The notes under the pieces were generated by a model that saw only the letters and a program-made list of their open reading frames with translations, did no database searches and was not told the DNA's origin. 64,000 bases of DNA, taken from NCBI GenBank assembly GCA_011192015.1, contig DUET01000085.1:20648-84647 (forward strand), written 5' to 3'. Within the stretch, counting starts at the first letter, position 1; each line of letters begins with the position of its first letter. The position numbers and the translations under genes were made by a program. Origin of the DNA: Anaerolineae bacterium (GTDB lineage: Bacteria; Chloroflexota; Anaerolineae; Anaerolineales; E44-bin32). Below, one piece after another: positions 1-64,000 of the stretch.

Positions 1-941
1 TTGGATGCAATCGTCTCGAGACCGATTCTTTCAACAACGTGATCCAACAGGGACGAGATGACCAGGTCATTGTGGAATTCGTATCCGACTTCTCGGTCGA
101 GTTCCCGCTTGAGATCGGGATTCAATTTGAGTTCGCGCGATGCTGCACGGAAACGATTGAAGCACATCGCACAGGGCAGCGTGACCTCGGAAACCCCTTC
201 CTGCTCATAGAGGATCAAGCTCTCCAGCGGCATTCTCACAGAGAGCTTGTGGTCCACACGATGAGCCGGCGAGGAACCACAGCAGATCCAACCCTTGGGC
301 TCGACCGGTTTCTCATCGAGGGCTTCCATCACGGCGATCGCCGATTGATTGAATTCCTTGGCCAGGGAATGCAATGAGCATCCAGGGTAGTAGCCGACCT
401 CATTTGCCGGGCGCGACGAGAGCGAGGATGGAGCTTTCCTGCGGCCGGTGCGGACGATCGAAGGCAGGAAGTTGATCTTGCCATGCCGGATCATGTCCAA
501 ACCGAGATCGACGTCCTTGAAGGGTTTCTTGGTCCGCAGATTCATCTCCAACATCAAACCCAATTCGTAGGATCGTCCCAGGAGATCTACATCGCGAAGA
601 AAGACCTTATTGAAGATCGCAACTTCAGGCACTTTGGGCTTGACGCCCTGGGCCATCATTTCCCCAACCAGGAAGTCCATGATGCGGGCGATATCGATCC
701 CTTGCGGGCAGCGTGTGGTGCATGTTTGGCAGGAGGCGCACAACCATGGTGTGAGACTGTTGAAGATCTCATCCTTCATACCAAGCTGTGCAGCGCGCAT
801 GACTTGATTGGGCGCCAGGTCAAAGTGCTCCGCCAAGGGGCACCCGGAGGTGCACTTCGTGCACTGATAGCAGAGAAAGACGTTCTCGTTGGTCTCCTCG
901 CGTATGTGATCTGCCAGTTCGGTTGTCAGTTCGGTTTTCAT
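1..941 (-). CDS. HdrC/HdrB-like fusion protein (2x[4Fe-4S] ferredoxin domain + CCG domain); 3' end runs off the window
   Basis: Own translation of the minus strand from ATG at 941: MKTELTTELADHIREETNENVFLCYQCTKCTSGCP...WLCASCQTCTTRCP (two CxxCxxCxxxCP motifs), then ...VGYYPGCSLH...GWICCGSS (CCG-type motif). Absent from the supplied ORF track because there is no stop inside the window. Lies 7 nt downstream of metF. Confidence 0.85.
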   Translation of the reverse strand, partial: MKTELTTELADHIREETNENVFLCYQCTKCTSGCPLAEHFDLAPNQVMRAAQLGMKDEIFNSLTPWLCASCQTCTTRCPQGIDIARIMDFLVGEMMAQGVKPKVPEVAIFNKVFLRDVDLLGRSYELGLMLEMNLRTKKPFKDVDLGLDMIRHGKINFLPSIVRTGRRKAPSSLSSRPANEVGYYPGCSLHSLAKEFNQSAIAVMEALDEKPVEPKGWICCGSSPAHRVDHKLSVRMPLESLILYEQEGVSEVTLPCAMCFNRFRAASRELKLNPDLKRELDREVGYEFHNDLVISSLLDHVVERIGLETIAS

Positions 942-948
942 ACCTGCC

Positions 949-1971
949 TCACGAAGCCTTCTTCTTTGGATCCGAAGGCGGTAACGGTGAAAGTTCAGGG
1001 CGAGGGAGAAGACCAGCACCATCGACGATCGGCTTCACCGCCTCCTCCCACTCGATGGCCATCACATGCACTCCCGCCACGCCTTCGACCTGACGCAGTT
1101 CTTTGATGAGATCGACAGCGATGGAGATGCCCTCCTGGCGCCAAGCATCTCGACGAGCCTTCTTGTCATCCTTGTCGATGCCCTTGGTCGCTTCCGTCAT
1201 GCGATCGACCCATTTGTTGGGGACATCCAGCCCCGGAACTTGATCCCGCATGTAGCGCGCCATGCCGGGCGACTTGAGGGGACCAATGCCTGCAAGGATG
1301 TATACCTGCTCATGCAGACCGAGCTCGCGAACCTTTTGCATGTATTCCGCGAAGCGTTCCGTGTTGTAGATGAGCTGGGTTTGGATGAAATCCGCACCGG
1401 CTTTCACCTTCTTCGCCAATCTGTAAGGACGCCATTCAAAGGGGTCGCCGAAGGGATTTGCGGCTGCGCCCACGAAGAATCTCGGCTCCACACCCTTCAT
1501 CTCGTCCCCACAATCGAAGCAGGCTTCGTCCCGCATCTTGACGACCATCTGGATCAGATGGACCGAGTCGAGATCGTGGACGTTCTTGGCGGTGGGGTGA
1601 TTGCCGAAGGATTGATGATCCCCGGTCAGGCAGAGCACGTTGCGAGTGCCGAGCGCATAGGCGCCCAAGATGTCGGATTGGATGGCCAGACGATTCCGGT
1701 CACGGCATGTCATCTGGATGATCGGTTCCAGACCTTCCTGCTGGACGATGGCGCCTGCGCCGATGCTCGACATACGCACGATGGCGGTCTGATTGTCAGT
1801 GATGTTGGCGGCGTCGCAATAGCCCTTCAGCAATTCCGCCTTCTCACGGATGACAGCGCCATCCGCGCTTTGTGGTGGACCCAGTTCACCGGTGACTGCG
1901 AAATGACCTTCGCGCAGGATGCGTTCGAGGTTGGAGCCGGATTTCAGGCCGTTGGTGTTTTTCTCTGTCAT
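949..1971 (-). CDS. metF: Methylenetetrahydrofolate reductase, acetogen-type MetF
   Basis: 340-aa ORF with MTHFR-like sequence (HFAVTGELGPPQ, NITDNQTA, LCLTGDHQ). Sits directly downstream of a MetV-type gene. Confidence 0.9.
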   Translation of the reverse strand: MTEKNTNGLKSGSNLERILREGHFAVTGELGPPQSADGAVIREKAELLKGYCDAANITDNQTAIVRMSSIGAGAIVQQEGLEPIIQMTCRDRNRLAIQSDILGAYALGTRNVLCLTGDHQSFGNHPTAKNVHDLDSVHLIQMVVKMRDEACFDCGDEMKGVEPRFFVGAAANPFGDPFEWRPYRLAKKVKAGADFIQTQLIYNTERFAEYMQKVRELGLHEQVYILAGIGPLKSPGMARYMRDQVPGLDVPNKWVDRMTEATKGIDKDDKKARRDAWRQEGISIAVDLIKELRQVEGVAGVHVMAIEWEEAVKPIVDGAGLLPRPELSPLPPSDPKKKAS

Positions 1972-1989
1972 GGATTTGCTCGTCTCCTG

Positions 1990-2676
1990 CTACTCGGTTT
2001 CTTCCGCGGCCAGGCGCAGGTCTTCGCGTGTGATCTTGCGCGGTCCCCCGTCTCGACTGTTTGACCAATCCTTGGATGGAAAAATCTCCATGATCAGCTC
2101 CAAGCGCCCTTGGGACTCAAGCTTGTCATAGATCAGCTGCCAGGCGCAAGGAGTGTCGGGATTGATTTCACACATACCGTTTTGCGAACCCCCACAGGGA
2201 CCGTTGAGCAGTTGTTTGGCGCAGCGGGCGATGGGGCAGATGCCTCCCGTCAAGCCGAGGATGCATTCGCCGCATGCCGCGCATCGCTCTTCCCAAATGC
2301 CCTGTTCGGTGGGAAGTCCCAGAAATGTGGTGTTCAGTCCTGGTACGACGATGGCATCCGGGAAACGCTCAACCAGCGCTTGGACACCGATGCCACAACC
2401 AATCGAAAGCACGATGTCCGCCTTATCCACCTGCTCCTTGATGGGATCGATGTACTCCCATTCGCACTGCCGTTGAACGACCAGATGATCCACCTGCTTG
2501 GTATTCCCGTCGAGCTTGGTGGCCATACGCAGACTGGAGGCAAGGATGCCGGCCTCCTTTTCACCCCCCGCAAAGCACACGGTCACGCATGTTCCACATC
2601 CAACGACGAGAACGTTCTGATAGTCTGCGATCAGTGATTTGATCTCCTCCAACGGTTTCTGCTCTGCAACAATCAT
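1990..2676 (-). CDS. metV: MetV, Cys-rich small subunit of acetogen-type methylene-THF reductase
   Basis: 228-aa Cys-rich ORF (VVGCGTCVTVC, CAACGECILGLTGGICPIARC, NGPCGGS) typical of MetV. Lies 18 nt upstream of metF. Confidence 0.85.
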   Translation of the reverse strand: MIVAEQKPLEEIKSLIADYQNVLVVGCGTCVTVCFAGGEKEAGILASSLRMATKLDGNTKQVDHLVVQRQCEWEYIDPIKEQVDKADIVLSIGCGIGVQALVERFPDAIVVPGLNTTFLGLPTEQGIWEERCAACGECILGLTGGICPIARCAKQLLNGPCGGSQNGMCEINPDTPCAWQLIYDKLESQGRLELIMEIFPSKDWSNSRDGGPRKITREDLRLAAEETE

Positions 2677-2757
2677 TCTTTCCTCTCCCGGAGTGCAGGG
2701 GCGTCGATGGATTTGGGATGCTAAACCCTGCTCTCCATAGATGTTTGCAACTTCCCG

Positions 2758-3225
2758 TTACGGGTTTGATTCAACCGCATCTTCGATGCGGACCATCGTG
2801 CGAAAGGGGCTGGGTCCCAGTTCGATAATTCTCTCGGTCATCTCCGTAGCCACTTCCGCAAAACGATTTCCCTGAGCGGAGGATAAGTTGTACATTTCGA
2901 TCCGCCCGGGATCCATGCCGATCTCGGACAATGTTTGTTTGAGCCGCTCGATACGACGTCGAGCGTTGATATTTCCGTCCTGAAAATGACAATCTCCCTC
3001 TAGGCATCCGGCGATCATGACACCATCTGCGCCATGTTCAAGGGTGAGAAGGATTTCGCGGGCATCGATGCGACCGGTGCAAGGGAGCTCCACGATCTTG
3101 ATCTCAGCTGGATACCTTAATCGTAACACACCAGCGAGATCTGCGGCAGCATATGCGCAGTAGTGGCAGCAGTAAGCTACGATGTGGAATGCATTCTCGC
3201 GATCGTTCATCATGGCTGTACTCAA
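2758..3225 (-). CDS. mvhD: MvhD/FlpD-family iron-sulfur protein (paralog 1, all-Cys form)
   Basis: 155 aa with YCCHYCAY, ELPCTGR and AGCLEGDCHF motifs of the MvhD family. ATGA overlap with the stop of the upstream giant hdrA. Confidence 0.9.
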   Translation of the reverse strand: MSTAMMNDRENAFHIVAYCCHYCAYAAADLAGVLRLRYPAEIKIVELPCTGRIDAREILLTLEHGADGVMIAGCLEGDCHFQDGNINARRRIERLKQTLSEIGMDPGRIEMYNLSSAQGNRFAEVATEMTERIIELGPSPFRTMVRIEDAVESNP

Positions 3226-6200
3226 CCCTCAATCGATGCTTGATTGAGAAGCGAACATACCGCACACTCGATCTGATCGTGGCGGTAATGCAGGAGTTCA
3301 ATGGCGTATGCCGGACACTCGCCCACACAGGTTCCACATCCCTGGCAAGCAGAAGGCTCGATGTAAGCAGCTCCAATCACACCCCCAACCCCGACTTCCT
3401 CGGGGATGATTTGCGGGACGCCGAAGGGGCAGATGCGCACACAGGTTAGACAGCCCACGCAGAGTTGAGGATCGATGTGCGCCACCGCACCACCGGCTGA
3501 AAGTGTCTCGCGTGAGAGGACCGTGGCAGCGCGTGAGGCCGCCGCCTGGGCCTGCACGATGGTTTCATCCAGCAGCTTCGGATAATGAGCCGCTCCTGCC
3601 AGAAATACGCCGCTGCTGGCAAATTCGACCGGCCGCAGTTTGACATGCGCCTCCAGGAACCAGCCGTCCATGTCGACCGGAACCTTCAAAATCGTCCCCA
3701 GCTGGCGATTCCCATCCGCCGGGATGACCGGAGTGGAGAGGATCAGCAAATCCGATGGAAACACGAAATCCTCACCCAAGGCGTTTTCCCAGGATTGGAT
3801 CTCGATGGGACCGCTCGAGGCATCCATGCTTACCTGGGGAGGTTGCGATGGGTCGTAGCGCCAGAAGATGATGCCGGCTTCGAGCGCTTGGTGGTAAAGC
3901 CTCTCCTTGAAGCCGTAGGCACGCAGATCTCGATGGAAGATGACCACCTGCGACTCGGGTTTCATGCGCTTGAATTGGAGCGCGTTCTTCAGCGCCGTCG
4001 TGCAGCAGATCCTGGCACAGTAGTTCTCGGCCGGACCGATGCATTGGATCATGGCAATGCGCTGAACGTGGGAGAGATCGATGGATTTCTCAGGCTTCTC
4101 GTCCGTCAGTCCGGCCTCGCAAGCCAGGATGGCTTCGAAATCCTGCTGGGTGAGGACGCGCGGATCCGTGCCGTAATCGTATTCCTTTCCCCGGTATTCC
4201 TGCCCGCCGGTAGCAACAATGGTCGCGCCATGCGAAAGTTCCAGGATTTCTCCGTCCGGTGTGCGAAGCCTGGAGGTGAAATTCCCCACGAATCCCGAAG
4301 TGGCGATGATTTCAGTGGAGAGATGTGTGGTGATGCGGGGATGCGCGTCGACCAGGGAGACCAGTTCGCGCAGATAATCTTGAGGTGCGAGCTGATCCGC
4401 TCCTTCGGATTCGAAGGCATTGAAATATAGATTGCGCAGATTGCCGCCCAGCACGTTTTCGCGCTCCACGATATCCACAGGGAAATCCTGCTCCGCAAGC
4501 GTGAGAGCCGCCGTCATCCCTGCCAGCCCTCCGCCGATCACCAGGGCGCTTTGTTGAACCGGGACCGGCGATCGATGCAATGCTTCGAGATGAAGCACTC
4601 TCGCTACAGCCATGCGGGTCAGATCCTTGGCCTTTTCGGTGGCAATTGCCGGCGTGTCGGAATGGACCCAGGAGCACTGATTGCGGATGTTCGCCATGGC
4701 GAAGAGATGTTCGTTCAAGCCGGTCTGGCGCATGCTTTCCTGGAAGAGCGCTTCATGTGTCACGGGTGTGCAGGAAGCAACCACGATGCGATTGAGATTG
4801 TGCTCCTGGATGCGCTCCTTGATGAGCACGCTGCTGTCCTGAGAACAGGCGTAGAGCAGGTGATCGGCGTGAACGACGCCAGGCAAGGTGGATGCGTATT
4901 GGGTCACGGTTTCCACATCGACGTAGCCGGCGATGTTGGAGCCGCAGTGGCAAACGAAGACTCCCACGCGCGGCTCCTCACCGGAAATATCGCGTTCCGG
5001 GGGGAAGCTGGCATGACGCGCCAGGGTTCCCCGGCTGGGCGCAAGCAACGCGGCCGCACGTCCGGCTGCGCCGCTGGCATCGATGACCGACTCGGGAATG
5101 TCCTTGGGTTCCCGGAAGGGACCCGCGGCGTAGATGCCGGGTCGGGAGGTCTCCACGGGACTGAAGAAGGCTGTGTGGCAGAATCCATAATCGTCCAGCT
5201 CGACTCCTAAATCACGCCCAAGCTGCTGCACGGATTCGGAGATCTCCATACCCACCGAGAGGACGACAAGATCGTAGGTTTCCTCCTGGATGGAGCGGGA
5301 ACCAGCCTGGCGATTCCGGCCTTGTTCCTGGACGTAGCGCACGACAAGGTTGTTTCCGGGTTGTTCCTTGACCTCCGACACGCGGCAGCGCGTGTAGCGG
5401 ATGCCGTATTCATCCTGCGCACGTTGATAATAGGCCTCGTAGCCCTTGCTGAAGGCGCGGATGTCCATCATCAGGACATGCACATCGGCCTCGGGATCAT
5501 GCTCCTTGATAAACAGGGCCTCCTTGGTGGCGTACATGCAGCACACGGAAGAGCAGTAGTCATGGGATGTATCACGTGAACCCACACATTGCAGGAAGGC
5601 AACCCGCCGGGCAGGTTGTCCGTCCGATGGACGTTTCACGTGCCCTTCTGTGGGTCCGGATGCGGAGAGCATGCGTTCGAGCTGGAGGGACGTGACCACG
5701 TTGGGGTAGCGTCCGAAGCCGTATTCCTGAGAGAGTTCGGCCTGGTAGGCTTGATAACCCGGCGCAAGGATGACTGCACCGACCTGAATCTGCTCCGTCT
5801 CCTCGATCATGTTGTGGTCGATGGCATCCACGCCACAGGCATACACGCAGGCAAGGCATTCACTGCAAATGCCACATTGCAGGCAGCGCTCGGCCTCCTC
5901 CCGGGCTTGCTGCTCGGTGAGGCTGAGCACGACCTCCCGGAAGCTGGATAGACGTTCTTCCATGGGGAGCAGCGAAGGTTCGACGCGCGATTTCAACTCG
6001 ATTTCCCCCAATGCAACGCGCTGGTTGATCTCCTCACGCGTGATCTTGATCGCGGGGGGGCGTTGCGGGTCGGGTTGATCCAGTTCTTCGCCTTGAAGGT
6101 AGTGGTGGATCGAATTCGCCACGCGATGGCCCAACCCGATGGCGTCCACGATGTAGCTGGCGCCCGTCTTTCGCCCGCCGACGACGAAGATCCCCGGAAT

Positions 6201-7760
6201 TTCGCTGGCAAGTGTGTTGCGATCGGCGGTGAGTTCGTCGTAGCGAGGGTCGAGGAAGGCCAGATCGGATTGTTGTCCGACCGTGCCGATCACGGTATCC
6301 ACCTCGACGGTGAACTCGCTGCCGGGCTCGAGTTTGGGCCGACGACGGCCGTGTTCATCGACCGTTGTGCCACGCACGGTCTTGGCCAATTCGACGCCCA
6401 CGACCTTGCCATCTTGGGCAAGAATGCGCGTCATGGCTACATGTTCATACAGGTTGATGCCCTCGGCCTCCACAGCCGCCATCTCCCAGTGGTAGGCGGG
6501 GAGTTCGCCGCGCGGACGATCGAGAGCCAGGATGACTTCATCCGCACCCAGACGGCGGGCGACGGCTGCGGTGTCGAGGGCCGTGATGCCTCCCCCAACG
6601 ACGGCCACGCGCTTGCCGATGCTGATGGGTTCTCCCAGATTGATCTTGCGCAGGAAGGTTGCGGCGGAGAGAACGCCCTCCGCATCTTCTCCCTCGACGC
6701 CAAGCGAGTGATCACGCGAGGAGATGCCGGTGGCCAGGCAAACGGCGTTGTAGCCATCTTTCAAGAGCGCCGCCGGGTCCTGGATGGGGGAATTGGTCTT
6801 CAACACGATGCCGAGGGCGAGGATGTCGTCGATGTCCTGCTGAAGGACGCCCTTGGGCAGGCGGTGAGCCGGGATGCCGGCGCGCATCATGCCGCCGGCA
6901 ACCGGCAGGGCTTCATACACGGTAACGCCATAGCCCAGCTTGGCTAAATCGTGGGCGGCCGTCATGCCGGCAGGTCCGGCGCCGACAACGGCGACCCACT
7001 CTGGGCGCGTGCGAGGCGCCGGCTCGACCCTTTCGCGGCCATAGGCCAGCGCATAATCCATCACGAAGCGCTTGAGGGCCATGATGTTCACGGGGGCATC
7101 GGCGTAGCCGCGTGCGCAGTGGCTTTCGCAGGGATGGTGGCATGTGCGTCCACAGACACTTGGGAAGGGATTATCTTCCTTGATGACGCGGTAAGCTTCG
7201 CGATAGCGCCCCTCTGCGATCAGGGCGATGTAACCTTGCGCGCGTTGATCGGCGGGGCAGGCGCTGCGGCAGGGAGCTGTACCCAGTTTTTCGATCTTAT
7301 AGGCGTTAGGCACGGCCTGTGGATATCGTTTGAAGATGGCGCGATGTTCCGACAGCCCCTCGTTGTAGGGATCCAGAAGCGCGACTGGGCATACATCCAC
7401 GCATTCGCCGCAACCGACACACTTGTCGATGTCCACGTAGCGAGGCTTGCGGCGAAGGGTGACGATGAAATCTCCGGGATCGCCCTGCACCTCAACCAGC
7501 TCAGTGTCGACCATGAGTTCGATGTTGAGATGGCGATCCGTTTCGATCAGCTTGGGGCTGATGATGCACATAGCGCAATCGTTGGTTGGGAAGGTCTTGT
7601 CCAGTTGAGCCATGTGGCCGCCGATGGCGGATTTCGACTCGACCAAATAGACACGGAAACCCTGCTCCGCCAGGTCGATGCTGGCCTGCATGCCGGCGAT
7701 ACCACCTCCAACGACGAGGACGGCTCCGGTGACATGCTCAGAGGAGCGGGTCAGACGCAT
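3222..7760 (-). CDS. hdrA: Giant HdrA-type flavoprotein with inserted GltD/NfnB-like NAD(P)H module and a second complete HdrA unit (HdrL-type), paralog 1
   Basis: - ORF track gives 3222..7775 with a TTG start. ATG at 7760 preceded by GGGAGG is the more likely start.
- HdrA marks: VVGGGIAGMQASIDLAEQG, FPTNDCAMC, CVGCGECVDVCP, FLQCVGSRD..YCSSVCCMYA.
- GltD marks: NPFPSVCGRTCHHPCESHC, then VAVVGAGPAGMTAAHDLA.
- Second unit: VFVCHCGSNIAGY, VIGGGLAGMTAA, MIQCIGPAENYCARICC, and a C-terminal 2x CxxCxxCxxxCP. Confidence 0.9.
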   Translation of the reverse strand: MRLTRSSEHVTGAVLVVGGGIAGMQASIDLAEQGFRVYLVESKSAIGGHMAQLDKTFPTNDCAMCIISPKLIETDRHLNIELMVDTELVEVQGDPGDFIVTLRRKPRYVDIDKCVGCGECVDVCPVALLDPYNEGLSEHRAIFKRYPQAVPNAYKIEKLGTAPCRSACPADQRAQGYIALIAEGRYREAYRVIKEDNPFPSVCGRTCHHPCESHCARGYADAPVNIMALKRFVMDYALAYGRERVEPAPRTRPEWVAVVGAGPAGMTAAHDLAKLGYGVTVYEALPVAGGMMRAGIPAHRLPKGVLQQDIDDILALGIVLKTNSPIQDPAALLKDGYNAVCLATGISSRDHSLGVEGEDAEGVLSAATFLRKINLGEPISIGKRVAVVGGGITALDTAAVARRLGADEVILALDRPRGELPAYHWEMAAVEAEGINLYEHVAMTRILAQDGKVVGVELAKTVRGTTVDEHGRRRPKLEPGSEFTVEVDTVIGTVGQQSDLAFLDPRYDELTADRNTLASEIPGIFVVGGRKTGASYIVDAIGLGHRVANSIHHYLQGEELDQPDPQRPPAIKITREEINQRVALGEIELKSRVEPSLLPMEERLSSFREVVLSLTEQQAREEAERCLQCGICSECLACVYACGVDAIDHNMIEETEQIQVGAVILAPGYQAYQAELSQEYGFGRYPNVVTSLQLERMLSASGPTEGHVKRPSDGQPARRVAFLQCVGSRDTSHDYCSSVCCMYATKEALFIKEHDPEADVHVLMMDIRAFSKGYEAYYQRAQDEYGIRYTRCRVSEVKEQPGNNLVVRYVQEQGRNRQAGSRSIQEETYDLVVLSVGMEISESVQQLGRDLGVELDDYGFCHTAFFSPVETSRPGIYAAGPFREPKDIPESVIDASGAAGRAAALLAPSRGTLARHASFPPERDISGEEPRVGVFVCHCGSNIAGYVDVETVTQYASTLPGVVHADHLLYACSQDSSVLIKERIQEHNLNRIVVASCTPVTHEALFQESMRQTGLNEHLFAMANIRNQCSWVHSDTPAIATEKAKDLTRMAVARVLHLEALHRSPVPVQQSALVIGGGLAGMTAALTLAEQDFPVDIVERENVLGGNLRNLYFNAFESEGADQLAPQDYLRELVSLVDAHPRITTHLSTEIIATSGFVGNFTSRLRTPDGEILELSHGATIVATGGQEYRGKEYDYGTDPRVLTQQDFEAILACEAGLTDEKPEKSIDLSHVQRIAMIQCIGPAENYCARICCTTALKNALQFKRMKPESQVVIFHRDLRAYGFKERLYHQALEAGIIFWRYDPSQPPQVSMDASSGPIEIQSWENALGEDFVFPSDLLILSTPVIPADGNRQLGTILKVPVDMDGWFLEAHVKLRPVEFASSGVFLAGAAHYPKLLDETIVQAQAAASRAATVLSRETLSAGGAVAHIDPQLCVGCLTCVRICPFGVPQIIPEEVGVGGVIGAAYIEPSACQGCGTCVGECPAYAIELLHYRHDQIECAVCSLLNQASIEG

Positions 7761-7764
7761 ATCC

Positions 7765-8529
7765 TTACCTCCCAAGCTCAGCCTTCACACTCTTCAGCAG
7801 AGCCTCGGGAGAGGCCGGTTTCTGCATGTAGGTGTGAATGCCCATTTCCTGACCGGTTTCAAGCTCGTAACGCCTGCGGCTGGCATCTTCGACAACCGTG
7901 GTCAGGATCATGATGGGCATGTCGGCGTAGCGCGGTTCGCTTCGCAATTCACGGATCACTGCAAAGCCGTCCACCTTCGGCATCAGAAGGTCCAGAATCA
8001 ACAGATCGGGTTTGCGTTTTCGGACCAGGGAAAGGCATTGCTCTCCGTCTTGTGCGGTGGCAACTTTGTAGGGTTGGCTTTCCAGAATGGTGGAAATCGC
8101 CTCCCGGATGTCTGGATCATCATCGGCAACGATGATGTAGGGCTGCTCGATGATGGCGCTCACATGGCGCAGCAGTACGTCCGGTTTGGCTGGCTTCTCG
8201 ATGTACGCCTGCACATCCATGGCGAGGCCGGTTTCCAATTCATAGCGACGGTAGGCCGCGTCCTCGATCACGGTGGTGAGGATGATGATGGGAAGGCCGG
8301 CATACTTGGGATCCGCCCGCAGCTCGCGAATGACCGCGAAACCATCCATGCGGGGCATCATCATGTCGAGAATCAGAAGATCGGGCCTTTTCTTACGTAT
8401 CTGCTTCAAACACTGGATGCCATCCTGCGCTGTGGCGAGCTGGTAGGGGCGCGTTTCCAATACGGCGGAAATGCCTTCCAGGATGTCTGGATCATCATCC
8501 ACGATCAGAACGAACGGCTTCTCTTCCAT
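7765..8529 (-). CDS. Response regulator made of two tandem receiver (REC) domains, no output domain
   Basis: 254 aa. Two similar halves (VLIVDDDPDILEG...DLLILDMMMPRMDG...KP and IIVADDDPDIREA...DLLILDLLMPKVDG...KP). The stop lies 4 nt before the hdrA ATG at 7760. Confidence 0.9.
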   Translation of the reverse strand: MEEKPFVLIVDDDPDILEGISAVLETRPYQLATAQDGIQCLKQIRKKRPDLLILDMMMPRMDGFAVIRELRADPKYAGLPIIILTTVIEDAAYRRYELETGLAMDVQAYIEKPAKPDVLLRHVSAIIEQPYIIVADDDPDIREAISTILESQPYKVATAQDGEQCLSLVRKRKPDLLILDLLMPKVDGFAVIRELRSEPRYADMPIMILTTVVEDASRRRYELETGQEMGIHTYMQKPASPEALLKSVKAELGR

Positions 8530-8598
8530 CCCGCAATCCTTTCCGAGATCAAGGAGTCGGTGTCCTCACAACAGCATTCTACTTCGAAACCTCGAACA

Positions 8599-9756
8599 TC
8601 ACTTCGAATTGCGATTCACAGGAATGGTGAGTGTTCGAGGAATCACGACGGTGAATTTCGTGCCCGAATTGTTGGGCGCGTACGGACTCTCGACGGTGAT
8701 GGTCCCTTCATGCGCTTCGACGATCTTCTTGGCGATGGAAAGCCCCAATCCAGCCCCGCCGTACTCGGCAGCATTGCTGGCGCGGAAGAAATCATCGAAG
8801 ATGTTTTCCTGATCCTCAGGAGGGATGCCGATGCCCTCATCCAGGATGTGAACGATCAGACTGTCTTTCTCGTCGGATGCAGCCAGCGTGACCGTGCTGC
8901 CCTCCGGTGAAAACTTGATGGCGTTGGCCAGGAGATTGGATATCACCTGACGCAGGCGACGGCGGGCAGCCACAATGGGCTGATATTCCGAGGGTCCTGT
9001 GGCCTTCAAATGGATGCCCTTTTGAGAGGCGGCCATGCGCACTTCTTCAAACGCTTCCGTACCGATCTCCAGAGGATCTACCCATTCGAAATCGGAGCGA
9101 ATCTGCTCCGGTTGGATGCGGGCAAAATCAAGAATGTCGCTGATGAGTGTGCGCAGGTCGATCAGGCGCAGTGTACATCGTTCCAGGAGTCTGTTCTGCT
9201 TCTCGCTGATCTCACCGGCATATCCACCGAGCAGGATCTGCAGGTAGTTCTCCACAGCCGCGAGTGGACGCTTGAGTTCGTGGGAGACGATGGAGAGGAA
9301 GTAGGTGAGTGTCGCTGTGGCGTTGGTCATCCTGCCGCGTATGATCGAGGATACCTTGCTGAGAATGGCGTAACCGATGTCTGGTCGATCCGACATCAAC
9401 TTGCGTAGTTCTTCGCCAGAGATTACGAGGCAAACGGTCTTCTCAAGACAGACACCGGAGGAAGTGTACTCATAGGGAAGAACCAGGCTGGACCATCCAA
9501 CGGATTGGCCAGGACCGATGATGTTGGTGGTGGCGCGCCGGGGTGTTCCGGTACGGCCAAGTTGTACCAACTTCTCGAGGGATACCTTACCGCTAAGGAT
9601 AAGATAGAAGTTGTCGGCAACAGAGCCCTCCGAGAAGAGCAGCGATTCTTTCGCAAATTCCTTTCGGCTGGCTAATTGCGCGATCTGCTCGACCGCTTCT
9701 TCAGGAAGCCCGTAGAAGGCGTCAAATTGGCTTAGGGTCTCACTCGACGGTGACAT
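8599..9756 (-). CDS. Soluble sensor histidine kinase with N-terminal cyclic-nucleotide-binding-like (CAP effector) domain
   Basis: ORF track gives 8599..9819; the internal ATG at 9756 (MSPSSETLSQFD) is the likely start. Contains LLFSEGSVADNFYLILSGKV (cNMP-binding-like), SHELKRPL (HisKA H-box), and GIGIPPEDQENIFDDFFR..GGAGLGLSIAKKIVEAHEG (HATPase). No obvious TM segment. Confidence 0.85.
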   Translation of the reverse strand: MSPSSETLSQFDAFYGLPEEAVEQIAQLASRKEFAKESLLFSEGSVADNFYLILSGKVSLEKLVQLGRTGTPRRATTNIIGPGQSVGWSSLVLPYEYTSSGVCLEKTVCLVISGEELRKLMSDRPDIGYAILSKVSSIIRGRMTNATATLTYFLSIVSHELKRPLAAVENYLQILLGGYAGEISEKQNRLLERCTLRLIDLRTLISDILDFARIQPEQIRSDFEWVDPLEIGTEAFEEVRMAASQKGIHLKATGPSEYQPIVAARRRLRQVISNLLANAIKFSPEGSTVTLAASDEKDSLIVHILDEGIGIPPEDQENIFDDFFRASNAAEYGGAGLGLSIAKKIVEAHEGTITVESPYAPNNSGTKFTVVIPRTLTIPVNRNSK

Positions 9757-10228
9757 CTTCCGTTTGATCGATTCCCGCCGTCTCTTGGCTTTCTTTGCGG
9801 GTCTCGGCGGAGGCGCCAATGGGGTTTAGGGGGCTCGGGCCAAGACGGCGGATCTCAGCGGTGAGTTCAGCAGCGGCGAACGAGAACTCTCCTGCCATAG
9901 CCGCAGACACGTTGACCATCTGCAGGCGTTGGCTGTTGAGTCCAATCGACTCCAGGATTAGTTGTGCTTGTTCCACTCGACGCCGGGCGTTGGTATTACC
10001 TTCCAGGTAATGGCAGTCGCCAGGCAGTCAACCGGCGACCATGACGCCATCGGCGCCGTCTTCGAATGCTCGCAAGATGTGAAGGACATCCACGCGCCCG
10101 CTGCATAAAACTTCGATGATCTTGATCGCCGGCGGGTATTGGATTCGCAGGCTGCCCGCCAGGTCGGCGGCGTTGTAGGCGCAATGGCTGCAACAGAAAG
10201 CGACGATTTGAGGTTGGAAGTCCGTCAT
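9740..10228 (-). CDS. mvhD: MvhD/FlpD-family iron-sulfur protein (paralog 2) with in-frame TGA at 10028-10030, a probable selenocysteine at the conserved AGC position
   Basis: Track ORFs 10028..10240 and 9740..9976 share one frame, separated by one TGA plus 17 sense codons. The read-through translation ...DGVMVAG-U-LPGDCHYLEGNTNARRRVEQAQ... aligns with paralog 1 ...DGVMIAG-C-LEGDCHFQDGNINARRRIERLK... Start ATG at 10228 makes an ATGA overlap with the hdrA stop (alternative start 10240). Confidence 0.75.
9983..10024 (-). promoter_or_regulatory. Candidate bacterial SECIS-like stem-loop immediately 3' of the in-frame UGA
   Basis: On the mRNA strand: UGA CUGCC UGGCG AC UGCC AUUACC UGGAA GGUAAU ACCAA CGCC CGG. 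Perfect 6-bp apical stem (10006-10011 with 9995-10000), 5-nt loop UGGAA, and a lower GGCG/CGCC stem. The apical stem starts 16 nt after the UGA. Confidence 0.45.
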
Positions 10229-13200
10229 GTCCTCATCCAATCTTGGGCGAGTAAAGCGTCCAGTTTGATCAGGATCTGATCATCTCGGAAATGCGAGACG
10301 GTGATGGCCTTGGCAGGGCATTCAGCAGCGCAATTGCCACAGCCATGGCATACGGTGGGCTCAATATGGGCTGCACCAATGATTTTTCCGATGCCCACAT
10401 GTTCTTCGGTGACTTGCGGGACGCCGAAGGGACAGACGCGCACACACGTCAGGCATCCCACGCATTTCTCCGGATCGACCTGCGCCACGACTCCACCGGC
10501 AGTGAGATGTTCACGAGAGAGAACACAGGATGCTCTCGAGGCGGCAGCCTGAGCCTGCACGATCGACTCGTCGATGAATTTTGGATAGTGGGCGGCCCCC
10601 GCCATGTAGAAGCCATCCGATGAAAAATCAACGGGGCGAAGTTTGATGTGGGCTTCGAGGAAGAAGCCATCCGCATCACGGGATACCTTGAAGCAGGTCG
10701 CAAGTTCTTTGGTGCCTTCGCTGGGGACCATGGGTGTGCTGAGCATCAGGACATCCGGTGTGAGAGTGAGTTCGCGTCCTAGGCTGTGATCGCGCACACG
10801 GATCTCGAGAGAGCCGTTGTTGGAGACCACTTCGGGTTTGCTGTCGGCATCGTAGCGGATGAAGAGGATACCAGCCTGGCGTGCTTCAGTATACAGCCTT
10901 TCCTTGAAACCGTAGGTGCGGATGTCCTTGTAGAGCACGGTGATGCGAGCTTCCGGATTCAATTGCTTGAGCGTCATGGCGTTCTTCAGGGCGGTCGTGC
11001 AGCATACCCTGGCGCAGTAGCGCTCGGCAGGTCCTACGCAGAGGATCATGCCAACTTCATCGGGGAGTTTCCCACCCAATGCGCGCCATGCCTCGTCCGG
11101 CCTGCCATCAAGCTGCTTTACTTTGCCATCGGCATGAGCCAGCATGGCCTCGAATTCCAACCCGGTGAGCACACGCGGATTCTGCGTGTAAGCATACTCC
11201 TCGCCGTGGTATTCCTGGGCTCCGGTGGCGAGGATGGTCACGCCGTGGCGAACCTCACATTCCCCTCCCTCGTGATCCCGCAGCCAGGTCGTGAAATTCC
11301 CCATGAATCCATCGGTACGAATGACTTCGTGGCCTGTGTAAACATGGATCTGGGGATCTGCCAGGACTCTTTCGATCAGATCACGCAGGTTCTCCTGGGG
11401 ATCCTCGCCCTCTGTGGTCCAGTAGACATGGCGAGTGTTCCCGCCCAGGATCGGCTGGCGTTCGATCAGATGGACGTCGTAACCGCCCTGGGTCAGCGTG
11501 AGCGCGGCGCTCATACCGGCAACGCCGCCTCCGACCACGAGTGCACTGTGCTCATTGTCGACCTCGGTGGTGTAGAGCGGCTGCAGGGTGGAAACCCGGC
11601 CAACGGCCATGCGAATGAGTTCCTTTGCCTTGGCGGTGGCGGCCTCCTTGTCATGCGAGTGCACCCAGGAACACTGGTTGCGGATGTTGGCCATATCGAA
11701 CAGGGCCGGATTCAAACCTGCGGCGCGAATGCTGTCCTGGAAGAGCGGGGCATGTGTGTGTGGCGAGCAAGAGGCAACGACGACCCGATTGAGGCCATGC
11801 TCCCCGACCATTTCCGTGATGTGGGAGATCGTGTCCTGTGAGCAGGTGTAGAGATTGTTCTCTGCATGGACGACGCCTGGAAGATTCTTGGCGTACTCAG
11901 CGGCGTTGGGAACGTCCAGGTATCCACCGATGTTCGATCCGCAGTGGCATACGAAGACGCCGATGCGGGGTTCCTCTCCGCTGATGTCGCGTTCGGGAGG
12001 GAATACGGGCGTCTTGGTCAAGGTGTGCCGCGCTGTGGAGAGAAGACCGGCTGCGCATGCTGCGGCGCCGCTGGCATCGATCACCGATTCCGGAATGTCC
12101 TTGGGCTCGCGGAAGGGCCCCACCGCAAAGATGCCGGGGTGCGTGGTTTCCAGCGGGTGGAAGAGAGTCGTATGGCAGAAGCCATATTCGTCCAACTCGA
12201 CACCGAGATTGCGACCGAGCTGCTTGACGGACTCCGAGATCTCCATGCCCACGGACAAGACGACCAGATCGAATCGCTCTTCCTGGATTGGTGGTTGATC
12301 CCCGTTGCTGCCGGATTGATCCGTTGCGAAGCGTATGATCAGATCCTTCGTGTCCGGATCTTCGCGCAGTTCGGAGATGCGGCAGCGAACATACTCGACG
12401 CCGTATTGTTTCTTGGCGCGTTGGTAGTAGGACTCGTATCCCTTGCTGAAAGCCCGCATGTCCATCATGAAGACATGAACTTCAGCCTCGGAGTCGTGCT
12501 CCTTGATCATCACCGCTTCTTTGGCGGCATACATACAGCATACGGAGGAGCAATAATCATGGTTCTGATCGCGCGATCCCACACATTGGAGGAAGGCGAT
12601 CCTCTTGGCTGGTTCGCTGTTGGAGGGGCGCTGCACGTGGCCCTCGGTAGGACCGGAGGCGCAAAGCAGACGTTCGAGCTGCAGGGCGGTCACGACGTTC
12701 GGGTAACGTCCCAGGCCGAATTCCTGGGAGAGTTCGGCGTTGAAGATCTGGTAACCAGGCGCCAGGATGATGGCGCCCACATCAACCTGCTCGGTCGTTT
12801 CCACCATGTCATGATCGACGGCTTCTCTTCCGCAGGCGTACTGGCAGGAGAGGCATTCCGAGCAGAGCGCACACGATAGGCAACGTGCCGCCTCCGCCTG
12901 GGCGAGTTCATCGGTGTAGCCGCGTTCGATCTCATCGAAGCCCTTGACACGCTTCTCAACGGGCAGTTCCGGCATGGGGATGCGTCCAGTGGGTTCGAAC
13001 TCTCCATGGCGCACTCGTTCCTGCAGTTCGGCCCGAGTGAACTTAACGACCGGTAATTCGGGCTTCTGCGGGGGTTCTAACTCCTCCCCTTGTAGATAGC
13101 GATGGATGCTCTCGGCAGATTGGTGGCCGGAAGCAACGGCTTCGATCACAAAGGCGGTACCGGACACGCTATCACCCGCGGCGAACACGCCGGGTCGTGT

Positions 13201-14835
13201 GGCAGCCATGGTGTTGGGGTTGATGGCGATCGTGCGCTGACCCGTGATGCCGACACCGGCGTCATCGGGGATGAAGGCCAAGCCGGCGCGCTGTCCCACG
13301 GAGAAGATGATCGTATCAGCTTCGAGGACATGCTCCGATTCGGGCACCGTCTCAACGCTCAGGCGGCCTTCGTGATCGAATGCAAAGGAGCTGACCTTGT
13401 TGCAGACGACGCCTGATGCTTTTCCATTTCCGTTGTCGTTGATTCGCACGAAAGTGCGGTCGGCGTGAATGATGACGCCTTCCTTTTCGGCGTCATCCGC
13501 CTCCCACGCATGGCAGGGCAGGTTGTCGCGTGGTTCGAGGCAGGCCATGTGGACTTCGGCGCCCAGCCTTACGGCTGTGCGTGCGCAATCGACGGCGACA
13601 TTACCACCACCGAGAACCAAAACCTTACCGTTGAGTTTCGGTGGATTTCCCAGGCGAACGTCCCTCAGGAAACGAGTGTTGATCAAGACGCCATCGAGAT
13701 CCGCTCCCGGGATGGGGAGGCGAATGCCTTCATGAGCGCCGACGGCGATCAGAACGGCGTCGAATCCCTCATCGAAGAGCTTGTCCAGATCGTCGATACG
13801 GGTGTTCAGTTGAAGATCAACACCCAAATCGATGATGTCTGCCACCTCGCGTTCGATGATTTCGGTTGGAAGACGATACTCAGGCACCCCCACACGCAGC
13901 ATGCCGCCGGCTACGGGGAGGGCTTCAAAAACCGTGACCCCATAACCAAGACGCACAAGGTCTTGCGCAGCGGTTAAGCCGCAAGGGCCGGCGCCAATGA
14001 TGGCCACACGCTGATCATGGATGCGTTCAACCGGCTCCACGGTCTCGCGTGGTTTCTCGTACACCTTGTCCGTGACGAAGCGTTTCAGCGCCCGGATGTT
14101 GATGGGCTCATCGATGAGACCGCGGTTGCAGGCATCCTCACAGCGATGGTTGCAGATGCGACCGCAGATGCCGGGGAAGGGATTGTCCTCCTTGATGACG
14201 CGGATTGCATCCTCATAACGCCCCTCGCGTATCAAGGCGATATAGCCCTGGGCGCGTTGTCCGGATGGGCAGGCGTCACGGCAAGGAGAGATGCCCAGCT
14301 TCTCGATGGAGAAGGCGTTGGGAACGCCCTGGGGATAGAGTTTATGGGCCGCGCGGCGCTCCGAGAGCCCCTCTTCAAACGGATCCGGAAGGATCACGGG
14401 GCATACATCGACGCAGTCGCCGCACCCCACACATTTGGAGACATCGATATAGCGAGGTTTGTGGCGCAGGGTGACTTGGAAGTCTCCGGGCTGACCTTCG
14501 ACATCAACGACCTCTGTGTCGACCATGAGGTTGATGTTGAGATGGCGCCCGGTATCGACCAGCTTGGGGCTGATGGTGCACATGGCGCAGTCGTTTGTAG
14601 GGAAGGTCTTGTCGAGTTGCGCCATGTGGCCGCCTATGGCGGAATTGCTTTCGACGAGATGAACGAGATACCCTTGATCGGCGAGGTCAAGACTGGCCTG
14701 CATCCCTGCGATGCCTGCGCCGACCACCATCACCGCTCCCACTGATCTCATTTCTTTCGGCGCTTCCTGCGTTGGCTCGTCCTTGGGTGTTTGAACGCTA
14801 TCTGCCACGATTCTCCTCACCGATCGATGAATCAA
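10225..14835 (-). CDS. hdrA: Giant HdrA-type flavoprotein with GltD/NfnB-like NAD(P)H module plus second HdrA unit (HdrL-type), paralog 2
   Basis: 1536-aa ORF colinear with 3222..7760. Shares motifs: VVGAGIAGMQASLDLADQG, FPTNDCAMC, NPFPGICGRICNHRCEDAC, VAIIGAGPCGLTAAQDL, FLQCVGSRDQNHDYCSSVCCMYA, VFVCHCGSNIGGY, and a C-terminal 2x[4Fe-4S]. Start uncertain (TTG 14835, or a downstream GTG/ATG). Confidence 0.9.
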   Translation of the reverse strand: MIHRSVRRIVADSVQTPKDEPTQEAPKEMRSVGAVMVVGAGIAGMQASLDLADQGYLVHLVESNSAIGGHMAQLDKTFPTNDCAMCTISPKLVDTGRHLNINLMVDTEVVDVEGQPGDFQVTLRHKPRYIDVSKCVGCGDCVDVCPVILPDPFEEGLSERRAAHKLYPQGVPNAFSIEKLGISPCRDACPSGQRAQGYIALIREGRYEDAIRVIKEDNPFPGICGRICNHRCEDACNRGLIDEPINIRALKRFVTDKVYEKPRETVEPVERIHDQRVAIIGAGPCGLTAAQDLVRLGYGVTVFEALPVAGGMLRVGVPEYRLPTEIIEREVADIIDLGVDLQLNTRIDDLDKLFDEGFDAVLIAVGAHEGIRLPIPGADLDGVLINTRFLRDVRLGNPPKLNGKVLVLGGGNVAVDCARTAVRLGAEVHMACLEPRDNLPCHAWEADDAEKEGVIIHADRTFVRINDNGNGKASGVVCNKVSSFAFDHEGRLSVETVPESEHVLEADTIIFSVGQRAGLAFIPDDAGVGITGQRTIAINPNTMAATRPGVFAAGDSVSGTAFVIEAVASGHQSAESIHRYLQGEELEPPQKPELPVVKFTRAELQERVRHGEFEPTGRIPMPELPVEKRVKGFDEIERGYTDELAQAEAARCLSCALCSECLSCQYACGREAVDHDMVETTEQVDVGAIILAPGYQIFNAELSQEFGLGRYPNVVTALQLERLLCASGPTEGHVQRPSNSEPAKRIAFLQCVGSRDQNHDYCSSVCCMYAAKEAVMIKEHDSEAEVHVFMMDMRAFSKGYESYYQRAKKQYGVEYVRCRISELREDPDTKDLIIRFATDQSGSNGDQPPIQEERFDLVVLSVGMEISESVKQLGRNLGVELDEYGFCHTTLFHPLETTHPGIFAVGPFREPKDIPESVIDASGAAACAAGLLSTARHTLTKTPVFPPERDISGEEPRIGVFVCHCGSNIGGYLDVPNAAEYAKNLPGVVHAENNLYTCSQDTISHITEMVGEHGLNRVVVASCSPHTHAPLFQDSIRAAGLNPALFDMANIRNQCSWVHSHDKEAATAKAKELIRMAVGRVSTLQPLYTTEVDNEHSALVVGGGVAGMSAALTLTQGGYDVHLIERQPILGGNTRHVYWTTEGEDPQENLRDLIERVLADPQIHVYTGHEVIRTDGFMGNFTTWLRDHEGGECEVRHGVTILATGAQEYHGEEYAYTQNPRVLTGLEFEAMLAHADGKVKQLDGRPDEAWRALGGKLPDEVGMILCVGPAERYCARVCCTTALKNAMTLKQLNPEARITVLYKDIRTYGFKERLYTEARQAGILFIRYDADSKPEVVSNNGSLEIRVRDHSLGRELTLTPDVLMLSTPMVPSEGTKELATCFKVSRDADGFFLEAHIKLRPVDFSSDGFYMAGAAHYPKFIDESIVQAQAAASRASCVLSREHLTAGGVVAQVDPEKCVGCLTCVRVCPFGVPQVTEEHVGIGKIIGAAHIEPTVCHGCGNCAAECPAKAITVSHFRDDQILIKLDALLAQDWMRT

Positions 14836-15165
14836 AATGGACCACGGATTCTCACGTGGGTTGCGATTTGTGTGCAGATAATGATAGTCGTCGGATTAGC
14901 GCTCTCTCCAGTGCCGGATGTCACCGCATCAAGGGAGAAACATCTCTGCCCTCGGGTTATCCAGGAGAGGCCGAAAGAAGCGTTTTAGGATCGGAAACTT
15001 GGATGACCGTAGTTTTCAGGGCTCATCACAGATGCAGCGGCTTGCGCCGGAATAATCCCCATGGAGAGTCACTTCACTGCGCGGCCAAGGATTGGATCGA
15101 GCTGGCGTGCATGGCTCCTTTCCGGCTCCGGCTCGGTCGGACGAGGGACTGAGCCGCTATTGCGA

Positions 15166-15624
15166 TCAGGATGTCGGGTGAGGTTCGAAATCCGCAATCG
15201 GGAATGGTCGCTTCAGCGGATTTGGGCCCAGTTGGCGAATTCTCTCCGTCATCTCCTGCGCATATTGAGCGAAGCTCGCTCCCATGCCGCCGGAGACGAA
15301 GAACATGTCCAGTCGCTCCGGTTCCAATCCGATGCTCTCGAGGATCTTGCGTGCCTGCAGCATGCGGGCGTATCCGCGTTCGTTTCCATGCTCATGATGG
15401 CAATTGCCCAGCGAGCAAGCAACGATGTAGACGCCATCAGCGCCTTGCTCGAAGGCATCGAGCAGGTATTGGATGTCCGTTTTCCCCGTGCAGGGGAGGC
15501 GCACGATCTTGATGCTCGCAGGGTATTCATTGCGCAGGGAACCGGCGGTGTCTGCAGCCATGTAGCCGCAGTAGATGCAGGCAAAGACTGTGATCTCGGG
15601 TGTGAAGCTGGGGTCAGGTTTCAT
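15166..15624 (-). CDS. mvhD: MvhD/FlpD-family iron-sulfur protein (paralog 3)
   Basis: Track ORF is 15166..15726; the likely start is ATG 15624 (MKPDPSFTPEITVFACIYCGYMAADTAG). Contains RLPCTGK and VACSLGNCHH motifs. Lies 65 nt downstream of hdrA paralog 3. Confidence 0.85.
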   Translation of the reverse strand: MKPDPSFTPEITVFACIYCGYMAADTAGSLRNEYPASIKIVRLPCTGKTDIQYLLDAFEQGADGVYIVACSLGNCHHEHGNERGYARMLQARKILESIGLEPERLDMFFVSGGMGASFAQYAQEMTERIRQLGPNPLKRPFPIADFEPHPTS

Positions 15625-15689
15625 GCCGTTTTCCGTTTTTCTACATCCTGTGTCGTTGAACCGGGGATGAAACTGCTTCGATCTCAGCT

Positions 15690-18600
15690 TCAATCTGCTG
15701 CGAGCTCTGGAAGTGGCTGCTCCCATTGGCCCAACCCAACCCGGATCTGATCGTCATGGTAATGACGGAGCTGAATGGCGCGCGCGGGACATTCTGCTGT
15801 GCAAGTTCCACATCCCTGGCAACGGGCGGGATTGATCCAGGCTGCGCCGTCCAATCCGCCCACACCGACTTGATCGATCCGGATTTCGGGAATGCCGAAG
15901 GGGCATGTACGAACGCAGGTGAGACAGCCGGTGCATCGATCGGGATCCACAACCGCGATGACGCCTCCCAATTGGATGGTGGGTCTACTGAGGATGGTCA
16001 GCGCCCGCCCGACGCATGCGAGCGAGTGGGTGATGCACTCCTCCAGGAATTTTGGATAGTGCGCCATCCCGGTCAGGAAGATGCCCTCGTCGGCAAATTC
16101 CATGGGCCGCATCTTCAGGTGGCTCTCCTGGAAGAATCCTTCCGGAGACTGGGGTACGCCCAGCATTTGAGCCAATTTGGAGGTGTCTTCCGCCGGCTGA
16201 ACCGCCATGCTCAGCGCAAGCAGATCGGGTTCGAAGGACAACGTGCGGCCGAAAATATTCTCCTGGATATCCACAATGGTCTTCAGCCGCGAGCCGCTCA
16301 ATTCGATACGCACACGCGGCGGATCGTTCTCGGTGTAGCGCACGAAGAGGACGCCGCGTCTTCGAGCCTCGATGTAGTATTTCTCCCGAAAGCCGTACGT
16401 GATGATGTTCTTATACAGGATCACCACCTGGCAATCCGGATTGAGCATTTTCAGGCGCAGAGCGTTCTTCAGAGAATTGGTGCAGCAGATCCGCGAGCAG
16501 TAATCGATTCCATCTTCAGGCATCACACATTGGATCATGACCACCGATCGCAGGCGCGTGGCGCGTTCGGGCTGGTGGGCAAGGATCTGCTCGAGTTCGG
16601 ATTGTGGAATCACACGTGGATCCTTGCCGAGCAAGTAGCGACTGCCACCCGCTTCCTTGCCTCCAGTGGCCAGGATGGTTACGGCGTGGCGGATTTCCTC
16701 TTCTTGGAAGGAACCGTTGGAGCGTTGGCTGCGGATGCGCGCCCGGAAATCGCCGACGCTGCCGGTATGGCGAACGATCTGGCTGCGTATGTGAAGCGAT
16801 ATGCGCTCGTGGCTCAAGATTCGGTTGACGAGATCGCGCAGCAGGCGCTGGGGATTGTCCCCCTCGGCCACGTAGTAAACATGCCGCAGATTGCCGCCCA
16901 ACTCATTATCTTTCTCGACAAGGTGGACATCGTAACCCGCATCTGCAATTCCCAGGGCTGCAGTCATCCCCGAGACACCCCCACCGATGACGAGCGCAGC
17001 CCGGACGGGTTTACGCTCTTCCTTGATGATGGGGACGGCATGCCGGATGCGCTCGATACCCATGCGCATCAACTCGTATGCCTTATGCGTGGCGCCCTGA
17101 TGATCCTGGGGATGCACCCAGGCGCAGTGTTCACGTAAATTCACCACCTCGACCAGATAGGGATTGATGCCGGTCTCTGCGACCAAGCGCTGGAAGAGTG
17201 GTTCATGGGTTCTATGGCTGCAGGCGCCGATCACCAAACGATTGGCACCGTTGCTCCGGATCAGATCGCGGATTTGTTGCTTGCCGTCTTGCAGGCATGC
17301 CAGCGGCAGGATCTCGACCTTCTTGACACCTTCCAGGTGTGTGATCTGATCGGCGATGGTTTTCAGGTCGATGATGTTGCTGATCTCGCCTGCGCAACCA
17401 CAAAGCACGACGCTGATGGCTGGATCCTTAGGTTTTTCTTCCTGAACCGTGCTTCCAGACTCCAAACTGAGGAACGGTTGGGCCCGGCTGAAGGTTCTCG
17501 ATCCGAGCTGGTCGTGCATGATGCGCATGGCTTCGGCGGCGGCTCCGGAGGCGTCGAGGATCGTCTCGGCGATCTCCTTCGGTGAGGCAAATGCGCCACA
17601 CACGAAGACGCCGGGTCTGGAAGTCGAAAGCGGGGCGAACTTGTCTGTTTCGCAGAAACCGTATTCATTGAGGTTGATACCCAATTGCTGGGCGATCTTG
17701 ACCGCATCCTTTGGCGGGCGAATGCCGACCGTGAGGACGAGCAGGTCGAATCGCTCTTCCTGTATCGCACCTTGACCGTGAGCTGCCTCTTCGTGAATGC
17801 GGCCAGCGGGGAAGCGCAGGATCACTTCACCCGTCTCTGGATCTTCATCGACGGAGGAAATACGGCAGCGGGTGTAGTTGATTCCGAAATCATCACGGGC
17901 CTTCTGGTAGTAGAAGTTGTATTCCTTGTTGAAAGCGCGTTCATCCATCGTGAAGATGTGGCATTCAACACCGTCGATGCGTTCCTTGGCCAGCATCGCC
18001 TCCTTGGTCGCATACATGCAACAGATGGAGGAGCAGTATGGATTACGCTGATCGCGAGAGCCGATGCATTGCAGCCAGGCGATGCGTTTTGGGACTTCGT
18101 TGTTGGAAATGCGCCGCACGATGCCCTCGGTGGGGCCGGATCGAGAGGCCAGCCGCTCATACTGCATCGAGGTGATCACGTCCGGAATGCGGCCGTAACC
18201 CAATTCGGGCATCTCGCTGGGATCGAAGGGTTGAAATCCCATGGCCATGATCACGGCGCCGACATGGATCTCCATCGGCTTCGGAGCAGCTTCAAGATCA
18301 ATCGCATCGGTTGGACAAACCTCAACGCATTTCCGGCAATCTTCGCATCGATCGGTCTTCTGGAGCAGGTAGTACGCGTTGGGCAGAGAACGAGGCGCAG
18401 ACTTGTCGATCAATTTCCGCGAACTGAGGCCCAGTTGGAAGCCGCTGGGGCGGATCTCAGGGCAGACCTCGGCGCATCGCCCGCAGTTGATGCACAGGCT
18501 TGCGTTAACGATCTGCGGTTTCTCCTGCAGGACCACCCTGAAGTCGCCAGCTTGGCCTTCGCAACTGATTAGGTCCGTCGATGTCAGTACGGTGATATTG

Positions 18601-18881
18601 GGGTGGCAGTTATGATCCATGAGGGCTGGAGTGATGGCGGGACGGGTGCAGCCGAAACCATGATCCGAGGTTCCACGGCAGAGAACACAGTCATGCGTGG
18701 GGAACATGAATCCCAATTGCGCAACACGCCCCCCGAGCGAGGGAGTATTTTCCAGAAGATAGGTGTGAATACCGGCTTCAGCAAGGTCGATGGCGGCGCG
18801 CATGCCTCCAACACCACCACCGATGACAAGAACTCCACGTTCTTGTTGCAAACCAGCTTCGATGGGATCACCTGAGTACAT
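15690..18881 (-). CDS. hdrA: Double HdrA-type flavoprotein (two HdrA units, no GltD-like insert), paralog 3
   Basis: 1063 aa with VIGGGVGGMRAAIDLAEAG, FPTHDCVLC, CINCGRCAEVCP, CEDCRKCVEVCP, WLQCIGSRDQRNPYCSSICCMYA. Second unit: VVLCGCAGEISN, VIGGGVSGMTAALG, MIQCVMPEDGIDYCSRICC, and a C-terminal CTGCLTCVRTCP..CQGCGTCTAECP. Confidence 0.9.
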   Translation of the reverse strand: MYSGDPIEAGLQQERGVLVIGGGVGGMRAAIDLAEAGIHTYLLENTPSLGGRVAQLGFMFPTHDCVLCRGTSDHGFGCTRPAITPALMDHNCHPNITVLTSTDLISCEGQAGDFRVVLQEKPQIVNASLCINCGRCAEVCPEIRPSGFQLGLSSRKLIDKSAPRSLPNAYYLLQKTDRCEDCRKCVEVCPTDAIDLEAAPKPMEIHVGAVIMAMGFQPFDPSEMPELGYGRIPDVITSMQYERLASRSGPTEGIVRRISNNEVPKRIAWLQCIGSRDQRNPYCSSICCMYATKEAMLAKERIDGVECHIFTMDERAFNKEYNFYYQKARDDFGINYTRCRISSVDEDPETGEVILRFPAGRIHEEAAHGQGAIQEERFDLLVLTVGIRPPKDAVKIAQQLGINLNEYGFCETDKFAPLSTSRPGVFVCGAFASPKEIAETILDASGAAAEAMRIMHDQLGSRTFSRAQPFLSLESGSTVQEEKPKDPAISVVLCGCAGEISNIIDLKTIADQITHLEGVKKVEILPLACLQDGKQQIRDLIRSNGANRLVIGACSHRTHEPLFQRLVAETGINPYLVEVVNLREHCAWVHPQDHQGATHKAYELMRMGIERIRHAVPIIKEERKPVRAALVIGGGVSGMTAALGIADAGYDVHLVEKDNELGGNLRHVYYVAEGDNPQRLLRDLVNRILSHERISLHIRSQIVRHTGSVGDFRARIRSQRSNGSFQEEEIRHAVTILATGGKEAGGSRYLLGKDPRVIPQSELEQILAHQPERATRLRSVVMIQCVMPEDGIDYCSRICCTNSLKNALRLKMLNPDCQVVILYKNIITYGFREKYYIEARRRGVLFVRYTENDPPRVRIELSGSRLKTIVDIQENIFGRTLSFEPDLLALSMAVQPAEDTSKLAQMLGVPQSPEGFFQESHLKMRPMEFADEGIFLTGMAHYPKFLEECITHSLACVGRALTILSRPTIQLGGVIAVVDPDRCTGCLTCVRTCPFGIPEIRIDQVGVGGLDGAAWINPARCQGCGTCTAECPARAIQLRHYHDDQIRVGLGQWEQPLPELAAD

Positions 18882-19141
18882 CTACCGACCTTTCCTATTC
18901 GACTGCCTTACCGTGAGGTATCAACCAATAAAGGCACAGGAACAGCATTACCGGTCCCTGAGCTGACATGTGTCCAAGGGTAAATCTAATCTCGCGGGAT
19001 GAGGGGATATAGTGAAGAAGGTCACGAATGCCGGGGGATGAATTTCGCCAGCAGGAGCGGATGAGCCGCTTCCCTTCCAGCCCATTTCTCGTAAAGGCAA
19101 GGCCAATCTACATCCCTGCGCATCGAGGGGAGCGAATCGGA

Positions 19142-19168
19142 AAGGGCCTCCCCACAGGAGAGGCCCTT
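19142..19168 (-). terminator. Candidate intrinsic terminator after the malic enzyme gene
   Basis: Inverted repeat AAGGGCCTC..(9 nt)..GAGGCCCTT located 30 nt past the stop at 19198. On the minus strand it is followed by TTTCC (short U tract only). Confidence 0.45.
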
Positions 19169-19197
19169 GGATGGTTTTATGCTCCGTTTCCGAGGTG

Positions 19198-20556
19198 CTA
19201 GTCGGAGGCTGCGATGAAGCCCTCCTTCATCATCTCCTGGGTCAGATTACGAGCCCGTCGGATGATGGCCTCGGCATTTTTGAGTTCCTCTTCGTAGGTC
19301 ATGGGCTTGCGGGCGATGCCCTCCTCGACAGCCTTGGCGGCCACAGCGGCTGCCTCTCGAGGGAAGACCTCCCACTCGTCCATGTTGGGCAGGATGTAAT
19401 CATGATCCAGGCCCTTTTCAACCGCCATGCCGGCCAGCGCTTCGGCAGCGGCGAAGCACATGGTGTCGGTGATTGTGGAGGCGCGCACATCCAGCGTGCC
19501 GCGGAAGATGCCCGGAAAACCCAGCGAGTTGTTGACCTGGTTGGGGAAGTCGGAGCGTCCGGTTGCCACGATGGTTGCGCCGGCCTCTTTCGCTTCCCAC
19601 GGCCAGATCTCGGGCACGGGATTAGCGCATGCAAAGACGATCGAATCCTTGGCCATGCCTTTGACCCATTCCGGAAGGATCGTTCCCGGCCCGGGCTTGG
19701 AGAGGGCAATGACCACATCCGCACCGCGCATCGCGTCCTCGATGTTCCCGGTCCTGCCTTCCTGATTGGTCTTCAGGCAGAAGTTCCACTTGTCGACATA
19801 CTCGTCTTTGCGCTTCTCGAGATCGGCGCGGTCCTTGTGCAGGATGCCCTTGCTGTCGACAACTCGGCAGGCTGCCGGGTTGGCCCCTGCCGCGAAAACC
19901 AGGCGGGCGATGGCAACGTTGGATGCGCCAGAGCCTATGAAGGCGATGCTTACGTCCTCGAGCTTCTTGTCGACGATCTTGAGGGCATTGAGAAGACCCG
20001 CCAGTGTAACGGTGGCGGTGCCCTGCTGGTCGTCGTGCCATACGGGAATCTCGGCGCGCGCACGCGTCGTATCCAAGACATGGAAGCACTTCGGCTGGGA
20101 GATGTCCTCCAGATTGACGCCGCCAAAGCCGGGTTGAATCATCAACACGGTTTCGATGATCTTTTCAGGATCCTTGGTGTCGAGCATGATGGGCCATGCG
20201 TCAACGCCGCCCAAGTACTTGAAGAGCAATGCCTTGCCTTCCATCACCGGAAGACCGGCTTTCGGGCCGATGTCGCCTAGGCCCAAGACGCGTGTGCCAT
20301 CGGAAACAACCGCCACGGTGTTCCACTTATGCGTATGTTCGTAAACCAGTTCTGGATCCTCGGCGATCGCTCTGCAGGGTGCAGCCACGCCGGGGGTATA
20401 CCAGATGGCGAAATCATTGAAATCCTTCACGCGTGCCTTCAGGGCGACTTCAACCTTTCCACGGTAGAACGGGTGGAGGCGCATGGCATCTGCCGAAGGT
20501 TTCTTGGCTTTGGCGAGTAGCGCTTCGATATCGAGGGGTGCTTCTTCTTTGGGCAT
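19198..20556 (-). CDS. NAD(P)-dependent malic enzyme
   Basis: Malic-enzyme-type sequence ([67 protein letters not shown]). The track ORF starts at GTG 20586; ATG 20556 preceded by GAGGAGG is preferred. Confidence 0.9.
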
Positions 20557-20638
20557 AATTGGAGACCTCCTCAGCCGGTGTTCCACGACCGACTGATGTG
20601 GCTATGGGTAGCGCGCGTACGCGTCCCAGATTGATGCG

Positions 20639-21565
20639 CTAATGGCGCAGATACGAGTCGGTATAGATAACCTTGTTGAGCAGGATCTGGACGGTCTTCC
20701 AGACGGCTTCCTGCTCGGGATCCCCCATGTCGACGTCCTCCGGCTGCAGTTCTTCCATGGCGGCCACGGCATCGAAGAGTTTGATGTACAGCGCACCCAC
20801 AGGAGTGCTGTCGTCACGCTCCTCTACGAAGCGAATGGTTTCCGCGAGTTTCTTGTCCAGCGGATTCATGATGGCAGAATCGAGCCCAGCAGCCATCAGC
20901 ATGACCAAGTAAACCCGGTCGAGCAAGGGGCGCATCTCATCCGGAACCTGGTTGGAAACGTTCGAAAGTCCCACGACGGTCATCGGCGGAGGATCCATCA
21001 CCATCTTGATCATACGTACAGTTTCGATGGCTTCTGGGACGTATTCCTGGCATCCGGATACGGTGAGAATGAGCGGATCGATGAGCAGGTTCTCGATGGG
21101 AATGCCGACTTCTTGAGCCCGAGGGATCAGCTTCTCCATGGCAATCCCAATGCGTGCGTCCGCGCTGACAGGAATGCCGCTCTTCTCCAGGCAGAGGGCG
21201 ATGAGCTTCGCATCGTACTGCGCGGCCAGAGGCGGGACGGAGGCCAAGCGCTCCTCTTCGGCCGAAGTGGAGTTCACAATGCCGTTGCTCCCCACCCTCT
21301 TGAGACCGGCTTCGATGGCCGCCAGATTGGTGGTGTCGAACGAGATGGTGATGTCCGCATCTGCCTCTTGGACACAATCCACCAGCCAATCCACGACCTC
21401 CGGACCATCCTTCTTGCGACGGCCGATGTTCAGATCGATGACATCCGCCCCTCCCTCCTTCTGCGCTCGGACCAAATCCACGAAGAAGGCTCCATCGCGC
21501 TCTTTCAAGGCCGCCTTGACCTTGTCCGATATGATGTGGATATTCTCTCCGATTTTGTACATCAA
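20639..21565 (-). CDS. acsE: Methyltetrahydrofolate:corrinoid/iron-sulfur protein methyltransferase
   Basis: 308-aa pterin-binding-type ORF (IGENIHIISDKV, GADVIDLNIG, ISFDTTN) in acs cluster context. Confidence 0.85.
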   Translation of the reverse strand: MMYKIGENIHIISDKVKAALKERDGAFFVDLVRAQKEGGADVIDLNIGRRKKDGPEVVDWLVDCVQEADADITISFDTTNLAAIEAGLKRVGSNGIVNSTSAEEERLASVPPLAAQYDAKLIALCLEKSGIPVSADARIGIAMEKLIPRAQEVGIPIENLLIDPLILTVSGCQEYVPEAIETVRMIKMVMDPPPMTVVGLSNVSNQVPDEMRPLLDRVYLVMLMAAGLDSAIMNPLDKKLAETIRFVEERDDSTPVGALYIKLFDAVAAMEELQPEDVDMGDPEQEAVWKTVQILLNKVIYTDSYLRH

Positions 21566-21604
21566 ATCTCTCCTAGCGGGTTTTCATTGGGCTCACGATC
21601 TCCC

Positions 21605-22372
21605 CTAACTTGAGCCTAAGACGCGGGTGGTCATTTCTTCAACGGCCTGATAAGCCGCAGAATCCTTATCCAGTGTTGCCAGGGGTTCACCCAAAGCATC
21701 CAAACGATTGACATTCTCATCGGACTTGATATGGACAATCACATCGAGCCCCAATGCGTCGATGGCCTTCTGCAGCGGTTCCGGAATCTCCCCCATTACT
21801 CGATTGACGACCAGGAATTTCCGCTTGATATTGACATCCAAGGTGTCGGAAAGTGTGGCCATGTCAGCTGCCGTACGAACGCCTCTCAAGGTGGGATCCG
21901 TGATCAGGAGCAGAACGTCGACATCCCGGGTGGTTCGCCGGCTGATGTGTTCCATGCCGGCCTCGTTGTCCATGATCACAAACTTGTAAGGTTGGCTCAT
22001 GCTGTCGATGACCTGGCGTAGCATGTTGTTAAAGGCGCAGTAGCAGCCGGGCCCCTCGGGTCTCCCCATGGCGATGAGATCGATCTCCTGCCCTTCCTCC
22101 AACGCCATGCGGACTTCAAGATCCAGGTAGTCCTGCCGCGACATCGTAACGCCAAGTCCCCCCGAGATGTTCATGGCGGCCATTTTCTCGCGAATCTCGC
22201 CCACTGTGCTGGGCATGGGCATGCCCAAAGCCATATGCAGGTTGGCGGCTGGATCAGCATCGATGGCCAAGATGGGGCCTTCGTTCCTACGTACCAAAGA
22301 GCGGATCATCAGAGCCGCAACCGTGGTCTTTCCTGTACCGCCTTTTCCAGCCAGCGCAATCGTTATGGTCAT
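21605..22372 (-). CDS. cooC: CODH/ACS nickel-insertion ATPase CooC/AcsF
   Basis: Likely start is MTITIALAGKGGTGKT (P-loop). CooC-type CxC motif GPGCYCAFN. ATGA overlap with the upstream gene stop at 22369-22372. Confidence 0.9.
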   Translation of the reverse strand: MTITIALAGKGGTGKTTVAALMIRSLVRRNEGPILAIDADPAANLHMALGMPMPSTVGEIREKMAAMNISGGLGVTMSRQDYLDLEVRMALEEGQEIDLIAMGRPEGPGCYCAFNNMLRQVIDSMSQPYKFVIMDNEAGMEHISRRTTRDVDVLLLITDPTLRGVRTAADMATLSDTLDVNIKRKFLVVNRVMGEIPEPLQKAIDALGLDVIVHIKSDENVNRLDALGEPLATLDKDSAAYQAVEEMTTRVLGSS

Positions 22373-23397
22373 GCTTCCACCCCAGCATGGCGCAATGCTC
22401 GACGAGCACGCAGGGTAACCCATTTGTTCGGTTGCCCTTTGGCCCCAAGATCGCCCCACATCTTACCAGCATAAGTGTATTCCAGATTCCAACGTCCCTT
22501 TGAATCGCGTTTGTTCAAGATCATCTCCAGTGCATTTTGTATGCGCGGGTCTTTACCCAACCCCAGCGCGCAGAGAACCTCAACGTTGCGAAGCACGTCG
22601 CAGACATATCCCAGCGGGTAACCGAACTTGAACCAGCTGCGATTCGGCTTCTCGCTGTAGCCCATGGGATAATCCGCAACAGCCGGGTCACGGCTGAGAA
22701 GAAACTCAATGCCGGCCTGGATCGCTCTGTCGATGACAGGTGTGCGATGATGCGAGGACACCTTGCTGAGCGCCTCGATGGCGGGCACGGCGCCCCAGGC
22801 GCAGGGCTTATGGTCGTTCGCTGAACACAGGAAGCTGGGCCCGCTGTTGCCGGAGCGCAGATATCGTACAGGAGCCTTCTTCTCGGAAGATGGGGCGATA
22901 CCCTCTCCCAGGATGCTGCGCGCCATCCAATCTAACGCTTCCTGCAAGCGCATATCGGTTTCAAAACCCAATTCGATCAGGGACGAGCAGAGGTTCCCTT
23001 GGAGGCAATGGATCAAGCCCGAACGGGTGCCATTCATCGAGAAACCACCATCAGGAGCACGAGCGTTTTCGAGCACGTAATCGACAGCGGATCGGATGCG
23101 CACATCCCTGCCATCGGCCATGAACTGCCCTAAAAATATCACCTGCCAAAGGGTGCTCCGGTATTTGGGAAGATATCCGGGTCCGGCTTCAATCCAATAC
23201 CCTTCCGGTGTTTGAGCTTCGAGAATATCTCTGACAGGGGCTTGGTTCAGAGTCTCGGCCCGCGCGGCTACGAGCGAAGGGTCCTCGGCGTCGGCATCGA
23301 GAAGGTCGCGCATGGCCAAGAACCGCACGCCGGGGTCGGATTCCTCGAGCAGCCAATCCAGCACCGGATCCGCAGAGGCTTTCATGCCGCTTTCCAT
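22369..23397 (-). CDS. Conserved-looking protein of unknown function (possible alpha/alpha-repeat or HEAT-like fold), embedded in the acs operon
   Basis: 342-aa ORF with no recognisable catalytic motif. N-terminal DPGVRFLAMRDL resembles a HEAT-like repeat. Aromatic- and Gly-rich. Translationally coupled (ATGA) to cooC. Confidence 0.6.
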   Translation of the reverse strand: MESGMKASADPVLDWLLEESDPGVRFLAMRDLLDADAEDPSLVAARAETLNQAPVRDILEAQTPEGYWIEAGPGYLPKYRSTLWQVIFLGQFMADGRDVRIRSAVDYVLENARAPDGGFSMNGTRSGLIHCLQGNLCSSLIELGFETDMRLQEALDWMARSILGEGIAPSSEKKAPVRYLRSGNSGPSFLCSANDHKPCAWGAVPAIEALSKVSSHHRTPVIDRAIQAGIEFLLSRDPAVADYPMGYSEKPNRSWFKFGYPLGYVCDVLRNVEVLCALGLGKDPRIQNALEMILNKRDSKGRWNLEYTYAGKMWGDLGAKGQPNKWVTLRARRALRHAGVEA

Positions 23398-23437
23398 ATC
23401 TTCGTTGTGATCGGTGGATGCATTCCGATCCCGTCTC

Positions 23438-25372
23438 TCATTTCTGCTCGTCCTGGACTTCGTCTCCGTTCCCGTCCTGCCAGATCTTGGCCACGCTTGG
23501 GAAGCGGCTCATGTCGGTATGCGGCATGAAGAGTGCTCCTGTAAAGGCGTCGAAAAAGGTGTTGTCTGCCGAGAGTTCGATGTAGGTCATGCCCTGGGAA
23601 ACCTTGTCCACACGGCTGTGAGCCTGTCTTGAAAGAAGGGCCATGTAGGTCCCCCGGACGGATGTGTTGCCAAGGAATTCGAAGCGATCCCAGGGAAGAT
23701 CCGGCAGCAGGCCAATCTGAATGGCCTTTTCCACGTTCACGTATTGGCCGAAGGAGCCGCCGATCAGGAATTGTTGAATGTCCTCCAACCCCACGCCCAC
23801 GCTGCGCGCCAGGACATGGTAACCGGCGTAGATGGCGGCCTTGGCGCGCATCAGGTTTTCGACGTCGACATTCGTGAGGACAATGTCCTTGCCGGTTTCG
23901 GTTTCATCGGCCCAGGCGACAACGAACTCGGGTCCGTGATTCCCGGTTCTCACCCTGGGCGTGTCCAAACTGAGGTTGACCCTGCCCCCCCGATCGATGG
24001 CGCCCGTCACGAAGAGTTCGGCCATGAGCGAGATCAAACCGGATCCACAGATTCCCCGCGGTTTTCCGCCTCCGATCACTCGGTAAGTGGGCTCGTGGGT
24101 ATCGGAGTGAATCCAAACTTCCTCGATAGCTCCTTTGGTGGCGCGCATGCCATCGACGACCCCGGCGCCCTCGAATGCCGGTCCCGCCGAACAAGCGCAG
24201 GTCACCATCCAATCACGAGTGCCCAGGACCATCTCGCCGTTCGTGCCCACGTCGATGAAGAGCGTCAGATCCTCGCTATCCACCAATCCCGATGACAATG
24301 CGCCGGCAGTGATATCGGCGCCGACGTAGGAGGCCACACCCGGCAGGCATTCCACACTGGCCAGCGGATGCGCCTCGATACCGAGCTCATTCGCTGAATA
24401 TGGCGGCACTCGATTGGCGGCAGGGATGTAGGGAGTCAGGCGGATGGTTTCGGGAGGCAAACCCAGGAAGAGGTGGATCATGGTCGTGTTGCCTGCAACC
24501 AGCACCTTGAAGATGTGTTCTTGAACAATGCCCGTCCTCTTCTGGACGCGCGTGAGCAGTTCGTGGATGGTTTCTCGTACACGTGCCGAAAGCTGATGAA
24601 GTCCATCGCCCTTGGTGGCATAGACAATGCGGGAGATCACGTCCTCACCGAAGGCGATTTGGCCGTTGTATTCGGCCGCGGATGAAAGGACTTCCCCGCT
24701 GGTGAGATTGACGAGATAGAGCGTGACCGTGGTAGTACCGATATCGATCGCCAAACCAAGAGGGTCAAATGCTTGGGCACTGATCTCCATCAACCGCGCC
24801 CGTCCTGAACCCTCCTCCCCGATCATCTCGAAGGCAATCCAGGGTTGCCAATCTGCTTGGCGCAGCTTGTCCCCCAGGCTTCGAAGCAGGGGAAGGGGCA
24901 ACTCGATATCCGAGATCCCCAATTCCGAAAGGCCATGCTTGAGTCGGCCCAGATCGTCAACATTGTCATCCAAGGAGGGGGGATGCAGGTGCAGCTGGGA
25001 AACTCGAACGGGCTGCATCGTGGCTGGGTCATATGGAAAGGGCAACTCGACTTTACGAACTGAACGTCCTGTGACGATGCGCCGTTCGACGCGCTCCTGT
25101 TCTGGAATGGTGACGGTGATGTCGTCTTCGATGACCGTCTGGCAAGCCAGTGCGTAACCGGCCTCCACATCCTCGGACGACAACCGGATCGTGGATCTGC
25201 GGCGCACGCCGGCACCTTCAACAATGACAGCACATCGCCCGCAACGACCTTGGCCTCCACAGGGTTGCAGAATCTCCAACCCCGCTTGTCTGGCGGCTTC
25301 GGCGATCAACATCCCGGTTGGGACATCAACGGTCTTGTCTTCCGGCTGGAAGGTTACGCTGTGTGTTGCCAA
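23438..25372 (-). CDS. acsV: Reductive activator of the corrinoid/FeS protein (RACo/AcsV): [2Fe-2S] ferredoxin domain + ASKHA ATPase
   Basis: 644 aa. N-terminal plant-type ferredoxin motif QPCGGQGRCGRCAV..ACQT, followed by a large ATPase-like body (AIDIGTTTV, FIDVGTNGEMV). TTG start with upstream GAGAGGGG. Confidence 0.85.
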   Translation of the reverse strand: MATHSVTFQPEDKTVDVPTGMLIAEAARQAGLEILQPCGGQGRCGRCAVIVEGAGVRRRSTIRLSSEDVEAGYALACQTVIEDDITVTIPEQERVERRIVTGRSVRKVELPFPYDPATMQPVRVSQLHLHPPSLDDNVDDLGRLKHGLSELGISDIELPLPLLRSLGDKLRQADWQPWIAFEMIGEEGSGRARLMEISAQAFDPLGLAIDIGTTTVTLYLVNLTSGEVLSSAAEYNGQIAFGEDVISRIVYATKGDGLHQLSARVRETIHELLTRVQKRTGIVQEHIFKVLVAGNTTMIHLFLGLPPETIRLTPYIPAANRVPPYSANELGIEAHPLASVECLPGVASYVGADITAGALSSGLVDSEDLTLFIDVGTNGEMVLGTRDWMVTCACSAGPAFEGAGVVDGMRATKGAIEEVWIHSDTHEPTYRVIGGGKPRGICGSGLISLMAELFVTGAIDRGGRVNLSLDTPRVRTGNHGPEFVVAWADETETGKDIVLTNVDVENLMRAKAAIYAGYHVLARSVGVGLEDIQQFLIGGSFGQYVNVEKAIQIGLLPDLPWDRFEFLGNTSVRGTYMALLSRQAHSRVDKVSQGMTYIELSADNTFFDAFTGALFMPHTDMSRFPSVAKIWQDGNGDEVQDEQK

Positions 25373-25648
25373 GACTTTACCCCTCTCGTTTCATGCGGTA
25401 GCTGGCGAGAGCGTGTAAATTTGCCACACACCGTCGGTCCCGCCAGGCGATTTCCATGCTCGGAAGCGCGCTGGCGGGCCCGGGTCAAAGTGGACAGTGT
25501 GGGCAGGTTGCTCCGTGCAGGAGGACACCCCGCCTTCTTTGCGCCCGGGATCGGCGGGTGGATCATGAGTGATCAAGTTATGATCCCGGACCAGATGCTG
25601 CGAGACGACGGATCGCACGCAGCGCCATCTCTCAGCGGTTGTGAAGAA

Positions 25649-26992
25649 TCAGGTCGTCCACATCGATTTCAGATAGGAGGCGATATCAACCGCCTCGCGT
25701 GGGCCAACCATGATCTCCCAATCCGGCAGCTCTTCCTCCAGCTCGCCAGAGATTACAGCTACATGGCCGGGTATGATGATCTTGTGGTGCGGCACCTTAT
25801 CGGCCACGTTGAAAGTCTTCACGTCCTTGGCAATCCGCTCGGCATCGAATTTACCGGCTGCCCAAGCAGTCAGAACACTCATCCCCTCGGCGTCAGCAAC
25901 CAGCAACCATGCCGGTCGCCCAGTTCCCTCAACCTCATTGGCTACCGAGAAATAGGTGATCGAGAAGTTGGTCGTCACCATCAAAGGCGAGTTTTCGTCG
26001 GGATCGTTGATCTCGTACAAACCAGGCTGGACCTGGATGGGCTTCTGCGGGTTGGTGTAGATGTTCTCGCGAAGCACCAGCAGGGCGTAAAGGGTCGAGG
26101 GATCAAATTCGTCCAGCACAATCAACCCGCCATACTTGGCAATCTGCTCGGCAGCAAGGATGGCAGCATCCACACTCTCGGTGCTTCCCGGGAACGTGAT
26201 GACGGGGTAGCCGAGAGGTCGGAAGTTTTCCTTGAGGGCCAGGCGGCGCAGGGACGTCAGTTTATGAAGTGAGTCCAGGTAGCCTGATAGGGACGGATCA
26301 AGCGCCAGATCCTCCACACCAGCTTCCTTGATCTTCCCGGTGAGGTCTGCCAGCTCGTCCAGCGTTTCTGCCCGGACGGTCAGGGGTAAGCCGGCTTCCT
26401 TTGCAACTTGGGCCATGGCTTCCCAATTGTCAGCGTCAGCCGCATAGAGCAAGGGACGTGTCTCATCCAGGGCTTCTATACCTGCCTTGGCGAGATCGGG
26501 CGTCGCGGCCAACAGGATCAAGGGGCGCTTGGTCTTTTCCGCAACAGCCGCCACGGCTGCACCGAAGGTTTTCGGATCACCGGAGGCGGCTTCGATGGCG
26601 AAACCATCCAGGTAGAGATCAATGCCCACATAGTCCACATGATAGGCATCGGCTTCGGCAACCTTCTCCTTCAGTTCGTCGGCACTCAGGCTGTCTTGCA
26701 GGCGCAGGAAGACACCGCAGCGGTTGAAGAAGGTCTTTTCGTGGCGGAAGAGGACGGTTTCGTTGCCGACCTGGAATTCCCCTTCGCTGCCCTTGAGCTC
26801 GAGCAAGCGGATGGGAGGAGCAGAGGCTTCGGCGAGTTTGGTCTTCGCTTCCTCGCTGACATGGGGGCAGTCGGCCAGGTCTGCTTGCTTGGCCGCCAGC
26901 TTCATCGCAAAAGCCAGGCATGTGGGGTAGTTGCAATCTTTGCAGTTTGTTTGCGGCAACAGTTTGTAGATTTCTAGACCAGTGAGGGCCAT
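25649..26992 (-). CDS. acsC: Corrinoid/iron-sulfur protein large subunit
   Basis: 447 aa. N-terminal [4Fe-4S] motif LPQTNCKDCNYPTCLAFAMKLA..CPHV, which is typical of AcsC. Confidence 0.9.
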   Translation of the reverse strand: MALTGLEIYKLLPQTNCKDCNYPTCLAFAMKLAAKQADLADCPHVSEEAKTKLAEASAPPIRLLELKGSEGEFQVGNETVLFRHEKTFFNRCGVFLRLQDSLSADELKEKVAEADAYHVDYVGIDLYLDGFAIEAASGDPKTFGAAVAAVAEKTKRPLILLAATPDLAKAGIEALDETRPLLYAADADNWEAMAQVAKEAGLPLTVRAETLDELADLTGKIKEAGVEDLALDPSLSGYLDSLHKLTSLRRLALKENFRPLGYPVITFPGSTESVDAAILAAEQIAKYGGLIVLDEFDPSTLYALLVLRENIYTNPQKPIQVQPGLYEINDPDENSPLMVTTNFSITYFSVANEVEGTGRPAWLLVADAEGMSVLTAWAAGKFDAERIAKDVKTFNVADKVPHHKIIIPGHVAVISGELEEELPDWEIMVGPREAVDIASYLKSMWTT

Positions 26993-27010
26993 GTTCTCTC
27001 TCCGCCTTCG

Positions 27011-27979
27011 CTACGTGGTTGCAGACGAAAGATCATCGATGACCTTTCGAACTCGAGCGACATTCTCAGGATGCCTGAGGATGACGATGTTGGCGCCGGA
27101 ATGAATCAGGGTCGTTGCGGTGAGAGTCTCCCAGTTCAGGGCGCGTCGATTCCAATCGCCCCAGGCCTCAGGAACCCCTTCACCGACTTTCGATTCCTTG
27201 ACCTTCCAAGCCTCAGCCCCTGGATCCACGATCATGGGCTGCTGCGTCATCTTGTCGCCCGTGAGGGCTGCAAGGCGCAACCGTTCCATCACCGAGTATC
27301 CGTACTCGATGCCGTAGCCCAGGGCTCCTGTGGTTGGATCCATCATGATCCGTTCCAGGGGTAGCCCCATGTCATTGATCAGAATGACCAACTGCTTGGA
27401 AAGGTTGACATCCATTGGTGTTTTGGATTGCACGAGGTGATTGTGGGCGAGTGCGGCGGCGACGATGGTTCGGTAGTTCTTCTCTTCGCAGACGCCCAGA
27501 AGCACACGTTCGCCATCGGCCTCCTCGGCCGCGGGAACGATGAGTTCATTATCGATCTCGGCTTGCCCAGGACCGACGACGGCGATAGGCAGGCCCGTTG
27601 CATCCAGGACTTTGCGCACCACGGCGCGAACGTTTTCTGGCGTGTTGGGATTGCCATCTGCGGTTGCGGCACTCAGCACGAGGTAGATCAGGTCGGCGCC
27701 CATTGCTTCGGCCGCCTGAGCCCATTTCGCAGGATCTTCCGCGGTTTCCCCTAGAGCATCCAGCAGCAACGGCGACCAATCATCCGGTTTGCGGTCGCGG
27801 ATCTCAACAGCCAGTGCTGGCTTGTTGGGGAAAGAACCCTCGTAGTGCAAGAAGGGTAGAGCACTTTCACCACCAACGGTCAACGTCTTCGCGCGAGTGC
27901 CGCCCTCTTCCGAGGTGGCCCCGATCGTGACCTTTCGCACCTGGGCGGTCCATTTCTCTTTGGGTATCTCGACAGCCAT
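27011..27979 (-). CDS. acsD: Corrinoid/iron-sulfur protein small subunit
   Basis: 322-aa ORF between acsB and acsC. TIM-barrel-type CFeSP small-subunit-like sequence. Call relies mainly on context. Confidence 0.85.
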   Translation of the reverse strand: MAVEIPKEKWTAQVRKVTIGATSEEGGTRAKTLTVGGESALPFLHYEGSFPNKPALAVEIRDRKPDDWSPLLLDALGETAEDPAKWAQAAEAMGADLIYLVLSAATADGNPNTPENVRAVVRKVLDATGLPIAVVGPGQAEIDNELIVPAAEEADGERVLLGVCEEKNYRTIVAAALAHNHLVQSKTPMDVNLSKQLVILINDMGLPLERIMMDPTTGALGYGIEYGYSVMERLRLAALTGDKMTQQPMIVDPGAEAWKVKESKVGEGVPEAWGDWNRRALNWETLTATTLIHSGANIVILRHPENVARVRKVIDDLSSATT

Positions 27980-28008
27980 GGGCGTTGTAACCTCCGTTTT
28001 TCATGCTT

Positions 28009-28067
28009 GGTTGTCAGCCGACATGCGCCCATGTAGGATGATTCGAGCACGATATCGGCTGACAACC
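28009..28067 (-). other. Intercistronic stem-loop (13-bp perfect stem) in the acsB-acsD spacer
   Basis: GGTTGTCAGCCGA (28009-28021) is perfectly complementary to TCGGCTGACAACC (28055-28067), with a 33-nt loop. Confidence 0.6.
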
Positions 28068-28076
28068 TGATCTTGT

Positions 28077-30362
28077 CTACATCAATGGCGGCAAGGAAAG
28101 CGCCGGATGGTTCTTCTCCTGCAGATGCTTCACCAAACCTTCCACATCAGTGCAATCGCGCTCGTCGGCGATCTTGTCGATCAGATCCGGATCACCCTCA
28201 CGGATTGCGGCCTCCTTGAGCTGCTCGGCCATCTGTTCCTTCATGATGGACGATAGCCAGACAACACGCTTCAGGCCTCCGTCCGCGCGGATGAACTTCT
28301 TGCTGAGCACGAAGAATTTCCCGTGCCCCATCACGCCCGGTGTCTGCAGACCCCCGCCTGCCACACCAGCCAGCGTGGAGAAGGTCATGCCGGCCGGGGT
28401 CATGCTGGTGTCCTCTCGGCTCACGATCATGAAACCATTCGCCTCAGGGATGACCATCATGATGCACTCGAAGCAGCCACAGGCCGTCATGGGATTCTCC
28501 ATGACTGAATACATGGCGACGTCCGATACCGAGCCATGGGAGGCTTGCACAGCATACTCGTTCACGCCTGTGAAGTATCCCTTGTCATCATCCAGGCATT
28601 CGCCCTTCTTGATGGGCTGGTTGGGGCCGGTGGGGTTGATCTGGAAGGATGCCTTGCAATCCAGCCAGTTGTATGCGCCGCAGAGCCCAAGCCTTTCGGG
28701 GCTCACGATGCACACGTGGTCTGGTGCGAAGGACTGGCACAGCGTGCAGGAGTAGAAATCCTCCACGCTCTCATCCGTCATGGCGCCCATGCGCTCGTTG
28801 CGTTCGTTGTAGGCTTCCCTGGCCTTCTCCAGCCATTCAGCATAGAGCTTGGGTTCGGTGATGATCTTGACTTCGACCTTGTCAACGATGGTGCCGAAAT
28901 CACCGTGGAATCGGGCATGCAGGATGTCGCCGAAATGCTTCAGCGTGAAGCCCTTCTCGGCGGCCGCCTTGCTGATGCGGATCCAGGCGATGTCGCGCTG
29001 GCCGATGTGCTGGATGCCGGAAGCGCCGTTGACGAAGTAGTGGATCTGGCGCTCGAGGACCGGCTCGAAGTCGCTCTCCATCTTGCGACCAGCGACCTTC
29101 ACCAGGATCCCCAGGTCCATGAACCCGCCTTCATCAAGCGTGTCGAATTCGGGGCCAATGACCTCGATCTTGCCGTCCTCGACATCGTCCATGTCCGCCA
29201 TGAACAGATACTCGTAGGCACGGCTGCCCTTGCCGCCGAATTCGGCGCGCATGTCAGCTCTGCGGACGACCTCGCCCTCGAAGGCGGAGCCGTAGGGCAC
29301 GGGAACCGGAACTTCGGTGATCTGGATCTTGACCCCGCGAACCTCGATGCACTTCTGAACCAGCTGCTTGGCCTTCTCGCTTTCGGTCTCGCCCTCGATC
29401 TCGTTCCAGGGCATGGAGATGACATGCTCATAGCGAGTGACGCCTGTGGGCAGGATCTCGGGGATGATGGTATCGGCGATAACCGGGAAGCCATAGGAGA
29501 TGGCGCCCGCAGCAGCGGCGTATTTCAGATCATCGACCTCGCCTAGGGCGAGGGCGAAGGCAAACACCCTGTTCTTGTTGTAGAGCAGAATGTCTCTCCA
29601 CTGCCCGCCCTTCAAGCCACCGAATGTGAGTGCCGAACGGGTGGCAAATCCAAGCGCATAGATGGCGGAAAGGGTATCTCGTCCGAAGGGCACGATGTAG
29701 GTATCGTAGCCCATCTCCACTCCTTCCTCTTGGAGCTGATCGATGATCGATCGACCGTTGACGTTGCCGGAGAGGAAGGTGAGGATGCTGCGCTGCTGAA
29801 GCTCACGCACGATGGACACGGCGGCTTCATTGGATCTGGCAGCGCCGATGATAGCCGCAAAACCGGGCATGCGGCCGTCTACGAGCTGGATGCCCCAGGA
29901 TCGAAGCTGGATGTCATCGATGGGGCCGTTAAGATGTCCATCCAGGCTGGGCTCGCCCCCGTTATCGGGGCTGGTGAAGGAAGTTCCACCGGCTAGCTGA
30001 AAGCCCGGGTAGGGTTCGGGTTGTTCTCCGTAAACGAAACGGATGGCTTCGATGGTCTCTGCGGCCAGCAGGGTCGCCATGCCTGAGTCCAGGGTTTCGC
30101 CCAGGTAGGGTGTCCAAACCTTGCTGTCCGGGATCGGGTGGAGCATGGATTTGGCATACGTCATCACGGGCTCGAGCTCTCCGAGCGTGCTGACCTCATG
30201 CCCCATCATGCCGAGGGCCACTGGTAGGAAATAAGCCGTGTTCGGAAAGGCCACAGCTTGATCAGCGCCCTTTTCCTTAAGCGCCTTCTGCAACAAAACG
30301 TCCGCTTCGGCCACAATGGCGTTGGCGCCGCGAATGGCGCGAGTAGCGACGTAGCGTGACAT
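28077..30362 (-). CDS. acsB: Acetyl-CoA synthase (A-cluster subunit of CODH/ACS)
   Basis: 761 aa. A-cluster ligands: SCTLCQSFAPDHVCIV..LCG and the Cys-Gly-Cys motif in MTACGCFECIMM. Confidence 0.95.
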   Translation of the reverse strand: MSRYVATRAIRGANAIVAEADVLLQKALKEKGADQAVAFPNTAYFLPVALGMMGHEVSTLGELEPVMTYAKSMLHPIPDSKVWTPYLGETLDSGMATLLAAETIEAIRFVYGEQPEPYPGFQLAGGTSFTSPDNGGEPSLDGHLNGPIDDIQLRSWGIQLVDGRMPGFAAIIGAARSNEAAVSIVRELQQRSILTFLSGNVNGRSIIDQLQEEGVEMGYDTYIVPFGRDTLSAIYALGFATRSALTFGGLKGGQWRDILLYNKNRVFAFALALGEVDDLKYAAAAGAISYGFPVIADTIIPEILPTGVTRYEHVISMPWNEIEGETESEKAKQLVQKCIEVRGVKIQITEVPVPVPYGSAFEGEVVRRADMRAEFGGKGSRAYEYLFMADMDDVEDGKIEVIGPEFDTLDEGGFMDLGILVKVAGRKMESDFEPVLERQIHYFVNGASGIQHIGQRDIAWIRISKAAAEKGFTLKHFGDILHARFHGDFGTIVDKVEVKIITEPKLYAEWLEKAREAYNERNERMGAMTDESVEDFYSCTLCQSFAPDHVCIVSPERLGLCGAYNWLDCKASFQINPTGPNQPIKKGECLDDDKGYFTGVNEYAVQASHGSVSDVAMYSVMENPMTACGCFECIMMVIPEANGFMIVSREDTSMTPAGMTFSTLAGVAGGGLQTPGVMGHGKFFVLSKKFIRADGGLKRVVWLSSIMKEQMAEQLKEAAIREGDPDLIDKIADERDCTDVEGLVKHLQEKNHPALSLPPLM

Positions 30363-30376
30363 GGTTTCTCTCCTTC

Positions 30377-32377
30377 CTACTCCGCCTTGTTGCCGTAGGC
30401 GGCTTCAATGCGTTCTTCGAGCGGCAATTCGATGAGCTGTTCCATTCGCGCGTCGCCGCTCTGTCCCCACTTGGTGGGATCATATTCGGGCAGGCCGAGC
30501 GCAGCGCGCTTCTTGTCGATGTGAGCCAGCGAGCGACGTACGATCTCCTCGGGGTCGTTGATGAATTCCATCCTGCCACCCACCTTCGACTCCCAACCAT
30601 CGCTGATCATGCGATCGACAACTTCCACGCCACTCACAGGGCTCTTGTGACCCATGATGACGTAGGCGCCTGAAGCGACACAGTAGGTGCCGATGGAGAT
30701 GGCTTTCTCGCTCATCCACTCCGGCGCCATACCCACGGCCGGGATATCGCTGATGTCCTCACCCAAGCCGGTCTCCGTGGCCATTTCCGCCAGAACGGTC
30801 AGGATGCGGGAGTTGTCCACGCAGGAGCCCATGTGGAGTACGGGGGGCATGCCTACGGCTTCACAGACTTCACGCAACCCGGGGCCGGCGGCCTCGAAGG
30901 CCGCTTCCGGCGTCATGTAACCCTGCTTGGCGCTCGCGATGGCGCCGCATCCTGTCTCAACCACCAGGACGTCGTTCTTGAGGAACTCGGTGACCACATG
31001 CTGGTGCAGATGGTCGTGGCACACTCGGGCGTTGTTGCAGCCGATGTTGGCCACAACGCCGCGGATCCGCCCCGAAATGATGGCATCGTTCAGCGGGCGG
31101 AAGGAGCCGCGATGGGTGCCGCCGAGTGCATAGCGGATGTATTCATGCGAGAACCCGGGGATCAATTCGGCCTTGTCTTCCGGAATGCGGGTCTTCTTTC
31201 GCTCCGGGTAGCGATCCACAGCCTTGCGCACGATCTCCTTGGCGATCTCCATGGCGCGGTGCTCATCGAATTCCATGTGCGTGGCGCCGGTGATCTTGGC
31301 CTTGGGGGACGTGGTGATCAACTCGGTGTGGTAATTTTCGGCCAGCTTGACCACACCCTGCATGATGCACTGGATGTCCACCACCATCGCCTCGACGGCG
31401 CCGGTGAGGATGGCCAGTTCCTGCTGCAGGAAGTTGCCTGCCAGGGGCACACCCTGGCGCATGAGGGTCTCGTTGGCGGTGCAGCAGATCCCCGCCATGG
31501 TGATGCCCTCGGCTCCCTTGCTCTTGGCGTACTTGATCATCTCGGGATCTTGTGCCGCCGCCACGATCATTTCCGAGAGGGTGGGCTCGTGCCCGTGGAT
31601 GATGATGTTGACCTCATCGTCCTTGAGAACACCCAGGTTGGCCTCCGAGATGACCGGGGCCGGTGTTCCGAAGAGCACGTCGGATAGATCGGTGGCCATC
31701 ATCGATCCGCCCCAACCATCACCCAGGGCGGCTCGCATCGCATGGTCGAGGATGTGCTCCGCATCCTGGTCGTTGCCGATGTGGGTGCGGTGCATGATCT
31801 CCACGATCTCACGGTCGACATTGCGGGGTTCGATCCCCAGCTTCTTCCAGATCTCCTGGCGCTTGGGTGGCGCGCGGTCGAGATATTTGATCTTGCCTTC
31901 CACCTTGCCGAATTCACCCAATGCCGCCAAGGCCACATCCTTGGCAAGTTCCTCGGTGGTCTTCCCGTCCACAGCAACGTCCAGATAGCCTGCCATCTCA
32001 CGAAGCTTGGCTGGATCCTTGATGCTGTAATCGGGGGCATGACCCTCGGCAGCTGCCAAGAGGGTGTAGGCCAAGTCTCGGCCGTGATCGGAGTGGGCGG
32101 CTGCGCCAGCGGCCACCATGCGCGCGAAGTTGCGTGCTGCAACGGTCTCGCGTGTCGCTCCGCAAATTCCGGTTTGTCCCTCTTTCACCAAACGGCATGG
32201 CCCCATCCCACATACTTTGCAACAATAACCGTCTGAACCTATCGGACACGCTGCCATGCTGTCTGCACGCGAGAAGGAAGTTTCGATTCCTTCTTCTGTG
32301 GCTTGTGTCAGAAGTGTGATGGTGGCTTGATCCCGGCTGGCTTCTTCGGGAGTTCTCTCTTTTTTCGCCATTATCAT
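30377..32377 (-). CDS. acsA: Ni-dependent carbon monoxide dehydrogenase catalytic subunit
   Basis: 666 aa. N-terminal ACPIGSDGYCCKVCGMGPCRL (B/D cluster motif) and CooS-type body. Confidence 0.95.
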   Translation of the reverse strand: MIMAKKERTPEEASRDQATITLLTQATEEGIETSFSRADSMAACPIGSDGYCCKVCGMGPCRLVKEGQTGICGATRETVAARNFARMVAAGAAAHSDHGRDLAYTLLAAAEGHAPDYSIKDPAKLREMAGYLDVAVDGKTTEELAKDVALAALGEFGKVEGKIKYLDRAPPKRQEIWKKLGIEPRNVDREIVEIMHRTHIGNDQDAEHILDHAMRAALGDGWGGSMMATDLSDVLFGTPAPVISEANLGVLKDDEVNIIIHGHEPTLSEMIVAAAQDPEMIKYAKSKGAEGITMAGICCTANETLMRQGVPLAGNFLQQELAILTGAVEAMVVDIQCIMQGVVKLAENYHTELITTSPKAKITGATHMEFDEHRAMEIAKEIVRKAVDRYPERKKTRIPEDKAELIPGFSHEYIRYALGGTHRGSFRPLNDAIISGRIRGVVANIGCNNARVCHDHLHQHVVTEFLKNDVLVVETGCGAIASAKQGYMTPEAAFEAAGPGLREVCEAVGMPPVLHMGSCVDNSRILTVLAEMATETGLGEDISDIPAVGMAPEWMSEKAISIGTYCVASGAYVIMGHKSPVSGVEVVDRMISDGWESKVGGRMEFINDPEEIVRRSLAHIDKKRAALGLPEYDPTKWGQSGDARMEQLIELPLEERIEAAYGNKAE

Positions 32378-32408
32378 CGCTCCCTAATGGATTTTTGTAT
32401 ACCAGACA

Positions 32409-32714
32409 CTAAAGGTCGGCTGGGTCGGTTTTGGTCGCACGAACTCCAAGCTCGCCCCATTTCGGGTCGCGCTTGAGGGAATCCGCTTCGACCAGCACCG
32501 GTGTCCCCTCGGCGGTCGTGTAGCCGGCATCCGCCAGAGCCTTTTCGATGGCTTTGGGCTTCGCCTTGGCAGAATCATAGGAGATCATGATCTGCCTCCA
32601 TGCCGAACTCGCGAACACGTCCTCGACACCTTCCATGCTGGTCAGGATTTCCCTGATCTTCAACACGTGGTGATCGGCGAACATGTGCGGCATATCCAGG
32701 ACAAGCTTTTTCAT
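32409..32714 (-). CDS. HMA (heavy-metal-associated)-like small protein lacking the CxxC motif
   Basis: 101 aa. Length and pattern fit a beta-alpha-beta-beta-alpha-beta fold (KLVLDMPHMFADHHVLKIREILTSMEGVEDV...ISYD....IEKALADAGY). The usual GMxCxxC loop is replaced by MPHMFADHH. Confidence 0.55.
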   Translation of the reverse strand: MKKLVLDMPHMFADHHVLKIREILTSMEGVEDVFASSAWRQIMISYDSAKAKPKAIEKALADAGYTTAEGTPVLVEADSLKRDPKWGELGVRATKTDPADL

Positions 32715-32729
32715 TGCGCCTCTCTCCTT

Positions 32730-33533
32730 CTATTCCTCTGGATTGGCTTCATCTTCCATAAGACCATGCGGACGTAAGTAGGTTTCGGTTAGATCGTCTT
32801 TAATCTGGGTTTTCAGAGAGTCCTTCAGCACATTCCCTGAGACATGCATGAGTGTGTCGAAATACTCCTGCTCTTTGTACATGCTTGCCAGGCATGGGTA
32901 GTGATGATGCAGCAATCCGCCTGTTTCTAAAGCCTCATTTACTTCCACACCCACGAGATGATTTGCGACATAGCGCGTACACCCGCAGGCAGCGTCGCGC
33001 AGCACCTCCACCCTGGCTATCTTCCCCTCATCCACTTCGACATGCAAGCTGGGCTTACCGAAGTGCTCGACGAAGCGATGAATGATGGGATCGTCGTAAG
33101 CCCTAGCATTGGACCCTAGATTGTACTCAAGATTCCCCAAAGAGCAGAAGGGTTTGGGGAAAACGGAAAGGATTCCTTTTTCATCGAGCCATTGCTCGAG
33201 TTGAAGCGCCAATCCTGCAGGGAGCGCCGTGCTGCGATCGATGGGAGCAATCACGGCACGTGCTCCGCACATGTGCACGATGTCCGGCACAAGCTGCGCT
33301 AGGCCGGGGATCTCTCCCAAAGCCAGAACAAGATCCGCAGGTTCAAAGGAAGGAGGTAGGAACTCCTGCGGATCATCGACGATGGGCGGTAAGACTCGCG
33401 GTGCAACCCAACTCCCAATCTTCCAGTTGGGAGGTGCATGCTCGCGCAGGTTGTCTGTGATGCGTTGACCCCATTTCCCCTGAATGATGGTCAGAATGCG
33501 GAAGAGTTCCGCCTTGGATTGGCCACCGCTCAT
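32730..33533 (-). CDS. Conserved hypothetical protein, DUF166/COG1810-like (tentative), first gene of the acs cluster
   Basis: 267 aa with motifs PFCSL, AACGCTRYVA and HHHYPCLAS. Family assignment is from memory only and needs an HMM search. Confidence 0.5.
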   Translation of the reverse strand: MSGGQSKAELFRILTIIQGKWGQRITDNLREHAPPNWKIGSWVAPRVLPPIVDDPQEFLPPSFEPADLVLALGEIPGLAQLVPDIVHMCGARAVIAPIDRSTALPAGLALQLEQWLDEKGILSVFPKPFCSLGNLEYNLGSNARAYDDPIIHRFVEHFGKPSLHVEVDEGKIARVEVLRDAACGCTRYVANHLVGVEVNEALETGGLLHHHYPCLASMYKEQEYFDTLMHVSGNVLKDSLKTQIKDDLTETYLRPHGLMEDEANPEE

Positions 33534-33937
33534 ACAGACCCTGCTCCCACCGTCTCAAACAATTGCCTATAGGATGGCTTTCATGGCTGATTTAAGGCAG
33601 TGGGGAAAGTCACACTTTTCTTCGCGGGTTGTCCTTGTTGGTAGAAGCGCCGTGGCGCATGTTGTATGAGGGCCTCGATCTCCGGTTCTTTCTGCGTTTG
33701 AAATCTTCGCAGCAGGAATCATGGTTCGACCGATGCCTGCGTTTCTGTCCACGTCTTCAGGAGTTGGTTTCCGCGGGCTTGGTCTGGATGGGTGGCTGCA
33801 TAGATGGCGTCTATTTTTTACTATAGACATTCTCGATAGCGCTCGTGACGTATTTCACTACTCATACCTGGGGCATAGGCCATATATTGGATAGCAGTAA
33901 AGCGTTCTGACAATCATAGGAGCATTAGAGCATCGGC

Positions 33938-34240
33938 GTGGAAGATCTATCCCATTCGGACGCTGAGAGGCAAGCAGACATATTCAGCGTCCTGTCCAAT
34001 CCCAAGCGGATACTGATCTTGCGGGCGCTCGCCGAAGGGGAGTTGTCGGTGGGTGACGTTGCACAGATGGTGGATATCTCCATGCAGAACGCTTCGCATC
34101 ATTTAAGACTGATGAAGGATAAGGGCATCCTGATCCGACATCGCAAGGGGCAATCCATTTTCTACCAGATTGCTGCCCCGGAAATTGTGGCCGGCATCTT
34201 GGAGATGGACCCTGATCCGGCGGAATTGAAGGACGAATAA
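33938..34240 (+). CDS. ArsR/SmtB-family winged-helix transcriptional regulator (no Cys residues)
   Basis: 100 aa with FSVLSNPKRILILRALAEGELSVGDVAQMVDISMQNASHHLRLMKDKGIL. GTG start and weak RBS, so the start is uncertain. Confidence 0.8.
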   Translation: MEDLSHSDAERQADIFSVLSNPKRILILRALAEGELSVGDVAQMVDISMQNASHHLRLMKDKGILIRHRKGQSIFYQIAAPEIVAGILEMDPDPAELKDE

Positions 34241-34299
34241 GGCCAGGCAAAGCATTGGCCGCAGATCTGATCCCAATCGGATTCTAAAGGAGAGAAACA

Positions 34300-34554
34300 A
34301 TGTCAAGCGAAGATCTGTCCCAGGTTAGTGCCGCTAAAGTCGTCGACGCACGCGGCAGTGCTTGCCCGGGGCCCCTGCTGGAGGCCAAAAAGGGCATCGG
34401 TATGATCAAGGTTGGTGAGATCCTCGAGATCTGGTCTGGCGATGCTCGGACCAAAGAGGACATCCCCAAGTGGGCAGCTAAAGTAGGGCAGGAGTATATG
34501 GGCGCCCTCACCGCGGAAGGCTATGATCGCATCTTCCTGCGCCGCTCCAAGTAA
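34300..34554 (+). CDS. tusA: TusA/SirA-family sulfur carrier protein (copy 1)
   Basis: 84 aa with VDARGSACPGPLLEAKK (CPxP active-site motif). RBS AGGAGA lies 6 nt upstream. Confidence 0.9.
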   Translation: MSSEDLSQVSAAKVVDARGSACPGPLLEAKKGIGMIKVGEILEIWSGDARTKEDIPKWAAKVGQEYMGALTAEGYDRIFLRRSK

Positions 34555-34565
34555 AGGACATCGCT

Positions 34566-35018
34566 ATGGGACAAGAATCGAACGCCGGGGAGCCCAAAGT
34601 CCTCATCCTGGCAACGCTCTCCGGTGGCTATGCTGGCGCGGATTCTGTAGGTCAAGCGCATGCAGAATACGCCACCAACACGTACATTTTGCCAGTCGTC
34701 TGCCCAGCCATGTTCCCAGAGGAGTTCTATATCGAGTCGTTCGAGCGCGGCATCGATGCCATCCTGGTGATGTTTTCAGGAACGGATTGTCCCTACAAGG
34801 GGGGCGCTGAGCGAACGGCACAGATCATCAACAAAGTCTACCCGATGATGAAGGAACGTGGCATCGACACGCGACGCCTGCGTCTCGTGGCCATCTGCAC
34901 AGTCTGCACCAAACCCTTCCTTAAAGAGGTCACCCAGGTCAACGAGCTGTTGGACGAGATCGGGCACGTTGCTGCGGAGATCGCTGCAGGGCCTTCGGTG
35001 CAGGCTCCAGCTTCCTGA
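34566..35018 (+). CDS. Divergent MvhD/FlpD-like protein with a degenerate Cys pattern
   Basis: 150 aa that aligns to the three MvhD paralogs, but YCCHYCAY is replaced by ATLSGGYAG and AGCxxGxCH by SGTDCPY. PVVCPAM is retained. Confidence 0.7.
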   Translation: MGQESNAGEPKVLILATLSGGYAGADSVGQAHAEYATNTYILPVVCPAMFPEEFYIESFERGIDAILVMFSGTDCPYKGGAERTAQIINKVYPMMKERGIDTRRLRLVAICTVCTKPFLKEVTQVNELLDEIGHVAAEIAAGPSVQAPAS

Positions 35019-35034
35019 CAAGCGGAGGAGAAGC

Positions 35035-36387
35035 ATGGCTCCCAGAACAATTAAAGTTGACGCGCTTGTCGTCGGAGGCGGTATCGCAGGGATGCAATCC
35101 GCGCTCGACCTGGCCGATCAAGGCTATCAGGTGGCGCTGGTGGAGAAGCAGCCCAGTATCGGTGGCAAGATGATCGAGCTGAGCAAGGTCTTCCCAACCC
35201 TGGATTGTTGCAGCTGCATCACAACACCGAAGATGTCAGCCGTCGCTCATAACAGCAACATCCAACTCTTTACGTACTGCGATATTCAATCCGTTGACAA
35301 GCAGGGGGACGGGCGTTTCGTAGCGCAGGTCATCCAGAAGCCTCGCTACGTGGACATTGAAACATGCACGGCCTGCCGGCAATGTGAATACGCCTGCCCG
35401 ATCGACCTTCCACATCCCTTTGACCAGAATCTCGGCGTCCACCGTGCAATCTATGTTCCCTTCTCCACGGCCGTACCTCAGAAGGCATTGATCGACATCG
35501 ATAATTGCATTCTTTGCGGCAAGTGTGAGCGGGTGTGCCCGGTGGGATGTGTGGATTTCACACAACAACCGGAAGAGCTGGCCATCGAAGCCACGGCAAT
35601 CGTTCTGGCTACGGGCTTTGAGATCACCCCTACGGACGCCAAAGCAGAATATGGCGGTGGAAAACTGCTCAACGTGGTCAATGCCCTCACCGTCGAACGC
35701 TTGCTGGCACCAACGGGGCCGTATGGACATGTTCTTCGACCGTCTGATGGTAAGGAACCCGATTCGATCGCCTATATTCAGTGTGCGGGCTCCAGGGATA
35801 AATCCCTGGGTGTGGAATATTGCTCCCGCATCTGCTGCATGTATGCCATCAAGCAGTCGATGTTGATCTCCGGAGCGCTCCCCCTGGCGGACATCGCCAT
35901 CTACTACATGGACATCCGGACTTTCGGCAAAGGCTACGACCAGTTCTATCAGACGGCCAAAGCCATGGGTGTCCAATTCATCAAAGGAAAGGTTGCCAAA
36001 ATCACGGAGGACGAGAACCAGAATCCCATCGTGCGCGTGGAACTCATCGATGAGGGGTCCCAGGTCGTCGAGCGACAGCATGACATGGTTGTGCTCTCCG
36101 TGGGCATGGTGTCCAAGTATGATCCACGCACGATCTACGATGTGAACGTGGCAGGCGATGGTTTCGTAGACACACCGCTCACGAACGTCTCGCCCTGCGT
36201 AACCTCCCGACCAGGAGTCTTCGTATCCGGCTCGGCCGCTGGCCCCATGGACATCGTGGACAGCATCGTGATGGCAGGCGCCGCAGCTGCCGAAGCAGCT
36301 GCCTACATCCAGGCGACGGGACCGAATGGTCACGGCGGAGGCAGATCTATTGCCGCTGGTGAAGAGAAGGAACTTGCCCATGCCTGA
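35035..36387 (+). CDS. HdrA/QmoA-like FAD flavoprotein with inserted 2x[4Fe-4S] ferredoxin domain
   Basis: Start ATG 35035 after GGAGGAG. Contains VVGGGIAGMQSALDLADQG, FPTLDCCSC, CTACRQCEYACP, CILCGKCERVCP, IQCAGSRD..YCSRICCMYA. Confidence 0.9.
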   Translation: MAPRTIKVDALVVGGGIAGMQSALDLADQGYQVALVEKQPSIGGKMIELSKVFPTLDCCSCITTPKMSAVAHNSNIQLFTYCDIQSVDKQGDGRFVAQVIQKPRYVDIETCTACRQCEYACPIDLPHPFDQNLGVHRAIYVPFSTAVPQKALIDIDNCILCGKCERVCPVGCVDFTQQPEELAIEATAIVLATGFEITPTDAKAEYGGGKLLNVVNALTVERLLAPTGPYGHVLRPSDGKEPDSIAYIQCAGSRDKSLGVEYCSRICCMYAIKQSMLISGALPLADIAIYYMDIRTFGKGYDQFYQTAKAMGVQFIKGKVAKITEDENQNPIVRVELIDEGSQVVERQHDMVVLSVGMVSKYDPRTIYDVNVAGDGFVDTPLTNVSPCVTSRPGVFVSGSAAGPMDIVDSIVMAGAAAAEAAAYIQATGPNGHGGGRSIAAGEEKELAHA

Positions 36388-38443
36388 AAAACATGATTCC
36401 AAAGCCGCTGCAAAAGCAAAGTCCTCGCCCAAGGAAGAAGAAGTACGAATTGGTGCGTACACTTGCTACTGCGGAGGCAACATCAGTGACGTTGTCTACT
36501 GCGAGAAGGTCGCGGAAGCACTCGCCAAACTGCCGAATGTGGTGGTCTCGCGGACAGACATGTCCATGTGCTCCGACGCGGGTCAAGCCAAGATCGAGGA
36601 AGACATCCGCGAGCATGGTGTCAATCGAGTGGTGGTTGGCGCATGCGCGCCATCACTTCACGAGCAGACATTCCGCGGAACCGTTCAACGAGCAGGTCTG
36701 AATCCTTTCTTCTACCATCATGTGGGCCTTCGGGAGCAAGATAGCTGGGTCCATCATGACCGCGTCGCTGCAACCAAGAAGGCCATTCGCCTCATGTCAG
36801 CCGGCATTGCCAAGGCCAGGCTGCTGGAACCCCTGGAGCATATTCGCTTGTCGGCTGAAAAGCATGCACTCGTGATCGGCGGGGGTATCGCTGGATTGCG
36901 GGCTGCAAGGGATATCTCCAGGCGAGGCCTGAAGGTGACGCTCATCGAGCGGTCTCCCTTCCTGGGCGGCCACATGGCGCAACTGGAAAGCATCTTTCCC
37001 ACGGAGGAAGATGCCCGGACTGTGCTGCATGGTTTGATCGAGGAAGTGGCGGCAGATCCCAACATCACCCTGTATACGAGTTCCGAATTGACCGGTGTGC
37101 GCGGCTATGTGGGTGACTACCAGGTTCAGATCACGCAGCAATCACGCGGCGTCGATGAAGACGTTGCCGAAGAAGCCATGGCTGCTTGTACGCTGGAAGT
37201 GCCGGATGATTACAACTACGGTCTCACCCAACGCAAGGTCATCTACAAAGCCTATCCCGGATGCTACCCTCCAACCCCGGCCGTGGATTGGAAGAACATC
37301 CCTGATGGCAAGCTTGAGCTCAAGATGAATGGCAAGAAGATCAAGCTCGAGAACAAGCCCAAGACCATCGATGTCAAGGTTGGTGCCATCGTCATCGCAA
37401 CCGGTTTCACGCCCTACGAGCCTCGCAAGGGCGAATATGGTTACGGGGAGCTTCCGGAAGTTGTCACCATGCCGCAGTTCATCCGTCTCCTGGCGATGGC
37501 GCCGAAGGGTGAAGAGCTGGTCATCAACGAAAAACCTGTCCGCAACATCGGCTTCATCCACTGCGTGGGCAGCAGGCAGATCGATGATGTCCACGAACCT
37601 CAGCCGGACGGCGAAGTGAACAACTACTGCTCACGCGTGTGCTGTACGGCCACGCTGCATCTCGCCAACGACCTGCGGCATCGTTTCCCGGATTTGAACA
37701 TCTTCGATGTCTATGAGGATATCCGCACGTACGGGCGCGGGCACGAGGACTACTACATCGAAGCCTCGGAGAACCGCGTGGTGTTCCTACGCTTCCACGG
37801 CGAAGAGCCGCCGGAGGTGGTCGCCTCACCCGATGATGATGTCAGCCCTGTGCAGATCAAGCTCAAGGACTACCTCACCTGGGGAGAGGAAGTGGAAGTC
37901 CCTGCCGATCTGATCGTTCTTGCCGTGGGCATCATGCCCAATCCGGTGGACGATCTGATCAATCTTCTGAAGGTTTCGCCGGGGACGGACAGATTCCTGC
38001 TCGAGGTCCATCCCAAGCTGCGACCTGTGGAGACCGCCGTGCCGGGAATCGTCCTGGCAGGCACCGCGCAGGGACCGATGACGATCCAGGAGAGTTGCGC
38101 AGCAGCATCTGCGGCCGCCGCCAAAGTCAGCGTGCTCCTGAGCCAAGGTCTGGTGGAACTCGAACCTTATGTGGCGCGCGTCGATCTCGACCTTTGTAAA
38201 GGATCCGGCGAGTGCGTGGAAGTCTGCGCCTATGAGGATGCCATCACGCTTGAGAGCATGACCATCGGTGGGAAGGAAGTCAAGCGTGCCGTAGTAAGCC
38301 CGGCGAATTGTGCCGGCTGCGGGGCGTGCGTGAGTGCCTGTCCCAACCGAGCCATCGACCTTCAAGGATGGACGCTGGGGCAGTATCAATCCATGATCGA
38401 AGCCATCGTGGCGGAGATCCCCGCCGTGGAGATCGAGTCATGA
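36380..38443 (+). CDS. HdrA/QmoB-like flavoprotein (HdrA N-domain + FAD domain + C-terminal 2x[4Fe-4S])
   Basis: Start ATG 36380 overlaps the upstream stop by 8 nt. Contains IGAYTCYCGGNISD, VIGGGIAGLRAARD, FIHCVGSRQ..NYCSRVCC, CKGSGECVEVC, CAGCGACVSACP. Confidence 0.9.
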   Translation: MPEKHDSKAAAKAKSSPKEEEVRIGAYTCYCGGNISDVVYCEKVAEALAKLPNVVVSRTDMSMCSDAGQAKIEEDIREHGVNRVVVGACAPSLHEQTFRGTVQRAGLNPFFYHHVGLREQDSWVHHDRVAATKKAIRLMSAGIAKARLLEPLEHIRLSAEKHALVIGGGIAGLRAARDISRRGLKVTLIERSPFLGGHMAQLESIFPTEEDARTVLHGLIEEVAADPNITLYTSSELTGVRGYVGDYQVQITQQSRGVDEDVAEEAMAACTLEVPDDYNYGLTQRKVIYKAYPGCYPPTPAVDWKNIPDGKLELKMNGKKIKLENKPKTIDVKVGAIVIATGFTPYEPRKGEYGYGELPEVVTMPQFIRLLAMAPKGEELVINEKPVRNIGFIHCVGSRQIDDVHEPQPDGEVNNYCSRVCCTATLHLANDLRHRFPDLNIFDVYEDIRTYGRGHEDYYIEASENRVVFLRFHGEEPPEVVASPDDDVSPVQIKLKDYLTWGEEVEVPADLIVLAVGIMPNPVDDLINLLKVSPGTDRFLLEVHPKLRPVETAVPGIVLAGTAQGPMTIQESCAAASAAAAKVSVLLSQGLVELEPYVARVDLDLCKGSGECVEVCAYEDAITLESMTIGGKEVKRAVVSPANCAGCGACVSACPNRAIDLQGWTLGQYQSMIEAIVAEIPAVEIES

Positions 38444-38745
38444 CCGATAAGAAGGAAGACACCAAGAATCGAGCGGCCATGTTGAAGAGCTTGCGCGAGA
38501 AGCATAAGGAGACCGTGGAGAAAACCCAGGCTCTGCTCAAACACAATCAATCCATCCGCAAGCAGATTCGTCAGGCCATGCAATCGGGTCCCATGACGGT
38601 CCCCGAGGTAGCTGAAGCCACAGGCCTCCCCTCCGATCGGGTCCTATGGCACGTAACCGCCATGAAGAAATACGACCTCGTACGAGAGGTGGGTATGAGT
38701 GGTGAGTACTATCAGTATGAATTGGCACAAAAGGAGAATCAATGA
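38440..38745 (+). CDS. Small winged-helix-like protein, translationally coupled on both sides
   Basis: 101 aa (MTDKKEDTKNRAAMLKSLREKHKE...MTVPEVAEATGLPSDRVLWHVTAMKKYDLV). ATGA overlaps with both the upstream stop and the downstream start. Confidence 0.7.
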   Translation: MTDKKEDTKNRAAMLKSLREKHKETVEKTQALLKHNQSIRKQIRQAMQSGPMTVPEVAEATGLPSDRVLWHVTAMKKYDLVREVGMSGEYYQYELAQKENQ

Positions 38746-39914
38746 GCAACCGTGTCGATCCCTCCTTGATCAAAGAATTGAAAGAGTATGGGGCTGTCAA
38801 CATCGAGGCTTGCTTCAACTGCGGCAATTGCACGGCCATCTGCCCGTTGACGGATAGCAAGCACTCCTTCCCTCGGAACATGATCCGCCTCGTTCAGATG
38901 GGTTTTCGCAAGCGCATTATGAAAACCCCGGATCCATGGCTGTGCTATTACTGCGGGGATTGCAGTGATACCTGTCCCCGGGAAGCAGAGCCTGCGGAAA
39001 CCATGATGGCTTTACGCAGATGGCTTACAGCGCAGTACGACCGCTCGGGTCATGGCGCGAAGCTGTACACTTCCGAAAAAGCCGTGTGGAAGGCGATCCT
39101 GCAGTATTCCATGATCCCGGTGATCCTGCTCCTGATCTTCCATGGTCTTAAGGCCCTCGGCGTACCAGGGCTCGACAGCTTCGAAATCGTCACCGATCGT
39201 GTGGCGTTGAACGCCTTCGCACCCGTCTTCTGGGTCTGGGCGGTCGTGCTGATCGATTTCGTGCTGCTGGGCTCGCGCCTTGTGAGGAACATCGTGCATA
39301 TGTTCCAACTCGTGATGGGAGAGTTGGGCAGGAAAATACCCCTACGTATCTACATCCAGGAATTCAAGACCTTCCTGCTTCACACGATCACACAGAGACG
39401 TTGGTTGGATTGTGGCGAGGATCGGAAGCGATGGTTCAAGCATCTGCTCCTGATCTCCGGCTATGCAACCATGCTGATCTTGATCGTGGGCTTGTTGTGG
39501 TGGTTCCAGACGGATGAACTCTATCCGCTCTTCCACCCACAGCGCCTGTTGGGATACTACGCCACCGTCGTGCTGCTCTACGCCACAGGGGAGGCGTTGA
39601 TCGGTCGTTTGCGCAAGCGCGAACAAATCCATCGCTTCTCGCATCCGAGCGATTGGTTGTTCCCGGCATTCATCTTTGCAGGAACGGTCACCGGCATCTT
39701 GGTGCACATTTTCCGCTATGCCGGATGGCCCTGGCCGACCTATCTCATGTATGTCCTGCATGTCATGGTGATGATTTCCATGCTGGATACAGAAGTGGGT
39801 ATCGGGAAGTGGACGCATCTCTTCTATCGACCGCTGGCCATGTACTTGGAGAGGGTCAAGGAAAGGGCGGCAGAAGAGCCCGCGCCGGAACTTGCGCCAG
39901 TTGGAGCTGACTGA
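38742..39914 (+). CDS. QmoC-like membrane subunit: HdrC-type 2x[4Fe-4S] domain fused to a multi-TM (NarI/HdrE-like) domain
   Basis: 390 aa. N-terminal CFNCGNCTAICP and CYYCGDCSDTCP, then about 6 hydrophobic helices carrying several His (FHGL, HMFQL, LLHTI, KHLLL, LVHIF, LHVMV). Confidence 0.8.
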   Translation: MSNRVDPSLIKELKEYGAVNIEACFNCGNCTAICPLTDSKHSFPRNMIRLVQMGFRKRIMKTPDPWLCYYCGDCSDTCPREAEPAETMMALRRWLTAQYDRSGHGAKLYTSEKAVWKAILQYSMIPVILLLIFHGLKALGVPGLDSFEIVTDRVALNAFAPVFWVWAVVLIDFVLLGSRLVRNIVHMFQLVMGELGRKIPLRIYIQEFKTFLLHTITQRRWLDCGEDRKRWFKHLLLISGYATMLILIVGLLWWFQTDELYPLFHPQRLLGYYATVVLLYATGEALIGRLRKREQIHRFSHPSDWLFPAFIFAGTVTGILVHIFRYAGWPWPTYLMYVLHVMVMISMLDTEVGIGKWTHLFYRPLAMYLERVKERAAEEPAPELAPVGAD

Positions 39915-39959
39915 CTTCGAAAGAGACTGACGAATCCAATGTCTTAGAGGAGACACGAA

Positions 39960-40328
39960 ATGACCGATGAATTTCCCCCCATGGTGATCATCTGCAATCA
40001 CGGTGATGACCAGAGCGTCATGGCGGCATTGGTGATGGGGGCCGCTGCCGCAGCCACCGGTGAGAAAGTCCTCATGTTCTACCAGCCTGGAGCGGCGAAA
40101 GCTCTCGTGAAGGGCGAGTTGGAGAAACTGCAGGGTTCCAAGGGTCAGCCGGACCCGATCGATCTCTACGACTCGATCCTCACGCTCGATGGACGCTTCA
40201 TCCTGTGCGAATTAGGCCTGCCGATTCACGATATCAAGGAAGAAGAGCTGCGGGAAGGCGTTGAGGTGATGATGGCTTCGAGCTTCTTGTTCGAAGCCGA
40301 GGGGGCACATCTCACGTTCAGCTACTAG
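39960..40328 (+). CDS. DsrE/DsrF-like sulfurtransferase family protein (copy 1)
   Basis: 122 aa with MVIICNHGD..AALVMGAAAAATGEKVLMFYQPGAAKAL..FILCELG. RBS GAGGAG. Confidence 0.75.
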   Translation: MTDEFPPMVIICNHGDDQSVMAALVMGAAAAATGEKVLMFYQPGAAKALVKGELEKLQGSKGQPDPIDLYDSILTLDGRFILCELGLPIHDIKEEELREGVEVMMASSFLFEAEGAHLTFSY

Positions 40329-40374
40329 TCCGGAATCAAGGCAAATGATGCCAATCAAGAGGAGATGAAAGCCT

Positions 40375-40629
40375 ATGACAGATGCGATTACCCCCACGAA
40401 AACCTTGGACGTGAAGGGCAAGATTTGCCCGTATCCGGATATGGATACGATGACAACGCTCAAGAAAATGAAGAAGGGGGAAATCCTGGAGGTCCTGCTC
40501 GACTATCCGCTCTCTGTGGAACGCCTGCCGCGAAGCGCCAAGAAATGGGGACACAAGGTGCTTTCGATTGAGGCACTCGAGGGACCGAACCACCGCATTC
40601 TCATCGAAGCCTTTGGCTTGAAGGACTGA
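40375..40629 (+). CDS. tusA: TusA/SirA-family sulfur carrier protein (copy 2)
   Basis: 84 aa with LDVKGKICPYPDMDTMTTLKKMKKGEILEV (CPxP motif). Confidence 0.9.
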   Translation: MTDAITPTKTLDVKGKICPYPDMDTMTTLKKMKKGEILEVLLDYPLSVERLPRSAKKWGHKVLSIEALEGPNHRILIEAFGLKD

Positions 40630-40686
40630 CATGAGCCTGCGCATCTCTTTGAACGATGTAACCAAAACTCAAGGAGGAGACATCAA

Positions 40687-41733
40687 ATGACTCCGATCAT
40701 TCTTTCTGGACTTGGAATCGGGATTCTCTTTGGATTTGCGCTCCAAAGAGGAAGGTTCTGCATGAACTCTGCCTTCCGCGACATCGTCGTGTTGAAGGAT
40801 TACACCCTGATCAAGTCCGTCACCGTAGCGCTGCTGACAAGCATGGCCGGCTTTGCGATCATGGTCTTGACGAACACGATCACGATCAATCCCAAGCCGA
40901 TCCTCTGGGCTGGGAATCTGGTTGGCAGCTTCATCTTCGGCATCGGCATGGTCATCGCTGGGGGATGCGCCAGCGGCATCACCTATCGCGTCGGCGAGGG
41001 CATGGTGGGAGCGATGACGGCCGTCTTGGGTTTGATGATTACAGCAACCCTGACGGCAAGCGGATTTCTGGCGCCGGTCAAGAATTGGCTCCAGCAATGG
41101 AAGTACCCGACCGAAGGTGCCAGCGCAACCGTGGCCAGCTTGTTCGGCGTTGACTATCCCTACATGGCGTTGGGGATCGTGGTCGTGGCCGTTATCCTGT
41201 GGGTCATCTTGGCGCGCAGGAACAAGGAAGAGGCCGCCCCCAAGCAAGGTTCTCTGCTGAACCGCATCTTTAAGCAGGGTTGGGGCTGGCTGCCAACTGG
41301 AATCGCCATCGGTCTGGTCGGGATTGCAGCGTTTCCACTCTCCGCCGCCTCGGGCCGCAACTATCCCCTCGGGATCACATCAGGTTGGGTGAAGATCACA
41401 CAACTCGTTCTCCCCTCCGTTCCCACGGAGAATTCCTTGAAGTGGGACATGTGGTTGATCGTGGGGATCGTCGTTGGCGCCGCAGTGGCTGCGCTCATCG
41501 CCAAGGAGTTCAAATTCCGCGTTCCCAAGTGGACCGTTCTGATCCAGACCTTCTTTGGTGGCGCGTTGATGGGCTTCGGCGCTGTTTGCTCCACCGGGTG
41601 TAACATCGGCCATGTACTGAGCGGCATTCCCCAGCTCTCCATCGGGTCGCTGCTGGCGGGGCTGGCGATCGTGCTCGGATCCTGGCTTACGGCGTACTTG
41701 ATGTTCGTACGGCCCATGGCATCCGGAGATTAG
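40687..41733 (+). CDS. yeeE: YeeE/YedE-family sulfur-compound (thiosulfate-type) transporter
   Basis: 348 aa, about 9 hydrophobic segments. Three Cys-containing signature loops: QRGRFCMNSAFRD, AGGCASGITYR, AVCSTGCNIGH. RBS AGGAGG. Confidence 0.9.
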   Translation: MTPIILSGLGIGILFGFALQRGRFCMNSAFRDIVVLKDYTLIKSVTVALLTSMAGFAIMVLTNTITINPKPILWAGNLVGSFIFGIGMVIAGGCASGITYRVGEGMVGAMTAVLGLMITATLTASGFLAPVKNWLQQWKYPTEGASATVASLFGVDYPYMALGIVVVAVILWVILARRNKEEAAPKQGSLLNRIFKQGWGWLPTGIAIGLVGIAAFPLSAASGRNYPLGITSGWVKITQLVLPSVPTENSLKWDMWLIVGIVVGAAVAALIAKEFKFRVPKWTVLIQTFFGGALMGFGAVCSTGCNIGHVLSGIPQLSIGSLLAGLAIVLGSWLTAYLMFVRPMASGD

Positions 41734-41803
41734 TTTCCTAAATCCAAAGGATGTCGACCGGAAGGTATCGAGGTTGTACATCCGAAAATCGGGAGGATTC
41801 CCA

Positions 41804-42172
41804 ATGAGTGACAAGCAAGGTCCCATGGTGATCATCTGCAACAGCGATACCTCTGGTGTGATGCCGACCTTCATCCTCGGAGCATCCGGTATTGGCGTCG
41901 GGGAGGAAGTGATCCTTTTCTTCACCCCGGGCGGCTCCAAGGTTCTGCTGAAAGGCGAACTGGAAAAGTTCCAGGGGAAGAAAGGTCTACCCGATCCCGT
42001 AGAGCTCTTCAATACCATCCTGGATGAGGGTGGGAAGATCATCCTTTGTGAGCTCGCACTCGATAACAAGGACATCAAGAAGGAAGACCTGCGCGATGAC
42101 AGGATCGAAATCTTGAATGCGCCTTCCTTCCTGCTCGATGCACAGGGAGCAGGGATGACGTTCTCGTTCTAG
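41804..42172 (+). CDS. DsrE/DsrF-like sulfurtransferase family protein (copy 2)
   Basis: Start ATG 41804 after GGGAGG. 122 aa, colinear with copy 1 (MVIICNSDT..FILGASGIGVGEEVILFFTPGGSKVL..IILCELA). Confidence 0.75.
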   Translation: MSDKQGPMVIICNSDTSGVMPTFILGASGIGVGEEVILFFTPGGSKVLLKGELEKFQGKKGLPDPVELFNTILDEGGKIILCELALDNKDIKKEDLRDDRIEILNAPSFLLDAQGAGMTFSF

Positions 42173-42211
42173 TTCCAAGCATCAAACCGCAGCTCAACTT
42201 CAACTCGCACT

Positions 42212-42243
42212 ACGATGCCACTTCGTTCGCGGAGTGGCATCGT
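42212..42243 (+). terminator. Candidate intrinsic terminator closing the sulfur/Hdr cluster
   Basis: Perfect 11-bp inverted repeat ACGATGCCACT / AGTGGCATCGT with a 10-nt loop, 40 nt after the stop. Followed by AACTTTCATCTGTGTTTTC (T-rich). Confidence 0.65.
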
Positions 42244-42384
42244 AACTTTCATCTGTGTTTTCATGTGCGTATGATCCTTGCATGCATTGTTTCCTATGAT
42301 ATGATCGAAACGGGATCCCCGACCGAGTCATTTTACTGCTAAGGAGACCCCCATGTCTTCCAGCCTCGCTCGTTGAGGATTAGC

Positions 42385-44487
42385 ATGCCTTGGTCGAAAT
42401 GGAAGTTGACTCAGAGCCTCTCCTCTAGACTCATTCTCGGCTTTGTTGCAGCGATCATTGTCACCACGATCGCGGCGGGTGTTCCAGCCTATTGGATGAT
42501 CAGCAGGGAACTTGAACAGGAAGCCCAGGCGCGTTTGCAAGACGGCGTCCTGATCACCGACGTCTTGCTGGAAGCTGAAAAGACGCGCTTGGTCAACCTG
42601 GCCAGCCTGACCTCCCAACGCCCGACACTCCGAAACCTCCTTCGTGAGCGCAATACTTCGGCACTGGTTGAATACATTCAGGACTATCAAACCAGCGTTG
42701 ATCTCGATTTGCTCATTCTTTGTGACAATCAAGGTTTATCGATCCTCGGTGATGATCAAGTATGCCCATGGGGAGAATCCCCGACATCTCCTCGGAGCGC
42801 CTTTCACCTGCTACCCTTGCCGGCAGAGATACCAGCTTTCCTCGCAGGGCTGGAGATCAGGGACGAGAACACTGCGGAGGTTCTGGGTTATGTCACCGTC
42901 GGCAACTACTACGACGACACGTTTGCAACCCAGCTCTCTTCCCAAACAGGTTTCCATCAAAGCCTGATTCTGGGGGGAAAGCGATTTGTTACCACCATCG
43001 AGGGTTCACCGGAGAGCCTGGATTCGGAGACCATCCAAAGCGCAAGCGACAGCGGTAGCATCGAGGTGACTGAGCTGACGCTTGGAGGCGAGCGCTTTCT
43101 TACAGCGCTCCTCCCTCTGGAGGGTTGGTTTGGTGAAGTGATTGCGCTTGCGGAAGTTGGGTTATCGGTAAACTCAGTGGTTGCCGCGCAGCACCGCGCC
43201 TTGCTGACACTCAATGTGAGTACTTTGGGCATCATCGCGGTGGTTTCACTGCTGAGTCTTCTCTTCGCCCAACGTTTGACCTCGCCTCTCAGTGAGCTGA
43301 CAGAGGCGGCCCACAAGATCAGTCAGGGTGATTATTCGACTCCCATCCGCGGTCCGGATGATCCGATAGAGATCGCCACGTTGGCGCGCGCCCTCGAAGA
43401 GAGCCGAGCCAGTACGCATCGCTATCTACGTGATCTTTCGCAGGAGAAGGCCTGGTCTGAGACGTTGATCGAATCCATCAAAGAAGGAATCGTGACCGTC
43501 AATGCACAGGGTCTGATCACCTCCTTCAGTCAGGGAGCGGAACGCATTACGGGTTGGGAGCGTGCCGAAGCTCTGCATGCAACCATCGATGAGATTCTCC
43601 CCCTCGCGGAACTCAATGGATCGTTCGTGGACCACATTCCTGTTTCGGGAATCAAGCAGCAGATCAACGTGCTCACCAAGCAGGAGCGTCCGATCAGCCT
43701 GGCCGTCACGGCTACCAGAATCGCAACCCCCAAGGGGGAGGAAGAACAGGTGTTGGTGTTGCAGGACGTGACCCAGGAAGAGGCCCTTCAGAATCTACGT
43801 TCCTACTTTCTGGCCAACATTTCGCATGAGTTTCGCACGCCCCTTTCAGCCCTGAACGCCTCGGTTGAACTGCTGCTGGAGGATTTGGAGGACCTCTCTC
43901 AAGCCGAGATCGGGAACCTGCTGAACTCCATTCACATGAGCGTTTCCGGTTTACAAACCCTGATCGACAATCTGCTCGAAAGTTTGAGTATTGAGGCAGG
44001 TCGCTTCCGCATCCGCAGGCGCCGGACCGATTTCAATGAGATCCTGCTCGAGGCCGTTCGTGTGATGAAGCCCCTTCTGGAACGTCGTCAACAAACCCTG
44101 TCTCTGGATCAACCGGAACGCCTGCTGCGGATCAATGCCGATCCCACACGGCTCACACAGGTTTTGGTGAACCTGCTCTCGAATGCCAGTAAATACGGTC
44201 CTCTCGGGAAGCCTATTGATGTCAGCCTTGAGGAGATAGACGCGTATCAATTGAAAGTATCGGTGGCGGATCGCGGGCCAGGCATCCCCACCGATGAGCG
44301 CGAAAACCTGTTCAGCCGTTTCATCCGTTTGGACACGCAAGACAACACGCAGTATGGGATCGGGCTGGGCTTGTCCGTGGTCAAAGCCATTGTCGAAGAA
44401 CACAGCGGTAAGGTGGGCGTGGAAGAGCGCCCGGGTGGCGGATCGATCTTCTGGTTCACCCTACCGCTGGATAGCGAGGGCTCATGA
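42385..44487 (+). CDS. Membrane sensor histidine kinase (extracytoplasmic sensor domain, HAMP, PAS, HisKA, HATPase)
   Basis: Two TM segments flank a ~250-aa domain. Contains SHEFRTPL (H-box) and GIGLGLSVVKAIVEEHSG. Start is ATG 42385 (RBS GAGGA) or TTG 42373. Confidence 0.9.
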   Translation: MPWSKWKLTQSLSSRLILGFVAAIIVTTIAAGVPAYWMISRELEQEAQARLQDGVLITDVLLEAEKTRLVNLASLTSQRPTLRNLLRERNTSALVEYIQDYQTSVDLDLLILCDNQGLSILGDDQVCPWGESPTSPRSAFHLLPLPAEIPAFLAGLEIRDENTAEVLGYVTVGNYYDDTFATQLSSQTGFHQSLILGGKRFVTTIEGSPESLDSETIQSASDSGSIEVTELTLGGERFLTALLPLEGWFGEVIALAEVGLSVNSVVAAQHRALLTLNVSTLGIIAVVSLLSLLFAQRLTSPLSELTEAAHKISQGDYSTPIRGPDDPIEIATLARALEESRASTHRYLRDLSQEKAWSETLIESIKEGIVTVNAQGLITSFSQGAERITGWERAEALHATIDEILPLAELNGSFVDHIPVSGIKQQINVLTKQERPISLAVTATRIATPKGEEEQVLVLQDVTQEEALQNLRSYFLANISHEFRTPLSALNASVELLLEDLEDLSQAEIGNLLNSIHMSVSGLQTLIDNLLESLSIEAGRFRIRRRRTDFNEILLEAVRVMKPLLERRQQTLSLDQPERLLRINADPTRLTQVLVNLLSNASKYGPLGKPIDVSLEEIDAYQLKVSVADRGPGIPTDERENLFSRFIRLDTQDNTQYGIGLGLSVVKAIVEEHSGKVGVEERPGGGSIFWFTLPLDSEGS

Positions 44488-45176
44488 AGGCACTTGTTGT
44501 GGATGATGATCTGGCTCTGGCGGATGTTGTCTCCTTTACGATGCGCCGCTCCGGGTTCGATGTCATCCTGGCGCATGACGGTCAGGAGGCGTTGGATCGC
44601 TGGAAGGACGAATCGCCCGATCTCATCATCCTTGATCTCAATCTTCCGAAGATCGACGGGTTGAGTGTCTGCCAGCGGATCCGGGATCAAGCCGATACCC
44701 CCATCATCATTCTCAGCGTTCGGGGCGACGAGGACGATGTGGTGAAGGGATTGGAACTCGGTGCGGACGATTACATCGTCAAACCCTTCAGCCCCCGACA
44801 GCTTGTCGCTCGATCCGAGGCCTTGCTGCGTCGCGTGAAAGCGCAACCCGTTACCCCTGAACCCCTGACGGTCAGCGAGCTGACCCTGGATCCTTCGCGC
44901 AAACAGATTTATTGCAAAGGTGAACCGCTCGCCAAGCTTACGGGGCTCGAAACCCGATTGCTGGAGATCCTCATGCTGAATGAGGGGCAAGTGCTTACCA
45001 CAGAAACCTTGATCGACGCTGTTTGGGGATCCTCGGGAGGCGATCGCGCCATGCTCAAGCAGCTCGTCTATCGTCTTCGTAAGAAGATCGAGGCCTGCCC
45101 GTCTGAACCGTCTTATCTGATAACCGTTGCGGGTGTCGGTTATTCCCTTTCACCACACTCGACGGATTCCTCCTAA
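44484..45176 (+). CDS. OmpR/PhoB-family response regulator
   Basis: 230 aa with REC (VVDDDLALAD..DLIILDLNLPKIDG) plus a winged-helix trans_reg_C domain (LTLDPSRKQIYCKGEPLAKLTGLETRLLEIL). 4-nt overlap with the kinase gene. Confidence 0.95.
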   Translation: MKALVVDDDLALADVVSFTMRRSGFDVILAHDGQEALDRWKDESPDLIILDLNLPKIDGLSVCQRIRDQADTPIIILSVRGDEDDVVKGLELGADDYIVKPFSPRQLVARSEALLRRVKAQPVTPEPLTVSELTLDPSRKQIYCKGEPLAKLTGLETRLLEILMLNEGQVLTTETLIDAVWGSSGGDRAMLKQLVYRLRKKIEACPSEPSYLITVAGVGYSLSPHSTDSS

Positions 45177-45378
45177 CCACACATTTCCCTTTAATACTGC
45201 GCCTTTCTTCTACCTCCCTTCCAGCGATAACCATCTGGAGCTGTACCCGCTTTGTTACCGCCGTGTGACAAGGTTTGTTACCCCATCTTCGTAGAATGCA
45301 GTCGAAATAGAGTGAGGCACGGTCTCCTCAAGATGAATGGCAGGACGTGCCACTGGATACCGAAATGGGGAGGTAGCG

Positions 45379-46566
45379 ATGTCAACCAAGAAGGAACTTC
45401 AGCTGATTAGAAAGCTTCGCAGCCCTGACAACAAAACCGTTGTGCAAGCAGTTGAAGAGATGCGAGCGCATGGCTGGCTTGAAGACGGAACACTTCGAGG
45501 TGTAAGCCTGCGGCATGTCCATCTTCAAGGTGCGGATCTGTGCGCAGCCAATTTGTGTTATGCGGACATGTGCATGGCCCATCTTCAGATGGCGAATCTG
45601 AGTGGGGCGAAGCTGGAAGGTGTTCGCTTCTGCAGCGCAAACCTCTACGGAGCCGACCTGAGCGGTGCCGACCTGAGGGGCGCCAATCTCCTCAACATCA
45701 ATCTATGCTACGCGCGGAATCTAACCGATGAGCAACTGAGTCATACCAAGTGCCTGTGGGGCGGGATTATGCCGGACGGATCGCTTTATGACGGTCGCTT
45801 CAACCTGCCGGGCGATCTCGAATTTGCACGCGCCGGGCAGATCGATCTCAACGATCCTGTGGCGATGGCGCGCTTTTATGCGAGCCCGGAGAGTTATCAA
45901 GGGGGCCAGGCCGAGGAGAAAGAAACGGCAATGAAAGCATGCACGAACGTACAGCTCATTCGAAAATTGCGGAATGCTGAAGCCCACATTGTCAGGCAGG
46001 CTGTCGATGAACTGCGCCTTCGAGGGCATCTCACCGATGGCTCCCTCAATTGGGCCTATCTGCGCTATGTGAACCTTCAAGGTGCGGATCTGAGTGGCGC
46101 CGATCTTCAGAAAGCTGACTTGAATCTGGCCAACATGCAGGGGGTCGATCTGAGCGGCGCCAACTTGCACGGAACGCGGATGCACAAGGTGAACCTGCGA
46201 GGCGCACAGATGGCTCGCACAGATCTGCAGGGAACCAACATGGCGAAGGTCGATATGCGGGGCGTTCTTGATCTGACAGAAGAGCAGCTCTCTCAGGCAG
46301 GCAGATTGCGCTGTGCCACGATGCCTGATGGTGCCCGCTACGATGGGCGCTTCAACCTGGCAGGCGATCTGGCGGATGCCCGTTTCCTGCATGTGAACAC
46401 CGACGACCCCCAAGCGATAGCCGACTTCTACGCCATCACGCAGGAACAATATGAAACCGGTCAGGAATGGGTGCAGGAGCATCTGCCGCTGGTCTGGGAC
46501 ATGGCTATGACCAAGCGGGCCTCGGTCGATCTGGAAAGCCTGATCGAAGTGGACAGCGAGTCCTAA
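45379..46566 (+). CDS. Pentapeptide-repeat protein with internal tandem duplication of a three-part module
   Basis: Runs of A(D/N)LxG pentapeptides (GADLSGADLRGANL; GADLSGADLQKADLNLANMQGVDLSGANL). The two halves each start with LIRKLR...VQAV(E/D)E(M/L)R and end with MPDGxxYDGRFNLxGDL. Confidence 0.85.
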   Translation: MSTKKELQLIRKLRSPDNKTVVQAVEEMRAHGWLEDGTLRGVSLRHVHLQGADLCAANLCYADMCMAHLQMANLSGAKLEGVRFCSANLYGADLSGADLRGANLLNINLCYARNLTDEQLSHTKCLWGGIMPDGSLYDGRFNLPGDLEFARAGQIDLNDPVAMARFYASPESYQGGQAEEKETAMKACTNVQLIRKLRNAEAHIVRQAVDELRLRGHLTDGSLNWAYLRYVNLQGADLSGADLQKADLNLANMQGVDLSGANLHGTRMHKVNLRGAQMARTDLQGTNMAKVDMRGVLDLTEEQLSQAGRLRCATMPDGARYDGRFNLAGDLADARFLHVNTDDPQAIADFYAITQEQYETGQEWVQEHLPLVWDMAMTKRASVDLESLIEVDSES

Positions 46567-46624
46567 AACGTGTGCGTGAGCATTTCGACAAACAACCACC
46601 CAACTCCTTTGGCGGGTGTAAGGT

Positions 46625-46688
46625 CAAGACCTGGGATGCAGCAGCTGACAGATGATGCGGTCGGCTGCTGCATCCCGAGGGGGTCTTG
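46625..46688 (+). promoter_or_regulatory. Long GC-rich stem-loop directly upstream of the hydrogenase operon start
   Basis: Perfect 13-bp stem GGGATGCAGCAGC (46633-46645) / GCTGCTGCATCCC (46664-46676), extended by CAAGACC (46625-46631) / GGTCTTG (46682-46688). The putative RBS GAGGGGG (46677-46683) overlaps the 3' arm. Confidence 0.55.
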
Positions 46689-46693
46689 TCTTC

Positions 46694-47293
46694 ATGGAGC
46701 ATCCCATGCTTGAAGCCATCCTTTTCGCACTTCCAATCCTGACAGCACTGCTGGCCGGCATCCAGGCCATTCGAACCCGGAGTTTGATCCGATCTGCTCT
46801 CTGGTTGGCGGGTGTCAGCGCTTCCATAGCCGTTCTCTTCTACATGCTTGGCGCTCATCAAGTGGCAGTGATCGAGCTCAGCGTGGGCGCGGGTCTGGTG
46901 ACGGTGCTCTTTGTTTTCGCCATCGGTATCGCCGGAGCGGAAATCCAACCCCAACGGCCGATCGTGCCCAAGACGCTAGCATGGGTACTCATTTTGGTGG
47001 CGATATTGCTGCTGGCGGGATTTGCTTTGCCCTTTGCCACTACGGTCCAGCATTCAACTGAACCGGAGACGACATCCGTTTTTTGGCAACAAAGGGGCCT
47101 CGATGTGATTGTGCAGGTGGTGTTGATTTTCTGCGGAGTTCTGGGTTTGTTGGGCGTGCTTGCGGAAGAGAAAGCCCCGTTGGACCAACCGATGGTGGAT
47201 GAGATTGCGGCAGAACGTGAGCGAGATCTACGCAATCTGGAATATCAAAGTTCTCAATCCATGGTTTCTTCCCAACAGGGGCAAACACGATGA
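46694..47293 (+). CDS. Membrane subunit, NuoJ / MbhD-MbhE (MnhB)-like
   Basis: Hydrophobic protein with LGAHQVAVIELSVGAGLVTVLFVFAI and a C-terminal QQRGLDVIVQVVLIFCGVLG (MnhB-like). Start 46694 or 46706 (track gives 46652). Confidence 0.75.
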   Translation: MEHPMLEAILFALPILTALLAGIQAIRTRSLIRSALWLAGVSASIAVLFYMLGAHQVAVIELSVGAGLVTVLFVFAIGIAGAEIQPQRPIVPKTLAWVLILVAILLLAGFALPFATTVQHSTEPETTSVFWQQRGLDVIVQVVLIFCGVLGLLGVLAEEKAPLDQPMVDEIAAERERDLRNLEYQSSQSMVSSQQGQTR

Positions 47294-47329
47294 GCCGAAC
47301 GAGAGGAATAACAACGACAAGGGACTGAG

Positions 47330-47641
47330 ATGAATCCTACAACACTCAAATTATGCCTGATGGCAGTTCTGAGCTTGGTCGGCATTGGATTGTACGGGCT
47401 TATGATCTGCCGCAATCTGATCAAGATGGTGATCGTCCTGCAGATCCTGGTCAAGGCGGCGGCATTGGGGCTGATTCTTGCCGGTCAGATGAGTTCCCAG
47501 ATCAACCTGGGCCAGAGCCTGGGCATCACCGTGATCGTGGCCGACACCATCGTCGCTGTTGTTGGCATGGCGCTCGCTGTCCAGGTTCAACGCCGATTGG
47601 GTACGCTCGACGTCGATGCACTTTCGAGTCTTCGAGGGTGA
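47330..47641 (+). CDS. Membrane subunit, NuoK / MnhC / MbhG-like
   Basis: 103 aa with three TM segments (LVGIGLYGLMICRNLIKMVIVLQIL). Confidence 0.8.
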   Translation: MNPTTLKLCLMAVLSLVGIGLYGLMICRNLIKMVIVLQILVKAAALGLILAGQMSSQINLGQSLGITVIVADTIVAVVGMALAVQVQRRLGTLDVDALSSLRG

Positions 47642-49393
47642 ATGATGGCTACCTTTCTGATGCTACTCACCATCGGCCTACCCTGGATAGGAGCCATCTG
47701 CGTCTGGTGGATTGGGGACAGGCGGCCCAGATGGCAGCACATTCTGGCCACGGGTTTCTCCGTGGCGGCAGGTGCGGCGTCGATTCTGCTGCTGGCTTTT
47801 TCCTCCAGCGGTGTTGCGCTGCGCATACCCGTGGGAGGCTTCTTCGGGGATTTCACGCTCGTTCCTGATGGGTTAGGTGTGTTTCTGGCGGTGATCGCCG
47901 CCGTTGTGGGGAGCTTGGCGGTGATCTTCTCTGTGGACTATATGCGGGGCAAGCAGCAGCTGGGCCGCTACTATGCGCTCATCCTGCTTTTCATCGGCGC
48001 CATGGCGGGATTGGGTCTCTCCGGAAGCCTGCTCTTCATGTTCGTCTTTTGGGAGATCACGGCCTTCTGTTCCTACGCGTTGATCTCCTTCCACAACGAT
48101 GATCCCAAAGCCGTTGCCGGAGGCATCAAGGCCTTGATCGTCACCCAATTGGGCGGCATCGGGCTGTTGATCGGAGCTTTGATCATCCGCTCCCAAACCG
48201 GAAACTACCAAATCCTCGATTTCCTCGCAAACGCTGCATCCATCCAACCGTCGATCCTGAACCTGATCGCCTTTGGATTTCTTGCTGCTGCTGTGGCCAA
48301 ATCAGCTCAAGTCCCGCTGCAAACTTGGCTCCCGGATGCCATGGAAGCGCCCACCCCGGTCACCGCGCTGATCCATGCGGCCACGATGGTCAATGCAGGT
48401 GTCTATCTCTTGGCTCGCTTTTACCCGGCTTTCCGCGACGTCCCAGGTTGGGCCACGAGCGTGGTCACCATCGGATTGCTCTCTGGGCTGCTGGCCGCGC
48501 TGATGGCCCTGGTGGCGAACGATATCAAACGCTGCCTGGCTTATTCAACCGTCAGCCAGCTCGGCTACATGGTGTATGCCGTGGGTACGGGATCCGTTTT
48601 CGCGAGCCAGTTCCACCTGCTCAGTCATTCCGTCTTCAAGGCCCTGCTATTCCTGAGCGCAGGAGCCGTGATCCACATTGTCGGCACGCGTGATATGCGC
48701 GAGATGGGAGGATTGGGCAGGGACATGCCCTTTGTGCGGGCGGTATTCGTGATCGGATCGCTAGCCCTGGTCGGGCTTCCGATCGCCAATGGGTTCTTCA
48801 GCAAGGAGTTGATCTTAGAAGGAGGCTTGATGCACGGCCCGCGTTGGGCGTACATCGGCATGCTGCTCGGAGCGGGTATTACTGCATGCTACACCCTCCG
48901 GATGGTCTCGATGGTCTTCTACAGGAAGCGGGGCAGCGTGAAGGCTTCGCATGATGCACCTGTGGCCATGAGGATCTCGCTGGGAACGCTTTCCCTGGGT
49001 GTGTTCACAACCTGGCTGCTGGCAGGAGCCTTTGGAGAACTGCTGACAGGCAGCCTTCCCTACCATCAATTGCAAACCTCAAAGACCTTTGATCTGGCGC
49101 TCGAGCTGCTCAACGCTCCCGCAACCTGGCTGGCCTTGCTCGTGATCCTCTTGGGGTTCGCACTCTGGATGATGCATAAACAGCTGAAGCCGCTGATAGT
49201 TTTCCTTCGCCCATTGAGCCGTATCGCCGAGAACAGGTTCGGTTTCGAGCACCTGAATCAGGGGGTCATCCGAATCGCAAGGAGTCTCTCCTCGGTGCTG
49301 CGCCGCACCCAAACCGGACAGCTCAACTGGAACATCGTTGGAATCGTCGGGGGCCTTGGCATCGTGCTCGCGCTCTTGACGTGGAGAATCTGA
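47642..49393 (+). CDS. Antiporter-like subunit, NuoL / MrpA-D / MbhH-like
   Basis: 583-aa polytopic protein with FWEITAFCSYALI, AKSAQVPLQTWLPDAMEAPTPVTALIHAATMVNAGVY, SQLGYM. Confidence 0.9.
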   Translation: MMATFLMLLTIGLPWIGAICVWWIGDRRPRWQHILATGFSVAAGAASILLLAFSSSGVALRIPVGGFFGDFTLVPDGLGVFLAVIAAVVGSLAVIFSVDYMRGKQQLGRYYALILLFIGAMAGLGLSGSLLFMFVFWEITAFCSYALISFHNDDPKAVAGGIKALIVTQLGGIGLLIGALIIRSQTGNYQILDFLANAASIQPSILNLIAFGFLAAAVAKSAQVPLQTWLPDAMEAPTPVTALIHAATMVNAGVYLLARFYPAFRDVPGWATSVVTIGLLSGLLAALMALVANDIKRCLAYSTVSQLGYMVYAVGTGSVFASQFHLLSHSVFKALLFLSAGAVIHIVGTRDMREMGGLGRDMPFVRAVFVIGSLALVGLPIANGFFSKELILEGGLMHGPRWAYIGMLLGAGITACYTLRMVSMVFYRKRGSVKASHDAPVAMRISLGTLSLGVFTTWLLAGAFGELLTGSLPYHQLQTSKTFDLALELLNAPATWLALLVILLGFALWMMHKQLKPLIVFLRPLSRIAENRFGFEHLNQGVIRIARSLSSVLRRTQTGQLNWNIVGIVGGLGIVLALLTWRI

Positions 49394-49394
49394 G

Positions 49395-50891
49395 ATGACC
49401 TATCCCTCCTTCCTATGGCTGATCGCTCTTCCCCTGGTCACGGCCCCTCTGGTCTACCTGGCCGGCAGGTTGGGAAAGCGCATCGGCCAACGCGTCCTTG
49501 CTCAAGGAGCTGCCATAGCGTCCCTATTGGCCGCGTGGATGCCCTTCATCCTGGCGTCCGTTGAGCTACGCATTTACGGCCCCCACTCGTTTGCCGCAGA
49601 GGCCATCTCGCTTCGCTTGGATGGCATGGGGCTCCTACTGGCTGGTTTATCGCTCGGGCTTGGAACGCTCGTGGTCCTATTCTCGGGGTCCTACATGGCC
49701 AACGAGGCGGGTGAAGAGAAATACTACGCCATGCTGGTCGCCATGATCGGAGTGATGATTGGGTTGGGATGCACCGGTGATCTCTTCAACCTGTGGATCT
49801 GGTTTGAGGCCATGGCTGTCAGTTCCTACCTGCTGGTGGCCTTCTATCGCGATCAACCCGCATCGCTGGAGGCGGGGATCAAGTATCTCGTCCAGAGCGC
49901 GGCGGGGTCCGTCTTGGTCTTGTTGGGGATCGGGCTTGTGCTCAGCCAAACCGGAACCCTGGATCTGATGGAGATCCTTACCATTGCCGAAACCTCCCCC
50001 TTGATGCTGGCTGCAGGGGCGCTTTTCCTCATCGGCTTTGGCGTGAAGACGGCCCTCGTTCCACTTCACACATGGCTTCCGGACGCACATGCCCAGGCAC
50101 CGAGCGGAATCAGCGCCATGCTGTCCGGTGTCGTAATCGAAGCCGGCATGATCGCCATGCTCAGATCACTGCTTGCCTTGACGGGAGTCGAATCCCTCTG
50201 GGGGCCGCTGTTGATGGGCTTCGGAGCCTTGAACATGCTGGCCGGGAATCTTCTGGCGTTCGGGCAGAAGCAGGTCAAGCGCATGTTGGCCTACTCGAGC
50301 CTCGTCCATATCGGCTACATGCTGGTGGGCCTGGGGATCACGTTCTATGCCGGCGAATCTGGAGGCGCCCAGGGCGGTCTCTTCCACATGCTGAATCACG
50401 GCCTGATGAAGGGAATGGCCTTCCTGGCAGCCGGAACTCTACTTTATGCCCTGCATCTCTCTCTAGGCGATCACAAACCTTTGTTGATCGCGGATCTGGC
50501 AGGCGCGGCGAAACGCTATCCGATTGCAGCTTTGACGCTGAGCTTAGCCGTATTGGGCCTTGGGGGTCTGCCGCCACTGGCGGGTTTTATGTCCAAATGG
50601 CAGATCTTTGTGGCCGGGTTCGAAACGCATAATGCCTGGATCGGCGCATTGGTTGCATTTGCAGCCTTAAACAGTGTGTTTTCCCTGGCCTACTACGCAC
50701 CCCTGGTCAATGCGGTTTATCGCCTGGAACCTTCCGAATCCGTTCTGTCGGGCAAACCCCTATCGGGTTTGATGAAGGTTCCCCTGATCGTTCTCGGCCT
50801 GGCAACAGTCGCCATCGGCATATGGCCTGCGTTGTTGGATTGGTTGACAGTTCCTGCCGGTGCAACTGTGTTGGTCGGTCTGGGTGGCTAG
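49395..50891 (+). CDS. Second antiporter-like subunit, NuoN/NuoM / MrpD-like
   Basis: 498 aa with WFEAMAVSSYLLV, GVKTALVPLHTWLPDAHAQAPSGISAMLSGVVIEAG, SSLVHIGYM. Confidence 0.9.
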   Translation: MTYPSFLWLIALPLVTAPLVYLAGRLGKRIGQRVLAQGAAIASLLAAWMPFILASVELRIYGPHSFAAEAISLRLDGMGLLLAGLSLGLGTLVVLFSGSYMANEAGEEKYYAMLVAMIGVMIGLGCTGDLFNLWIWFEAMAVSSYLLVAFYRDQPASLEAGIKYLVQSAAGSVLVLLGIGLVLSQTGTLDLMEILTIAETSPLMLAAGALFLIGFGVKTALVPLHTWLPDAHAQAPSGISAMLSGVVIEAGMIAMLRSLLALTGVESLWGPLLMGFGALNMLAGNLLAFGQKQVKRMLAYSSLVHIGYMLVGLGITFYAGESGGAQGGLFHMLNHGLMKGMAFLAAGTLLYALHLSLGDHKPLLIADLAGAAKRYPIAALTLSLAVLGLGGLPPLAGFMSKWQIFVAGFETHNAWIGALVAFAALNSVFSLAYYAPLVNAVYRLEPSESVLSGKPLSGLMKVPLIVLGLATVAIGIWPALLDWLTVPAGATVLVGLGG

Positions 50892-50933
50892 TGGAAACAT
50901 GAACGCGAAAGCAGGAACGTGCAGGAGATAGCT

Positions 50934-51248
50934 ATGCAAAACGTCATTCTCGGTCCACCGATTGCCTTTCTGATCTATCTCGGAGTGGTGGGAATCCTTC
51001 ATGCCCTGGGACGCTATCTGGCGGGACCTACCCAAACCATGCCGCTTAAGAGGAGTACGTACTCAAGCGGTGAAGCGCCACCGGTCCACATGGCGGCTCC
51101 CGGTTATCGACCCTTCTTTGTGATTGCTTTGTTCTTCGCCATCCTGCACTTGGGGGTCCTTGTGCTGGGGATCGGAGGACTTACGCCGGCCACAGGGGTC
51201 TATCTCGGGGGACTTCTATTGGCCCTGCTGGCTTTGATTCTGGGGTGA
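50934..51248 (+). CDS. Small membrane subunit, NuoA / MbhI-like
   Basis: About 104 aa with YSSGEAP...YRPFFVIALFFAILHLGVLVL, which resembles NuoA. ATG 50934 after GGAG (track starts at GTG 50919). Confidence 0.7.
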   Translation: MQNVILGPPIAFLIYLGVVGILHALGRYLAGPTQTMPLKRSTYSSGEAPPVHMAAPGYRPFFVIALFFAILHLGVLVLGIGGLTPATGVYLGGLLLALLALILG

Positions 51249-51253
51249 GAGAG

Positions 51254-51799
51254 ATGGGAACAAAGCAGATGAAACCAACCAAAAATCGACATCCCGATCG
51301 CTTAGCCGGGTTGAAGACCTGGGCGCGCATCAATTCCCCCTGGGTTCTGCATTTCAACAGTGGGTCCTGCAATGGTTGCGATATCGAGATCTTAGCCACC
51401 CTGACACCGCGCTACGACCTGGAGCGATTTGGGATCAAGTTGCAAGGAAGTCCTCGCCACGCGGATGTGCTGCTTTGCACAGGAGCCGTAACGCGGCAGG
51501 CGCGCAGCCGTTTGTTGCGCATCTACTCCCAAATGCACGAGCCGAAATTCGTGGTCGCCATCGGCTCCTGTGCGCTTTCGGGAGGCGTTTTCCAGGGTTG
51601 TTACAACGTTCTGGGCGGGATTGAGAAGGTGATTCCGGTGGATGCCTATGTGCCGGGATGTCCTCCACGTCCGGAAGCCATCATCGACGGCGTGGTCAAG
51701 CTCCTTTCGAGCCTCAAGGCTCCGCAAGGAGGGGATGGAACCGCAGCCCATGCTTCCGAGATGGTCGAGAAACTGGTGGTGGAACATGAACACAGATGA
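51254..51799 (+). CDS. Group 4 [NiFe] hydrogenase small subunit (NuoB/MbhJ-like)
   Basis: Contains SCNGCDIE, GSPRHADVLLCTG, AIGSCALSGG, VPGCPPRPEAI (the four Cys for the proximal [4Fe-4S]). Confidence 0.9.
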   Translation: MGTKQMKPTKNRHPDRLAGLKTWARINSPWVLHFNSGSCNGCDIEILATLTPRYDLERFGIKLQGSPRHADVLLCTGAVTRQARSRLLRIYSQMHEPKFVVAIGSCALSGGVFQGCYNVLGGIEKVIPVDAYVPGCPPRPEAIIDGVVKLLSSLKAPQGGDGTAAHASEMVEKLVVEHEHR

Positions 51800-52274
51800 A
51801 GCCTTGACGATAGCTCGTCAAGTCGTTGAAGGATGGGCTTGGAAAACTGAGACCTCTCAGCCGGAGCCATACCGCCTGGACGTGAGGCTAGCGTCGAAGG
51901 AAGATCTCATTCCCATCATCGTGGCGTTCCGCGTGAAACGCATGGGTTATCTGGCAGCGATCACGGGGCTCGATCTTGGACCAGAAGATGGCCATCTGGA
52001 AGTGCTCTACCACTTTTGCACGGCAGCTGCTGTGATCACGTTGCGTTTGAGCATCCCGCGCGAACAAGCAAGTGTGCCAAGTTTGTGCAGCGTGATCCCC
52101 AGCGCAGAGGCGTTCGAGCGCGAACTCAGCGAGATGTTCGGTGTGGAAGTCGAGGGCCTGCCCAATCCCATGCGGCTGTACCTTCCAGACGATTGGTCCG
52201 AGGGAGTGTATCCGCTGCGAAAGGACGTGGACGAGATGGCACTTACATCGCAGGTCGTGATGGGAGAAATCTGA
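51786..52274 (+). CDS. NuoC / MbhK-like subunit
   Basis: 162 aa with LAAITGLDLG..LEVLYHF and AEAFERELSEMFGVEVEGLP. Confidence 0.85.
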   Translation: MNTDEALTIARQVVEGWAWKTETSQPEPYRLDVRLASKEDLIPIIVAFRVKRMGYLAAITGLDLGPEDGHLEVLYHFCTAAAVITLRLSIPREQASVPSLCSVIPSAEAFERELSEMFGVEVEGLPNPMRLYLPDDWSEGVYPLRKDVDEMALTSQVVMGEI

Positions 52275-53470
52275 TGGAGAAGGTGCAGACATCCAGAAGC
52301 TTCACGGTTCCGATCGGCCCTCAACATCCAGCGCTCAAAGAACCGGAACACTTCCTGATCACGGTCGATGGAGAGATCGTTACCAAGGCTGTCGTGCGTC
52401 TCGGCTATGCGCACCGCGGCGTTGAGAAGGCCACCGAAAGCCGGAATTGGGTGCAGAACATCTACATTCTCGAACGCATCTGCGGCATCTGCTCACACAT
52501 CCACGCCACTGCTTATTGCCTCGGCGTGGAGAAGCTTGCCGGCGTGGAGGTCCCTCCACGCGCCCAGGCCATTCGAGTGTTGGTGGCAGAGATGGAGCGC
52601 ATCCACAGCCACCTGCTCTGGCTGGGAGTCGCTGCGCACGAAGCCGGTTTCGACACGCTCTTCATGTATAGCTGGCGCGATCGCGAAACCATCATGGATC
52701 TCCTGGAATCGCTCAGCGGCAATCGCGTCAACTACTCCGTGAATCTGCTCGGGGGAGTCAAGTTCGATGTCGACGACGAACTTGCCCGGCTGATTTACGA
52801 CGGGATCGATTTCCTGGAGAAACGGACCCAGCACTACTTGGATGTCGTGACTTCCGATGCCATGTTCCTGCAGCGAACGCGAGGCATCGGCACCATGACC
52901 CGCTCGCAGGCTGATGTGCTCGGAACCGTTGGGCCCACGGCGCGAGCTTCCAACGTGTACCGGGATATCCGCGTGGAAGCTCCGTATGGGGCTTATGGGG
53001 ATTTTCCGGTGAAGATCGTCCTCGACGAGCGAGGTGATCTGGAAGCGCGCTTTGTGGTTCGAATCAAGGAACTGTTCGAGAGCTACCGGGTCATCCGTGA
53101 AATCCTCGACAACTTGCCTGCAGGCGAACTTTCCACGCGCATGCCCCGACGCATCCAGGAGGGGGAAACCGTCAGTCGTGTGGAGGCCCCCCGCGGCGAA
53201 CTGTTCTATTTCATCAAGAGCAATGGTACGGATACGCCGGAACGGATCAAGGTCCGCACACCGACGATATGCAACATGATGTCCGTGGTCAAGCTGGCGG
53301 TTGGGCATCAGTTGGCGGATGTGCCCATGATCGTGGTCGGCATCGATCCCTGCTTCTCCTGCAACGATCGCATGACGGTTGTCGATCGCGGACAGGGCCA
53401 GCGGCAGGGATGGACATGGGAGGCATTGAGACGATATGGCATCCGACATTATCAAAGACTTGCTCGTTAG
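52274..53470 (+). CDS. Group 4 [NiFe] hydrogenase large subunit (NuoD/MbhL-like) with all four Ni-Fe Cys ligands
   Basis: Start MEKVQTS makes a TGATG overlap. Has the N-terminal motif ERICGICSHIH and the C-terminal motif DPCFSCNDR, followed by a 32-residue extension. Confidence 0.9.
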   Translation: MEKVQTSRSFTVPIGPQHPALKEPEHFLITVDGEIVTKAVVRLGYAHRGVEKATESRNWVQNIYILERICGICSHIHATAYCLGVEKLAGVEVPPRAQAIRVLVAEMERIHSHLLWLGVAAHEAGFDTLFMYSWRDRETIMDLLESLSGNRVNYSVNLLGGVKFDVDDELARLIYDGIDFLEKRTQHYLDVVTSDAMFLQRTRGIGTMTRSQADVLGTVGPTARASNVYRDIRVEAPYGAYGDFPVKIVLDERGDLEARFVVRIKELFESYRVIREILDNLPAGELSTRMPRRIQEGETVSRVEAPRGELFYFIKSNGTDTPERIKVRTPTICNMMSVVKLAVGHQLADVPMIVVGIDPCFSCNDRMTVVDRGQGQRQGWTWEALRRYGIRHYQRLAR

Positions 53471-54377
53471 CCTGGCAGCCATCCTGTTCTTTCCAGGAGG
53501 GCTTTTCCTCCTGCTCTGTGGGCTGCTCTACGAGTGGATCGATCGGAAATTGTTGGCGCAGCTTCAAAACCGCATCGGGCCGCGCTGGTTCCAGCCTCTT
53601 GCGGACGTGATCAAGCTGCTCGCAAAAGAGGAAGTGGTTCCCGAGGAAGTGGATGCGCGCTTGTTCATCGGTCTTCCGATCGTTGCCCTGGCCGGTGGAT
53701 TGACCGCTGCGCTGTATGTTCCCTTCGCCGGTCTTGCTCCCTCCCACAGCTTCAACGGAGATCTCATCGTCACGATCTATCTGCTGAGCCTGCTTTCCCT
53801 GTGCCTGGGATTGGCGGGATCCAACACTCTGGATCGTTTCTCACTCGTGGGCGCAACGCGCACACTGACACAGCTTTTCTCCTACGAGGCGCCCTTCCTG
53901 CTGGCCCTGTTGGGTCCTGCGTTTGCAGCCGGAAGCTGGCAGATCCAGGAGATCGCCACCTACACCGAAACACGGTGGCTGCTGCTCTCGCAACCCCTCG
54001 GCTTCCTGGTGGCCGTGATCGGCCTCATGGGCAAGCTGGAGTTGCCTCCGCTTGATGCCCCCGAAGCCGAGACCGAGATCGTGGCGGGAGCGCTCACGGA
54101 GTACAGCGGCAGGGGGTTGGCGATCTTCCGTCTGAGCAAAGGTGTGACGCTGATCCTGGGCCTGACCCTCATCGCTGCCTTCTATCTGGGCGGCGTATCC
54201 AACCCGGCGTTCTTCTTCCTCAAGACGATCGCGCTGCTGCTGATCATCGTTGGGCTCAAGGCGCTCTTCGCACGCCTGCGCATCGACCAAAGCGTTGGGC
54301 TCTGGTGGCGCTACGGCACGCTCCTGGTGCTGATCCAATGGCTGGGTATGTTTCTCTGGGGAGGAGTGATGACATGA
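53436..54377 (+). CDS. NuoH / MbhM / HycD-like membrane subunit
   Basis: 313-aa polytopic protein with EWIDRKLLAQLQNRIGPRW and EAETEIVAGALTEYSG. Confidence 0.9.
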   Translation: MASDIIKDLLVSLAAILFFPGGLFLLLCGLLYEWIDRKLLAQLQNRIGPRWFQPLADVIKLLAKEEVVPEEVDARLFIGLPIVALAGGLTAALYVPFAGLAPSHSFNGDLIVTIYLLSLLSLCLGLAGSNTLDRFSLVGATRTLTQLFSYEAPFLLALLGPAFAAGSWQIQEIATYTETRWLLLSQPLGFLVAVIGLMGKLELPPLDAPEAETEIVAGALTEYSGRGLAIFRLSKGVTLILGLTLIAAFYLGGVSNPAFFFLKTIALLLIIVGLKALFARLRIDQSVGLWWRYGTLLVLIQWLGMFLWGGVMT

Positions 54378-54796
54378 AGCTGGGCACGATGTTTCAGGAT
54401 GTTTCGAGCTCGTTTCTTCGGAAACCAGTGACGGAAAAATACCCCTTCGAACGCCGTACGCCTCCCACGCGTTTGCGAGGCACGCTGGTCTGGGATGCGG
54501 AGACATGCGTTGGTTGTGGGTTGTGCGCCACGGATTGCCCTGCGAATGCGCTTGAGGTGTTTGTTCTGGATCGCAAGGAGAAACGTTTCGCCTTGTCCTA
54601 TCACCCTGATCGCTGCACGTTCTGTGCACAGTGCGTAAGCAGCTGTCGACACGGCAGCCTCGCAATGTCGAATGAGGTTTGGGAATTGGCAGCACTCGAT
54701 CGAACTTCCTTCACCATTCACTTCGGGGATGAAACGGATGTTGAGCTTGCCCTGGCAGGAAAGACTGCATCAAACGCTGAGGCGTCTTCGGAATAA
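54374..54796 (+). CDS. NuoI / MbhN-like 2x[4Fe-4S] subunit
   Basis: Start MKLGTMF makes an ATGA overlap. Contains CVGCGLCATDCP and CTFCAQCVSSC. Confidence 0.85.
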   Translation: MKLGTMFQDVSSSFLRKPVTEKYPFERRTPPTRLRGTLVWDAETCVGCGLCATDCPANALEVFVLDRKEKRFALSYHPDRCTFCAQCVSSCRHGSLAMSNEVWELAALDRTSFTIHFGDETDVELALAGKTASNAEASSE

Positions 54797-55352
54797 TGGG
54801 GCCGAACCTCGCGTAGCTTTGGTCGGCATGGGTCACACGTTGTACGGTGACGATGGCGCCGGTATCCTGCTCACCCAGCTTCTTCGCCCGTTGGAGCGCG
54901 ATATGGAGGGATTGCTGGTAGTCAATGGGGGTTCCGCGCCGGAGAATTGCACCGGTTTGTTGCGCCGCTTCATGCCGGATCTCGTGGTTCTCGTCGACGC
55001 GGCTCAGCTGGATGAGGCCCCGGGCACCATTCAGTGGATCCCCAGCGAAATGACTTCGGGTTTCAGCGCCTCAACGCACACCTTACCCCTTCATCTGATC
55101 TCCTGTTATCTGAGCATGGAATTGGTTTGTGAGATTGTCTTGCTCGGGATCCAACCCCGGCGACTCAACTTTGGTTCCATGTCGCTCATTGTGGAGGCCC
55201 ATGTGAGGGAGATGGCCAAAGCCTTGGAGGGAACTTTCAAAGCCTTTTTGACCGATGATCCCGGGAATCGGGAAGCTTCCATTTGTCATGTGCAAGAGGA
55301 TCAGCCGATTCCCCTACGTCTGCCATACGTTTGTAGGGAGCGATACTTATGA
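54738..55352 (+). CDS. [NiFe] hydrogenase maturation endopeptidase (HycI/HyaD family), copy 1
   Basis: Contains ALVGMGHTLYGDDGAGILL, VVLVDAA and STHTLPL. Start uncertain (54729/54738, overlapping the upstream gene). Confidence 0.75.
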   Translation: MLSLPWQERLHQTLRRLRNNGAEPRVALVGMGHTLYGDDGAGILLTQLLRPLERDMEGLLVVNGGSAPENCTGLLRRFMPDLVVLVDAAQLDEAPGTIQWIPSEMTSGFSASTHTLPLHLISCYLSMELVCEIVLLGIQPRRLNFGSMSLIVEAHVREMAKALEGTFKAFLTDDPGNREASICHVQEDQPIPLRLPYVCRERYL

Positions 55353-56416
55353 CCCTGAAAATACTACCCAAGAAAGCCCTACCTGCATGGCTGGATGGGC
55401 TTCATGCGAACTATCGACTTGTAGGCCCAAGGGCGAAGCAGGAGAACTTCGTCTTCGATGTGATCCAGAACGCTGAGGATCTTCGTCTGGATTACAACAC
55501 TACGATCCTGCCGCCCAAGAAGGTGCTGCTGCCACAGCAGGAAACCATTCTTCAATTCGACACATCGAAGGATTTCCATCAAGTGGAACCCGTGTTCGAG
55601 GATACGCCGACGGTGCTCTTCGGGGTTCACACCTGCGACATGCATGCCATCAACCTGATGGATCAAGTCTTCGGTCAAGGATATCCGGACGCGCACTATC
55701 AGACTCGAAGGCAGCATACGGCGATCGTCACGCTGGAGTGTCTCAATCCGTGCACCGAATTCTGCTTCTGTAAGAGCATGGAAACCTTGAGCGTGCCGGA
55801 AGGATTCGATCTCCACATCACGGATTTGGGCAATGTGCTGGCAATCGAAATCGGATCGGGGCAAGGCCTGACGCTTCTCCAGCATGCAAAGATGGTGCGG
55901 GATGCAGGCCCAAAGGATTACCAGCATCTGCAAGATGTAATGAGTGAGAAATGGCCGCGCTTCGCATATCAACTGGACTTCGATATCACCGAATTGCCCA
56001 GCCTGATCGCCCTGAGTTACAAGACTGAAGTATGGGATTCACTTGGGGACCGATGTTTGGGCTGTGGCATATGCAACGTCGTGTGCCCCACCTGCAATTG
56101 CTTCGATGTGATCGATGAGGTGGATTTCGACCTGCAATCCGGATCTCGCTATCGCATCTGGGATTCGTGTCAATTAGACCGCTTCTGCAGTGTGGCCGGG
56201 GGGCATGATTTTCGCAGCAGTCGAGCCAATCGCTTGCGGCATCGCTTCCTTCACAAATTCAAGTATCAGCCCGAGACCTACAAGATTGTGGGCTGCGTTG
56301 GCTGTGGGCGCTGTGCGCAGGAATGCTTGGTCCACATTTCACCCGTGGATGTCCTCAATGAGCTCTACCGCAGGCAAGTTCCCTTTGCGAGCATCGAACA
56401 GGAGGTGTTGGTATGA
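55349..56416 (+). CDS. hydB: Group 3b hydrogenase beta subunit (HydB/AsrA-like FeS protein)
   Basis: 355 aa with FGVHTCDMHAI, CLGCGICNVVCPTCNCF and CVGCGRCAQEC. ATGA overlap with the upstream protease. Confidence 0.85.
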   Translation: MTLKILPKKALPAWLDGLHANYRLVGPRAKQENFVFDVIQNAEDLRLDYNTTILPPKKVLLPQQETILQFDTSKDFHQVEPVFEDTPTVLFGVHTCDMHAINLMDQVFGQGYPDAHYQTRRQHTAIVTLECLNPCTEFCFCKSMETLSVPEGFDLHITDLGNVLAIEIGSGQGLTLLQHAKMVRDAGPKDYQHLQDVMSEKWPRFAYQLDFDITELPSLIALSYKTEVWDSLGDRCLGCGICNVVCPTCNCFDVIDEVDFDLQSGSRYRIWDSCQLDRFCSVAGGHDFRSSRANRLRHRFLHKFKYQPETYKIVGCVGCGRCAQECLVHISPVDVLNELYRRQVPFASIEQEVLV

Positions 56417-57267
56417 AACCCATACTGGCTGAAAAGATGAAACTACTTTCGATCTATCAACCCTCAACCATGCTCGTTTCCAGGGTTGAATCCGTGACCG
56501 AACTCGAGAAGCTCATCACCATCGAGCTTCCAGAGGGGGGTTCCTTCCAACACCGACCAGGCCAATTTGTGGAGGTCTCATTGCTCGGCGTGGGGGAGGC
56601 GCCGATCAGCATCTCCTCATCTCCCAGCCGCACCACAAACAGCTTCGAACTTTGTGTGCGGCGCGTGGGCAGTGTGACCAACGCCATTCATGCATTGAGC
56701 CCTGGAGACTTGATCGGCATTCGAGGACCCTTCGGGAATGGTTTCCCCATGGAGCGTTTTCGCGGCAAGGACTTGCTCTTCGCACCCGGTGGTTTGGGCC
56801 TTGCGCCACTGCGGTCGCTCATCAATGAAGTCATCGACGATCGCGGCAACTTTGGACGCGTGGTCATCCTGTATGGGGCCAGGCATCCGAGCGAATTGCT
56901 CTTCAGGGATGAGTTGGAAACCTGGAAAGAACGTGACGATGTGGAATTGCATGTCACCGTGGATCGACCGGATGAATACTGGAAAGGAAAAGTAGGCGTG
57001 ATCACCACGCTCTTCTATGATATCCAGATTCACCCACGCAATACGGTGGCCGTCACTTGTGGCCCTCCGGTGATGTACCGCTATGTGATCATGGAACTCC
57101 TTGGAAAAAGCGTTCCGGAAGGCAACATCTGGTTGAGTCTGGAACGCCGCATGAAATGCGGAGTCGGAAAGTGCGGGCATTGCCAAATGGGCAGCATCTA
57201 CACCTGCTTGGACGGGCCGGTCTTTTCCTACTCCCAGATCAAGCATCTCGAGGAGGCCTTGTCATGA
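56413..57267 (+). CDS. hydG: Group 3b hydrogenase gamma subunit (HydG/AsrB-like FAD/NAD(P)-binding [2Fe-2S] protein)
   Basis: 284 aa with RPGQFVEVSLLGVGEAPISI, LLFAPGGLGLAPLRSL and a C-terminal CGVGKCGHCQMG..C. Confidence 0.85.
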   Translation: MKPILAEKMKLLSIYQPSTMLVSRVESVTELEKLITIELPEGGSFQHRPGQFVEVSLLGVGEAPISISSSPSRTTNSFELCVRRVGSVTNAIHALSPGDLIGIRGPFGNGFPMERFRGKDLLFAPGGLGLAPLRSLINEVIDDRGNFGRVVILYGARHPSELLFRDELETWKERDDVELHVTVDRPDEYWKGKVGVITTLFYDIQIHPRNTVAVTCGPPVMYRYVIMELLGKSVPEGNIWLSLERRMKCGVGKCGHCQMGSIYTCLDGPVFSYSQIKHLEEALS

Positions 57268-58028
57268 ATAATAAACCAAGGATCGCCTTCTTCGACTTCA
57301 CAGGCTGCGAAGGCTGCCAGCTCACCGTGATCGATTCGCTCGAAAACCACCCCGAGCTCCTGGAGGCTGTCGACATCGTGCAGTTCCGGGAGGCGATGAG
57401 CGAGAAGGATGACGACTTCAGCATAGCATTCATCGAGGGATCATGTACTCGATCCTCCGATGAGAAACGTTTGGAGAAGATTCGCGAGCAGGCGGCGCTC
57501 GTGATCGCATTGGGTGCCTGTGCCCATCTGGGCGGGGTCAATGCCGTGCGCAACATCCAACCGTTGGAAAGCGTGCGGCGCTGTGTCTACGGCGAAAAGG
57601 CCGAAGTCTATGAGACATCGATCGCCAAGCCCATCGGGGATGTCATTTCCATCGATGGATTCATCCCCGGCTGCCCGATCGATCCCGAAGAATTCATCCG
57701 CGGGGTCAAGAGACTCCTCCAAGGCAATCGCCCCCTCATTCCGGATTATCCGGTTTGCATCGAGTGTAAGCTGCGTGAGAACGCGTGTCTCTTTCAGCGG
57801 GGGAAGGTGTGCCTGGGCCCCATCACTCGCGCGGGTTGTGGCGCGTTATGCCCGAGCCTCGGTGTCGGCTGTGAGGGTTGCCGAGGTTTGATCCCCAATC
57901 CGAACATCACCTGGTTGAAGGAGGTCATGGCTGAACATGGCCAGAGCTCGGAGAGGATCAGCGCCAAGATGGGGCTCTTCATGACGAATCAGATCCTCGA
58001 AAGTGAGGTGATCGATGTCGAAAGCTAA
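57264..58028 (+). CDS. hydD: Group 3b [NiFe] hydrogenase small (delta) subunit
   Basis: Start MNNKPRIAFFDFTGCEGCQL makes an ATGA overlap. Contains GACAHLGG, GCPI, and a distal cluster Cys run (CIECK..C..CLGP..GCGALCP..CEGC). Confidence 0.85.
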   Translation: MNNKPRIAFFDFTGCEGCQLTVIDSLENHPELLEAVDIVQFREAMSEKDDDFSIAFIEGSCTRSSDEKRLEKIREQAALVIALGACAHLGGVNAVRNIQPLESVRRCVYGEKAEVYETSIAKPIGDVISIDGFIPGCPIDPEEFIRGVKRLLQGNRPLIPDYPVCIECKLRENACLFQRGKVCLGPITRAGCGALCPSLGVGCEGCRGLIPNPNITWLKEVMAEHGQSSERISAKMGLFMTNQILESEVIDVES

Positions 58029-59322
58029 GGTCAAGAAACCGGTGAAAATCGATGTTCATCACGTGACGCGCGTGGAAGGGCACGGCAACATCGTTGTCGA
58101 TATCCAGGATGGGAAGATGCAGCGATGCGATCTGCAGATCGTGGAGGCGCCGCGCTTTTTCGAAGCCATGCTGCGCGGGCAACCCTATGAGCAGGCCTCC
58201 CATCTCAGCTCTCGAATCTGCGGCATTTGTGCCGTCACCCACGCCACCACATCCCTTCGCGCCACGGAGAATGCGTTGGGCATCGTGCCCAGCAGGCAGA
58301 CTGCCCTTTTGCGGAAGTTGAATCTGAACGGGGAGATGCTCGACAGCCACATCCTTCATGTGTACATGCTTGTGGCTCCCGATTTTCTGGGCGTGGGCAG
58401 TGTGATCCCTTTGGCGAAGACATCACCCGAAGTCGTGCTCCGCGCCTTACGCATGAAAAAACTGGCTGGTGACATCTGTTCCCTGGTCGGTGGGCGGCAC
58501 ACGCATCCAGTGAGCACGGTTGTGGGAGGCTTTACCAGCTTGCCGGACGCGGCAAGCATCGGTGATCTACACGGACGGCTTCTGGCAATGCGCGAGGATC
58601 TGGATGCCACGATCAATCTGTTTCAAGGTCTTTCATTGCCGAACTTCGAGCGGGACACGGAATTTCTCGCTTTGAGCACCGATGACGAGTACTGCTTCAT
58701 GGACGGCGCCATCGCGAGCTCCGATGGCGGAACCTGGCCTATCGATCAATATCTCACGGTAACGAATGAGCACATGGTCGATCACTCCACAGCAAAGCAT
58801 GCTCAGAATTTTCGTCAGGCGTACATGGTCGGAGCCCTGGCACGTTTCAACATCAACTATGAAAAGCTGCATGATCGAGCGAGGCAAGCCGCATCGGCGC
58901 TTGGCCTGCAAAGTAAATGTATCAACCCCTATTGGAACAGCATCGCACAGATCGTGGAGATGGTACATTGCACGGAGGATGCCATTCTGATCACGGAGCG
59001 GCTCTTAGATGAGGGCATTCTTCCAGAAGATCCGGTGCCTGTGCAGAAACTGTCCGGTGAGGGTGTTGGAGCCTGCGAAGCTCCTCGAGGAACCCTCTAT
59101 CATCACTACCTGATCGAAAACGGTGTCCTGAGGCGTGCCAATTGTGTCATCCCCACAGCGCAGAACCTGGCCAATATCGAGGCCGACATGCGAGAACTGG
59201 TTCCCATGAGCATGGAGCGCGAACCTGAAGAGATCACACTGGCTCTGGAAATGCTTGTGCGCGCCTATGATCCCTGCATCTCCTGCTCGACGCACATGGT
59301 GGAGGTCAATTTTGTCAAGTAG
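58015..59322 (+). CDS. hydA: Group 3b [NiFe] hydrogenase large (alpha) subunit
   Basis: 435 aa with RVEGHG, RICGICAVTH, and a C-terminal DPCISCSTH followed by an 8-residue tail. Confidence 0.9.
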   Translation: MSKAKVKKPVKIDVHHVTRVEGHGNIVVDIQDGKMQRCDLQIVEAPRFFEAMLRGQPYEQASHLSSRICGICAVTHATTSLRATENALGIVPSRQTALLRKLNLNGEMLDSHILHVYMLVAPDFLGVGSVIPLAKTSPEVVLRALRMKKLAGDICSLVGGRHTHPVSTVVGGFTSLPDAASIGDLHGRLLAMREDLDATINLFQGLSLPNFERDTEFLALSTDDEYCFMDGAIASSDGGTWPIDQYLTVTNEHMVDHSTAKHAQNFRQAYMVGALARFNINYEKLHDRARQAASALGLQSKCINPYWNSIAQIVEMVHCTEDAILITERLLDEGILPEDPVPVQKLSGEGVGACEAPRGTLYHHYLIENGVLRRANCVIPTAQNLANIEADMRELVPMSMEREPEEITLALEMLVRAYDPCISCSTHMVEVNFVK

Positions 59323-59365
59323 CGTTCCTTTCGAGCCTGCGCTGGTTGATGCCCCCAAGCAGGGG

Positions 59366-59995
59366 ATGCCGGTCTTGGATCCAGGACGTACGAGGGAGGA
59401 TCATGCTCGGCATGGGACTCTCGTTCTCTCTCTGGGCAATCCGATACGGCACGACGATGGTGTGGGCGCGGCGATTATCCAACGTCTTGCCGGAGAGGTT
59501 TCTCTGCCTCCAGATGTGAAGCTGCTCGATGCCGAGATGCCGGGATTGGAGATCATCCTCCTCACCCAGCAATTCCAACGCCTGATCTTGATCGACGCCG
59601 CTGATCTGGGGCTTGAAGCCGGGGAATGGGTGCGCATCCCACTCGCAGCATCTCAAGTTCAGTTGCGATGTGAGGAACACCTCACAAGCTCGCATGCCTT
59701 TGGTCTGGCTGAAGCGTTGAGTTTCGGGTGGGCGATGAAGCTTCTGCCCTCCGAGATTCTCTTCTATGGCGTGCAACCTGAGGAACTCTCTTGGTCGTTT
59801 GGTCTCAGTGAGTCTGTCAGCCGGGTTGTGGATGCGATTTGTGCCAACCTGTTGGAAGCGCTGCAGCAGTTTTCAGGAAGGGAGTCGGGTCCCCATCGAA
59901 CAGTGCCCGCGCCTCATGAACTCGAGGCCTCATCCATAATCCTCAGTACGGTTCAAACTTATGAAAAGGATGATACCGAATGGCGAAGATACTAA
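59366..59995 (+). CDS. [NiFe] hydrogenase maturation endopeptidase, copy 2
   Basis: Contains VLSLGNPIRHDDGVGAAI, LILIDAAD and SSHAFGL. Start uncertain (track ORF starts at 59255). Confidence 0.75.
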   Translation: MPVLDPGRTREDHARHGTLVLSLGNPIRHDDGVGAAIIQRLAGEVSLPPDVKLLDAEMPGLEIILLTQQFQRLILIDAADLGLEAGEWVRIPLAASQVQLRCEEHLTSSHAFGLAEALSFGWAMKLLPSEILFYGVQPEELSWSFGLSESVSRVVDAICANLLEALQQFSGRESGPHRTVPAPHELEASSIILSTVQTYEKDDTEWRRY

Positions 59996-60387
59996 TCATT
60001 GATGATGATCCGGACATCATTACCTCAGTGCGTCTTTCTCTGGAAGCCGCAGGGCATGAGGTATGTGAAGCCCATAACGGCACCGAAGGTTTGGAGAGAA
60101 TTCAGGCCATCCATCCGGATTTGATCATTCTCGATGTGATGATGGATACTACTACAGAGGGATTTCAGCTCACGCTGCAATTGCGAAATCCAGATCCCAC
60201 TTCAGCCTATAAGGAGTATCGTGAGATTCCCATCTTGATGTTGACCTCGATACACAGCACCACGCCCTTGCGCTTTGGTCCGACGGAAGATTATCTTCCT
60301 GTGGAGGCGTTCATCGACAAACCGATTGATCCGGATAAACTCGTTCGAAAGGTTGAAGCCCTACTGCTGGCGCGAACGACCACGTAA
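59980..60387 (+). CDS. Stand-alone receiver-domain response regulator (no output domain)
   Basis: 135 aa with ILIIDDDPDI, DLIILDVMMD and IDKP. Overlaps the protease gene end by 16 nt. Confidence 0.9.
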   Translation: MAKILIIDDDPDIITSVRLSLEAAGHEVCEAHNGTEGLERIQAIHPDLIILDVMMDTTTEGFQLTLQLRNPDPTSAYKEYREIPILMLTSIHSTTPLRFGPTEDYLPVEAFIDKPIDPDKLVRKVEALLLARTTT

Positions 60388-60425
60388 ATCGTCGGATTCT
60401 GTACGGCAGAGATAGCGGGGCTTGG

Positions 60426-62342
60426 ATGGTCAAACGTACAAGCTATCAAACCGGCTCGGAGGAGATCCCCCTTCTCTGTGAGCTTGCCGGCGACAGCGCC
60501 CACTTGATTCGAGCTCGCTGGGTTGCTGGCGCGTTGGTCTTGCTTGCCACAGTCCTCTCTGTGCGCGTATTGAGCCTTCCCCTGGCGGAGGGCTCTTTCT
60601 ATCTGCTTGGGGGGTTCATCCTGCTTTACAATACCGCCCTTGCCCTCTATACCAGGCGTTACAACATACCCGATGCGGCGCAATGTCTCGCACGCACCCA
60701 GAAAATCATCCTCGTCCAGGTCGCGTTGGACTGGTTGAGCATGGCGGTCTTTCTGCATCTGACAGGGGGCATTTGCAGCCCGGCCAAACCTCTCCTTCTG
60801 ATTCATGTGCTGGTCATCGCCATCCTGATGTCGCGCCAGATCACGTTGCTCTTCGTTCTCCTGGATGTCGGCACGCTCACGGTGATTGCCTATCTGGAGC
60901 ATGCCGAACTGCTGCCTCATCACTGCGTCACACCTGCCTTCCCCTCGGGGATGTACAGCGATCCGGTCTATGTGGGATCGAGATTGGCCTTCATCGCCTT
61001 GGCAGCCTTTGCCATAGGCTATCTGACCACCACGATCATGAACCGTCAGCGGCAACGCGATCATCGCATTGCGCATTTGTTACTGACCACTCAAGCCGTC
61101 TCCTCCACCCTGAAATTACCCAACTTGCTCGGTGATCTGGTACGCTGCGCGGCGGAGGCACTCTCGGTACGAGGTGCATCCATCCGCCTGATCGATGAGA
61201 GCAGCGGACGGCTTGTGTTCTCCGCATCTCATGGTTTGAGCCAGGCTTATCGCGATGACGGTGGTCCGGAGTTGTCGGTGGAGGTCTTCGAGAGGGTGGT
61301 GCTTTCCGAACCCCCGTTGATCATCCACGATGTGAGCCAGGATTCGCGTCTCCGGCATCCGCAAGCGATGATGCGGGAAGGAATCCGCAGTATGGTTTCC
61401 GCGCCCATTCTCAGCCGTGGTCGCCCCCTGGGCATCCTTAATGTCTATGCCAGCGAAGCGTATGCTTTCCAGGCCGCGCATGCGGATTTCATCATGAAGA
61501 TCGCATATCTCGGCGCCACGGCCATCGAGAACGCCTTGAGTTACGAGCGTTTGGAGAGCGCCGGGCAGGAACGAGGTATGTTTGTGCGCATGGTCACGCA
61601 TGAATTACGTACGCCGGTCGCTGGCGCTCAAAGCTTGGTGAGAACCATGCTGCGAGGCCTGGTCGGAGATTTCACGGAGAAACAGAGCGAATTGCTCCAT
61701 CGTGTGGACGTGCGGCTCGAACAACTCATGGATCTCATCAACGATTTACTGGCTCTGGCCGCAGGCAGGATGGGAGGTTTGGAGAGGCAGCTAAAGCCGG
61801 TGCCGTTGCTCGCGTGTATCGAGCAGTCTGTCCAACGGTTGAACCAAGAGGCGGAAAGCAAGCATGTCGAGATCACGCTGAAAGATCCCCGAAGCGAACT
61901 CCACATCCTGGCGACGGAAGACGGCCTGGGCAAAGTGCTGGGCAACCTGGTCGGCAATGCCATCAAGTATGTGCAGGCCGGGGGGCGGGTCGGTGTGGAT
62001 GTGAAACAGCAGGGTGATCTGGTTCAGATTTTGATCTCGGATAATGGCATAGGCATCCCGGCGGATGAGCTACCCCATATCTGGGATGAATTCTATCGAG
62101 GGCGCAATGCCCGCAATGCCGGGATCACAGGAACAGGTTTGGGGTTGAGTATCGTCAAGCATTTCGTGGAACGTTTCGGTGGTTTGATCCAGGTGGAAAG
62201 CAAGGAGGGCAAGGGCTCCACCTTCACCCTGATGTTGCCGCTCTGCGATCCATCTTCCCTATCCGGACCTGATTCTCCAACTTGTCCTGAGGAAGCGTCG
62301 GCTGATCCAGAGGGCATTGTCAGCCACAACGCCGCGACATAG
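60426..62342 (+). CDS. Membrane-anchored GAF-domain sensor histidine kinase
   Basis: 638 aa. About 6 N-terminal hydrophobic helices, a GAF-like region (ASIRLIDESSGRL..RSMVSAPILSRGRPLGILNVY), THELRTPV (H-box), and GTGLGLSIVKHFVERFGG. Confidence 0.9.
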   Translation: MVKRTSYQTGSEEIPLLCELAGDSAHLIRARWVAGALVLLATVLSVRVLSLPLAEGSFYLLGGFILLYNTALALYTRRYNIPDAAQCLARTQKIILVQVALDWLSMAVFLHLTGGICSPAKPLLLIHVLVIAILMSRQITLLFVLLDVGTLTVIAYLEHAELLPHHCVTPAFPSGMYSDPVYVGSRLAFIALAAFAIGYLTTTIMNRQRQRDHRIAHLLLTTQAVSSTLKLPNLLGDLVRCAAEALSVRGASIRLIDESSGRLVFSASHGLSQAYRDDGGPELSVEVFERVVLSEPPLIIHDVSQDSRLRHPQAMMREGIRSMVSAPILSRGRPLGILNVYASEAYAFQAAHADFIMKIAYLGATAIENALSYERLESAGQERGMFVRMVTHELRTPVAGAQSLVRTMLRGLVGDFTEKQSELLHRVDVRLEQLMDLINDLLALAAGRMGGLERQLKPVPLLACIEQSVQRLNQEAESKHVEITLKDPRSELHILATEDGLGKVLGNLVGNAIKYVQAGGRVGVDVKQQGDLVQILISDNGIGIPADELPHIWDEFYRGRNARNAGITGTGLGLSIVKHFVERFGGLIQVESKEGKGSTFTLMLPLCDPSSLSGPDSPTCPEEASADPEGIVSHNAAT

Positions 62343-62353
62343 TCTGGTTTTCC

Positions 62354-63277
62354 TTAGCGCTCGGCCAACATCAATAGATCACTGTTCTCGGGATCATGAA
62401 CGAAACCCCAGAAAGCCTCCACCGCGCGATTGGGGGCCTGGATGTACTTGCGGATCATGTAGATCTTGCGGCGCAGATCGAATCCGTCTACCGGCACTCG
62501 GGTCACACTGCCGATTCGCAGCGCCCACTCTGCCGAACGGCGTGACACAAAGGCAATGCCGATTCCCGCCTCAACGGATTTGACAATCGCCTCGGCATTC
62601 CCCAATTCCAAGCTGATGTTCATCTCATCCAACGAGATGTCATGTTTGCCCAATTCGGCAAGCATGACTTTTCGCGTCCCCGAAGTAGGTTCTCGCAGGA
62701 TAAATGGAGCGTGCAGAAGGGCGGAGGGTTCGATGCTTTCAGATGAGGCGAAGGGATGGTTGGGGGCTGCGATGAGAATGATGTGATCTACAAAGAATTC
62801 CTGGCATTCAAGCTTGCCGCCGCAGGCGTCATAGCTGACCACGCCAATGTTGGCTTCCTCCTCCAGCAGACGAGGAACCACGTTTTCCGATGTGCAGGAC
62901 AGGACTTTGATTTGAACATCCGGATGATGTGCGCGGAAGCGACCGGCGAATTGAGGCAGGATGTACTTTCCAGCGGTTGTGCTGCAGGCGATGTGCAGCT
63001 GACCGACGATCTGCTCCTCGATGGAGGCCATCATTTCCTGAAGCTCGATGGATTCGCGCACGAGTTTCCGAGCCCAAGGCAGGAGCAGACGGCCCGCTTC
63101 TGTGAGCTGGAGTTTCTGGCCTCCACGGTCGAACAACGTCTTGTCGATATCCTGCTCCAGGGCTTTGATGTGATGGCTCACGGTGGGTTGGGTGATGTGA
63201 AGTTCCTTCGCCGCTTGAGAGAAATTCTTGCTGTCGGCGGCATGGATGAATACAGTGAGTCTCATGAGATCAAGCAT
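62354..63277 (-). CDS. LysR-family transcriptional regulator
   Basis: 307 aa. N-terminal HTH (FSQAAKELHITQPTVSHHIKALEQ) plus a LysR substrate-binding body. Confidence 0.95.
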   Translation of the reverse strand: MLDLMRLTVFIHAADSKNFSQAAKELHITQPTVSHHIKALEQDIDKTLFDRGGQKLQLTEAGRLLLPWARKLVRESIELQEMMASIEEQIVGQLHIACSTTAGKYILPQFAGRFRAHHPDVQIKVLSCTSENVVPRLLEEEANIGVVSYDACGGKLECQEFFVDHIILIAAPNHPFASSESIEPSALLHAPFILREPTSGTRKVMLAELGKHDISLDEMNISLELGNAEAIVKSVEAGIGIAFVSRRSAEWALRIGSVTRVPVDGFDLRRKIYMIRKYIQAPNRAVEAFWGFVHDPENSDLLMLAER

Positions 63278-63421
63278 TGAACCCTCTCCTCCGAAAGCAC
63301 GTCGATTTTATCATTTCGAGTATTTCCTATATAGTTCCCAGTAGAATCCACTTCTCCGCTGGCGATATGCAGACAACCGAACAATAAGGATATCCTGCTT
63401 ACCTCTTCCTCTTTCACCTAT

Positions 63422-63434
63422 TTTATATTATAAA
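63422..63434. promoter_or_regulatory. Candidate LysR box (T-N11-A with perfect dyad TTTATA-N1-TATAAA)
   Basis: TTTATATTATAAA lies in the AT-rich divergent region between lysR (start 63277) and the hdrC-like gene (start 63664). Confidence 0.35.
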
Positions 63435-63663
63435 TGACGTGAATAGGAAGGTATATATAGTATCTATGACATTCATCTCATGCGGCGGTGTGTTTTATCA
63501 CTTGGGGTTTGGTGACAGAATTCACATACTGAGCGTGGGTGAGTGTTACTCGTCGAAACGAGTATCGCGTTCGTTTCGCGTGTGAAGCGATGAGTTATTT
63601 CGGCAAGATGATCTGAGATTCGTCCAAATTGGTAGGAGACACAACGCCAAGGAGAGACGCCGG

Positions 63664-64000
63664 ATGAATGTAACAAAATCCAACCATACGTTCCTCATGC
63701 AAGTCATGGACGCAACTCTCGGCGGTGAAGCTCTTCTGACCTGTCTTCAATGTGGGTCTTGCGGGGGTTCATGCCCTTCAGGACCCGACATGGAGCATAC
63801 CCCTCGCAGGATTTTCGCCATGATTGGTGCAGGCATGCGGGATGAGGTCTTGAAGAGTAACACCCCGTGGTATTGCGTTTCATGCTATTACTGCACCGTT
63901 CGCTGTCCTAAAGAGATCCCCATCACGGATATCATGTATACGCTGAAACAAATGGCAATTGAGGCCAAATTGTATGATGATCGTGATGCGCCGGATTTCT
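63664..64000 (+). CDS. HdrC-like 2x[4Fe-4S] protein (5' part; continues beyond the window)
   Basis: Own translation from ATG 63664 (RBS AAGGAGAG): MNVTKSNHTFLMQVMDATLGGEALLTCLQCGSCGGSCPSGPDMEHTPRRIFAMIGAG...PWYCVSCYYCTVRCPKEIPITDIMYTLKQ. This is typical HdrC spacing. Confidence 0.8.
   Translation, partial: MNVTKSNHTFLMQVMDATLGGEALLTCLQCGSCGGSCPSGPDMEHTPRRIFAMIGAGMRDEVLKSNTPWYCVSCYYCTVRCPKEIPITDIMYTLKQMAIEAKLYDDRDAPDF

Follow-up and report, generated by a model that had tools for sequence, protein, structure and literature searches.

What does a Qmo-like membrane complex do when its genes are joined to small sulfur carriers and not to the usual sulfate-reduction enzyme? This question is raised by eleven ORFs at 33938-42172 of the 64-kb window (the whole stretch of DNA analyzed), all of which read in the same direction on the + strand in the ORF read-out. 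The cluster is best explained as encoding a membrane-bound HdrA-type flavin/iron-sulfur complex for which the sulfur-carrier proteins would be dedicated partners. Because this gene order is found again in about 80 independent loci, with QmoC identities of 45 to 70%, the cluster is more than a chance arrangement, and this pairing of a Qmo-like complex with sulfur carriers is a conserved operon in hundreds of Anaerolineae and related genomes. Its features are as follows.

33938..34240, + strand: ArsR/SmtB-family transcription regulator without cysteine, cluster gene 1
34300..34554, + strand: TusA1, TusA-family sulfur carrier (PF01206) with a CPxP active-site Cys
34566..35018, + strand: stand-alone MvhD/FlpD-like [2Fe-2S] electron-transfer protein (PF02662)
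35035..36387, + strand: HdrA-short (QmoA-like), 450 aa, HdrA2 model
36380..38443, + strand: HdrA-long (QmoB-like, no fused MvhD), 687 aa, HdrA2 model
38440..38745, + strand: small winged-helix (wHTH) protein, weak HTH_20 match, overlapping each neighboring gene by 4 nt
38742..39914, + strand: QmoC-like membrane anchor, full-length match to NCBIfam qmoC
39960..40328, + strand: DsrEa, DsrE-like sulfur carrier (PF13686), cassette gene 1
40375..40629, + strand: TusA2, second TusA-family protein (PF01206), YedF/YeeD-like transporter partner
40687..41733, + strand: YeeE/TsuA-family membrane transporter, 348 aa (PF04143, Sulf_transp)
41804..42172, + strand: DsrEb, DsrE-like sulfur carrier, terminal gene of the core, weak NCBIfam DsrE2 similarity
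42211..42244, + strand: terminator-like hairpin at the cluster end, 15-pair stem with 8 G-C pairs and a 4-nt loop

The original prediction described a co-directional run of eleven genes with short gaps or overlaps closed by a strong terminator at 42212-42243, and the coordinates bear this out. In gene order, gaps of 59, 11, and 16 nt are followed by overlaps of 8, 4, and 4 nt and then by gaps of 45, 46, 57, and 70 nt. The 15-bp hairpin at 42211-42244 is the strongest and longest stem across 33400-42500; terminator-like hairpins overall were no more numerous than in the shuffled background. Furthermore, the domains assigned to all eleven genes held in profile searches (Pfam and NCBIfam), and gene starts changed only slightly, with HdrA-short beginning at ATG 35035 and not at the long-ORF GTG 34858, and DsrEb beginning at either ATG 41804 or TTG 41774.

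The two HdrA-like proteins have lost complementary parts. HdrA-short matched the HdrA2 model at 464 bits (positions 138-561) and solved HdrA chains at 385 to 394 bits (HdrA residues 141-563). It consists of a thioredoxin-reductase-type FAD domain, an inserted ferredoxin domain with two [4Fe-4S] clusters, and a DCCSC motif equivalent to Cys197, without the N- and C-terminal HdrA domains; Cys58/61, the eight ferredoxin cysteines, and C250/263/267/268 were 100% conserved in 59 orthologs. HdrA-long matched the HdrA2 model at 575 bits (positions 1-643) and 5odc_A over its full length at 480 bits, with EEDARTV replacing NDCSIC. It keeps the N- and C-terminal cluster cysteines and has lost the Cys197 (DCxxC) motif and the cysteines of the inserted ferredoxin domain, so that, within the pair, the Cys197-type ligand and the two inserted-ferredoxin-domain clusters occur only in HdrA-short. 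Complementarity between Cys197 and the N-terminal domain is a published criterion for asymmetric HdrA heterodimers (PMC9012536), and from these complementary losses we predict that the two proteins pair as an asymmetric heterodimer whose three branches lead to ferredoxin, to MvhD, and, via QmoC, to quinone. The MvhD/FlpD-like protein (PF02662, 62.9 bits) aligns with the MvhD portion at the C terminus of the HdrA2 model (642-775). Together, the HdrA pair, MvhD, and QmoC hold every element of one HdrA bifurcation unit. The cofactor set thus agrees with the earlier suggestion of a membrane-anchored, possibly flavin-based bifurcating module, being the set of a flavin-based bifurcating HdrA unit that is joined to a quinone-interacting anchor.

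In the QmoC-like protein, an HdrC-like domain with two [4Fe-4S] clusters is fused to a multi-helix, His-rich membrane domain. Residues 8-367 matched positions 4-358 of the 360 in NCBIfam qmoC at 191 bits, below the equivalog cutoff of 300. The eight iron-sulfur cysteines and C224 were invariant in 83 sequences, as were three to four histidines that include H234, H340, and H359. The AF2 model contains six long helices beyond residue 112, and Foldseek matched the N-terminal domain to HdrC with a probability of 1.0 and the protein weakly to NarI. The small winged-helix protein is cysteine-free and composed of a helical hairpin and a winged helix (AF2 pLDDT of 76.8, above 90 at residues 11-40). 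It scored 25.8 bits against HTH_20, which is under the cutoff, and had no PDB fold match with an E value below 0.3; it is a candidate for an extra subunit or an autoregulator.

TusA and DsrE proteins, each with an invariant active-site cysteine, bracket the Hdr/Qmo genes in nearly all related loci. TusA1 (PF01206, 59.3 bits) has Cys22 conserved in 100% of 59 orthologs, and Cys18 of TusA2 (70.4 bits) is likewise 100% conserved. DsrEa (PF13686, 37.8 bits; Cys83 96% conserved) is almost confined to loci with YeeE. DsrEb (C82 100% conserved) is the ortholog of the single DsrE found after QmoC in cassette-less loci, to judge from the mean identity of the latter to DsrEb (59%) versus DsrEa (42%). 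The YeeE protein (PF04143, 280.8 bits) has multiple hydrophobic segments and conserved C25, C94, and C305, and is probably an importer of the thiosulfate or sulfane-sulfur type. Members of this importer family take up thiosulfate or zero-valent sulfur, and their TusA-like partner converts thiosulfate to a persulfide and sulfite (PMC11582611).

The comparison set consisted of 82 related loci, with denominators for each gene restricted to informative loci. The 80 loci read span at least 80 species and several phyla, mostly Chloroflexota with a few Acidobacteriota or Elusimicrobiales, and relatives of the QmoC-like protein occur in at least 575 GTDB species. The claim that the eleven genes are one system stood only for part of them, as the cluster is a composite of an eight-gene core, ArsR-TusA-MvhD-HdrA(short)-HdrA(long)-small winged-helix protein-QmoC-DsrE, and an optional cassette of three genes, DsrE-TusA-YeeE, which is inserted within the operon, after QmoC and before the terminal DsrE of the core. 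The cassette was present in 19/70 loci (27%), the other 73% having no transporter. In contrast, the predicted Hdr-relay linkage is strongly conserved in other genomes: TusA was found in 59 of the 60 loci with enough upstream sequence and MvhD in 58/60, 79 of 81 loci carried the winged-helix gene, QmoC was followed by DsrE in 66/76, and an ArsR gene lay upstream of TusA in 47/60. Since the flanks are otherwise heterogeneous among related loci, the module is a self-contained unit.

We compared this unit with known systems. The claim of novelty was upheld in part, as no paper describing TusA/DsrE linkage to a Qmo-like complex was found in the literature, but the Qmo part fits a published, functionally unassigned category, "type II Qmo," which is its nearest. 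Type II Qmo is closer to HdrA, occurs with or without Apr/Dsr, and has a role that was called unclear (PMC10504309). Like QmoABC of sulfate reducers and green sulfur bacteria, for which a menaquinol/low-potential-donor confurcation has been proposed (PMC3333476), the cluster has a tandem pair of HdrA-like flavoproteins together with an MvhD-type module, and its QmoC joins an HdrC-like iron-sulfur domain to a membrane domain. Unlike QmoABC, its MvhD is a separate gene placed first and not the C-terminal part of QmoB, an extra small winged-helix gene lies between QmoB and QmoC, its QmoC falls under the equivalog cutoff, and TusA and DsrE bracket the operon in place of aprBA/sat linkage.

With MvhADG-HdrABC of methanogens and the asymmetric HdrA pairs, tandem or fused, of ANME and acetogens, the cluster shares full-length HdrA homology (385 to 480 bits to solved HdrA), the same cluster ligands, the Cys197/N-terminal-domain complementarity (PMC9012536), and the MvhD adaptor. 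It differs from MvhADG-HdrABC in encoding no hydrogenase and no HdrB and thus has no heterodisulfide site, and the fusion of the HdrC-like domain to a membrane anchor suggests the quinone pool as the end point of the high-potential branch. As in sHdr-LbpA systems, an Hdr-like complex is genetically tied to TusA and to soluble carriers of DsrE3 size (about 120 to 125 aa, conserved Cys near 82-84), and ArsR-type regulators and YeeE-like importers are often near sHdr (PMC11094781, PMC11582611). However, the cluster lacks sHdrB1/B2, sHdrC pairs, and a lipoate-binding protein, has two full HdrA-type proteins with ferredoxin domains plus a membrane QmoC anchor, stands in an anaerobic Wood-Ljungdahl context, and has an ArsR without sensing cysteines.

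The cassette resembles YTD clusters and TsuA/TsuB (YeeE/YeeD) in the adjacency of a YeeE-family transporter with TusA-like and DsrE-like proteins and in a transporter of 348 aa with three conserved cysteines. The suggested likeness to YTD did not hold fully, because the cluster lacks the two to three conserved hypothetical genes by which YTD is defined. Both the transporter and TusA2 also score under the TsuA/TsuB equivalog cutoffs (300.6 bits against a cutoff of 400 for the Spirochaeta-type TsuA model; 26.9 bits for TsuB), and the cassette, unlike YTD or TsuA/TsuB, is optional and embedded in a Qmo-like operon. By functional analogy only, FixABCX/EtfABCX would offer the same logic of a predicted mid-potential donor with quinone as high-potential and ferredoxin as low-potential acceptor; the families are unrelated (Etf versus HdrA), and the donor here would be sulfur based or of another kind rather than NADH.

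We tentatively favor a confurcating menaquinol and ferredoxin:protein-persulfide reductase, possibly reversible, to which we assign a chance clearly short of even. The HdrA heterodimer would have its high-potential branch run via QmoC to menaquinone and not via HdrB to heterodisulfide, and sulfane sulfur carried as a persulfide on TusA/DsrE would form the third port. Sulfur would move into the cell, a direction favored because thiosulfate or zero-valent sulfur is what importers of this family bring in, and their partner makes a persulfide (PMC11582611); with the YeeE-TusA2-DsrEa cassette, either form would yield TusA persulfide. From TusA, the persulfide would pass via DsrE to the complex, where it would be reduced to H2S. 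Menaquinol, at about -75 mV, and reduced ferredoxin, at about -450 mV, would donate the electrons, and their mean of about -260 mV agrees with the potential of the S0/HS- couple (about -270 mV); the confurcation model proposed for canonical Qmo gives the menaquinol potential (PMC3333476). Reverse operation may also be possible. If correct, persulfide reduction would provide a quinone-linked sulfur electron sink for a fermentative or acetogenic Anaerolineales cell.

Several findings weigh against a persulfide reductase. As the original prediction had noted, no two-electron S-S catalytic site is evident: none was identified in the cluster proteins, which include no HdrB/HdrD CCG domain, molybdopterin subunit, or rhodanese, and no relay protein was fused to an Hdr/Qmo protein in 83 loci. 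The only candidate sulfur sites, as judged from conservation, are HdrA-long C270/C295 (95% and 89% conserved), HdrA-short C59, QmoC C224, and DsrEb C12 (98%). ArsR contains no cysteine anywhere in its translation, unlike known persulfide-sensing ArsR-type repressors.

The lack of a sulfur-active catalytic subunit and of relay-Hdr fusions would also suit a sulfur-independent bifurcating complex, a serious alternative that is only slightly less probable. Here, a conventional mid-potential donor would be linked to menaquinone and ferredoxin by the HdrA heterodimer together with MvhD and QmoC, and no cofactor of such a unit is missing, quinone branch included. The donor, for example a hydrogenase, a formate dehydrogenase, or NAD(P)H, would dock at MvhD or replace a domain, with TusA/DsrE serving cofactor (Fe-S or sulfur) supply, thiol-based regulation, or assembly and not acting as substrates. 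Two hydrogenase clusters lie 4 to 17 kb downstream in the window. What keeps a sulfur-independent donor alive is a GltD/NfnB-like NAD(P)H-binding module within the HdrA-short ortholog of three Acidobacteriota loci (L079, L080, and L083), which might complete the redox reaction without sulfur, yet these loci keep TusA. The Chloroflexota version encodes no donor module, TusA and DsrE are retained across phyla with invariant active-site cysteines, and repeated insertion of YeeE-TusA-DsrE within the operon is hard to explain if the sulfur carriers are incidental.

The oxidative direction, in which oxidation of sulfide or of a protein thiol/persulfide (about -270 mV) would be bifurcated to menaquinone and ferredoxin, shares its architecture and potential arithmetic with the persulfide reductase. 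Low-potential electrons would enter the neighboring Wood-Ljungdahl pathway, CODH/ACS genes directly adjoining the cluster, while TusA/DsrE remove the sulfane product. We consider this improbable: no importer is required for H2S, yet 27% of loci carry one for oxidized sulfur, no route to dispose of or further oxidize sulfane sulfur is encoded, and the catalytic-site problem is the same.

It is very improbable that the cluster is an ordinary QmoABC feeding AprAB encoded elsewhere, in dissimilatory sulfate reduction or sulfite oxidation, despite the full-length qmoC homology, the Qmo-fashion tandem HdrA-like genes with an MvhD module, and the report of type II Qmo from two sulfate reducers (PMC10504309). 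Consistent with the absence of sat, apr, dsr, HdrB-type, and lipoate-binding genes noted originally, apr, sat, and dsr were not found among the scanned ORFs of the window, did not recur in the 126 ORFs that flank related loci most closely, and were absent from two Pfam-annotated contexts (L001 and L002), and the cluster itself has no HdrB-type subunit or lipoate-binding protein. The low QmoC score, the spread of its relatives over so many species, and the conserved partners, TusA and DsrE, argue likewise.

A selenium module, in which a YedE/YedF-type importer and carrier with a DsrE-like protein deliver selenium, Hdr/Qmo gives reducing power, and a selenium-associated LysR regulates, is the most far-fetched reading: TusA2 best matches short YedF in NCBIfam (71.4 bits; cutoff 79), a LysR gene lies 3' of the module in 58/83 loci, and the HdrA, MvhD, DsrE-like, and YeeE/YedE families have selenoprotein members elsewhere (PMC9312934), but the transporter scores 300 and 190 bits to thiosulfate TsuA models versus 126 bits to YedE/FdhT, orthologs have no in-frame TGA at any cysteine position, selD, selA, and selB turned up neither in the window nor among the recurrent families of the flanks, and the core lacks the transporter in most loci.

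Possible regulators of the operon include the ArsR-type protein at its head (Pfam HTH_5, 42 bits; NCBIfam HTH_metalloreg, 80 bits, cutoff 55), the winged-helix protein, and the LysR whose gene is recurrently adjacent to the module in related loci. The best NCBIfam match of this LysR is "selenium metabolism-associated LysR" (cutoff 250), which the L001 protein hit at 235 bits and the copy in the window (62354-63277) at 252.7 bits.

Consistent with the original prediction, positions 33938-42172 of the window hold eleven co-directional ORFs, all on the + strand, and Pfam and NCBIfam profile searches returned every family that had been proposed for their products. Spacing was as close as claimed, with intergenic gaps of 11-70 nt by coordinates and overlaps of 8, 4, and 4 nt at three junctions. 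The strong terminator expected at the end of the cluster corresponds to a 15-pair hairpin at 42211-42244 that closes the block and is the longest stem of the region. A promoter scan of the cluster region gave counts no better than those in shuffled sequence, and an Rfam scan of the whole window returned no structured RNA at the gathering score. The genes, in order, are as follows.

Genes of the cluster
First gene, + strand: ArsR/SmtB regulator (Pfam/NCBIfam)
TusA1, + strand: TusA family (PF01206, 59 bits)
34566-35018, + strand: MvhD/FlpD, free-standing, 150 aa (PF02662, 63 bits)
HdrA-short, + strand: QmoA-like, 450 aa (464 bits against the HdrA2 model)
HdrA-long, + strand: QmoB-like, 687 aa (575 bits against the HdrA2 model)
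Winged-helix protein, + strand: 101 aa, weak winged-helix signal
QmoC-like, + strand: 390 aa (NCBIfam qmoC, full length, 191 bits, cutoff 300)
DsrEa, + strand: DsrE-like, 122 aa, first gene of the DsrE-TusA-YeeE stretch at 39960-41733
TusA2, + strand: TusA family (70 bits), directly upstream of the transporter gene
YeeE, + strand: YeeE/Sulf_transp transporter, 348 aa (281 bits)
DsrEb, + strand: DsrE-like, 122 aa, last gene before the terminator

Both HdrA proteins matched solved HdrA chains at 385-480 bits, with HdrA-long aligned end to end to HdrA of Methanothermococcus thermolithotrophicus at 480 bits. In this alignment, HdrA-long retains the cysteines of the N-terminal cluster domain (C29/C31/C64/C89), of the thioredoxin-reductase-domain cluster, and of both C-terminal ferredoxin-domain clusters. 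Its inserted ferredoxin domain is devoid of cluster motifs, leaving two lone cysteines, C270 and C295, and EEDARTV stands at the position of the DCxxC motif. HdrA-short spans only HdrA residues of about 141-563 (alignment start at 141-145), comprising the FAD domain and the inserted ferredoxin domain, which is intact, together with a DCCSC motif. The cluster and motif cysteines of both proteins are invariant in ~60 orthologs. As the HdrA crystal structure shows, one HdrA contributes its Cys197 to the N-terminal cluster of its partner and so completes that cluster, and asymmetric heterodimers have been inferred for tandem hdrA genes with complementary losses of Cys197 and the N-terminal domain (Chadwick et al. 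2022, PMC9012536). Exactly this complementarity is found in the HdrA-long/HdrA-short pair and is conserved in ~60 orthologs. Since Cys197 of one HdrA serves the cluster of the other, we infer that the two proteins form an asymmetric heterodimer.

HdrA-long stops at position 643 of the HdrA2 model, and the MvhD part of the model (642-775) is matched by the separate gene at 34566-35018. Electrons in HdrA pass from MvhD to the C-terminal ferredoxin domain and are bifurcated at FAD, with one branch leading via the thioredoxin-reductase-domain cluster to HdrC and the other reaching ferredoxin by way of the N-terminal cluster and the inserted ferredoxin domain (PMC9012536). In three loci from Acidobacteriota (L079, L080, and L083, about 5200-8000), which retain TusA, MvhD, HdrA-long, and QmoC, the HdrA-short ortholog is a ~934-aa fusion in which a GltD/NfnB-like NAD(P)H-binding module (Fer4_20 + Pyr_redox_2) lies inside the HdrA frame. 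On the long contig of locus L001 (6215-9705), both hdrA genes are fragmented, with several ORFs separated by frame shifts and stops that did not align to cysteines; such breaks probably reflect errors in the assembly, not selenocysteine codons or pseudogenes.

Residues 8-367 of the QmoC-like protein match positions 4-358 of the 360 in the qmoC model, albeit at a score below the equivalog cutoff. Foldseek identified its N-terminal domain, in which eight cysteines are invariant in orthologs, as HdrC (probability 1.0). The structure model of the membrane domain contains six long predicted helices after residue 112. Within this domain, H234, H340, and H359 are invariant, H297 is conserved at 98%, and an invariant C224 sits in an Arg/Lys-rich loop. 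Comparison of the membrane domain with the PDB by Foldseek gave a weak match to NarI (3ir5_C, E=2, probability 0.51), and a Pfam search of the protein gave no match to the NarI family. The protein fuses an HdrC-like domain to a membrane domain, here a putative cytochrome b domain, as in the QmoC architecture. A sequence search for a solved Qmo structure returned methanogen Hdr subunits as the only matches. We infer that the module encodes one bifurcation unit, the high-potential arm of which would end in the menaquinone pool via QmoC.

The extra gene between the QmoB-like and QmoC genes overlaps both neighbors by 4 nt and encodes a cysteine-free product. Its AF2 model, built with 55 homologs (pLDDT of 76.8), shows a confident helical hairpin followed by a helix-turn-helix. 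In a Foldseek search of the PDB for a DsrD-like activator or a known subunit, we observed only generic winged-helix matches and none with E below 0.3. This protein is a candidate subunit or autoregulator.

Searching one genome per GTDB species with the QmoC alignment, we detected a QmoC relative in at least 575 species. The best 80 of these loci belong almost entirely to Chloroflexota MAGs, with a few assigned to Acidobacteriota, Elusimicrobiales, Phycisphaerae, and others; the closest homologs occur among Anaerolineales MAGs, with QmoC identity of up to 92%. The original prediction had proposed mining genomes for the same synteny, and tblastn with the eleven window proteins recovered the core order ArsR-TusA-MvhD-HdrA-short-HdrA-long-winged-helix-QmoC-DsrE in essentially every locus that could be judged. 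Counted over informative loci, which were those among the loci read that were long enough on the relevant side, TusA was present in 59/60, MvhD in 58/60, two HdrA genes in 57/60, and ArsR in 47/60. The winged-helix gene was found in 79 of 81 loci and a DsrE gene after QmoC in 66 of 76. YeeE was present in 19 of 70 loci, in each case together with a TusA and a DsrE. Where YeeE is missing, the DsrE encoded after QmoC had a mean identity of 59% to DsrEb versus 42% to DsrEa. DsrEa, TusA2, and YeeE thus constitute a cassette that has been inserted between the QmoC gene and the core DsrE gene, and its position within the operon argues that importer and complex cooperate. No Rosetta-stone fusions of the relay with Hdr or Qmo genes were found across the related loci.

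The two tandem HdrA-homologous flavoproteins of canonical (type I) QmoABC, QmoA and QmoB, have counterparts here; canonical QmoB carries a fused MvhD-like domain and QmoA partners AprAB (Ramos et al., PMC3333476). In contrast to canonical Qmo, with MvhD at the C terminus of QmoB, the module has MvhD as a separate gene ahead of the HdrA genes, an extra cysteine-free gene, a QmoC below the equivalog cutoff, and no AprAB in the neighborhood. As the original prediction had stated for the surroundings of the cluster, ATP sulfurylase, APS reductase, and dissimilatory sulfite reductase were absent among the ORFs scanned in the window. Likewise, we did not detect Apr, Sat, or Dsr families among the 126 nearest flanking ORFs of the related loci or in the Pfam-annotated contexts of L001 and L002, so that the aprBA/sat linkage of canonical QmoABC is absent from these contexts as well as from the 64-kb window. 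In a weak test, the six-frame translations of the window and of every locus contained neither GRDHAG nor QxRNPxHxxH, which we take to be ATP-sulfurylase signature motifs. Type II Qmo has qmoAB closer to typical hdrA than to canonical qmoAB and a separate type of QmoC, and occurs with or without Apr/Dsr (Neukirchen et al. 2023, PMC10504309). By this description, with which its strong HdrA similarity and sub-cutoff QmoC agree, the module may belong to type II Qmo. TusA is unmentioned in that paper (PMC10504309).

In the sulfur carriers, the CPxP cysteine (CPGP in TusA1 and CPYP in TusA2) is kept in all orthologs, and conservation is similarly high for C82 (100%) and C12 (98%) of DsrEb and C83 (96%) of DsrEa. 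DsrE3C of Hyphomicrobium denitrificans has 125 aa and an essential Cys84 (PMC11094781), and DsrEa and DsrEb resemble it in size (122 versus 125 aa) and cysteine position. The transporter has multiple hydrophobic segments and conserved C25, C94, and C305. YeeE proteins of the TsuA type have 330-350 aa, nine helices, three conserved cysteines, and an adjacent TusA-like partner, TsuB, which splits thiosulfate into persulfide and sulfite; transporters related to TsuA take up zero-valent sulfur (PMC11582611). The 348-aa length, three conserved cysteines, and TusA2 neighbor all agree with the TsuA/TsuB description, but the transporter scored below the NCBIfam TsuA cutoffs (300.6 against 400 and 190.2 against 645) and TusA2 below that of TsuB (26.9 against 147.5), with YedF as its best match (71.4, cutoff 79).

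Hdr-like complexes served by TusA/DsrE relays (sHdr) and quinone-linked HdrA complexes (Qmo) are already known. The sHdr-LbpA system operates with TusA and DsrE3-type transferases, and the module encodes two proteins of the TusA family and two DsrE-like proteins, all with conserved cysteines. However, sHdr-LbpA contains HdrB-type CCG subunits and a lipoate-binding protein, and Pfam and NCBIfam found neither domain in any of the eleven proteins, an absence noted in the original prediction; we rejected an sHdr identity because HdrB and LbpA are absent. The adjacency of yedE-related, tusA, and dsrE-related genes in YTD clusters is shared by the module at 39960-41733. YTD clusters also hold two to three conserved hypothetical genes, chp1-3 (PMC12998232). 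On the + strand between 39960 and the terminator, no ORFs occur beyond DsrE-TusA-YeeE and DsrEb; the chp genes are therefore absent, and a full YTD cluster was rejected. All parts of the module belong to known families, and what is new is their conserved combination: a predicted asymmetric HdrA heterodimer, a split MvhD, an extra winged-helix gene, a QmoC anchor, a TusA/DsrE bracket, and an optional YeeE cassette, without Apr, Dsr, or HdrB. A full-text literature search on Qmo/HdrA and sulfur-relay clusters found no description of this operon.

To the gene content, cofactor ligands, HdrA complementarity, and conserved linkage evident from sequence, our favored mechanism would add sulfane sulfur on TusA/DsrE as the third redox partner. 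A quarter of the loci add an importer of oxidized sulfur species, and since H2S needs no importer, we favor the reductive direction. Ferredoxin has a potential of about -450 mV and S0/HS- one of about -270 mV. For menaquinol, the potential is about -75 mV (PMC3333476). The mean of the menaquinol and ferredoxin potentials would lie near that of S0/HS-, and confurcation would be needed and would suffice. The chemistry is the weak point of the sulfur-reduction reading: we found no CCG-domain, molybdopterin, or rhodanese unit in the module that could serve as the catalytic unit. Fusions of relay with Hdr proteins were likewise absent, as were selenocysteine variants, which could have pointed to a reactive residue. 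Candidates for the reactive residue are C270/C295 of HdrA-long, C59 of HdrA-short (85% conserved), C224 of QmoC, and C12 of DsrEb.

The module is real, widespread, and uncharacterized, and the predicted sulfur-linked bifurcation mechanism is plausible. A sulfur-independent bifurcating complex is somewhat unlikely, and we retain this reading as a rival because of the NAD(P)H module inserted in the HdrA-short ortholog of Acidobacteriota. In its fullest form, the sulfur-linked proposal is a new flavin-based bifurcating enzyme that takes inorganic or protein-bound sulfur as its mid-potential substrate and reversibly interconverts sulfide and TusA/DsrE-persulfide, with electrons split or merged between menaquinone and ferredoxin; we regard this form as distinctly improbable. 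A selenium-handling module is highly improbable: the LysR protein adjoining the module best matches the NCBIfam selenium metabolism-associated LysR (235 bits in L001, 13672-14616), TusA2 is YedF-like, and several of the module's families have selenoprotein members (PMC9312934), but the transporter matches TsuA far better than YedE and is missing from most loci, no in-frame TGA occurs at any Cys in 83 loci, where the stops seen were gene ends or assembly errors, and no selD, selA, or selB was seen in the window or among the recurrent flank families. The LysR gene of the window (62354-63277, - strand) lies 20 kb from the cluster and scores 252.7 bits against the cutoff of 250 with the same NCBIfam model. 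This family follows the module directly in 58/83 related loci, and LysR may be the regulator that actually controls the module.

The Anaerolineae, with a poorly resolved energy metabolism, rank among the most abundant bacteria of digesters, subsurface habitats, and anoxic sediments. With a QmoC relative in at least 575 species and the same operon in nearly all 80 loci examined, the module represents a widespread uncharacterized respiratory or bifurcating unit. If its substrate is sulfur, the module would be a new enzyme class in the cryptic sulfur cycle, invisible to present marker-gene surveys (dsr, apr, sox, psr, sqr, and sHdr), and type II Qmo would gain a function. Bifurcation with sulfur would allow widespread Chloroflexota to use sulfide as a source of low-potential reducing power for fixing CO2 or, alternatively, to perform quinone-coupled sulfane sulfur respiration without Dsr, Apr, Psr, Sqr, or sHdr. 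Should the substrate be something other than sulfur, the module would be a clean natural asymmetric HdrA heterodimer wired to the quinone pool, an example that bears on the canonical Qmo mechanism in sulfate reducers.

Upstream of the cluster, the - strand carries a complete carbonyl branch of the Wood-Ljungdahl pathway (19198-33533), which includes two CdhD-type corrinoid-protein genes, RACo, a CooC-like ATPase, a pterin-binding methyltransferase, and malic enzyme besides CODH and ACS.

Other genes of the window
949-2676, - strand: MTHFR (MetF) and a MetV-like partner, adjoining the HdrA-GltD fusion genes
3222-7775, 10225-14835, and 15690-18881, - strand: three very large proteins of 1517, 1536, and 1063 aa
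28077-30362, - strand: ACS
30377-32377, - strand: CODH
32409-32714, - strand: small HMA/copper-chaperone-like protein beside the Wood-Ljungdahl cluster
32730-33533, - strand: DUF166/DfsP-like protein after the HMA-like gene
42373-45176, + strand: histidine kinase (704 aa) and response regulator (230 aa), starting 129 nt past the terminator
46652-54377, + strand: membrane-bound complex-I-like (group 4 type) hydrogenase with Mrp-type antiporter subunits
54672-55352, + strand: HycI-type protease gene after the group 4 type hydrogenase
55349-59322, + strand: soluble four-subunit [NiFe] hydrogenase with Fer4_22 and NAD-binding subunits in a sulfhydrogenase-like layout

Each of the three very large proteins has both HdrA-type FAD/ferredoxin parts and a GltD/NfnB-like NAD(P)H module (Fer4_20 + Pyr_redox_2). 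By analogy to the MetFV-Hdr complexes of acetogens, these HdrA-GltD fusions and MetFV may form a bifurcating methylene-THF reductase system. The histidine kinase and response regulator genes overlap by 4 nt, and the pair is not conserved in related loci.

Flanks beyond the block are heterogeneous in the related loci, with the LysR gene as the only very frequent neighbor; radical-SAM, NifX-like, and MrpORP-like genes and a VKOR-domain gene occur less often after it. VKOR, vitamin K epoxide reductase, is a quinone-linked thiol oxidoreductase. In L016, L017, L019, L021, L049, and about four other loci, the gene directly downstream of DsrE on the same strand encodes a protein of 391 aa that carries a VKOR domain at its C terminus and would provide a further thiol-quinone link beside the module; a radical-SAM gene and then a NifX-like gene follow. 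An orp-like gene set also recurs in L002, L011, L024, L029, L039, L071, and others, where it lies 5-10 kb downstream from the module. This set, which encodes MinD/ParA-type ATPases with ferredoxin inserts and proteins with NifX/MrpORP C-terminal domains, may be unrelated to the module.
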